In this document: in pieces, positions 1-32,000 of the stretch
Position numbering within the stretch: position 1 is the stretch's first letter
Layout of the letters: each line of letters opens with the position of its first letter
From: Formosa sp. Hel1_33_131
Lineage (GTDB): Bacteria > Bacteroidota > Bacteroidia > Flavobacteriales > Flavobacteriaceae
Reading direction: 5' to 3'
Assembly: GCF_001735745.1 (NCBI RefSeq)
Contig: NZ_CP017260.1
Location: 300,001-332,000, forward strand
DNA length: 32,000 bases
Notes under the pieces: model-generated
Seen by the model: only the letters and a program-made list of their open reading frames with translations
Told to the model about the DNA's origin: nothing
Databases searched by the model: none
Program-made: the position numbers and the translations under genes

Positions 1-1
1 A

Positions 2-1468
2 CCTTTTGGTTTTAATGGAGATTCTAAGGTCCACACCCCTATTATTGATAACTTAGCAAGTAACGGAATTGTTTTTAACAATGCATTTGTTTCTTCCTCT
101 ATATGCAGCCCAAGTAGGTATAGTATTTTAACAGGAAAATACGCAGGAAGGTCCGAAGGCACTAATTTCTTAAACGGGTATCCCGTAGGGCAATTAAGTC
201 GCGTTGCAAACAATATAGAACTCGAAGAAAATACAGATAATTTACCAAAACTATTACAAGCTGCAGGCTACAATACTGCTTTTATAGGAAAATCTCACAT
301 TGTGGATCATGAATTTTTAAACACCTATACACAAGGCAATTTTGGTTTCATGGCATACGATCAAACCGATGATCCCTATGTAGAAGCAATTTCTGATGCC
401 ATGAAATTTAATCATGATAAATGGGCAGACAGAATTAAAGATTTTGGATTTGATGTTGTGGATGCATTTTATCCCGCAAACTTAAGAGAATTAAAAAATG
501 ATGACTTAAACGTTCACAATGTTGAGTATAAGAATAAAGCGGTTCTCGATTATATTGAGAATGCTAGTGACGACCCTTTCTTTATTTACTACAGTGAAAC
601 GGTGCCTCATGGTCCAGCCCCTTTTTGGTCAAATAATAATAATTTTTATGCCGGTTTAGATTCAGACGTTAATATCACAGCTGAAGGTGTTTTAATACAA
701 GACTATTCGTACTTACCAACACGAGCGCAAATAAAAGATGAAATTTCTAATTTACCTGGAAAGGATATAAAACAAGCTTGGTTGCGTTGGTTTGACCATG
801 CTGTTGGTGCTGTTGTCAGTAAATTAGAGGAAACAGGAAAGTTAGATAACACCATCATCGTTATTACTTCCGATCATGGAGATTTTAACAAAGGGAAATC
901 TACAAATTACGATGCAGGCACAAAAGTACCTTTAATGATCTATTGGCCAGATGGAATTTCGACGCCTTCTACTTACGACGAATTGGTTCAGAATATAGAC
1001 TTCGCCCCTACTTTTTTAGATATTGCGGGTGTAGATATTTCTACTTCAGAGATGGATGGTGTAAGTTTAAAAGAAGTTATTACTAATAATGCTACAGAAG
1101 CTGTTCACGATCATTTATTTTTTGAATTAGGGTTTTCTAGAGCGATTAGAACCAAAGACTGGAAATATGTAACGGTGCGTTATGATGATGCTACAAATCA
1201 AAGAATAGCCGACGGAGACACTTTCAATGGGCCAAACGGAACACAGGTACCTCTACCCTTCTACATCCCAAATGTATCTTTGGGAAGTTTAAGTGCAGCT
1301 GCGTACCCACTGTATCATGTAAAAGACCAATTATTTGATTTAAGCAATGACCCTTATGAAGAAGTCAATCTTTTTGACACTCAATTTGAAATAGCTACAG
1401 AACTAAGGAATACATTAAGAACCGAATTACTTACTTTTATTGACAGACCCTATCAAGAATTTACAGAT
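2..1468 (+). other. Sulfatase module of the fusion protein (paralog of 20401..22041)
   Basis: C-S-P-S-R at 104..118; GKSH, [55 protein letters not shown]. Colinear with the 20401 protein down to RPYQEFTD versus RPYAEFVN-stop. Confidence 0.9.
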
Positions 1469-4108
1469 ACCAGCGTAGATCTAACAGTCACTACAGAAAG
1501 TACTTCAATTTTAGGGAAGGTTTTAGCAGGTTACCAAGGTTGGTTCAATACGCCTACGGATGGTGAAGATTTAAATTGGAAACATTACCAAACCAGTATA
1601 AATGGAGTTAAAAGATTTGAACCTGGCTTTGCCACTTTAGATTTTTGGCCCGATATGAGTGAGGCAGATGCCGATGAAAAATACATCACTACTTTTACAC
1701 ATAAAGATGAAACTGCAGCGCATGTTTTTTCATCTGTAAATACAAAAACAATCAATCGTCATTTTGAATGGATGAATGATTATGGAATCGATGGGGTTTT
1801 CTTTCAACAATTTGCATCGAATCTCAAATCTAATGCACCTAAATTAAAAGCCAATGATAATCTTGTTTTTGATAATATCATAGCAGCTGCTCAGGAAAAT
1901 AACAACAGACTTGTGAGTATTATGTACGATTTATCGGGGTCTAACGCCACTTCAACAATGGTTGAAGACGTGAAACTGCATTGGGAATCCCTTGTTTCAA
2001 GACATGGAGTGAACGATGTCTCAAACAATCATTTATTAACCTACAACCAAAAGCCTGTAGTTGCACTTTGGGGCGTAGGTTTTAATCGAACAGATAATTA
2101 CGATTTAGACGATGTACAAGACTTGATTAACTATTTTAAGAACGATCCAACGTTTGGTGGCTGTTCCGTTTTATTAGGTGTGCCAAGAAGTTGGAGAACA
2201 TTGGACAGTGATGCCGTTAATGACACTCAATTACACACCGTTATAAGATCTGCTGATATTGTACATCCTTGGACGCCTGGGAGGTATAGTAATATCAGTG
2301 GTATCGATAGCCACAAGAATATTATAATTGCGGATAAAGCATGGTGTGATACAGAAAACTTATTATACATGCCTGTCGTTTTTCCAGGGTTTAGCTGGCA
2401 GAATCTAAAGAAAAGCCAAGGCACATTTTCTAGCCTTAACAGTATTCCAAGGTTAAAAGGAGATTTTTTATGGAGACAATTATACAATGCAGTCGATGCC
2501 GGCGCACAAACTCTTTATGTTGCAATGTTTGATGAGATGGACGAAGGGACTTGTATTTTTAAAGTTGATAATAACCCACCGTCAAGTGCATTGACTCAAT
2601 TTACAAACTACGAAGGTTTGCCTAGTGATTATTATTTATGGTTAACAGGAAAAGGTGGTGAAGCTTTGAGAGGAGAAATAGCACTGACCGTGAATCAACC
2701 CATTTATCAAAACTTACCAGAAATTACTGATTATTACGCAGATGAATTTGGAGAGGATAGCAATACAGGAACAAGCCCAGGAACTGCGGTTTCAACTGTT
2801 CATAAAGCTTACTCATTAGCAAACGATGGAAATACAATTAATATATCTGGTACTGTCATACATAATTCTAAAATTTCAGTTCAAAAGAGTCTCAGTTTTA
2901 TTGGCACAGAAAATGCCACAATTTTACCAGATGAGAATAAAGTAGGTACAGACCGGTTGTTTCATATCAGTAGTCCCGATTTGAATGTTTCTTTTTCAGA
3001 CATTACTTTTAAAGGAAACAAAGAATCATCCATTAATGGGGGCGCCATAAATATGAATGCCAACTCTAATTTAACGTTTACCAATAGTGTTTTTGATGAT
3101 AATTCTACAGGCGGCATAGACAAAGCTGGTGGCGGTTTATTTTTTAGTGAAGGAAATGTAACTATTATAAACTCCATTTTCAAAAATAATTTATCTCGAG
3201 GAAACGGAGGCGCCATCAGCGGTTCTGGTGATGGAACGTTAACCATTACGGGGTCTTTATTCATAAATAATACCGCTGCAAATATTAATAAAACGGACGG
3301 AAATGGAGACAGAGCCAATGGTGGTGCCATTAATGTTTATGGAGATGGTAGAGAAGTCATAATGTCTGAAAATACATTTTATAATAACGAGGCAACGTTT
3401 CAAGGTGGTGGTTTATATTTTGGAGGTTTAAATACGACTAATACTTTAGAAAACATAACCATTTTTAGTAACAAAGTAACCTTAACATCAGCAGAATCCG
3501 GAAGAGCGGGAGGAATTAGAATTGAAGGAGATAGAAGTTTCGAGATTAAAAACGCCTTGTTTTATGACAATCGTTTGGGAGATACCGAAAACCCAGAATC
3601 TGATATAAATAGTGCCTCAGCGGTTCAATTAAACTTGATAAATTCATTGTCTGGTAGTTCTGAAGGGTTCGGATCCGATGATGCATATGGCTCTTCAAAA
3701 ATAGACGCCGTTTTGACCTCTTCTAATTTACGTTTTAATGAAACCTCTGGAAAAGTAGAATATGATGAAGCACCAAATGGAGATGACAGTCCTATAGATT
3801 TTGGGGATGATGGGAATGATGCAGGAGCTTGGAACTCAATGTTGGTATTATCTGTTGATGATACTCAAATTTCTAATGATAATTTTGAAGTTCATTTTTA
3901 TAATTTAACCAAAAGTATCAAGGTATTCTCAACGAACAATTTACCATTAGATATAAAAATTTATACGATTCATGGGGCTAGGGTATTAGAGAAAAATCAT
4001 AATAATCCTAAGGAACTTATAAATATAACGCACTTAAAAACAGGTGTTTACATTCTAAATGCAATGGAAAACGGAAAAGAGTTTTCAAAAAAGTTTATTC
4101 TTTATTAA
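2..4108 (+). CDS. Multi-modular secreted enzyme, 5' end cut by the window edge: S1 formylglycine-type sulfatase + GH99/GH71-like glycoside hydrolase + Pmp-like parallel beta-helix + T9SS C-terminal sorting domain
   Basis: The track ORF starts at GTG 302, but the same frame is open back to position 2. There it encodes [53 protein letters not shown], which aligns with residues ~57 onward of the sulfatase at 20401..22041, so the true start lies upstream of the window. CxPxR sulfatase motif at 104..118. Module evidence is listed in the sub-features. Confidence 0.9.
   Translation, partial: [1368 protein letters not shown]
1511..2715 (+). other. GH99/GH71-like (beta/alpha)8 module of the fusion protein (paralog of 11555..12856)
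   Basis: [11 protein letters not shown] (compare the GH99 YYxWY strand-1 motif), [38 protein letters not shown], and [17 protein letters not shown] with ExxE at 2534..2545 (compare GH99 FNEWHEGTQIE). Boundaries are approximate. Confidence 0.7.
2940..3600 (+). other. Parallel beta-helix region with Pmp/PbH1-like repeats
   Basis: Reiterated ~25-30-aa turns carrying GGAI/GGGL plus F-x-(N/D)-N: [136 protein letters not shown]. Boundaries are approximate. Confidence 0.65.
3878..4105 (+). other. T9SS (Por) C-terminal sorting domain
   Basis: The last ~75 aa, [74 protein letters not shown], fit the type-A CTD pattern (I-x-I-Y-x-x-x-G-x-x-V ... L-x-x-G-V-Y-I-L ... K-x-I). Confidence 0.8.
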
Positions 4109-4126
4109 TTCATAATCAACTTAAAA

Positions 4127-5293
4127 ATGTTTAAAAAGAACCTCATCATTTTCTTTGTAAGTTTAGTTCACATTAGTGTGTTTTCTCAAAGTGAGATCAT
4201 CGTTGAAAGTGAAATTGTGGATGTAAACGAGCAACCTCTCGCCTTTACATCCATTAGTATTATGTCTAAATCTATTGGGACAATTAGTAATGAAGACGGT
4301 CGTTTTTATTTGAAATTAACGAAAGAAAATTTAAACGATACGATCACGATTTCTACGCTTGGGTTTAAATCTTTTAAAATAATGGTTCAAGATTTTATAG
4401 ATCAAAAGATTGAAATTGTCACGCTTGAAGAAGACTTGGTATCTCTTGATGAAATCGTCATTCAAGATCCTTCTTCTTATGTGAAATCTGCATTAAAAAA
4501 ACTAAAAGAGACCACCTACAGTAAAGGACATCAATTGAATATTTTATACCGTAGGTTTTCTAATGAAAATAATGTATCACGGTTTTTAGTAGAACATTAT
4601 GTAAAAGTATATGACAATGGACCAACGTCCAGAGAATTTGGACCCATAGAAATTGTAGAAGCTAGAAAGTCTAACGATTATAGATTTGCAAAAAAGAAAC
4701 AGAAATTTCATGCAATTAAAATGATTGCCAAACAAAACCCCTTAAGAATCCGGATTAATCCCAGAAATTACAAATGGAAGATTGTTGATGACACTTCATA
4801 CGATGGCGAAGATGTTATTGTTTTGGAAGGAAAAGTGAAAAACAAAAAAAATAAATGGATCAAATTATACATTGGTTCTGATACAAACAACATCTATAGA
4901 TTAGAAAAATCTGACTTAAATGCTGTATATATTTATAAAAAAACCAAAGATGGAACTATGGTGTTAAGCTACCATAATAGAGAATATGTATTTCGAGAAA
5001 AGGTATCACCCCAAACGAAACGGTTACTTAAATTAAAAGAAGATGAAATTAAACTGTCTTACAGACATGAAGCTATTGTTTTAGGCATTGAAACAAATAG
5101 GAAAAAAATAAGAGTCAGTGAAAATATTAAACCAGGAAAAGATATTGGGGATTACAACTTAAAATACGATTCAGAATTTTGGAAATCAGTCAGCCTACCC
5201 CCCGATTCTAAATTTTATAAAGAAAGTTCCAAACAATTAGAAAACATCTATGGAATTCCTATAGAAACTCAATTTAAAAGAGTCAAAAATTAA
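4127..5293 (+). CDS. Secreted protein of unknown function with a SusC-like N-terminus (carboxypeptidase-regulatory-like domain) but no plug or barrel
   Basis: Signal peptide MFKKNLIIFFVSLVHISVFSQ. Then VDVNEQPLAFTSISIMSKSIGTISNEDGRFYLKL...ITISTLGFKSFKI, the typical CarboxypepD_reg pattern. Then LDEIVI (4445..4462), identical to the hexapeptide at the TonB-box position of the neighbouring SusC (5782..5799). I recognise nothing in the remaining Lys-rich 270 aa. Confidence 0.6.
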   Translation: MFKKNLIIFFVSLVHISVFSQSEIIVESEIVDVNEQPLAFTSISIMSKSIGTISNEDGRFYLKLTKENLNDTITISTLGFKSFKIMVQDFIDQKIEIVTLEEDLVSLDEIVIQDPSSYVKSALKKLKETTYSKGHQLNILYRRFSNENNVSRFLVEHYVKVYDNGPTSREFGPIEIVEARKSNDYRFAKKKQKFHAIKMIAKQNPLRIRINPRNYKWKIVDDTSYDGEDVIVLEGKVKNKKNKWIKLYIGSDTNNIYRLEKSDLNAVYIYKKTKDGTMVLSYHNREYVFREKVSPQTKRLLKLKEDEIKLSYRHEAIVLGIETNRKKIRVSENIKPGKDIGDYNLKYDSEFWKSVSLPPDSKFYKESSKQLENIYGIPIETQFKRVKN

Positions 5294-5478
5294 ATACTAT
5301 TACCCCTTCAAAGAAGCTTACAGTTAAAAAAACGCAGCTATTTTACATTAATTGTAATAGGTTAAGTGAAAATTAATATAAAATTAATAAAAACACATTC
5401 ATTTGTATAAGTTATCAAATAGGTCATTCAATAGGATCTAATAGATCACTTAAAAAATTAAACAACCAAACTTAAAAT

Positions 5479-8400
5479 ATGGAAAAAATAAAAATTATTT
5501 TATTGCTTATAATTTTTCCTCTCTTTGTTTTTTCTCAAGAAAACACCATCCAAGGAACTATTACAAATATCATTGGAGAACCTATTCCGGGAGTTACCAT
5601 TCTTTTAGAAGGAACACAAACTGGATCGTCTTCAGATTTTGATGGTAACTACACCATAAACACACAAAATAAAACGGAAGGTGTTTTAGCCTTTAGTTAT
5701 GTAGGCTTCACAACTGTAAAGATTAGTTTTGTTAAAGACAGCAAAACAATCAATGCCGTACTTGAGGAATCTACAGAAGAATTGGATGAGATTGTAATTA
5801 CAGCATTGGGTATAAAGCGCGATAAAAAATCACTTTCTTATTCTACCCAATCCGTAGATTCAGATGATATGAAAGAGGCTCGATCTACAAATTTCTTGAA
5901 TGCTCTCGCAGGAAAAGCTGCCGGTGTTCAAGTTGTGAGCTCCTCTACTCCTACTGGATCCACACGAGTTATTATTAGAGGTCTTACTTCTATTACAGGG
6001 AATAATCAACCTTTATATATTGTGGACGGTATACCGCTTGACAGCTCACCAGGAGATGGTGGAGTTTCCGTTTGGAACGGAGGGGATGATATCGATTTTG
6101 GAAGTCCTATCTCTACATTAAACCCAGACGACATAGATTCTATTCAAGTTTTAAAAGGGGCGAATGCTTCTGCACTTTATGGCTCAAGAGCTTCAAATGG
6201 TGTTATTATTATTACAACTAAAAAAGCCGAAAAAAGCAAAGGGAAAATTAGAGTCAATCTAAATTCAAATTTTTCTGTAATCTCAAATAGAGAATATCCT
6301 TACTATCAGTACGTATATGGTGCAGGAGACAATGCTAGATTAACGCCTAATGTTAGTAAGTTAGACCCTGAAACAGGGCTTCCTCTTGTTGGAGCGTTTA
6401 GAAGAGCTTATGGAATGCCATTTTTAGGGCAACAAGTTTTAGATTATAACGGAGAAGTTGGTACGTATAAACCCAACGTTAATAATGTTAAAGAACTCTA
6501 TAAAGTAGGAACAGTCGCTACTAATACGTTATCCTTTAGTAGAGCGACAGAAAAAAATACATTTCGTTTTTCATATTCTAGCACCTTAGGGGATCATGTG
6601 ATCGACAGAACGGAAAGAGTCAATAGGAATAATGTGGCGGTACGTTTCTCTCAAGAAATTTCTGACAAACTAAAAGTGAATACCAGTTTAATTTATGTGA
6701 ATCAGAGGGTAGACAACAGAATGTATAGAAATGGTAGTGAAAGAAATCCTGCCAACAACTATATGTACATTTTACCTAACATGTCTCAAAATAATTTATT
6801 TCCTTATAAAGATGAAGACAATAATGCCTTTAATTACGAGGGACCTTTTAATAACCCCTACTGGAATATATACGAAAACACAAATCAAGATATCACAAAT
6901 AGAATTGTTGCGAATGTGACTTTAAATTATCAAATTTTAGACGGCTTAAGTCTAAAAACAAGAATAAATGGAGTGATTAATGATGTGGATCGATTTGAAT
7001 TTAACAATATGGGAGCCGCTTATGATCCAAACGGATTGTACAGAGAAATTGCTGTTAAAAGAGAAAACAGGAATTATGAAGCGATCTTAAATTACACCAA
7101 AAAAATCAACAACATTTCAATTGTTTCCCTTTTAGGAGCTAATAGATTTGATTTAAGAACATCTGGAACACGTAAAACTGCCATTTCACTTTTAGAAAGA
7201 AATATCATGAACCTATCAAATGGTGATGAATTTTCTCCTACAGTATATCTTCCAAATAATAAAACAATAAACTCTGTTTTTGGGTCTGTATCTGCAGGTT
7301 TCAATGATACCTATTTTATTGATATTACTGGAAGGAATGATTGGTCGTCTACACTTCCTTCAAACAATAACTCCTATTTTTATCCATCCATTGGTGGTAC
7401 TACAATCTTCACCAAATTCTTACCTATAAATAACATCTTAACATTTGGTAAAGTAAGAGCTTCATTTGCTCAAGTAGGAAATGATACGTCGTTTGACAGA
7501 ATTATCAATAATTATATTGAGGGTGGAAACTACAACAACACACAATGGTTGGCATTACAAAATCAACGAAAAAATTTAGAATTAAAACCAGAACTAACTT
7601 CCTCTACAGAATTTGGTATTGAAACTAAGTTATTTAATAACAGAATTACCTTAGATGCTACTTACTATAGGTCATCCACAAACAATCAAATTGTTCCAGT
7701 ACAAGTAACTCCAACATCAGGTTTTATTTCGAAAATTATCAATGCTGGAGAAATTCAAAATAAAGGGTTGGAATTGTTTCTATCAGCAAAAATATTAACC
7801 AACCAATTTAAATGGGATACCAGTATAAATTGGTCCAAAAATGAATCTTTAGTGGTGTCTCTAGCCGATGGTGTGGATCGATTGTTACTAAGAAATTTCT
7901 TCAATGTTGGAGTGTATGCGGAAGCTGGAGAAACCTTTGGTAACATTAGAGGGAATGCGCAAGCAAAAGACCCCGTATCAGGAACACCTTTAGTTTTACC
8001 TAATGGACGCGTACGTTGGGATGAAGACCAATATTTAGGAAATGCACAAGCAGACTGGATTGGAAGTCTAAGGAACACTTTTTCCTACAAAGGATTTAAT
8101 TTAAACTTTTTAATTGATGTGAAAATGGGGGGAGAGTTATTTTCTGCCACAATGATCAAAGCAGTAAATCATGGGATTCATGCAGAATCTTTACAAGGAA
8201 GAGAAGAATATTTACTTTCATCTCTAATATTAGGAGAAAATAATGATGAGAGACAAGGAGTAGGATTATTTGGTAATAATTATGCAGATGCTGAAAGAGC
8301 TAAAGGAGTTATCTATAGAGGCGCCGCTTTAGGCGTACAAGATGAGGATGGTAATTGGGTTGCTGAAAGAGATGAGGATGGTAATATTGTGTATTCTCAA

Positions 8401-8715
8401 AGATGGCTAAACCCACAACTCTATGGTTTTGATGGTATTCAAGATCAAGGACGATTTGTTTACGATGCTTCTTATGTAAAATTAAGAGAAATTGTTTTTG
8501 GATATACCTTTCCTCCAAGAATGATTAAAAAATTAAAAGGAGTAAAAAACCTTAAACTTTCAGTTGTTGGAAGAGATTTATGGACGATTTATAGAAATAC
8601 ACCTCAAGGAATCGATCCAGAGGCAGGCACAACATCTGGGAATGGTCAAGGGATAGAGTTTGGTTCTTTTTTACCTACAAGAACCCTTGGTGTTAATTTA
8701 AAAATAGTATTTTAA
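5479..8715 (+). CDS. susC: SusC-like TonB-dependent outer-membrane glycan transporter
   Basis: 1078 aa. Signal peptide; carboxypeptidase-regulatory-like domain (IQGTITNIIGEPIPGVTILLEGTQTGSSSDFDGNYTI); TonB box and plug (LDEIVITALGIKRDKKSLSYSTQSV, NALAGKAAGVQV, IRGLTSITGNNQPLYIVDGIPL, IQVLKGANASALYGSRASNGVIIITTKK). C-terminus LGVNLKIVF. SusD-like gene follows after 2 nt. Confidence 0.95.
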   Translation: MEKIKIILLLIIFPLFVFSQENTIQGTITNIIGEPIPGVTILLEGTQTGSSSDFDGNYTINTQNKTEGVLAFSYVGFTTVKISFVKDSKTINAVLEESTEELDEIVITALGIKRDKKSLSYSTQSVDSDDMKEARSTNFLNALAGKAAGVQVVSSSTPTGSTRVIIRGLTSITGNNQPLYIVDGIPLDSSPGDGGVSVWNGGDDIDFGSPISTLNPDDIDSIQVLKGANASALYGSRASNGVIIITTKKAEKSKGKIRVNLNSNFSVISNREYPYYQYVYGAGDNARLTPNVSKLDPETGLPLVGAFRRAYGMPFLGQQVLDYNGEVGTYKPNVNNVKELYKVGTVATNTLSFSRATEKNTFRFSYSSTLGDHVIDRTERVNRNNVAVRFSQEISDKLKVNTSLIYVNQRVDNRMYRNGSERNPANNYMYILPNMSQNNLFPYKDEDNNAFNYEGPFNNPYWNIYENTNQDITNRIVANVTLNYQILDGLSLKTRINGVINDVDRFEFNNMGAAYDPNGLYREIAVKRENRNYEAILNYTKKINNISIVSLLGANRFDLRTSGTRKTAISLLERNIMNLSNGDEFSPTVYLPNNKTINSVFGSVSAGFNDTYFIDITGRNDWSSTLPSNNNSYFYPSIGGTTIFTKFLPINNILTFGKVRASFAQVGNDTSFDRIINNYIEGGNYNNTQWLALQNQRKNLELKPELTSSTEFGIETKLFNNRITLDATYYRSSTNNQIVPVQVTPTSGFISKIINAGEIQNKGLELFLSAKILTNQFKWDTSINWSKNESLVVSLADGVDRLLLRNFFNVGVYAEAGETFGNIRGNAQAKDPVSGTPLVLPNGRVRWDEDQYLGNAQADWIGSLRNTFSYKGFNLNFLIDVKMGGELFSATMIKAVNHGIHAESLQGREEYLLSSLILGENNDERQGVGLFGNNYADAERAKGVIYRGAALGVQDEDGNWVAERDEDGNIVYSQRWLNPQLYGFDGIQDQGRFVYDASYVKLREIVFGYTFPPRMIKKLKGVKNLKLSVVGRDLWTIYRNTPQGIDPEAGTTSGNGQGIEFGSFLPTRTLGVNLKIVF
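8341..8385 (+). repeat. 15-nt direct repeat (gatgaggatggtaat) at 30-nt spacing inside susC, encoding two DEDGN motifs
   Basis: gatgaggatggtaat occurs at 8341..8355 and again at 8371..8385. Translated: QDEDGNWVAERDEDGNIVY. Confidence 0.9.
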
Positions 8716-8717
8716 TT

Positions 8718-10466
8718 ATGGAAAATATGAAGAAAAACAAGAAATACGTTAGCTTAAAATTATCTGTGTTCATAATTTTATTTTCAACATCTTGTACAAA
8801 AGATTTTGAGGAAATCAATACCAATGAGTATATATTTAATGAAGCATCACCAAGTGCCCTTTTTGCTGGAGTTGTAAAAAACACTTTAGACCTCGTTGGT
8901 GGTACTATGAACGATCAATTATACAACACTTACGCTAGTTTCTATGGTGGTAAAGGAGGGCAGTTCAATCGGTATTTTTATACAGAACAAGCACTGGACC
9001 AATACTGGAGAAGATTTTATGTAAATATTCTTAAAAACAATCAAGATATCATTGATAGTTATTCTGATGATTCTAATTATAGCAATAGAGTCTCTATTGC
9101 CAAAATATGGAAGAGTTATGTGTATTCAATTTTAGTATCTACATTTGGACCTGTACCTTATCAGGAGGCATTACAGGGAGAAAACGCAGCTGCTTATGAT
9201 TCTGAAGAATTTATTTATACAGATATTTTAGCTGAATTAAAAACTGCTTTTGAAAATATAGATGCTTCTGGAGACACGTTAGCACAAGATCCTATATTTG
9301 ATGGAGACCTTGATAAATGGAAAAAATTTGCCAATTCACTGCGCTTAAAAATTGCACTTAGAATTTCAGAAGGGTTCCCAGTTTTAGCACAACAACACGG
9401 ATCAGATGCGATGGCAAATGAAGCAAACTTAATTGGTTCAAATGCAGAAAACGCTGTGATGAAATGGGGTTTAGAACAGGAAAATTGGTCATTTAACTAT
9501 TCAAGATACGTTTTTATTGAAGCCAATGATGATGTTGTTCCTTATATGAATTTACATTTTCTTTTAAATCTTAAAACATATAAAGATCCAAGACTTTTTA
9601 AACTCGTAGAACCCTCTAACGATCCAATAACCATTACAGATGTCGTTTTTAGATCTGGATCAACTACAGAACAAATTACAGTAGAATATGAATTACCCTA
9701 TTTTGGAAGGCCTTTGGGTGGAAATGCAGGCGTAGAAGGTTGGGGTCTAAATCAAAATGACAATATATTAAACGGATTAGCAAACAGAAGGTTTAGCAGA
9801 CCTAAATTAGATTTATTTATGGCTCAAGATATGGGGTATAATGTAATCACCTATTCCGAAATAAACTTCATCAAAGCAGAAGCACAGTTAAAAGGTTGGG
9901 GTGGATCTAAATCTGCTGAACAATATTACTATGACGGGATAGAGGCTTCGTTTCAACAATATGGAGCCATTGGAGTCACTGAATATAAAAATAGAGATGG
10001 TATACAATGGGGAACTACGAGTGTAGGAGACAGAGGTTTATTTGGCCTTGTGACAAGCGGTATTTCAAATGATCCTTTAGACAAAATCACAAGACAACGA
10101 TGGCTCGCTAGCTATAACCAAGGTCATGATATTTGGTGCATGCAAAAAAGAACGAGAAAATTACCATTGATCGATCAATTTGCACCGGATGGCGCGACAG
10201 GTCTTGATTACGCACCTTTACCAGAAAGAATGGTTTACCCTCCTTTAAGTGAAGGCGGTCTAAACAATGCTGCATTCCAAGACGCTATTCTTAATTTGGG
10301 AGGAAATACGCTTTACAACCCCCTACAAATGAATAAGTCAGAAGACTATTCTCCAGTTCAATGGGAAACTCTAGTTCCTGAGCTTAACCAAGATTTTGGA
10401 ACAAATTTTTATGGCGATTCTGAAGATGATTTAATTGCTGAAGGCATAGACTACACAATAATTTAA
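8718..10466 (+). CDS. susD: SusD/RagB-family outer-membrane glycan-binding lipoprotein
   Basis: Lipoprotein signal LFSTSC followed by acidic residues (TKDFEEIN). 582 aa, directly downstream of SusC. SusD-like motifs: WKSYVYSILVSTFGPVPY, SLRLKIALRI, INFIKAEAQLKGW, RQRWLASYNQGHDIWCMQKRT. The start could be ATG 8718 or 8727. Confidence 0.9.
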   Translation: MENMKKNKKYVSLKLSVFIILFSTSCTKDFEEINTNEYIFNEASPSALFAGVVKNTLDLVGGTMNDQLYNTYASFYGGKGGQFNRYFYTEQALDQYWRRFYVNILKNNQDIIDSYSDDSNYSNRVSIAKIWKSYVYSILVSTFGPVPYQEALQGENAAAYDSEEFIYTDILAELKTAFENIDASGDTLAQDPIFDGDLDKWKKFANSLRLKIALRISEGFPVLAQQHGSDAMANEANLIGSNAENAVMKWGLEQENWSFNYSRYVFIEANDDVVPYMNLHFLLNLKTYKDPRLFKLVEPSNDPITITDVVFRSGSTTEQITVEYELPYFGRPLGGNAGVEGWGLNQNDNILNGLANRRFSRPKLDLFMAQDMGYNVITYSEINFIKAEAQLKGWGGSKSAEQYYYDGIEASFQQYGAIGVTEYKNRDGIQWGTTSVGDRGLFGLVTSGISNDPLDKITRQRWLASYNQGHDIWCMQKRTRKLPLIDQFAPDGATGLDYAPLPERMVYPPLSEGGLNNAAFQDAILNLGGNTLYNPLQMNKSEDYSPVQWETLVPELNQDFGTNFYGDSEDDLIAEGIDYTII

Positions 10467-10476
10467 GATTTATAAA

Positions 10477-11553
10477 ATGAAAAAACTTAGCTATTTATTT
10501 TTAATGACATTATTTTTAATTTCATTTTCATGTACTGAAGATGATGTAGTAACGGGTGAAGATGGTATCTTAAACTATACCATTCCGAATGTCCCAGTAA
10601 CTTCAGATTATATTGTTGGTGCACAATATTCTACTTTTGGAAGAAGAAGTACAGTTCCTGAAGAACCTAGTATTGGGATTTACAACGGAAATGTAGGGGA
10701 TTCATTAGTTTACATACAACATGTAACTCAGGCACAAACTGCAGGAATAGATTTTTTCATTTTTAGATATCGCTCCGCAAATAATCAAAACCAAAATAAT
10801 GCCGATACCAGATTCATTGATGGTTTACAGGCTGCCTCCAATGCACAAGACGTGAATTTTGCACTTTCCTATAATTTTGGAAATATGGGCTTAAATAACA
10901 ACAATCGTATAGAAGACAGAGGCTTAGTGCAACGATTTATTGATGATTTTAAATTAATGATTCCATATTTTGACCAGCCTAACTACATGAAAATAGATGG
11001 TAAAAACATCGTCTACTTATACAATAGCCACAACCTTCACGCCAACGATAATGCTGCTTTATACCAGCAAATGAGAGCTGAATTATTAGATCTTAACGTT
11101 GAACTCTATTTAATAGGAATGCAAAATGAATGGACTCCAACTTTAAGATTTGACTTTAGGTTTATAAACGGAGTAGATGCTGTGACTCATAACACCTATG
11201 CCACCATTAATGTGAATGCTAATGACAGAGTCGTAAACTTCCATAAGTTTATAGATATCGCTTGGGAATATCATAGAGATACTTGGCTAGGATATAATAT
11301 CGAATACATACCAACAATATCTCCATCTATAAATTTAAAAATAATTAATTCAGGAAGTAACATAACTGTATTTGATAAAGATGAAGATTGGTTTAGAGGT
11401 TTTTCTAATGTAGCCCGAAGAGTTTCTGGTGCTAGTAAAATTATTCTTGTCGATTCTTTTAACGATTGGAATAGAGGAACTCAATTAGAATCTGCAGATA
11501 CTTATGGAGAAGATTTCCTTCAAATTTTAAAAGAAGAATTTAAGACAAATTAA
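10477..11553 (+). CDS. GH99/WbsX-fold lipoprotein with a substituted catalytic dyad; candidate non-catalytic surface glycan-binding protein
   Basis: Lipoprotein signal LISFSC followed by the strongly acidic TEDDVVTGEDG. GH99-like landmarks: PSIGIYNGNVGDSLVYIQHVTQAQTAGIDFFIF, MKIDGKNIVYLY, IPTISPS. ILVDSFNDWNRGTQLE aligns with GH99 SFNEWHEGTQIE, but the two Glu are D (11464..11466) and R (11473..11475). Confidence 0.6.
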   Translation: MKKLSYLFLMTLFLISFSCTEDDVVTGEDGILNYTIPNVPVTSDYIVGAQYSTFGRRSTVPEEPSIGIYNGNVGDSLVYIQHVTQAQTAGIDFFIFRYRSANNQNQNNADTRFIDGLQAASNAQDVNFALSYNFGNMGLNNNNRIEDRGLVQRFIDDFKLMIPYFDQPNYMKIDGKNIVYLYNSHNLHANDNAALYQQMRAELLDLNVELYLIGMQNEWTPTLRFDFRFINGVDAVTHNTYATINVNANDRVVNFHKFIDIAWEYHRDTWLGYNIEYIPTISPSINLKIINSGSNITVFDKDEDWFRGFSNVARRVSGASKIILVDSFNDWNRGTQLESADTYGEDFLQILKEEFKTN

Positions 11554-11554
11554 A

Positions 11555-12856
11555 ATGAAAAAAGAGCTAACTCTATTTATTACTTTCTTTAGTATTTTAC
11601 TTTTAAACAGCTGTAAAAGCAATACAAATAGTGATTCCCTCACTAAAGAAAGTCTTCCGCAAATTAATAACTCCATTGAAGGTAAAATCTTAGCGGGCTA
11701 TCAAGGCTGGTTTAATGCGAAAGGAGATGGTTCAAATTTGAAATGGAAACACTATGGCAACAACGCTGAATTTTATCCAGGAAGTACTTCTGTAGATTTT
11801 TGGCCAGAAATGGACGAAATCAAGAAAAGCAATCAATATAAAACTGCGTTTAAATATAAAGATGATAAACCCGCATTTGTTTTTAGTTCAGCAGATTATA
11901 AAACAGTTGACCTCCATTTTAAATGGATGAAAGATTATGGAATTGATGGTGTATTTGCACAACGTTTTGTGGTGGGTTTAACAAGAGGTCAAAGTAGAAT
12001 TGACAATTATAACACTGTTTTTGACAACTGTTTTAGAGCTGCAAAAAACAACAACAGAATATTGAGTTTAATGTACGATCTTTCAGGAACTACCACTGCT
12101 AATATTGTAGAAACCACTATTAAAGATTGGAAACAACTCGTTAAAAAATACAAGTTAAACGACCCCACAAACCCGAATGTATTAACCTATAAAGGAAAAG
12201 CGGTAGTTTCTCTTTGGGGCGTTGGTTTTGAAAACAGAAAATACACTTTAGAGAATATCAAAGAACTGATTGATTTCTTTAAAAACGATCCGGAATACGG
12301 AAACTGTGCCGTGCTTTTAGGCGTTCCAACAGCGTGGAGGACTTTAGACAGAGATGCCGTTAAGGATCCAAAATTACACGAAGTTATTAAGATGGCAGAT
12401 ATTGTGCATCCATGGACCCCTGGAAGGTATCATAATTTAGAATCCGCAGATCAGCATAAAGCTAACTATACTGTAAAAGATCAGCAATGGTGTTCTGAAA
12501 ATGATTTGATGTATATGCCGGTTGTGTTTCCAGGTTTTAGTTGGGCGAACATGAAAAATGACATGACTATTTTTAATCAAATACCGCGTTTAAAAGGGGA
12601 TTTCTTGTGGAGACAATTTTATAACGCCATTTCTTCTGATGCCAAAACAATTTACGTTGCCATGTTTGATGAAATTGATGAAGGTACTTGTATTTTTAAA
12701 GTAGATAACAACCCTCCTGTAGGGGAAAGTAAATTTCTAACCTATGAAGGGCTACCATCAGATTACTACTTATGGCAAACAGGACAAGCGACCAAAATGT
12801 TGCGTAAAGAAATTCCTCTAACAAAAGAGCAGCCCGTTTATCCTTACGTAAAATAA
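11555..12856 (+). CDS. GH99/GH71-like (beta/alpha)8 glycoside hydrolase lipoprotein; candidate endo-alpha-mannanase
   Basis: Lipoprotein signal LLLNSC. ILAGYQGWFNAKGDG, DYGIDGVFAQRF, SLWGVGF, IVHPWTPGRY, PVVFPGFSW, YVAMFDEIDEGTCIFKVDNNPP (ExxE at 12671..12682). By eye, more than half the residues match the module at 1511..2715. Confidence 0.7.
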   Translation: MKKELTLFITFFSILLLNSCKSNTNSDSLTKESLPQINNSIEGKILAGYQGWFNAKGDGSNLKWKHYGNNAEFYPGSTSVDFWPEMDEIKKSNQYKTAFKYKDDKPAFVFSSADYKTVDLHFKWMKDYGIDGVFAQRFVVGLTRGQSRIDNYNTVFDNCFRAAKNNNRILSLMYDLSGTTTANIVETTIKDWKQLVKKYKLNDPTNPNVLTYKGKAVVSLWGVGFENRKYTLENIKELIDFFKNDPEYGNCAVLLGVPTAWRTLDRDAVKDPKLHEVIKMADIVHPWTPGRYHNLESADQHKANYTVKDQQWCSENDLMYMPVVFPGFSWANMKNDMTIFNQIPRLKGDFLWRQFYNAISSDAKTIYVAMFDEIDEGTCIFKVDNNPPVGESKFLTYEGLPSDYYLWQTGQATKMLRKEIPLTKEQPVYPYVK

Positions 12857-12867
12857 TTCCACAGTTT

Positions 12868-15123
12868 ATGAATTTAAAGACCTTTATACCAAAAATAGAA
12901 TTTATTATTTATATAAAAATAGTAGTGATTTCTCTGCTCATATTTTCATGTAACTCAACAAAAGGCACCTCAAAAAATAGTGATAATGTAAACTATGTTG
13001 ATCCACAAATTGGAGGCGTTGCGCCTTTTTTACAACCGACAAGAACACGCATACATTTGCCAAATTCAATGGTACGAATGTATCCAGAAAGAAAAGACTA
13101 CAGAGACGATCAAATCACTTCTTTTCCATTAACAACACGAAAGCATCGATCTGATTTACTTTTTAATATTATGCCTGTTTCGGGGGCTATAAATGAAGCC
13201 GATGAACCGATTTCTGCTTGGGATCAAGAGTTAGAGATTGCACACCCTCACTACTACTCTACTTGGCTAGAAGATTATAATATTACTACAGAATTTACAC
13301 CCGCAGCGCAATCAGGTTTCTTTAAATTTACCTATCAAAACAACACGACTCGAAAACTATATCTCAGCGATTTAACGGGTGATGATTGGCAATTAAATGA
13401 AGATGGTTCTCTTACGGGAACCGAATCTTTTGAAGGAATGTTGGGCTATGTGTATGCCGTAACAGACAAAAAAGGAGTGTTTACATCTGTAGAAACTCAA
13501 GATAACACTCTCAACTCTTGGATGACTTGGAACGATACAGATATCAATCAAGTTCAATTTAAATATGGAATCTCATTTATAAGTAGTGAGCAAGCAAAGA
13601 AAAATTTAGAAAGAGAAATTCCAGATTTCAATTTTGAAAATGTAAAAGAAAAAGCGCATAAAAAATGGTCTAATTTGATGAATCAAATTGAAGTTGAAGG
13701 CGGCACAGATGCGTACAAAAGAACTTTTTATACCGCGCTTTATCGTTCCTATGAACGAATGATAAATATTTCTGAAGACGGAACCTATTACAGTAATTAC
13801 GACCAAAAAATTCACGAAGGGGAACAAGACTTTTATGCCGATGATTGGGTTTGGGATACGTTTTTAGCATTGCATCCACTACGCTATATTTTACAACCAG
13901 ACGTGGAATCAGATATGATGGCTTCTTACGTAAGAATGTACGAACAATCGGGTTGGTTGCCTCAATTTCCTCAAATTCATGGAGATGCACCTCCAATGAA
14001 TGGCTTCCACTCTACCATCATGTTATTGGACGCTTACAGAAAAGGAGTTACTAATTTTGATGCTGAAATAGCATTTCAGGCAATGAAAAAAAATGCTTTA
14101 GAAGGCACCATGATTCCTTGGAAAATGGGCGCACATGCCCCTCTTGACAAACTTGCTTTAGAACTTGGTTATTTTCCAGCATTGTACCCAGAAGAAAAAG
14201 AAACAGAGCCTAGAGTTCATGATTTTGAAAAAAGACAATCGGTTGCGGTTACCTTAGCTCAAGGTTATGATGATTGGGCATTAGCAGAATTTGCTAAAGA
14301 ATTAGGTAAAGAGGAAGATTATAAATACTTCTCCAAAACAGCACAGAATTACAAAAATCTATATTGGAAGGAAAGAGGATTTTTTATGCCAAAAGATGCC
14401 AAGGGCAATTGGATTGATATCGATCCAAAATTTGATGGTGGAATGGGTGGTAGAGATTATTATGATGAAAATAATGGTTGGACCTACCTATGGAATGTAC
14501 AACAAGATATTTTAGGATTGCAAGAATTAATGGGCGGAAGAAAAACGTTTGAAGAACGTTTAGACCAAATGTTTAGAGAAGATTTAGGAAGATCTACCTA
14601 TGCTTTAAATGCAAGATTTCCAGATTTCACAGGGATTGTTGGGCAATATTCTATGGGAAATGAACCCAGTTTTCATATCCCCTATTTATACAATTTTACA
14701 GATTCGCCTTGGAAAGCGCAAAAGAAAATAAGAATGCTTTTGAACACATGGTTTAAAGATAATATTTTTGGTATTCCAGGAGATGAAGATGGTGGAGGCA
14801 TGTCTGCTTTTGTGGTGTTTTCTGCAATGGGCTTTTATCCCATAACTCCAGGAATCCCCGTCTATACGATTGGAAGTCCTTTGTTTTCAAAAATCAGCAT
14901 CAACCTTCCAAATGGTAAAAAATTCACCATAAACGCACCCAACTGTAATGAAACTAACAAATACATACAGTCTGCAACCTTAAACGGAAAAGAGCTAAAA
15001 GGCCCTTGGTTTACACACAATGATTTGATCAATGGCGCAACCATCACATTGCAAATGGGGAAATACCCAAATATAAATTGGGGTACAGATCCATCTCTGA
15101 TACCAAACGATTTTAAAAACTAA
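12868..15123 (+). CDS. GH92 alpha-mannosidase (divergent N-terminal subtype), lipoprotein
   Basis: 751 aa. LLIFSC lipobox. GH92 core motifs FYTALYRSYERM, DDWVWDTFLALHPL, YEQSGWLPQFP, YYDENNGWTYLW, YSMGNEPSFHIPYLYN (Glu codon 14662..14664), GIPGDEDGGGMSAFVVFSAMGFYP. The N-terminus reads YVDPQIGGVAPFLQPTRTRIHLPNSMVRMYP rather than the canonical GTGGxGHTFPGA. Confidence 0.9.
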   Translation: MNLKTFIPKIEFIIYIKIVVISLLIFSCNSTKGTSKNSDNVNYVDPQIGGVAPFLQPTRTRIHLPNSMVRMYPERKDYRDDQITSFPLTTRKHRSDLLFNIMPVSGAINEADEPISAWDQELEIAHPHYYSTWLEDYNITTEFTPAAQSGFFKFTYQNNTTRKLYLSDLTGDDWQLNEDGSLTGTESFEGMLGYVYAVTDKKGVFTSVETQDNTLNSWMTWNDTDINQVQFKYGISFISSEQAKKNLEREIPDFNFENVKEKAHKKWSNLMNQIEVEGGTDAYKRTFYTALYRSYERMINISEDGTYYSNYDQKIHEGEQDFYADDWVWDTFLALHPLRYILQPDVESDMMASYVRMYEQSGWLPQFPQIHGDAPPMNGFHSTIMLLDAYRKGVTNFDAEIAFQAMKKNALEGTMIPWKMGAHAPLDKLALELGYFPALYPEEKETEPRVHDFEKRQSVAVTLAQGYDDWALAEFAKELGKEEDYKYFSKTAQNYKNLYWKERGFFMPKDAKGNWIDIDPKFDGGMGGRDYYDENNGWTYLWNVQQDILGLQELMGGRKTFEERLDQMFREDLGRSTYALNARFPDFTGIVGQYSMGNEPSFHIPYLYNFTDSPWKAQKKIRMLLNTWFKDNIFGIPGDEDGGGMSAFVVFSAMGFYPITPGIPVYTIGSPLFSKISINLPNGKKFTINAPNCNETNKYIQSATLNGKELKGPWFTHNDLINGATITLQMGKYPNINWGTDPSLIPNDFKN

Positions 15124-15136
15124 CAACCAATTACTT

Positions 15137-17416
15137 ATGAAAAATATAAAAATCTACTTTCTACTTCTTACAGTAATAGGCCTACTCTCTTTTAGTACCG
15201 TCACAAAAACCACAACTAAAGAATCTGATGACAATACAAAGTATGTAAACACCTTTATAGGTACAGGTGGGCACGGACATACGTTTCCCGGCGCAACGAC
15301 CCCCTACGGGATGGTGCAGCTAAGTCCGGATACTAGAACGTTGGGCTGGGATGCTTGTGGAGGCTATCATTACACAGATACTTCGATTTTAGGATTTTCT
15401 CACACCCATTTAAGTGGAACAGGAATTAGTGATTTAGGCGACTTTTTGTTTATGCCTTTTTCAGGTGAAGCAAAAGTAATTCCCGGAACTCCAGAAGATC
15501 CAGATTCAGGATACCGTTCTCGATTTAACCATGATGATGAAAAATCATCTCCAGGGTTTTATTCAGTGTTACTAAAAGATTACAACATCAAAGCAGAACT
15601 GACGGCTTCAAAAAGAGCTGGTTTTCATAAATACACCTTCAATAAAGAAGGGGAATCGGGTATCATTATAGATTTATCGCATACCATTTATCCAGATCAT
15701 AAACCAAACCATCAATTTAAATTAATTTCTGATACAGAAATTGCAGGCTATAAAGGGTCTGGAGGTTGGGCTGTGACGCAAGATATTTTTTTCAATGCAA
15801 AATTTAATAAACCCTTTACAGTTACTTTTTTCGAAAATGGAAAAAAAATAGAAACATTACCAAACAGAATGTCAAAAAAATTGGTGGCCGTATTAACCTT
15901 TAATACAAAAGCTGGTGAAGAAGTCTTGACAAAGGTTGGTATTTCATCTGTTGACTATGAAGGTGCTCGTAAGAATTTGGAGGCAGAAATTAATCATTGG
16001 GATTTTGATAAAGTTAAAAATGATGCGCATGAAACTTGGAAAAAAGAATTATCAAAAATTAATGTCAAAGGAGGTACTGACGATGAAAAAACAATTTTCT
16101 ATACGGGTCTTTATCATACGTCTATAAGTCCAAATACGTTTTCTGATGTCGATTTCAGATACAGAGGAATGGACAGGAAAATTCACCAATCTGACGAAGA
16201 AAAAATTTATACAGTGTTCTCGTTGTGGGATACTTTTAGAGCCTACAATCCTTTAAAAACAATTACAGATCCTGATAAAACCAACGAATTTATAAATACA
16301 CTTTTAACAAAATACGATCAAGGGGGTGTTTTGCCAATGTGGGAATTGCAAGGGAATTACACTGGGTGTATGATTGGGTACCATTCCGTTTCTGTGATTG
16401 TAGATGCTTACACTAAAGGAATTCGAGGCTATGATGTAAAGAAAGCCTATGAAGCCGTTGTTCATGCATCAACGTATGACACAACAGATATCTTTTTTCC
16501 ATCAGAAAGAGTTAAAAATATTTTAATGCCTAAGGGAAAACTCTATAATGAAACGATGGATTTTATTCCTGCTGATTTAGAAAATGAATCCGTTTCTAAA
16601 GCCTTAGAATATGCTTATAATGATTGGTGTATTGCACAAATGGCAAAAGATTTAGGGAACACAGACGATTACAATCGTTTTATGAAACGCTCCAAAAAAT
16701 ACACTCAATATTACGATACAGACGCTGGGTTTATGAGAGGGAAAAATCAAGATGGAAAATGGCGTGAGCCTTTTGACCCCCGTTATTCGAAGCACAGAAA
16801 AGATGATTATACAGAAGGAAATGCCTATCAATGGTCTTGGTTTGTACCTCACGATGTTGAAGGATTGGTTGATTTAGTCGGTGGTAAAGAAACATTTATT
16901 AAAAATTTAGACGTCTTATTTTCTACGAGTTCTGAGTTAACTGGAGATGATGTTTCTGGAGATATTTCGGGTCTCATTGGGCAATATGCACACGGAAACG
17001 AACCCAGTCATCACATATCACATATGTATAATTTTGTGGGACAACCATGGAAAACTCAAGAGGTCACAGACCAAATCATGAGCGAATTGTATTTTAATAA
17101 CCCTAATGGATTGGCCGGAAATGAAGACTGTGGACAAATGTCTGCTTGGTATGTACTAAATGCCATGGGGTTTTATTCGTTTAATCCAGGAGACCCCACC
17201 TACTCTATTGGGCGTCCAATTTTTGATGAAGTAGAAATTAATTTACCAACAGGGAAGAAATTCATCATAAAAGCTAAAAATAATAGCAGCGAAAATAAAT
17301 ACATTCAAACTACTAAATTAAACGGGGAAGAATTAATAACTCCATTTTTCACGCATAAGCAATTAATTGCTGGAGGAACATTAAAATTTGAAATGGGTGG
17401 TAAGCAACCAAAGTAA
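15137..17416 (+). CDS. GH92 alpha-mannosidase (canonical subtype)
   Basis: 759 aa. Signal peptide. YVNTFIGTGGHGHTFPGATTPYGMVQLSPDT, GFSHTHLSGTG, FYTGLYH, SLWDTFRAYNPL, GVLPMWEL, EGNAYQWSWFVPHD, QYAHGNEPSHHISHMYN, GLAGNEDCGQMSAWYVLNAMGFY. Confidence 0.93.
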   Translation: MKNIKIYFLLLTVIGLLSFSTVTKTTTKESDDNTKYVNTFIGTGGHGHTFPGATTPYGMVQLSPDTRTLGWDACGGYHYTDTSILGFSHTHLSGTGISDLGDFLFMPFSGEAKVIPGTPEDPDSGYRSRFNHDDEKSSPGFYSVLLKDYNIKAELTASKRAGFHKYTFNKEGESGIIIDLSHTIYPDHKPNHQFKLISDTEIAGYKGSGGWAVTQDIFFNAKFNKPFTVTFFENGKKIETLPNRMSKKLVAVLTFNTKAGEEVLTKVGISSVDYEGARKNLEAEINHWDFDKVKNDAHETWKKELSKINVKGGTDDEKTIFYTGLYHTSISPNTFSDVDFRYRGMDRKIHQSDEEKIYTVFSLWDTFRAYNPLKTITDPDKTNEFINTLLTKYDQGGVLPMWELQGNYTGCMIGYHSVSVIVDAYTKGIRGYDVKKAYEAVVHASTYDTTDIFFPSERVKNILMPKGKLYNETMDFIPADLENESVSKALEYAYNDWCIAQMAKDLGNTDDYNRFMKRSKKYTQYYDTDAGFMRGKNQDGKWREPFDPRYSKHRKDDYTEGNAYQWSWFVPHDVEGLVDLVGGKETFIKNLDVLFSTSSELTGDDVSGDISGLIGQYAHGNEPSHHISHMYNFVGQPWKTQEVTDQIMSELYFNNPNGLAGNEDCGQMSAWYVLNAMGFYSFNPGDPTYSIGRPIFDEVEINLPTGKKFIIKAKNNSSENKYIQTTKLNGEELITPFFTHKQLIAGGTLKFEMGGKQPK

Positions 17417-17487
17417 AATCTAATACATCCGTATTACCTTAAAAAATATCTCTAGTAAAAAAATAAATATATTTAATAAAATTTATC

Positions 17488-18801
17488 ATGTCAACTAACA
17501 AATCATACAGAAGTGCACTCATTTTTTTGACTACCCTATTTTTTCTTTGGGGTTTTATCACTGTTTTAGTAGATAGTTTAGTACCAAGATTAAAAGATGT
17601 TTTTGAAATGTCATATGCCAAAACGGTTTTGGTTCAGTTTGCATTTTTTACAGCATTTTTTGTGGTCTCAGTACCGGCTGGAACTCTTTTGTCTAAAATC
17701 GGATATAGAAAAGGAATTGTTCTAGGTTTAGTAATTATGGCTTTAGGCTGTTTACTTTTTTATCCTGCTGCCGAATACAGAAATTTTAATGTTTTTTTAA
17801 TTGGGTACTTTACATTAGCTGGAGGGATTACTGTGCTCCAAGTTGCTGCCAATCCTTACGTAGCTTTACTTGGTTCAGAAGAAGATGCTTCTAGTAGATT
17901 GAACCTATCACAGGCTTTTAATTCTTTAGGAACAACTATAGCACCAATTGTGGGTGCATTATTCTTGTTGAGTGATTCCGTTAAGACCTCTGAAGAAATT
18001 AATTTATTGACAGATTTAGAGAAAGTAGATTATTATTCAGCTGAAGCAGCAACAGTTCAAACTCCATTTTTACTTATAGCTGCTTTTATTGGGATACTGG
18101 CATTAATTTTTGCTTTTATAAAATTGCCCAAAGTGATGCAAGAAAGTCCTAAAGGTGGGTACTTGTCATTGCTAAAAAATAAGTTGATGCTTATGGGCGC
18201 ACTGGGTATTTTTGTTTATGTAGGAGCAGAAGTCGCAATTGGTAGTTTCTTAGTGAATTATTTTAGTGACATGAATTTAGCAGTCATTGTAATGGAGAAT
18301 GAAATGATGATGAACATCGCGAATACGATCGCAAGTGTTTTTAATAAAACATTTTCTAATTCAGATCCAAAATCGTTGCTAGGAATTTTCATCATATTTT
18401 ACTGGGGAGGTGCTATGATTGGTCGATTTATTGGAGCCTACCTAACGAAAATAATGGACGCTGGAAAGGTCTTGAGTATGTTTGCTTCATTGGCAATTCT
18501 TATGATATTAATATCTATTAATACGCAAGGATTGATTTCTATGTGGTCTATCCTGGCAGTAGGATTATTTAATTCTATTATGTTTCCAACCATATTTACT
18601 TTAACCTTAGAAGGTTTAGGAGAACTTAAAGCTCAGGCATCAGGATTGCTTTGTATGGCAATTGTGGGTGGCGCAATTATTCCGTTCGCATTTGGCAGTT
18701 TGATAGATGGTTTTGGATTTAAAAAAGCGTTCATATTAACTCTGATTTGTTATGGCTATGTCATGTACTATGGAAAATTAAAAAGCAGAAAAACCGCTTA
18801 A
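17488..18801 (+). CDS. MFS sugar:H+ symporter of the GluP/FucP (glucose/galactose/fucose permease) family; probable monosaccharide (mannose?) importer
   Basis: 437 aa, about 12 hydrophobic segments. N-terminal FFLWGFITVLVDSLVPRLKDVFEMSYAKTVLVQFAFFTAFFVVSVPAG..GYRKGIVLGL is characteristic of GluP/FucP permeases. No signal peptide. Confidence 0.8.
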   Translation: MSTNKSYRSALIFLTTLFFLWGFITVLVDSLVPRLKDVFEMSYAKTVLVQFAFFTAFFVVSVPAGTLLSKIGYRKGIVLGLVIMALGCLLFYPAAEYRNFNVFLIGYFTLAGGITVLQVAANPYVALLGSEEDASSRLNLSQAFNSLGTTIAPIVGALFLLSDSVKTSEEINLLTDLEKVDYYSAEAATVQTPFLLIAAFIGILALIFAFIKLPKVMQESPKGGYLSLLKNKLMLMGALGIFVYVGAEVAIGSFLVNYFSDMNLAVIVMENEMMMNIANTIASVFNKTFSNSDPKSLLGIFIIFYWGGAMIGRFIGAYLTKIMDAGKVLSMFASLAILMILISINTQGLISMWSILAVGLFNSIMFPTIFTLTLEGLGELKAQASGLLCMAIVGGAIIPFAFGSLIDGFGFKKAFILTLICYGYVMYYGKLKSRKTA

Positions 18802-18828
18802 ATTTTAAAAAAAAGTAAATAACTATAT

Positions 18829-20286
18829 ATGCTCACTATTTTTCTTCATGTTTTTATTATTCTGACATCCATTGTATCAAAAAACGATACGATACAATCT
18901 CATACAGAAAAAAAACCTAATATTATTGTATTTATTGCAGATGATTTTGGATATGGATCTACTAATGTTTACGGCGCTTCTGAAGAACTAATTAAAACCC
19001 CCAACATAAATAAACTAGCAAAAGAAGGTGTAAAATTCACAAATGCCTATACAACAGGTTCTGTTTGTACGCCCACAAGATATGCATTAATGACGGGTCA
19101 ATATTCTTGGAGAACAAATCTTAAAAAAGGGGTTGTTAATATGAACGACCCAGCTTTAATTGATGTTGAAAGAAAAACATTACCAAAATATATGCAATCT
19201 TTAGGTTATAAAACAGCAATGGTTGGTAAATGGCACTTAGGTTTTAAAGAAAAAAAGTTCAATAATTTATTAGGAAATATTTATCCTGCTCCAACAGATT
19301 ATGGTTTAGATTATAGTTTTGCATTGCCTAATAATTTAGATGATGGGCATAAAGTTTATATAGAGAATAATAAAATTTATGGATTGCGTTCTGATAAAAT
19401 TTCTCCTTACGGAAAATCATTTTATGGAAAACAATACAAAGGATATGATGCCCCACAAAGAGTTACAGAGCAAGTGACAGATGATTTAACAAACAAATCT
19501 ATAGAGTGGATGAAAAGTTTGGATAAAGACCAGCCATTCTTCTTATACTATGCAGCAGCTGCAGTTCATCATCCTATTGTGCCTAGTCCACAAATGCGAG
19601 GTAAAAGTAATGCAGGTGCTTATGGCGATTTTATTCAAGATATAGACCGTTCTTTAGGGGATTTAATTGCATTTTTAGAAGAAAGGGGTATTAGAGAAAA
19701 CACCATTATTATTTTTGCGAGCGATAATGGAGGAGATATTCCAAACAAAAAAAATGTAATGCCAGAAAATTTTGCCATCAACAAAGGATTACAAATCAAT
19801 GGAGATTATAAAGGAGATAAACATACTATTTGGGATGGAGGTTTTAGAATTCCGTTTATTGTAAATTATCCAAAAGAAATAAAAGGCGATCAAACTTCTA
19901 ATGTAACAATCTCAACAGTTGATATTTATTGTTTTTTAGCAGATTATATTGGTAATAATAAAGGATTAGATTTAGAAGATGCACCAGATAGTTATAGCTT
20001 TAAAAAAGCTGTTTTAAAACCTAATAAATTTTATGAAAGACCCCCATTAGTGCATAGAGATGCGCAAGGTAGAAGAGCAATTCGTTTTGAAGGGTGGAAA
20101 TTCATTGAAGAAAAAAATAAAGACACAAACAAAAAGATGAATGCTGAAATGCTTTTTAGCTTAACTAAAGATAAAAAGGAATCTACTAATCTTGCTAAAA
20201 CAGAAACAGCAATTGTTTATAAAGCAAAAAACTATTTATCTAAAATTATAGAAAAGTCATCCAAAGAAATTTGGAAAAATAATTAA
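18829..20286 (+). CDS. S1 formylglycine-type sulfatase (arylsulfatase-A-like)
   Basis: PNIIVFIADDFGYG; C-T-P-T-R at 19066..19080 (SVCTPTRYALMTGQY); VGKWHLG; IIFASDNGG; sulfatase-type C-terminal tail LFSLTKDKKESTNLA. Confidence 0.9.
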   Translation: MLTIFLHVFIILTSIVSKNDTIQSHTEKKPNIIVFIADDFGYGSTNVYGASEELIKTPNINKLAKEGVKFTNAYTTGSVCTPTRYALMTGQYSWRTNLKKGVVNMNDPALIDVERKTLPKYMQSLGYKTAMVGKWHLGFKEKKFNNLLGNIYPAPTDYGLDYSFALPNNLDDGHKVYIENNKIYGLRSDKISPYGKSFYGKQYKGYDAPQRVTEQVTDDLTNKSIEWMKSLDKDQPFFLYYAAAAVHHPIVPSPQMRGKSNAGAYGDFIQDIDRSLGDLIAFLEERGIRENTIIIFASDNGGDIPNKKNVMPENFAINKGLQINGDYKGDKHTIWDGGFRIPFIVNYPKEIKGDQTSNVTISTVDIYCFLADYIGNNKGLDLEDAPDSYSFKKAVLKPNKFYERPPLVHRDAQGRRAIRFEGWKFIEEKNKDTNKKMNAEMLFSLTKDKKESTNLAKTETAIVYKAKNYLSKIIEKSSKEIWKNN

Positions 20287-20400
20287 AATGAAAAAATAAA
20301 AGAAAAAATAGCGCAGCTTAAAACGTTTTATGCTGATTTTAAAACACAAGTTTCCGGAATTGGAATGCAAGAAATAAGTAACAAAAATAAATAACGACAA

Positions 20401-22041
20401 ATGACATTTAATAATTACAAAACCATTGGATTTATATTCTTTTTAATACTAATTAGTACTACTAAATCAATTGCACAAAACACTAAAAAACCAAACATCA
20501 TCTTTATTATGACCGATGATCAAAGTGCTGTGGTGCCTTTAGATTCAGAGAAAAGAATACAATCGCGTCCTTTTGGATTTAATGGCGATAAAGAAGCACA
20601 CACACCCATTATAGATGATTTGGCAAAGAATGGTATAATTTTTAACAGCGCGTATGTATCAAGCTCTGTATGTGTGCCTAGTAGATATACAATGCTAACT
20701 GGACGTTATGCAGGAAGATCAGAGGGTCCAGCTTTTATGAGAATGCATCCGGATGGAGTGATGACAAGAGTAGAAAACAATACTGAAATAGAAAAAGACA
20801 AATCCAATTTACCAAGACTATTACAAGAAGTAGGTTACAAAACAGGTTTTGTAGGTAAAAGTCATATTGTGGAACATAATATCGTTAACAATAAAAATAA
20901 TTGGGAAAAAAATGGCTTCCAGACCTATGCGAAAAATGCAGATCCAAATGATCCAGCCGTTTCAAAAAAAATGTTTGAAAACCATCAAAAATGGACCGAA
21001 GTAATTAAAGAATATGGTTTTGATTATGCGAACGCATTTTATGCAGGAAATTTAAGGGAACAGTACAATGATTCTTTAAATGTTCATAATGTAGAATGGA
21101 AAAATAAAGCTGCTTTAGAATTCATCGATGAAAACAAAAACGATCCTTTCTTTTTGTATTACAGTGAAACGGTTCCTCATGGTCCAGCTCCCTATAATAT
21201 GAAAAATGGGAAATATTTTAGAGGTTTAGATTCAAATCCAAAATTTACAGGACAAGGGTTGATAGATGCGGATTACTCCTACTTACCCACTAGAGAAGAA
21301 ATCAAAGAAGAAATCAAAAATCTTGATAAAAAAGTAGCACATGCTTGGTTGCGTTGGTTTGATCATGCGGTTGGTGCCGTTGTAGACAAACTAAAAGCAG
21401 AAGGTATTTATGAAAACACCATTATTATAATTACGTCAGATCATGGGAACTACAACGGAGGAAAAACGAGCTTATACGAAAGTGGAACAAAAGTCCCTTT
21501 AATGATGCACTGGCTAAATGGAATTAAATCGAACCAAGTATATAACGAGTTAGTTCAAAATATTGATTTTACGCCTACTTTTTTAGAACTAGCAGGGATA
21601 AAATTAAAAAATGTAGAGTCAACCTTAGACGGCGTTAGTTTAAAAAAGGTATTAAAAGGAAATAAAAAACCAGTACATGATTATTTATTTTTTGAGATGG
21701 GTTATGCAAGAAGTGTAATGACTAAAGACTGGAAATATATATCTGTGAGATATGATAAACAAAAACAAAACAGAATCAATAAAGGCTTAACATTTAAAGG
21801 TTGGAAAGGTGCAGAACTTCAATACCCTTATTACACAAGAAATGGTCATTTAGGAAATATTGCATCAAAAAGCAGTGCTTTTTATTTTGATGCAGATCAA
21901 GTATTTGATTTAGTAAAAGATCCTCGTGAGACTGAAAACATTTTTGAAGACAACAGAGAAAAAGCAGAAGAACTTAAAATACTATTGACAAAAAGTTTGA
22001 AGTCATTTCCTAACCGGCCTTACGCTGAATTTGTAAATTAA
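20401..22041 (+). CDS. S1 formylglycine-type sulfatase, stand-alone paralog of the N-terminal module of the 2..4108 fusion
   Basis: SPI-type signal (STTKSIAQN). PNIIFIMTDDQS; C-V-P-S-R at 20671..20685; VGKSH; SETVPHGPAP; WLRWFDHAVGAVV; ITSDHGN; VFDLVKDPRETENIF. Colinear with 2..1468. Confidence 0.92.
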   Translation: MTFNNYKTIGFIFFLILISTTKSIAQNTKKPNIIFIMTDDQSAVVPLDSEKRIQSRPFGFNGDKEAHTPIIDDLAKNGIIFNSAYVSSSVCVPSRYTMLTGRYAGRSEGPAFMRMHPDGVMTRVENNTEIEKDKSNLPRLLQEVGYKTGFVGKSHIVEHNIVNNKNNWEKNGFQTYAKNADPNDPAVSKKMFENHQKWTEVIKEYGFDYANAFYAGNLREQYNDSLNVHNVEWKNKAALEFIDENKNDPFFLYYSETVPHGPAPYNMKNGKYFRGLDSNPKFTGQGLIDADYSYLPTREEIKEEIKNLDKKVAHAWLRWFDHAVGAVVDKLKAEGIYENTIIIITSDHGNYNGGKTSLYESGTKVPLMMHWLNGIKSNQVYNELVQNIDFTPTFLELAGIKLKNVESTLDGVSLKKVLKGNKKPVHDYLFFEMGYARSVMTKDWKYISVRYDKQKQNRINKGLTFKGWKGAELQYPYYTRNGHLGNIASKSSAFYFDADQVFDLVKDPRETENIFEDNREKAEELKILLTKSLKSFPNRPYAEFVN

Positions 22042-22042
22042 T

Positions 22043-23215
22043 ATGAAAAAGGCTATAAGATCAATACTAGTAATTATTGCGTGCTGTTTTGTTTTAAAGA
22101 GTACTGCTCAAAAAACGATTGATACTATCGCTACAAAAGTTGATGGATTTGACATTCCTATTCGAATCAAATTACCAAAAAACACTACTGGTAAAAACCC
22201 AGTATATTTCTTTGTGCATGGCGGTGGATGGAATGGCGGTACTGAAACAACTGTTCCACCAGCAAGATTGTCTACAGATGCTAATTATCTAGCGAATCAA
22301 TTAGGGGTTATTTATGTAGGATTGGCATATAGATGTAAAGGCAACAATGCAACATTTGCGGATGCTATACAAGATTTAGAAGCGTCTGTACAATGGTTTT
22401 TTGAAAATGCAGATACCTACAATGCAGACCTTACAAGAATTGGTTTTGGAGGATCCTCAGCAGGCTCCACATTAGCAGCTATGATGGCTCAAAAATACAA
22501 GAATTGTAAACTATTTGTTGGTGCAGAAGGCATGTATAATTTAGTAGAACATTCAGAGGAAAGATCAACGTTTCCAAGTCAAAAAGCAAGAGAATTATAC
22601 GGATTAGCGACGGAAAAGGAAAGTAAAAAAGCATCTGCATTTTATAATTTAAGGGAGAATCCCCCGAGTACTTTATTGTTAAACGGAAAAGAGGATGACT
22701 TATGCCATTACACACAAACAGAAAAATTTGCTGAACAAATCAAGAAAAAAGGCGGTAACGTGAAAGTGGTTTTGTACGATGCTATTAATCACACCTGTTT
22801 AAATGCATCTTACCCAGAAGTACTAAAGAATAGTGTTTTAGAGATTGCCAAAATATTTATCGAAGAATTTCAATTAGAAAACAAAAATAGGAGTCAAATA
22901 GAAGTTCTTTTAGATAAAAGACTTCAAGGTATGTATCCTAAAGAATCCATTGCGGAAGACGATATTCTGGGCGCTTGGGAATTTAAAAAATTTATTCTCA
23001 CATTAAATAAAAACGGACAAGGATCTCTTTTAAATTCTAAAAATAATAGCACAAAAATATTCACATATACTCTAGAAAAAGATTCAATAACTTTTAAAGT
23101 AAATGGTAAGACTAAAATATTTTACATGCGAAAAAACAATAGAGTTATCTATGAATATAACTTTGCCGATGAAAGGTTTAAGTATAGAAGACTTAATTAT
23201 AAAAAAGTAAGCTAA
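22043..23215 (+). CDS. Alpha/beta-hydrolase-fold esterase (probable carbohydrate deacylase) with an extra ~100-aa C-terminal beta-rich domain
   Basis: Signal peptide. Oxyanion-hole motif VYFFVHGGGWNGG; nucleophile elbow GFGGSSAGS (G-x-S-x-G); late His in AINHTC. C-terminal ILGAWEFKKFILTLNKNGQG...FTYTLEKDSITFKVNGKTKIFYM looks lipocalin-like. Its start is 1 nt after the preceding stop. Confidence 0.7.
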   Translation: MKKAIRSILVIIACCFVLKSTAQKTIDTIATKVDGFDIPIRIKLPKNTTGKNPVYFFVHGGGWNGGTETTVPPARLSTDANYLANQLGVIYVGLAYRCKGNNATFADAIQDLEASVQWFFENADTYNADLTRIGFGGSSAGSTLAAMMAQKYKNCKLFVGAEGMYNLVEHSEERSTFPSQKARELYGLATEKESKKASAFYNLRENPPSTLLLNGKEDDLCHYTQTEKFAEQIKKKGGNVKVVLYDAINHTCLNASYPEVLKNSVLEIAKIFIEEFQLENKNRSQIEVLLDKRLQGMYPKESIAEDDILGAWEFKKFILTLNKNGQGSLLNSKNNSTKIFTYTLEKDSITFKVNGKTKIFYMRKNNRVIYEYNFADERFKYRRLNYKKVS

Positions 23216-23222
23216 AACCGAA

Positions 23223-24827
23223 ATGAAATACGTTTTTAAAATCTTAATTGTAATCCTGATTTTTAGTTGTAAAACAAAAAACATAGCTAAAAAAAATACG
23301 GTTGTAAATGAAACACCTAAAAACCTACTTTTTATAATTGTAGATCAGCAACGTTATGATGCCTTAAGTATTGCTGGAAACCCAATTGTTAAAACTCCAA
23401 ATTTAGACAAGTTAGCGAGGCAAGGCGCGTATTTTAAAAATGCATATACACCTGTTGCGGTTTGTGGACCTGCGAGATCCTCGATCTTGACTGGAACAAC
23501 AATGAACACACACCAAGTAACAACAAATGATAAAACCTACAATTATAACGATGCCCCTGTAATGACCATGAAAACCTTTGATGAGATTCTGACAGAAAAA
23601 GGATATCATGCAGAATATTACGGTAAATGGCATGTGTTAACGTCGCATTCAGAGGTCTATAAAAATCCAAAAAAGTATGCTAAAAACGGGAAATATATAT
23701 TTGAACCCCAAGGGCAAAGACATTTGTATCTCGATTATTTAAACGACGTATTTCCCAAAGTGGAACCTCAAAAAGGAGAGCTTTTAGATCGATTTACTAA
23801 AAGACCATACGCTCCAGATCCCATAGATATAGATTATGGAAAAACTTACAATGACGTTAAAAAAGAAGTCAATCACCGTCATTCTCAACCAAATTATCAT
23901 GGTAAATCGAGTATCCCAAAAGAACATACGATAACTGCATATTATGCAAATAAAACCATTGATGCAATCAAGAGGTTAAAAAACAAACCGTTTAGCATAA
24001 CCACCTCTTTCCACTTTCCGCATGCGCCTATGATTCCATCAGAACCTTATCATGGCATGTATGATCCTGACGATATGCCAATACCCTCTAGTATTAAAGA
24101 TGACATGCAAAACTCCCCTTATATTAATGCAAATGGCAGAAATAAGTTGACCGTTTTTGCAGATGAGGAAAAAATAAAATATATGATTTCTAATTATTAT
24201 GGTTTAATTACTGAGTTAGATGATTGGATTGGGAAAATAATGGAAACCTTAGAAGATGAAGGTATTGCAGAACATACGATGGTAATTTTTACAAGTGATC
24301 ATGGAGAAATGTTGGGAGCACACGGAATGCGAGAAAAAAATGTATTCTATGAAGAATCTTCTCACATCCCATTAATGATTAAAATGCCCACTGAAATTAA
24401 AAAAGAAACTACAGTGAATGGTTATGTTTCTAATGTAGATTTATTTGCCACAATTATGGATTATTTAAACATTGGAAATTATAAATCTGATGGCGAAAGT
24501 TTACGTGATTTAATAGAACAAAAACAAACAAATCATGGGAATTACGTGGTTACTGAATGGGATTACCGGGGGCCTATTCAACCCAATTATATGATTGTAA
24601 AAGACGGATGGAAATTAATGATTCCGTATACAGAAGATTCAAAAGTGTTAAATGTTTTATTTAATTTAAATGATGACCCTCAAGAGATAAATAATTTATT
24701 GGGGAAGAATCCTAATAGAGAAAAATATAATGAGAAAGCAGAAGAATTAAGAGCAAATCTTTTACAATGGTTAAAAAAAAATAATTCTAAACATTACGAT
24801 GGCGTATCAAAACGAAAATTAATTTAA
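23223..24827 (+). CDS. S1 formylglycine-type sulfatase (DQQ-type metal site), lipoprotein
   Basis: LIFSC lipobox. LLFIIVDQQRYDAL; C-G-P-A-R at 23463..23477; YGKWH; FTSDHGEMLGAHG; LFNLNDDPQEINNL. Confidence 0.9.
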   Translation: MKYVFKILIVILIFSCKTKNIAKKNTVVNETPKNLLFIIVDQQRYDALSIAGNPIVKTPNLDKLARQGAYFKNAYTPVAVCGPARSSILTGTTMNTHQVTTNDKTYNYNDAPVMTMKTFDEILTEKGYHAEYYGKWHVLTSHSEVYKNPKKYAKNGKYIFEPQGQRHLYLDYLNDVFPKVEPQKGELLDRFTKRPYAPDPIDIDYGKTYNDVKKEVNHRHSQPNYHGKSSIPKEHTITAYYANKTIDAIKRLKNKPFSITTSFHFPHAPMIPSEPYHGMYDPDDMPIPSSIKDDMQNSPYINANGRNKLTVFADEEKIKYMISNYYGLITELDDWIGKIMETLEDEGIAEHTMVIFTSDHGEMLGAHGMREKNVFYEESSHIPLMIKMPTEIKKETTVNGYVSNVDLFATIMDYLNIGNYKSDGESLRDLIEQKQTNHGNYVVTEWDYRGPIQPNYMIVKDGWKLMIPYTEDSKVLNVLFNLNDDPQEINNLLGKNPNREKYNEKAEELRANLLQWLKKNNSKHYDGVSKRKLI

Positions 24828-24837
24828 TACTTTCTAA

Positions 24838-25809
24838 ATGAAATTATATCCTTTACAATTCACACCATTATTTAAATATAGAATTTGGGGTGGAGAAAAA
24901 TTAAAGACAGAATTAAAAAAGCAATATAAAGAGAATAATATTGGAGAGTCTTGGGAAATTTCTGATGTTTCTGGGGATGAAACTAAGGTCGCAAAAGGCA
25001 GTTTAAAAGGAAATACATTACGAGATTTAACGATGGAGTTTAAAGGCGATTTAATTGGTGAAGCGGTCTATGAAAAATTCGGCGAAGAATTTCCTTTATT
25101 AATAAAGTTTATCGATGCAAAAACACCCTTATCTATACAAGTACATCCAAGTAATGAAGTCGCAAAAATGCGTCATGGCTCATTTGGTAAAAATGAAATG
25201 TGGTATGTAATGCAAGCGGATAAAGATGCAGAATTAATTGTAGGGTTTGATGAAAAAATTGATACGGACAGCTATAAAACTCATTTGGAAAATAATACGA
25301 TTCTAAATGTAATGCATCATGAAACGGTACAAAAAGGAGATACATTTTACATTCCAACGGGGCGTGTACACGCCATTGGCGCAGGAGTTTTGTTAGCAGA
25401 AATACAGCAAACATCAGATGTCACCTATCGTATTTACGATTATGATAGAGTCGATTCAAAAACAGGTACAAAAAGAGAATTGCATAACGAACTGGCAATT
25501 GATTTCATCGATTATGAAGTGCATGATACTTATAAAACGGAATATTCTATAGAAAAGAATGTATCCAATAAATTGGTACATTCACCTTATTTTAAGACTA
25601 ACATTTTAGACATCAATTCAACAGTAGAAAAAGATTATTCAGCCATAGATTCTTTTATTATTTACATGTGTGTAGAAGGCTCAATTGAGATTGTTTCTGA
25701 AGGAGAAACCTACACAATAAATAATGGTGAAACGTTATTAGTACCAGCAACTTTAAATAACATTATTTTAAAAGCAGAAAACGCAAAAGTTTTGGAGGTT
25801 TATTATTAG
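24838..25809 (+). CDS. manA: Type I (class I, Bacillus-type) mannose-6-phosphate isomerase
   Basis: 323 aa, no signal peptide. LYPLQFTPLFKYRIWGG, GESWEISD, PLLIKFIDAKTPLSIQVHPS, KNEMWYV, TFYIPTGRVHAIGAGVLLAEIQQTSDVTYRIYDYDR: cupin-type PMI motifs with the zinc-ligand His residues. Confidence 0.88.
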   Translation: MKLYPLQFTPLFKYRIWGGEKLKTELKKQYKENNIGESWEISDVSGDETKVAKGSLKGNTLRDLTMEFKGDLIGEAVYEKFGEEFPLLIKFIDAKTPLSIQVHPSNEVAKMRHGSFGKNEMWYVMQADKDAELIVGFDEKIDTDSYKTHLENNTILNVMHHETVQKGDTFYIPTGRVHAIGAGVLLAEIQQTSDVTYRIYDYDRVDSKTGTKRELHNELAIDFIDYEVHDTYKTEYSIEKNVSNKLVHSPYFKTNILDINSTVEKDYSAIDSFIIYMCVEGSIEIVSEGETYTINNGETLLVPATLNNIILKAENAKVLEVYY

Positions 25810-25877
25810 TTAATTCAATATTAATAATAAATTAATGCGATGTTCTTTTATTTGAATAAAAATTTAAATTAAACAAA

Positions 25878-26207
25878 ATGAAAAAAATAATTGTATTACT
25901 TCTTCTTTTGACTGTGTCCGTCGCTCAGGCTCAAAAAAATCAAAAAGCAGTAGCGTTAGCAGATAAACTATCTAATGTTATGGAGTTTGATAAAGATCAA
26001 AGCGCACTACTTCTAGAGTTAATTCTGGATAGAAATAACAAGAAAAGAGCTTTGAGAAAAGAATACGCAGATGATAAAGATACCTTTAAAGTAAAAGCTA
26101 AAGAAGTAGAAAAAGCATATAACAAAGATTTAAGAGTGTTAGCTGGTATAGAAAAGTTTAAGCTTTTAGTTGTCTATAGAAAAGCGAAAAGAGCCGCAAA
26201 AAAATAA
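25878..26207 (+). CDS. Small secreted Lys-rich, predicted helical protein of unknown function
   Basis: 109 aa. Clear signal peptide MKKIIVLLLLLTVSVAQAQ. The mature part is highly charged (KKRALRKEYADDKDTFKVKAKEVEKAYNKDLR...RKAKRAAKK). Flanked by 68- and 96-nt gaps. I recognise no family. Confidence 0.55.
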   Translation: MKKIIVLLLLLTVSVAQAQKNQKAVALADKLSNVMEFDKDQSALLLELILDRNNKKRALRKEYADDKDTFKVKAKEVEKAYNKDLRVLAGIEKFKLLVVYRKAKRAAKK

Positions 26208-26303
26208 ATTAATTTTATAGATTCTGCTACCTAATTAATTCTTTATTAATCAATAATTAAGCCATTGATGTTTTATTTGTTCCTATAACAGATTATAATA
26301 AAA

Positions 26304-28544
26304 ATGGTTAAAAATTATTTAATAGCACTCCTATCGGTTTTAAGTTTTACAACTTCCTTTGCTCAAGCAACTGATGACAATACCAAATACATAGATCCAA
26401 CCATTGGTAATGTGTCCCGCTTTCTGGTGCCAACGTACCCAACCATTCATTTACCAAATCAAATGCTGAGAATGTTTCCTGTAAAACAGGATTATATTTC
26501 AGACATGGTACAAGCGTTTCCTTTTCAAGTACCCGCACACAGACGAAAAGGAATTCTACAAATGAAAACGACTTTAGGAGACGTGAATAACAATTCTTGG
26601 AATAAAGGAATGGCTATAGATCACGATTTAGAAATAGTACATCCATGGTTGTATTCGACCTATTTAATAGAAGATAACATTAAAGTTAGCTTCACCCCTT
26701 CTAAAAAATCGGCAATTTATAAAGTAGATTTCCCAGAGGGAACACAAAAAAACTTTTTAATAAAAGGCACTAAAGAGATGCTGTTTTCTGAAGGTAAAAA
26801 TTCATTTACCATTCAAGAAAAAAGAAGTAAACCAACGAGAGGAGAACATGCCGTTGTAAATACTGTTACAATTTATGTATATGGTGAGATCGTAGATGAA
26901 AAGAATAAGCCTGTAGAAAACATCAACTACACATTTAACACTCATAAACTACAAATTACTGCAACAGAAAACGCAGCCTCAACCTTGCTCATAAAATATG
27001 CTATTTCTTATGTCAGTGATGCACAAGCGAAAGAAAATTTCAATAAAGAAATTAAAAAGAAAACGTTTGAAGATGTATCAAAGGAAGGAAAAAAAGCTTG
27101 GGATCAAGTAACGAATCAAATTCGAGTTGAAGGTGGAACAACGGCTCAAAAAAGAACGTTCTATACATCACTATACAGAACGTACGAACGTATGGTGGAT
27201 GTAAATGAATATGGGCACTATTATAGTGGTTATGATAAAAAAGTACACAAAAGCGATCGACCTTTTTATGTAGATGATTGGGTTTGGGACACCTATTTAG
27301 CACAACATCCATTACGTACGATTTTAAATCCAGCCTTGGAAAACGAAATGCTCAACTCGTACACATTAATGTATGAACAAAGTGGTTGGATGCCCACATT
27401 CCCTCAGGTGTATGGAAATCATTTGTGTATGAATGCCTACCATTCGTCTGCTATTTTTATTGACGGCTACAGAAAAGGATTGAAAGACTATGATGTAGAA
27501 AAAGCATATGCAGGCATCAAAAAAAACCTAATGGAAGGCACCTTTATTCCTTGGAGGCAAGGAAATCCAAGAGGCACTTTAGATGATTTCTATCACGAAA
27601 ACGGCTATTTTCCATCCCTTAAAAAAGGAGAACAAGAAACGGTTGCAAATGTAGATGGTTTTGAAAAAAGACAACCTGTTGCTGTGACTTTAGGAGTCAG
27701 TTATGATTTTTGGGCAGTGTCAGAATTTGCAAAAGAATTAGGGAACACAGACGACTATTTAAAACTGTCCCCAAAAGGAAACGATTATAAAAATTTATGG
27801 CATTCAGAAAATAGGTTGTTTATGCCAAAAGACGCCGAAGGAAATTGGGTGAATATCAATCCAAAACTGGATGGTGGAAAAGGCTATAGAGAGTACTATG
27901 ACGAAAATAATGGGTGGACCTTTGCTTGGTCTGTACAACACGACATTGCAGGACTGACCAATTTGTTAGGAGGTAAACAAGCCGCTCAAAACAGATTAGA
28001 TCAGTTATTCAGAGAAAGTTTGGGCATTAGAAAAAGTGATTTTTTCGTTAATGGTTCTAATTCTACGGGGATGGTAGGACAATTTTCCATGGGGAATGAA
28101 CCTTCTTTTCATATTCCATATTTATATAACTATTTTGGTGCGCCTTGGAAAACCCAAAAACGTACACGCTTCTTGTTAGACGTTTGGTTTAAAGACAATA
28201 TTTTTGGAATTCCCGGTGATGAAGATGGTGGTGGCATGACTGCTTTTGTAGTGTTCACCTCAATGGGAATATATCCAGTAACACCTGGTGTTCCATATTA
28301 CAACATTACCAGCCCAATTTTTGAAAAAACATCCATAAAACTTCAAAATGGAAATACGTTTACGGTTGTGGCGGAAGGTTCTAGCAAAAGAAAAAAATAC
28401 ATTCAGAAAGCATTTATCAACGGGAAAGAGATTTTCTCGCCATTTATTTCGCATCAACAAATTATGGAGGGTGCCACTTTAAAATTAGACTTGGGTGAGT
28501 TACCAAACAAAGAATGGGGTAAAAATGCCGTAATGCCTAAATAG
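26304..28544 (+). CDS. GH92 alpha-mannosidase (divergent N-terminal subtype; paralog of 12868..15123)
   Basis: 746 aa. Signal peptide. YIDPTIGNVSRFLVPTYPTIHLPNQMLRMFP, FYTSLYRTYERM, DDWVWDTYLAQHPL, YEQSGWMPTFP, YYDENNGWTFAW, FSMGNEPSFHIPYLYN, GIPGDEDGGGMTAFVVFTSMGIYP. Confidence 0.92.
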   Translation: MVKNYLIALLSVLSFTTSFAQATDDNTKYIDPTIGNVSRFLVPTYPTIHLPNQMLRMFPVKQDYISDMVQAFPFQVPAHRRKGILQMKTTLGDVNNNSWNKGMAIDHDLEIVHPWLYSTYLIEDNIKVSFTPSKKSAIYKVDFPEGTQKNFLIKGTKEMLFSEGKNSFTIQEKRSKPTRGEHAVVNTVTIYVYGEIVDEKNKPVENINYTFNTHKLQITATENAASTLLIKYAISYVSDAQAKENFNKEIKKKTFEDVSKEGKKAWDQVTNQIRVEGGTTAQKRTFYTSLYRTYERMVDVNEYGHYYSGYDKKVHKSDRPFYVDDWVWDTYLAQHPLRTILNPALENEMLNSYTLMYEQSGWMPTFPQVYGNHLCMNAYHSSAIFIDGYRKGLKDYDVEKAYAGIKKNLMEGTFIPWRQGNPRGTLDDFYHENGYFPSLKKGEQETVANVDGFEKRQPVAVTLGVSYDFWAVSEFAKELGNTDDYLKLSPKGNDYKNLWHSENRLFMPKDAEGNWVNINPKLDGGKGYREYYDENNGWTFAWSVQHDIAGLTNLLGGKQAAQNRLDQLFRESLGIRKSDFFVNGSNSTGMVGQFSMGNEPSFHIPYLYNYFGAPWKTQKRTRFLLDVWFKDNIFGIPGDEDGGGMTAFVVFTSMGIYPVTPGVPYYNITSPIFEKTSIKLQNGNTFTVVAEGSSKRKKYIQKAFINGKEIFSPFISHQQIMEGATLKLDLGELPNKEWGKNAVMPK

Positions 28545-28577
28545 AAAATAATTTAATTAAAATTCAGATTCTTTCAT

Positions 28578-30164
28578 ATGAAAAAATACATTGTAACCCT
28601 AGTTATACTACTCTCACTTATCGGCTGTAAAACAGCAAAAAAAGAAGCTATTTCTCAAAAGCCAAACATTCTTTTTATAATGACGGATGACCACGCATTG
28701 GCTGCCATTAGTGCATACAAAGGGTTTTTAGCAGAAGTGGCGCCCACTCCAAACATTGATAGAATTGCAAATGACGGTATGCGTTTTAATAATATGTTTT
28801 GTACCAATTCTATTTGTGGACCTTCAAGAGCATCGATCTTAACAGGTAAATATGCACACGTCAATGGATTTTTTAAAAATGAAGGTGGTGGCGATTTTAA
28901 TGGCGCACAACAAACGTTTCCAAAGCTATTGCAAAAAGCAGGTTACGAAACTGCTGTAATTGGTAAATGGCATTTAGGAACCGCACCAACTGGTTTTGAT
29001 TACTACAAAGTACTGTTTAATAAAGAAGGACAAGGTTCTTATTTTGATCCGGTTTTTGAAATGGCAAATGATAGTATTGTTGAGGAGAAAGGAAAATTTT
29101 CTACAACCGTAATTAAAGAAGATGCCATTAATTGGTTGAAAAACAGAAAAGACGCTACGAAACCTTTTATGTTGATGTATCAATTTAAAGCGCCGCACAG
29201 ACCTTGGGACCCAGGACCTGGTTATGAAGATTATTTAAGTGAGGTTACACTCCCCTATCCTGCAACATTTAATGATGACTATAAAGGTAGAAAAGCCGCG
29301 AAAGATTCTTGGATGCGAATTGATGGACATATGAATAGAAAAGACGTGAAAATTAAACCGCCATCAGGATTAACTGAAGAGGAATTAATTGCTTGGAATA
29401 AATACGGAAATAACGATGGTGAATTCTGGACACCTGATCCAAACATGACAGATCAGGAACGTAAAAACTGGAAATATCAACGGTATGTAAAAGACTATTT
29501 ACGAGTGGTCAAAGGCGTTGATGATGCCATTGGTGAGATGTTAGACCATTTAGAGAAAAGTGGTTTAGAAAAAAATACAATCATTGTATATACTTCAGAT
29601 CAAGGGTTTTACCTAGGAGAACACGGCTGGTTTGACAAGCGGTTTATGTACGAAGAATCAATGCACATGCCTTTATTGGTGAAGTATCCTAAAAAAATAA
29701 AAGCCGGAAGTGTCAACAACGATTTAGTCCTAAATGTTGATTATGCACCTACCCTATTAAGTTTAGCGGGCATCGAAACTCCAAATGATATGCAAGGAAA
29801 AAGTTTTGTCCCCGTTTTAGAAAACAAAACCAAAGAACCCTTTAGAGACGCTGTGTATTACCATTATTACGAGTATCCGTATTGGCACAATGTCCAACCG
29901 CATTATGGCATTAGAACAGACCGATATAAATTAATCCATTACTATTATGATATGGATGAATGGGAATTATTCGATTTAGAAAAAGACCCTAATGAGACCA
30001 ATAACATCTTCGACACTAAAGAAAATAGTACGTTGATTGCAACTTTAAAAACCCGATTAGCATCCCTTAAAAAAGAAAATAAAATGGACATGTCTGATGA
30101 GGAATTAAAAGAAATGACAGACATCAGAATTAAAAGACGTTACAGAGTTGAGCCAGCAAATTAA
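28578..30164 (+). CDS. S1 formylglycine-type sulfatase, lipoprotein
   Basis: SLIGC lipobox. PNILFIMTDDHA; C-G-P-S-R at 28815..28829 (NSICGPSRASILTGKY); IGKWHLG; YTSDQGFYLGEHGWFDKRFMYEES; LFDLEKDPNETNNIF. Confidence 0.92.
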   Translation: MKKYIVTLVILLSLIGCKTAKKEAISQKPNILFIMTDDHALAAISAYKGFLAEVAPTPNIDRIANDGMRFNNMFCTNSICGPSRASILTGKYAHVNGFFKNEGGGDFNGAQQTFPKLLQKAGYETAVIGKWHLGTAPTGFDYYKVLFNKEGQGSYFDPVFEMANDSIVEEKGKFSTTVIKEDAINWLKNRKDATKPFMLMYQFKAPHRPWDPGPGYEDYLSEVTLPYPATFNDDYKGRKAAKDSWMRIDGHMNRKDVKIKPPSGLTEEELIAWNKYGNNDGEFWTPDPNMTDQERKNWKYQRYVKDYLRVVKGVDDAIGEMLDHLEKSGLEKNTIIVYTSDQGFYLGEHGWFDKRFMYEESMHMPLLVKYPKKIKAGSVNNDLVLNVDYAPTLLSLAGIETPNDMQGKSFVPVLENKTKEPFRDAVYYHYYEYPYWHNVQPHYGIRTDRYKLIHYYYDMDEWELFDLEKDPNETNNIFDTKENSTLIATLKTRLASLKKENKMDMSDEELKEMTDIRIKRRYRVEPAN

Positions 30165-30262
30165 ATCAACTGCTACTTTAATTATTAAATAAAACGATTT
30201 CAAATGTTTATAAAAATATCAAAACCAACAAACATTCTTGTAACGTTTTAAAAAAACAGCTC

Positions 30263-32000
30263 ATGATTAAATCAAAACAGAATTTTAAACTCCTACTTCA
30301 TGTAAGTGCACTTACTATTGTTTTTTTTACTTCATTTAGAGTTCAAGGGCAAACCGTAGGCGTAAAAAATGAGGCCTATTTAGTAGATCATGTAAATCCT
30401 TTAATGGGTACAGATTCTAAAAAAAGTATGTCTAACGGAAATACGTATCCTGCAATTGCCACCCCTTGGGGCATGAATTTTTGGACGCCAATGACATCTA
30501 AAATGGGAGATGGCTGGACGTATAATTACGATGATGATAAAATTAGAGGCATCAAACAAACACATCAACCTAGTCCTTGGTTAAATGATTATGCGGCCTT
30601 TTCTTTTATGGCAGTCACAGGTGAATTAAAGTATCAAGAAGATGAAAGAGCTTCATGGTTTTCTCATAAAGCAGAGACGGTAACCCCTTATCATTATAGT
30701 GTCTATCTAGCAGAATATGATGTAGTCGCAGAAGTAGCGCCAACATCGAGAGCTGCACATTTTAAATTTACCTTTCCTGAAGCAGAGTCTTCATACATTA
30801 TGTTAGATGCTTTTTTCAAAGGTTCCATGGTTAAAATTTTACCAGAAAAACGTAAAATTATTGGCTATTGCAGAAACAATAATGGTGGTGTGCCAGATAA
30901 TTTTCATAATTATTTTGTCGCAGAATTTGATAAAGATTTTGAAATGACACACACTTGGAAAGACGATTGGGAACTTCAAAAAAACAACCTCAATAGCGAA
31001 GGAAAACATGTGGGTGCAATCATTGGTTTTAAAACCAAAAAAGGAGAAGTGGTAAACGTAAAAGTAGCCTCCTCTTTTATAAGTTTAGAGCAAGCACAAC
31101 TAAATTTAGATAGAGAAATTGGGAAAAATTCTTTTATAGACACCAAAGAGAAAGCAAAAAATGCTTGGGAAAAGGAACTGAGTAGAATTAAAATTGAAGA
31201 TGATAATAGTAATAACATCAAAACTTTTTATTCTTGCCTATACAGAGTCTTACTATTTCCAAGAACCTTTTATGAGTTTGATACAGATCATAAAATGGTG
31301 CATTACAGTCCATACAATGGAAACGTATTACCAGGTTATATGTTTACAGACAATGGTTTTTGGGATACGTTTAGAGCGGTTTTTCCATTTTTTAATATGA
31401 TGTATCCAGAACAGAATAATAATATTATGGAAGGTTTGGCTAACACCTATAAAGAATCTGGATGGTTGCCCGAATGGGCAAGTCCTGGACACAGAGCTGT
31501 AATGATTGGTTCTAACTCTGCTCCAATTATTGCTGATGCCTATTTAAAAGGAACTATCAAAAATGAAAAAACTGCAGAAATTTTATTTGAAGCCCTACTA
31601 AAAAATGCCACTGTTGAAGAAGGCAGGCCTGTAAGATCTGTGGGGAGAGAAGGATTAAATTATTACAATACTTTAGGCTATGTCCCTTTTGATGTAAATA
31701 TTAGAGAGAATGCTGCCAAAACCTTGGAATATGCCTATGCCGATTTTACAATTGGGCAAATGGCAGAAAAAATGGGAAAAAACAAAATTGCTAAAAAGTA
31801 TTATGAGCAATCGTATCGTTATAAAAATGTATTTGATCCCTCAACAAATTTAATGCGAGGAAAAAATGAAGACGGTACGTTTCAAAGTCCTTTTGATCCA
31901 TTAAAATGGGGGGGTGCTTTTACAGAAGGAAACAGTTTACATTATACTTGGTCTGTTTTTCAAGACATCGATGGATTGATCAACTTAATGGGTGGAAAAG
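30263..32000 (+). CDS. GH92 alpha-mannosidase (third subtype), 3' end cut by the window edge; not in the supplied ORF track
   Basis: I translated by hand from ATG 30263 and found no stop through 32000. MIKSKQNFKLLLHVSALTIVFFTSFRVQGQ (signal), VNPLMGTDSKKSMSNGNTYPAIATPWGMNFWTPMT, IKQTHQPSPWLNDYAAF, FYSCLYRVLLFPRTFYEFD, GFWDTFRAVFPFF, GWLPEWASPGHRAVMIGSNSAPIIADAYLKG, FTEGNSLHYTWSVFQD. Confidence 0.88.
   Translation, partial: MIKSKQNFKLLLHVSALTIVFFTSFRVQGQTVGVKNEAYLVDHVNPLMGTDSKKSMSNGNTYPAIATPWGMNFWTPMTSKMGDGWTYNYDDDKIRGIKQTHQPSPWLNDYAAFSFMAVTGELKYQEDERASWFSHKAETVTPYHYSVYLAEYDVVAEVAPTSRAAHFKFTFPEAESSYIMLDAFFKGSMVKILPEKRKIIGYCRNNNGGVPDNFHNYFVAEFDKDFEMTHTWKDDWELQKNNLNSEGKHVGAIIGFKTKKGEVVNVKVASSFISLEQAQLNLDREIGKNSFIDTKEKAKNAWEKELSRIKIEDDNSNNIKTFYSCLYRVLLFPRTFYEFDTDHKMVHYSPYNGNVLPGYMFTDNGFWDTFRAVFPFFNMMYPEQNNNIMEGLANTYKESGWLPEWASPGHRAVMIGSNSAPIIADAYLKGTIKNEKTAEILFEALLKNATVEEGRPVRSVGREGLNYYNTLGYVPFDVNIRENAAKTLEYAYADFTIGQMAEKMGKNKIAKKYYEQSYRYKNVFDPSTNLMRGKNEDGTFQSPFDPLKWGGAFTEGNSLHYTWSVFQDIDGLINLMGGK

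What the first reader, a model, noticed from the sequence alone, without database searches (positions are those of the whole stretch)
10477..11553. GH99-fold lipoprotein with the catalytic ExxE changed to DxxR in the post-SusD position: candidate glycan-binding pseudo-enzyme
Seen: the protein keeps GH99/WbsX-like landmarks (AGIDFFIF, KIDGKNIVYLY, IPTISPS). Where GH99 has FNEWHEGTQIE it has FNDWNRGTQLE (11461..11481). Established (from my memory of Bacteroides GH99 structural and mechanistic work): the two Glu of ExxE are the catalytic pair. Here they are Asp and Arg. Its lipobox Cys is followed by TEDDVVTGEDG. An acidic stretch right after the Cys resembles the Bacteroidota lipoprotein surface-export signal. 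The gene sits directly after susD, where SusE/F-type surface glycan-binding proteins are usually encoded. Inference: this is a catalytically disabled GH99-like domain recruited as the PUL's surface glycan-binding protein. The introduced Arg could contact a sulfate group.
Basis: partly seen in the sequence, partly recalled or inferred. Interest (0 to 1): 0.7.

Follow-up and report, generated by a model that had tools for sequence, protein, structure and literature searches.

The report
Dead GH99-like lipoprotein beside SusD
The gene after susD in this marine sulfated-mannan locus encodes a lipoprotein with a mannanase-like barrel whose catalytic residues have been lost across its whole family, so it is most likely a surface sugar-binding helper of the SusC/SusD transporter, although binding itself is untested.

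Summary
ORF 10477..11553 (358 aa) is a GH99/WbsX-like (β/α)8 lipoprotein. D330 and R333 align with the two catalytic Glu of GH99.

- **Locus.** The window is syntenic with the published diatom C6-sulfated α-1,3-mannan PUL of Polaribacter. By inference the target is orthologous to Pb1063 ('GH99-like'). That paper says the enzymes it did not characterise appeared inactive.
- **Structure.** The Ochrovirga pacifica orthologue already has an unpublished crystal structure, 5NGW ('Glycoside hydrolase-like protein').
- **Family-wide loss.** None of 114 close homologues or 33 genome loci has ExxE. Position 330 is D or N and position 333 is hypervariable. Two further acidic positions conserved in ExxE relatives are also replaced.
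- **Position.** The gene directly follows SusC-SusD in every locus with readable upstream sequence, from Flavobacteriia to gut Bacteroides.
- **Export signal.** The lipobox Cys and a following acidic export-signal-like motif are conserved.
- **Selection.** dN/dS is about 0.13, the same as for SusD.

The best reading is a non-catalytic, surface-exposed accessory of SusCD in the SusE/SGBP slot. The idea that the Arg contacts sulfate is not supported, because the Polaribacter orthologue has Asn there. Binding and surface exposure remain inferred.

The parts
10477..11553 (+). Target gene: a 358-aa GH99/WbsX-like (β/α)8 lipoprotein without the catalytic Glu pair. It is the orthologue of O. pacifica OpGH99A (PDB 5NGW) and, by inference, of Polaribacter Pb1063.
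10477..10533 (+). Signal peptide with lipobox (MKKLSYLFLMTLFLISFSC). Cys19 is nt 10531-10533.
   Evidence: Cys19 is at least 90% conserved in alignment A1. N-termini of 114 homologues and 33 genome loci.
10534..10548 (+). TEDDV at +2..+6 after the Cys: a polar residue followed by three acidic residues, which resembles the lipoprotein export signal. AF2 predicts residues 19-26 as a disordered tether.
   Evidence: The family consensus is C-T/S-E-D-D/N/K. The export-signal definition is from PMC5080379. pLDDT is below 50 for residues 19-26.
11458..11490 (+). FNDWNRGTQLE, the counterpart of GH99 FNEWHEGTQIE. D330 (11464-11466) and R333 (11473-11475) occupy the two catalytic Glu positions. N329, W331, Q336 and E338 are invariant and N332 is nearly so (113 of 114).
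10873..10875 (+). N133 at the end of β3. ExxE-bearing relatives have Glu here in 87% of clusters.
11119..11121 (+). M215 at the end of β5. ExxE-bearing relatives have Asp here in 92% of clusters.
8718..10466 (+). SusD-like lipoprotein (its Cys is followed by TKDFEE). Its stop codon lies 10 nt before the target's start.
5479..8715 (+). SusC-like TonB-dependent transporter.
11555..12856 (+). Lipoprotein paralogue of the GH195 domain (56% identity to the ORF1 domain). It keeps FDEIDEGT (ExxE) and starts 1 nt after the target's stop codon.
2..4108 (+). Homologue of PbSulf1-GH195 (S1 sulfatase, GH195 endo-mannanase domain and T9SS tail). It runs off the 5' end of the window.

Best explanation
The gene encodes a pseudo-glycosidase. 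It has a GH99/WbsX-type (β/α)8 barrel that has lost the family's catalytic carboxylates, and it is made as a lipoprotein. Its N-terminal Cys-T-E-D-D motif most likely sends it to the outer face of the outer membrane.

There it most likely works as the accessory protein of the SusC/SusD transporter of this sulfated α-1,3-mannan locus, in the slot usually held by SusE/SusF-type surface glycan-binding proteins. In this reading the former active-site cleft holds mannan chains, or the oligosaccharides released by the secreted Sulf1-GH195 enzyme, and passes them to SusCD without cutting them. That site is now lined by conserved Tyr, Trp, Asn, Gln, Ser and Arg.

Shown here:
- the fold
- the loss of the catalytic residues
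- the family-wide conservation of the lipobox and acidic motif
- the invariant position after SusD
- purifying selection

Inferred: surface exposure, glycan binding, and association with SusCD.
For: (1) D330 and R333 align to the catalytic Glu pair of Bt GH99 and human MANEA. The GH99-like fold is confirmed.

(2) No ExxE occurs in 114 homologues that are at least 47% identical, or in 33 genome loci down to 28-35% identity. Position 330 is D 97 / N 17 and position 333 is hypervariable.

(3) A search of the whole representative library splits the superfamily. The roughly 50 nearest 50%-identity clusters lack ExxE and are mostly lipoproteins. More distant clusters have (T)S[FW]NEWHE and pass the Pfam GH99 threshold. 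The ExxE group also conserves E133 and D215, which are N and M in the target.

(4) Acidic-motif lipoproteins make up 34 of 67 non-ExxE clusters but only 4 of 71 ExxE clusters, Fisher p = 2e-9.

(5) The gene lies directly after SusC-SusD in all 31 genome loci with upstream sequence and in 10 further loci. These include O. pacifica and the gut species Bacteroides difficilis. Downstream genes vary. SusD identity and target identity to the window proteins co-vary with r = 0.97.

(6) Among six lipobox proteins in the window, only SusD and the target have acidic residues after the Cys. The motif fits the published export-signal rule of a polar or basic residue followed by at least two D/E (PMC5080379).

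(7) dN/dS is 0.12-0.13, against 0.13-0.15 for SusD.

(8) PMC13063451 states that the uncharacterised enzymes of the Polaribacter PUL were cloned, tested and appeared inactive on the mannan. Its Table S3 lists Pb1063 'GH99-like'. The PDB depositors titled the orthologue's structure 'Glycoside hydrolase-like protein'.
Against: - No binding or localisation data exist.
- The published negative activity result comes from a lysate-based preliminary screen on one substrate. The individual table cells for Pb1063 could not be read.
- That paper lists the predicted localisation of Pb1063 as 'none', which conflicts with the clear lipobox seen here.
- The DSFN[DN]WN motif and E338 are strongly conserved, which would also fit a non-canonical enzyme.
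- A crude comparison of conservation on the catalytic face against the opposite face of the barrel showed no enrichment.
- The mature protein is acidic (pI 4.7), which is not what one would naively expect for a binder of a polyanion.
- I could not inspect coordinates, so I have not confirmed that a cleft persists.
Confidence: 0.55

Rival explanations
1. It is still an enzyme. It would be a surface glycosidase, or another glycan-modifying enzyme, that uses catalytic residues other than the GH99 Glu pair. It would act on a linkage or decoration that the published screen did not probe, for example a branch sugar of the diatom exudate.
For: - D330 is Asp in 85% of close homologues, and E338 and the DSFN[DN]WN motif are almost invariant.
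- Strong purifying selection.
- Surface endo-enzymes can also be encoded next to susD.
- The published negative result is a preliminary lysate screen on one polysaccharide.
- The mannan carries minor xylose-like branch signals (legends of Figs S20-S23).
Against: - Position 330 is Asn in 17 of 114 homologues, including OpGH99A and the Polaribacter-type orthologue.
- Position 333 ranges over R, K, L, I, A, F, Y and N.
- E133 and D215, conserved in ExxE relatives, are also lost.
- No acidic position other than E338 is constant across the wider lipoprotein clade, and E338 is conserved in true GH99 as well.
- The top-face residues that are at least 95% conserved are Y, R, Q, W, S and N, with no carboxylate pair.
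Confidence: 0.17
2. It is a non-catalytic structural or regulatory partner of the SusCD complex, or of the neighbouring GH195 lipoprotein. It would work through protein-protein contacts and would not itself bind glycan. It could face either side of the outer membrane.
For: - The linkage to SusC-SusD is absolute, while the CAZyme content of the loci changes.
- Its identity co-varies with that of SusD.
- The barrel face that was the active site is not more conserved than the rest of the protein.
Against: - Residues of the kind that usually contact sugars are invariant at the C-terminal ends of the β-strands (Y51, Y132, Q216, W219, Y241, N329, W331, N332).
- The acidic export-signal-like motif argues for surface exposure.
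- The GH195-like neighbour is absent from many loci that keep this gene.
Confidence: 0.2
3. It is a decaying relic of a former GH99-like enzyme with no present function.
For: The catalytic residues are lost.
Against: - The reading frame is intact in more than 140 homologues.
- dN/dS is about 0.13.
- 29 columns are invariant across 114 sequences.
- Synteny is conserved across classes of Bacteroidota.
Confidence: 0.02

Closest known systems
OpGH99A of Ochrovirga pacifica (PDB 5NGW, 'Glycoside hydrolase-like protein', released 2018; WP_010136367.1)
   Same: Orthologue. phmmer E=1e-63 and family-profile E=4e-100; the AF2 model matches it with TM 0.86. It is also a lipoprotein (Cys followed by NKEDE), also lies directly after SusD in the O. 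pacifica mannan locus, and also lacks ExxE, with SFNNWNIGTQIE.
   Different: About 37-50% identity. The two key positions are N and I rather than D and R. I found no paper describing the structure or any function.
GH99 endo-α-1,2-mannosidases/mannanases (BtGH99 4ACY, BxGH99 4AD1, human MANEA 6ZDC)
   Same: Same (β/α)8 fold (Foldseek E about 1e-14, TM about 0.6). Shared motifs are IP(S/T)xxP and SFNxWxxGTQxE. N329, W331, Q336 and E338 are kept.
   Different: Both catalytic Glu are replaced. The Pfam GH99 score is below threshold. Identity is 12-16%. The target is a lipoprotein encoded in the SusE slot.
GH195 endo-C6-sulfate-α-1,3-mannanase (PbSulf1-GH195, PMC13063451)
   Same: Same locus and same distant GH99-like superfamily. 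Two GH195 copies flank the target's operon segment.
   Different: Only 22% identity over 266 aa (E 0.012) to the GH195-like neighbour. The GH195 copies keep FDE(I/M)DEGT, and GH195 is a demonstrated enzyme.
SusE/SusF and other 'SusE-positioned' surface glycan-binding proteins (SGBP-B) of Bacteroidota PULs and utilisomes
   Same: The gene lies immediately downstream of susD, the product is a lipoprotein with an export-signal-like N-terminus, no catalytic machinery is present, and it is followed by an endo-enzyme lipoprotein gene. This is the same order as in the levan and dextran utilisomes (my knowledge of White et al. 2023, PMC7618045, which was listed but not read).
   Different: As far as I know, characterised SGBPs are built from β-sandwich/Ig-like and CBM-like domains, not from a glycosidase-derived TIM barrel. 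Binding has not been shown for this protein.
Glycosidase-derived lectins such as the GH18 chitinase-like lectins (chi-lectins) of eukaryotes (from my own knowledge)
   Same: A TIM-barrel glycosidase fold keeps its sugar-binding groove after losing the catalytic acid.
   Different: Unrelated family, organisms and cellular context. This is an analogy only.

Membership tests
CAZy GH99 (endo-α-1,2-mannosidase/mannanase) | Sequence membership: Pfam PF16317 at or above its gathering score | tested here: not met
   22.3 bits against a cut-off of 33
CAZy GH99 (endo-α-1,2-mannosidase/mannanase) | (β/α)8 fold superposable on GH99 structures | tested here: met
   Foldseek E about 1e-14, TM 0.56-0.64 to Bx/Bt GH99 and MANEA
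CAZy GH99 (endo-α-1,2-mannosidase/mannanase) | Catalytic Glu pair in NEWHEG (BxGH99 E333/E336; MANEA E404) | tested here: not met
   D330 and R333 at the aligned positions; no family member has ExxE
CAZy GH99 (endo-α-1,2-mannosidase/mannanase) | Endo-α-mannosidase activity | not testable with these tools
   The published screen of the Polaribacter PUL reports the uncharacterised enzymes as inactive on sulfated mannan. The table cells for Pb1063 were not legible.
Pfam PF14307 Glyco_tran_WbsX (GH99-like superfamily) | Score at or above the gathering threshold | tested here: met
   38.7 bits against 25.1, but the match covers only residues 157-350
OpGH99A / 5NGW family (post-SusD GH99-like lipoproteins) | Full-length homology to 5NGW, degenerate DSFN[DN]W motif, lipobox, gene directly after susD | tested here: met
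GH195 (endo-C6-sulfate-α-1,3-mannanase) | Close similarity to the GH195 domain of PbSulf1-GH195 and a retained FDExDEG motif | tested here: not met
   22% identity, E 0.012 to the GH195-like neighbour. The neighbour itself is 56% identical to the ORF1 GH195 domain.
SusE-positioned surface glycan-binding protein (SGBP) | Encoded immediately downstream of susD in a PUL | tested here: met
   10-nt gap in the window; true of all 31 genome loci with upstream sequence and 10 other loci
SusE-positioned surface glycan-binding protein (SGBP) | Outer-membrane lipoprotein with a surface export signal | tested here: inconclusive
   The lipobox Cys19 with TEDD fits the published export-signal rule and is conserved. 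No signal-peptide predictor or localisation experiment was available, and the published table gives 'none' for Pb1063.
SusE-positioned surface glycan-binding protein (SGBP) | Binds the PUL's target glycan without degrading it | not testable with these tools
   The absence of catalytic residues is shown. Binding is untested.
SusE-positioned surface glycan-binding protein (SGBP) | Physical association with the SusCD complex (utilisome) | not testable with these tools
   Only indirect evidence: invariant synteny and co-varying divergence, r = 0.97

The most novel reading that the evidence does not exclude
A widespread, ancient clade of GH99/WbsX-derived pseudo-glycosidases forms a previously unrecognised structural class of SusE-slot surface glycan-binding proteins. 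The clade holds at least about 50 clusters at 50% identity and spans Flavobacteriia, Cytophagia, Chitinophagia and gut Bacteroides. Its members would be TIM-barrel 'dead enzymes' that dock to SusCD and capture substrate. The hypervariable former catalytic positions (330, 333, 133, 215) would then act as specificity determinants for the different glycans of the different PULs.
Probability: 0.4. Interest if true: 0.7.

Novelty: new variant of a known kind. Interest (0 to 1): 0.52.

Why it matters
This locus degrades a diatom-exuded C6-sulfated α-1,3-mannan that was recently shown to select specific bloom-associated Bacteroidota. The enzymatic cascade is solved, but how the glycan is captured and handed to SusCD is not addressed, and the post-SusD gene is left as an inactive 'GH99-like' protein.

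If this family is the glycan-capture component, three things follow:
- It would complete the uptake model for an ecologically important marine glycan.
- It would give meaning to an orphan crystal structure (5NGW).
- It would add a glycosidase-derived TIM barrel to the known SGBP architectures.

It also has a practical use for annotation. Automated CAZyme pipelines that count 'GH99-like' hits as endo-mannanases would overcount enzymes in these loci. The DSFN[DN]W motif together with a lipobox and a position after SusD gives a simple rule to flag the non-catalytic members.

Tried and rejected
1. **Arg333 as a sulfate ligand: rejected as a general feature.** The position is hypervariable. It is Asn in the Polaribacter-type orthologue and Tyr in a sulfatase-rich locus. 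If a conserved basic residue matters, the nearly invariant R99 at the end of β2 is a better candidate, but this is speculation.

2. **Conservation on the two barrel faces: no difference.** I compared residues at and just after the β-strand C-termini with those at the N-termini in alignment A1. Mean identity was 0.70 on both faces (Mann-Whitney p = 0.83). The test is too crude without coordinates and proved inconclusive.

3. **Literature searches.** Searches for OpGH99A, 5NGW and 'GH99-like' found no paper on this protein. A search for natural pseudo-glycosidase SGBPs found no clear precedent, but the library is limited to open-access papers.

5. **NCBIfam** has no model that matches the protein.

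6. **Pseudogene or relic: rejected**.

7. **Membership of GH195: rejected**.

8. **Link between R/K at position 333 and nearby sulfatases.** The 6-10 kb flanks are too short for a fair test. The few informative loci argue against a link.
Full report
**1. The observation**

ORF 10477..11553 (+) encodes 358 aa. It starts 10 nt after the stop codon of a SusD-like gene (8718..10466). It ends 1 nt before the start of the next gene. FNDWNRGTQLE is residues 328-338 (nt 11458..11490), with D330 at nt 11464-11466 and R333 at nt 11473-11475.

The protein matches Pfam PF14307 (WbsX) above threshold, at 38.7 against 25.1 bits. It matches PF16317 (GH99) only below threshold, at 22.3 against 33 bits. HMMER alignments of the protein, and of a 114-sequence family profile, were made to the solved GH99 enzymes. 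These place sfnDwnRgtqle on sfnEwhEgtqie of BtGH99 (4ACY) and human MANEA (6ZDC). They also place it on sfnQwhEgtqie of the deliberately inactivated MANEA E404Q variant (6ZFN).

An AlphaFold2 model built from the family alignment has pLDDT 92.6 and pTM 0.88. It shows a (β/α)8-type alternation of strands and helices. Foldseek matches it to Bx/Bt GH99 and MANEA with E about 1e-14 and TM about 0.6. One correction applies: by family thresholds the protein is 'GH99-like', not a GH99.

**2. The locus is a known one**

Pfam annotation of the whole window gives the following genes in order:
- a partial sulfatase + GH99-like + T9SS-tail protein (running off the 5' end, to 4108)
- a CarboxypepD_reg-only protein
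- SusC
- SusD
- the target
- a second GH99-like lipoprotein
- two GH92
- an MFS transporter
- two sulfatases
- an esterase
- a sulfatase
- a phosphomannose isomerase
- a GH92
- a sulfatase
- a further GH92 that runs off the 3' end

This is the gene order of the C6-sulfated α-1,3-mannan PUL of Polaribacter sp. Hel1_33_78, described in Microbiome 2026 (PMC13063451). There, PbSulf1-GH195 (Pb1059), one GH92 and one sulfatase degrade a diatom-exuded mannan. The GH195 domain is described as distantly related to GH99.

That paper's Table S3 lists Pb1063 and Pb1064 as 'GH99-like'. [quoted passage not shown] From the locus-tag order and the identical synteny in a Polaribacter contig, I infer that the target is the orthologue of Pb1063.

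The neighbouring gene 11555..12856 is 56% identical to the GH195 domain of ORF1 and keeps FDEIDEGT. The target is only 22% identical to it (E 0.012).

**3. A solved but unpublished orthologue**

The best PDB match is 5NGW, 'OpGH99A', whose entry title is 'Glycoside hydrolase-like protein' (released 2018). The scores are E=1e-63 for the single sequence, 4e-100 for the family profile, and TM 0.86 for the model. It is O. pacifica WP_010136367.1.

In the O. pacifica genome it lies directly after SusC-SusD and before a GH195-like gene and two GH92 genes. Its motif is SFNNWNIGTQIE, with Asn and Ile at the two Glu positions. I found no paper that describes it.

**4. The loss of catalytic residues is family-wide and old**

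In 114 homologues of 47-91% identity, position 330 is Asp in 97 and Asn in 17. Position 333 is R 35, K 18, L 15, I 11, A 9, F 8 and others. The flanking residues S327, N329, W331, Q336 and E338 are invariant, and N332 is nearly so at 113 of 114. In 33 genome loci spanning 28-94% identity the motif is DSFN[DN]W[NA]x, and none has ExxE. These loci come from Flavobacteriaceae, Crocinitomicaceae, Cyclobacteriaceae, Persicobacter, Marinoscillum, Chitinophagaceae, Bacteroidales and a gut Porphyromonadaceae.

A profile search of 1.84 billion representative proteins found 1458 relatives. The roughly 50 closest clusters lack ExxE. The more distant ones carry (T)S[FW]NEWHE and pass the Pfam GH99 threshold.

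Comparing the two groups column by column shows further differences. The ExxE group also conserves W98 (96%), E133 (87%), Y182 (89%), D215 (92%) and T326 (87%). The target has Y98, N133, Y182, M215 and D326. All four acidic positions conserved in the presumably active relatives are therefore replaced in the target, and they are relaxed across its clade.

The gene is not decaying. dN/dS against three close relatives is 0.12-0.13, the same as for the adjacent SusD at 0.13-0.15.

**5. Evidence on where it goes and what it works with**

Nearly all homologues start with a K-rich n-region, a hydrophobic stretch and a lipobox Cys. The Cys is followed by T/S-E-D-D/N/K or a similar acidic run. AF2 predicts residues 19-26 as a disordered tether.

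The published Bacteroidota lipoprotein export signal is two acidic residues preceded by a polar or basic residue, close to the Cys. Examples are C. canimorsus C-X-K-(D/E)2, B. fragilis SDDDD and F. johnsoniae SDDFE (PMC5080379). C-T-E-D-D fits this rule.

Six proteins in the window have a lipobox. Only SusD (C-TKDFEE) and the target have acidic residues there. The GH195-like protein, a GH92 and two sulfatases have K/S/N/T-rich sequences instead. Across the superfamily, acidic-motif lipoproteins account for 34 of 67 non-ExxE clusters but only 4 of 71 ExxE clusters (Fisher p = 2e-9).

Synteny is the strongest signal:
- In all 31 genome loci with readable upstream sequence, and in 10 further metagenome or genome loci, the gene lies directly after SusC-SusD.
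- The downstream genes change. They are GH195-like plus GH92 in Flavobacteriia. In Cytophagia and Chitinophagia they include T9SS cadherin/LamG proteins, a PQQ propeller, a SASA esterase, GH2 or unknown proteins. In the gut species Bacteroides difficilis they are DUF5010/CBM35, GH3 and GH43.
- SusD identity and target identity to the window proteins co-vary with r = 0.97 over 26 loci.

The order SusC - SusD - X - endo-enzyme lipoprotein is the same as in the characterised levan and dextran utilisomes, where X is the surface glycan-binding protein. This last point rests on my own knowledge of that literature.

**6. Interpretation**

Hydrolysis by the GH99 mechanism is excluded for this family, because the acid and base positions are not maintained. 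The most economical reading is a pseudo-glycosidase kept as a surface-exposed accessory of SusCD, most likely binding the glycan in the former active-site cleft. The residues that are at least 95% conserved at the strand C-termini are Y51, R99, Y132, Q216, W219, Y241, S284, N329, W331 and N332. This is a sugar-binding-like set without a carboxylate pair. I put this reading at about 0.55.

Three alternatives remain:
- It is still an enzyme with other catalytic residues or another substrate (0.17). The published negative result is only a lysate screen on one substrate.
- It is a protein-protein partner of SusCD without glycan binding (0.2).
- It is a relic (0.02), which refute.

The Polaribacter-type orthologue has Asn at both 330 and 333. 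A sulfatase-rich locus has Tyr at 333, and OpGH99A has Ile.

**7. Caveats**

- No coordinates were accessible, so I have not verified cleft geometry.
- A crude test of conservation on the two barrel faces was uninformative.
- The mature protein is acidic, with pI 4.7.
- The published table gives 'none' as the predicted localisation of Pb1063. This conflicts with the lipobox seen in every homologue here and should be rechecked against the gene start.

**8. Novelty and score**

The locus, the 'GH99-like' label and an orthologue's structure already exist. Four things appear to be new, as far as the searchable literature shows:
- the family-level demonstration that this is a large, ancient clade with a degenerate active site
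- its strict tie to SusCD
- its export-signal-like lipoprotein N-terminus
- the resulting functional proposal of a TIM-barrel pseudo-enzyme in the SGBP slot

I rate it a new variant of a known kind, with interest about 0.5. It is readily testable and ecologically relevant, but the function is inferred and the concept of diverse SGBPs is established.

Noticed in passing
window 11555-12856 (+): A second copy of the newly defined GH195 endo-mannanase family, encoded as a stand-alone lipoprotein (LLNSC followed by KSNTNSD, with no acidic motif). It is 56% identical to the GH195 domain of the T9SS tandem enzyme in ORF1 and to the O. pacifica gene after OpGH99A. It keeps FDEIDEGT. The published study lists its Polaribacter counterpart (Pb1064) only as an uncharacterised 'GH99-like' protein.
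   Followed up: partly
window 4127-5293 (+): A 388-aa protein whose only recognisable part is an N-terminal CarboxypepD_reg-like domain, equivalent to SusC N-terminal positions 3-83 of TIGR04056, with no plug or barrel. It sits between Sulf1-GH195 and SusC, and the same arrangement is found in Polaribacter contigs (L001, L002). Its function is unknown.
   Followed up: partly
window 1-4108 and 30182-32000: Both ends of the window cut genes. The Sulf1-GH195-T9SS gene is open from position 2, so its sulfatase N-terminus is missing. A fourth GH92 gene (at least 606 aa shown) runs off the 3' end.
   Followed up: yes
window N-termini of 8718, 10477, 11555, 12868, 23223, 28578: Six proteins have a lipobox Cys. 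Only SusD (C-TKDFEE) and the target (C-TEDDVV) have acidic residues right after it. The others have K/S/N/T-rich sequences, which suggests that only these two are exported to the surface.
   Followed up: partly
PMC13063451 Table S3, compared with window 10477-10533 and homologues: The published table gives predicted localisation 'none' for Pb1063 and Pb1064. Every homologue examined here, including a Polaribacter one (P0049: MKTINKFIILITLLAGYSC-TEDN), has a clear signal peptide and lipobox. The annotated start codon in that genome may be wrong, or the prediction was missed.
   Followed up: no
L029 7233-11894, L042 8670-13034; L004/L005 1546-4071, L008 2221-4860, L044 1722-4307: In distant loci the SusC-SusD-X trio is accompanied by very large T9SS-secreted proteins with cadherin/LamG/Big domains downstream. 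In other loci an 840-880-aa Kelch-type β-propeller protein lies just upstream of SusC. These recurring partners are uncharacterised.
   Followed up: no
P0143-P0169 (representative clusters), L044 10001-11365, L040 5977-7299: A subclade of 420-460-aa homologues carries an extra 70-100 residues at the N-terminus. It includes Bacteroides difficilis and a gut Porphyromonadaceae. One member (L044) matches no Pfam model at all, yet still lies directly after SusD.
   Followed up: partly
A1 column for target residue 99 (window 10771-10773): Arg99, at the C-terminal end of β2, is conserved in 112 of 114 homologues. ExxE-bearing relatives instead have a conserved S-W-x-G at positions 97-100. This is a family-specific basic residue on the former catalytic face and a better candidate than R333 for contacting an anionic group.
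   Followed up: no

Follow-up and report, generated by a model that had tools for sequence, protein, structure and literature searches.

A predicted lipoprotein of family GH195 in the core of a flavobacterial polysaccharide utilisation locus

The gene at 11555..12856 (+ strand) of the window, by which we mean the whole 32,000-nt stretch of DNA from Formosa sp. Hel1_33_131 that was analysed, encodes a predicted lipoprotein which, by full-length similarity to the founding modules, belongs to CAZy family GH195. A sequence-only reading of this DNA had assigned the protein to an uncharacterised clade. That description is out of date, since both the family and its specificity are in the literature, as a preprint in 2024 and as a paper in 2026 (Krull et al., Microbiome 2026, PMC13063451; bioRxiv preprint 2024). 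On identity and gene neighbourhood, the lipoprotein is the direct orthologue of Pb1064 from Polaribacter sp. Hel1_33_78. Direct support for the protein itself comes from its sequence, which places it in the family, from the predicted fold, from the conservation of the catalytic pair and of gene order, and from the signature of purifying selection. Our preferred reading, in which we have about even confidence, is that of a cell-bound, probably periplasmic endo-alpha-mannanase that would act after an unfused S1_51 sulfatase.

The published pathway and its counterpart in the window

Krull et al. described this type of polysaccharide utilisation locus (PUL) in Polaribacter sp. Hel1_33_78 (PMC13063451). 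In its enzyme PbSulf1-GH195 (Pb1059), a GH99-like module is combined with an S1_51 sulfatase and a T9SS domain. The enzyme is an endo C6-sulfate alpha-1,3-mannanase that requires prior desulfation; from diatom C6-sulfated alpha-1,3-mannan it produces sulfate and a ladder of DP3-7 oligosaccharides (PMC13063451). Family GH195, which is separate from GH99, was founded on the GH module of Pb1059, and the separate OpSulf1 and OpGH195 of Ochrovirga pacifica were active only together, the glycosidase needing the sulfatase first (PMC13063451). Previous studies of this PUL type had mentioned a "gene distantly related to GH99" in 2018 (PMC6298971) and a putative endo-mannanase in 2020 (PMC7242417). The suspicion that a new specificity or family was involved was sound in that these proteins form a sequence family of their own, which became GH195; as a novelty it comes too late, the family being already named and published.

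The cloning primers of the published study match the syntenic positions of the window with 0-4 mismatches, and match the metagenomic locus L082 almost perfectly, for which reason L082 stands in here for the published Hel1_33_78 PUL. Judged by these matches, the PUL in the window is from a species related to Hel1_33_78. All of its relevant genes of at least 100 aa lie on the + strand. The first (1..4108) is cut by the window start, with frame 2 open from base 2 and containing CSPSR. According to Pfam it comprises an S1_51 sulfatase domain (to ~1504), a GH195 domain (~1523..2715), a beta-helix and a T9SS C-terminal sorting domain. With its sulfatase domain matching OpSulf1 (PDB 9FVT) at E = 1.3e-168 and its GH domain sharing 77% identity with the Pb1059-type domain of L082, this gene is, as far as sequence can tell, the Pb1059 orthologue. 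A CarboxypepD_reg protein separates it from the SusC-like (5479..8715) and SusD-like (8718..10466) transport pair assigned by Pfam (5479..10466). A WbsX/GH99-like lipoprotein gene, the Pb1063 orthologue (10477..11553; Pfam PF14307, GH99 below threshold), precedes the lipoprotein gene under study, and two GH92 exo-mannosidase genes, the Pb1065 and Pb1066 orthologues (12868..17416; Pfam and primers), begin 11 nt after it.

Further downstream, also on the + strand, lie an MFS transporter, two sulfatases, an esterase, a third sulfatase, a phosphomannose isomerase and then a third GH92. The unfused S1_51 sulfatase at 20401..22041 is the Pb1070 orthologue, as located by primers Pb1070F (at 20476) and Pb1070R (at 22041). 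Primers and Pfam likewise identify the third GH92 (26304..28544) as the orthologue of PbGH92_1/Pb1075 and the fourth sulfatase (28578..30164), which is 73% identical to its O. pacifica counterpart, as that of PbSulf2/Pb1078. These two genes (26304..30164) correspond to the third and fourth steps of the cascade as published. A fourth GH92, the last gene in order, is cut by the window end. The earlier impression that GH76 and canonical GH99 are missing from the window was borne out by Pfam searches that took in all ORFs of 100 aa or more as well as the cut 3' ORF.

Sequence and family membership of the lipoprotein

The ORF at 11555..12856 (+) starts with ATG and encodes 433 aa. Gaps of 1 nt to the upstream and 11 nt to the downstream neighbour make co-transcription with both probable. 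The N-terminus, MKKELTLFITFFSILLLNSC, read by eye, shows a hydrophobic core behind a charged n-region, and residue 20 is a cysteine; these features predict a lipoprotein-type signal (11555..11614) with a lipobox-like LNSC ending in Cys20; the following KSNTNS is without an acidic run.

Identity to Pb1064 (L082:10001-11299) is 77%, and both have the same neighbouring genes. With the Pb1059-type domain of L082 the lipoprotein shares 55% identity across 395 aa (E = 4e-148), and with the OpGH195 candidate discussed below 46.5%, values to be seen next to the ~37-44% identity between the two GH195 founders, the Pb1059 GH domain and OpGH195. Similarity to the founding modules thus extends over the full length, which places the protein, as the PUL-core ("type B") paralogue, within GH195. 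None of the three GH99-like proteins in the window is assigned to a family by NCBIfam.

To the module at ~1523..2715, referred to here as the tandem module, the lipoprotein is 56% identical over 403 residues (E = 2e-156), far above chance. The two had been said to share a distinctive sequence type, and all motifs on which this was based are indeed present in both: LAGYQGWF (11690..11713 in the lipoprotein, 1523..1546 in the tandem module), IVHPWTPGRY (12401..12430 and 2258..2287), PVVFPGFSW (12518..12544 and 2372..2398) and MFDE[IM]DEGTCIFKVDNNPP (12662..12718 and 2525..2581), all on the + strand. The last of these includes the ExxE motif, which reads EIDE in the lipoprotein (12671..12682, comprising E373 and E376) and EMDE in the tandem module (2534..2545). 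Among 83 homologues, the residues G48, Y49, Q50 and W52 of LAGYQGWF do not vary. E373 and E376 are likewise invariant in the 83 homologues and in the characterised-type sequences, and the DExDEG motif of GH195 is present. All 57 residues that are invariant among the 83 homologues are retained in the lipoprotein, as they are in Pb1064, the Pb1059 domain, the probable OpGH195 and the members from Pinibacter and a B. ovatus MAG.

The closest characterised system is the Pb1059 GH195 domain, which belongs to the same PUL type and family and has the same invariant residues and ExxE motif. It differs in being fused to a sulfatase, secreted by T9SS and acidic (pI ~5), with demonstrated activity, whereas the protein studied here is basic and a free-standing predicted lipoprotein.

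Relation to GH99 and GH71

The likeness to GH99 is real, remote in sequence and clear at the level of the predicted fold. Pfam PF16317 (GH99) matches with 35.9 bits at a cut-off of 33, and the match is confined to profile positions 233-339 of 341 and to the last ~110 residues of the protein, so that it falls short of a full-length match to the GH99 model. A phmmer search of the PDB returned GH99 chains only (best E = 5e-5), and a profile of the 83-sequence family reached GH99 at E = 8.6e-11. The first aligned stretch in the comparison of this profile with GH99 covers LAGYQGWF, a first barrel strand motif and weak counterpart of the GH99 YYxWY; this stretch is not significant by itself. In the sequence alignments, E373 and E376 pair with E329 and E332 of BtGH99, which correspond to E333 and E336 of BxGH99. 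In BxGH99, E333 has been proposed to act as the base towards the 2-hydroxyl, and E336, in the position of the acid, lies 2.65 Å from an imidazole nitrogen belonging to a bound inhibitor (PMC6001782). By this correspondence, E373 and E376 are predicted to be the O2-deprotonating base and the general acid, respectively.

An AlphaFold2 model of the lipoprotein (pLDDT 92.9, pTM 0.88) was compared with the PDB, which holds no GH195 glycosidase structure, using Foldseek. The top 36 matches were all GH99 (E = 1e-18, TM 0.72-0.82 on target length) at only 14-17% identity, and the model shows the GH99-like (beta/alpha)8 barrel expected for GH195. With the catalytic pair aligned and GH99 in all top positions, the remote resemblance that had been noticed at the ExxE motif proved genuine. 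The broader label "GH99/GH71-like" needs to be narrowed: GH99 is the closest fold, and GH71 a more distant structural neighbour (E = 3e-9, TM 0.41-0.47), well behind GH99. The Pfam GH71 model gave no match at E <= 0.01, which argues against membership in GH71, and the GH71 alpha-1,3-glucanases (AnGH71C, Agn1) have a distant barrel fold in common with the lipoprotein but act on a different substrate.

GH99 enzymes (BtGH99, BxGH99, human MANEA) are the best structural match, with the catalytic glutamate pair at the same motif position, and like characterised GH195 they are endo-acting alpha-mannoside hydrolases. They differ in cleaving the alpha-1,2 bond in Glc/Man-1,3-Man-1,2 structures, in having no tie to sulfated substrates and in forming a separate CAZy family. 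The JGI name "glycoprotein endo-alpha-1,2-mannosidase" would make the lipoprotein a genuine GH99 enzyme with that activity on the N-glycans of glycoproteins, a reading that strikes us as highly improbable. The Pfam score barely over the cut-off speaks for it, and Kappelmann et al. speculated on a glycoprotein substrate (PMC6298971); yet sequence similarity to GH99 is limited to the C-terminal third, identity to GH99 structures is very low as given above, and close relatives act on alpha-1,3-mannan and are classified in a separate CAZy family (PMC13063451).

The negative result for Pb1064

The sequence-only reading had proposed endo-cleavage by both proteins, possibly of a sulfated or partly desulfated alpha-mannan. 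Such activity has been demonstrated for the orthologue of the module at 1511..2715. The lipoprotein orthologue Pb1064, its only tested orthologue, gave a negative result in a single-enzyme lysate screen: described as "GH99-like" with localisation "none", it is among 18 enzymes that "appeared inactive" on mannan in the main text (PMC13063451). The screen used crude lysate on a crude anionic fraction, with pure mannan marked "n.t."; readouts were FACE and reducing sugar, and an assay with a sulfatase partner was not reported (PMC13063451). In the real gene, the match to primer Pb1064F begins only at codon 11, within the signal peptide. This codon is ATG in Hel1_33_78, as in P0007, which reads SFLSMLTLFFFNSC. 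Since the primer starts there, the construct must have kept MLTLFFFNSC, ten signal-peptide residues including the lipid-anchor cysteine. Read against the complete gene, the localisation "none" is an artefact of a gene model starting at the internal Met11, and the same applies to Pb1063. Because of the signal-peptide construct, the crude lysate and the unreported sulfatase partner, we regard the negative result as weak evidence.

Taken at face value, the screen would also agree with a catalytically silent copy that only binds glycans, and degeneration of this kind has a precedent within the locus, in the neighbouring GH99-like protein. The WbsX-like protein (10477..11553) has NDWNR at the ExxE position, both catalytic glutamates being lost, and the site is degenerate in all 15 orthologues. 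Its lipid-anchor region, a cysteine followed by TEDD, and the lost glutamates suggest that it is likely non-catalytic and surface-exposed. This third GH99-like gene had been overlooked when the new clade was called the only candidate for endo-action in the locus, a claim that survives because the catalytic residues are gone. For the lipoprotein itself a silent role is very unlikely: it keeps the ExxE motif together with the full set of family-invariant residues, and its dN/dS against orthologues (0.10-0.14) equals that of the active tandem paralogue. By this measure it is under purifying selection and not a decaying copy.

Distribution and subtypes of the family

At E <= 1e-30 the GH195-type family comprises 899 clusters, with two characterised members. 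We computed a midpoint-rooted neighbour-joining tree for 96 domains, drawn from the window and 83 fetched loci (84 sources in all). It carries no support values and is to be read as a coarse grouping only. Here the tandem domains and the lipoprotein type appear as sister clades within marine Flavobacteriaceae, and P0065 of O. pacifica and two other sequences fall just outside these clades. P0065 (WP_010136366) is the syntenic O. pacifica counterpart of the lipoprotein, in the order SusD / WbsX-like / P0065 / GH92 / GH92, and is equidistant from the lipoprotein and its tandem paralogue (56-57% identity).

P0065 was considered as the OpGH195 of the published study. It was rejected on account of its 57% identity to the Pb1059 domain (about 50% when counted over alignment length) and of its unmistakable lipobox. 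The protein at L084:5597-6889 shows 36.9% identity over alignment length versus a published 36%, and an SPI-like signal versus a published "SPI 75%", and is most likely OpGH195. The positive biochemical data would consequently lie outside the lineage of the lipoprotein. OpGH195 of O. pacifica S85 is free-standing and works only with a separate S1_51 sulfatase, the arrangement that we propose for the lipoprotein. As the most likely candidate, however, it belongs to another subclade, has an SPI-type signal and adjoins the PbSulf2 orthologue, whereas the lipoprotein adjoins the SusD region.

The order SusC/SusD/WbsX-like/GH195/GH92 was found in 15 loci, including those of O. pacifica, Pinibacter and a B. 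ovatus MAG; four of the 15 are sulfatase-free (Pinibacter L020 and L022, B. ovatus MAG L043 and Bacteroidales MAG L059). Within +/-10 kb, the core type is the only GH195 in L003, L004 and L005, and is accompanied by a type-C GH195 copy in L007. All four of these loci contain an unfused S1_51 sulfatase with 66-89% identity to that at 20401..22041 of the window, and unfused S1_51 sulfatase and type-B GH195 occur together in L001, L003, L004, L005, L007 and L082. OpSulf1 is 58% identical to the unfused sulfatase of the window (20401..22041) and 52% to the fused domain. For the locus search, the OpSulf1 query sequence was rebuilt from the PDB alignment, and O. pacifica was among its matches; it was absent among the matches listed for the sulfatase domain of the window.

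From these comparisons we propose that the window contains two sulfatase and GH195 pairs, one fused and secreted, the other unfused. The secreted S1_51 sulfatase is mostly unfused, with a T9SS tail of its own, and is unfused in L004. The sulfatase-GH195 fusion looks like a lineage-specific derivative, and the core (lipoprotein) type of GH195 looks ancestral. In the B. ovatus MAG, a core-type GH195 is fused to a phosphoesterase. Together with the sulfatase fusion this prompted the idea that GH195 is generally fused to de-esterifying domains, which we rejected: ten multi-domain GH195 representatives carry T9SS tails, CBM9, CBM4_9 or dockerin-like modules instead.

The subtypes also differ in charge. 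Tandem GH195 domains have a pI of 4.8-5.2 and a net charge of -13 to -20, whereas ten of the 12 core-type proteins have a pI of 8.0-9.4, the exceptions being O. pacifica P0065 (pI 5.7) and the L009 copy (pI 5.9). This gap could result from the compartment or from a different tolerance for sulfated substrate.

In the main rival to our preferred reading, the lipoprotein would be an active GH195 with a specificity unlike that of the characterised members, which we consider possible though improbable on balance. It might cut the natural glycan where this is decorated or linked differently, for instance at branches of xylose or glucuronic acid, at 4-O-sulfated residues or where sulfation is denser; unsulfated alpha-mannan would be another conceivable substrate. 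In favour of such a divergence are the charge difference, which is strong, the occurrence of the core module in the sulfatase-free loci of Pinibacter and the B. ovatus MAG, and the negative screen of Pb1064 on a mannan fraction. The PUL also encodes many enzymes beyond the minimal four-enzyme cascade, which achieves complete mannan degradation without the Pb1064 protein (PMC13063451); the latter point counts against our preferred reading. The figure legends of the supplement to the same paper give NMR hints of minor xylose and 4-O-sulfate (PMC13063451). On the other side, the lipoprotein is 56% identical to an active paralogue with all family-invariant residues in common, and the charge gap may only mirror secreted versus cell-bound location.

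Location and proposed role

An acidic run after the lipid-anchor cysteine reportedly marks surface export in Bacteroidota. In the clade of the lipoprotein the cysteine is followed by KSNT, QSKK or SPNK, and its close orthologues have either a Cys-containing or, in several cases, a plain SPI-type signal, none with the acidic surface-export motif. This rule predicts a periplasmic orientation for the lipoprotein and a surface position for the WbsX-like protein. A surface endo-mannanase at SusC/D, redundant with the secreted fusion or replacing it in fusion-less taxa, is in our view unlikely. It would fit the position of the gene, two genes after susD and separated by 1 nt from the intervening WbsX-like gene, and some distant homologues do have acidic residues after the lipid-anchor cysteine. 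Where the core type is the sole GH195 (L003-L005, with the secreted S1_51 sulfatase unfused in L004), a surface role fits better, which counts against the periplasmic reading. These GH195 counts cover +/-10 kb only, however; moreover, the clade lacks the acidic export motif and plain SPI signals such as those of several close orthologues cannot anchor a protein at the surface.

The activity, substrate, sulfatase dependence and location given in the following are predictions for the lipoprotein. In the preferred, periplasmic reading, the T9SS-secreted sulfatase-GH195 fusion would make the first cuts outside the cell, as shown for the Polaribacter orthologue, and the lipoprotein would act as a second endo-mannanase that stays bound to the cell, most likely on the periplasmic side. 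Once the unfused S1_51 sulfatase had removed one 6-O-sulfate, the lipoprotein could shorten imported sulfated manno-oligosaccharides and thereby supply more chain ends to the GH92 exo-mannosidases. By analogy to GH99, catalysis through E373 and E376 would involve deprotonation of O2 and general acid assistance, with net retention through a 1,2-anhydro-sugar.

Pairs of surface and periplasmic GH76 endo-mannanases are said to operate in the yeast-mannan PULs of Bacteroides thetaiotaomicron. They follow the same logic as the scheme proposed here, the outer enzyme generating large fragments and the periplasmic paralogue cutting further, but belong to an unrelated family, act on unsulfated alpha-1,6-mannan and have no sulfatase partner.

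A wider reading, which joins several of these lines and which we offer tentatively, holding it somewhat doubtful, is that the lipoprotein type represents an ancestral endo-mannanase of the PUL core with a specificity of its own, for example a higher sulfate tolerance than that of the acidic secreted paralogue, or a restriction to imported oligosaccharides. The published negative would then be an artefact of the truncated gene model and the missing sulfatase. Together with the dead GH99-like lipoprotein by SusD, the enzyme would form a conserved capture-and-cut module for alpha-mannan, which soil and gut Bacteroidota would also employ, in their case without sulfatases.

The discovery at the family level, of a GH99-like family depolymerising sulfated diatom mannan, has already been made. 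What the present locus adds is a second, well-conserved GH195 copy that is kept next to SusC/D in marine Polaribacter and bears on the question of how complete the "four-enzyme" pathway is in vivo. If a cell-bound GH195 and the unfused S1_51 sulfatase do constitute a second endo-acting pair, the model of mannan processing would gain a compartment and enzyme-based mannan assays would gain reagents. With two characterised members in a family of this size, there is wide room for specificity mapping.

GH195 paralogues

The tandem GH195 domain (1523..2715) and the core-type GH195 protein, a predicted lipoprotein at 11555..12856 on the plus strand, differ in their computed charge. Tandem domains, that is the one in the window and its orthologues, have a pI of about 5 and a net charge of -13 to -20, whereas ten of twelve core-type proteins (the window protein and its orthologues) have pI values of 8.0-9.4; the charge contrast between the two paralogues is strong. 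Two GH195 genes are also present in the mannan PUL of Ochrovirga pacifica S85 (contig AFPK01000062.1; L084:5597-6889 and L081:10001-11344 in the loci analysed). The first, which fits the published description of OpGH195, adjoins the orthologue of the cascade sulfatase PbSulf2; the second, WP_010136366, is syntenic with the core-type gene of the window and distinct from the gene matching that description.

For Pb1064, the core-type orthologue in the PUL of Polaribacter sp. Hel1_33_78, and for Pb1063, the published cloning primers begin at internal Met codons within the lipoprotein signal peptides, namely codon 11 (Pb1064) and codon 14 (Pb1063). This means that the underlying gene models were truncated at the 5' end, as seen in L082, a metagenomic locus standing in for this PUL (L082:10001-10045 for Pb1064, L082:8916-8974 for Pb1063), and the localisation "none" reported for both proteins is consequently an artefact.

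Neighbouring genes

The Pb1063 orthologue is a WbsX/GH99-like lipoprotein (10477..11553) encoded immediately 3' of the SusD gene. NDWNR occupies the site of the GH99 catalytic ExxE motif. Across the 15 orthologues examined this site is degenerate throughout (with D/N and R/K/F/L/I, among others), and every one of them carries an acidic run straight behind the lipid-anchor Cys (TEDD, NKEDE, DKDE). Pb1063 was inactive in the published work (PMC13063451). The protein appears to be a glycan-binding surface protein whose scaffold is a catalytically dead GH99-like barrel.

At 20401..22041 lies another S1_51 sulfatase gene, this one unfused (orthologue of Pb1070), whose product is 58% identical to the crystallised endo-mannan sulfatase OpSulf1, compared with 52% for the fused sulfatase domain. 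Pb1070 is listed among the "inactive" enzymes, the stated screen readouts being FACE and reducing-sugar assays (PMC13063451); desulfation alone would not register in either. A fourth GH92 gene (30263..32000) continues past the 3' end of the window. Set against the Hel1_33_78 PUL, the window is missing the sulfatase Pb1069 and both GH3 genes (Pb1076, Pb1077).

GH195 fusions

The fusion gene (1..4108) is cut at its 5' end by the window start, with frame 2 open from base 2, CSPSR included. Relatives of this secreted S1_51 sulfatase are mostly ~611-642 aa long and have their own T9SS tail, but no GH195 domain (L004:14318-16192; proteins P0123-P0141), and the sulfatase-GH195 fusion seems confined to a Polaribacter-like lineage. 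It is formally paralleled in a Bacteroides ovatus MAG, where a GH195 domain follows an N-terminal calcineurin-like phosphoesterase domain (L043:9152-11191) in a sulfatase-free locus with SusC, SusD, WbsX-like and GH92 genes. No general rule of such fusions was found in ten other multi-domain family members checked; the phosphoesterase-GH195 fusion itself hints at a phosphorylated mannan as target.
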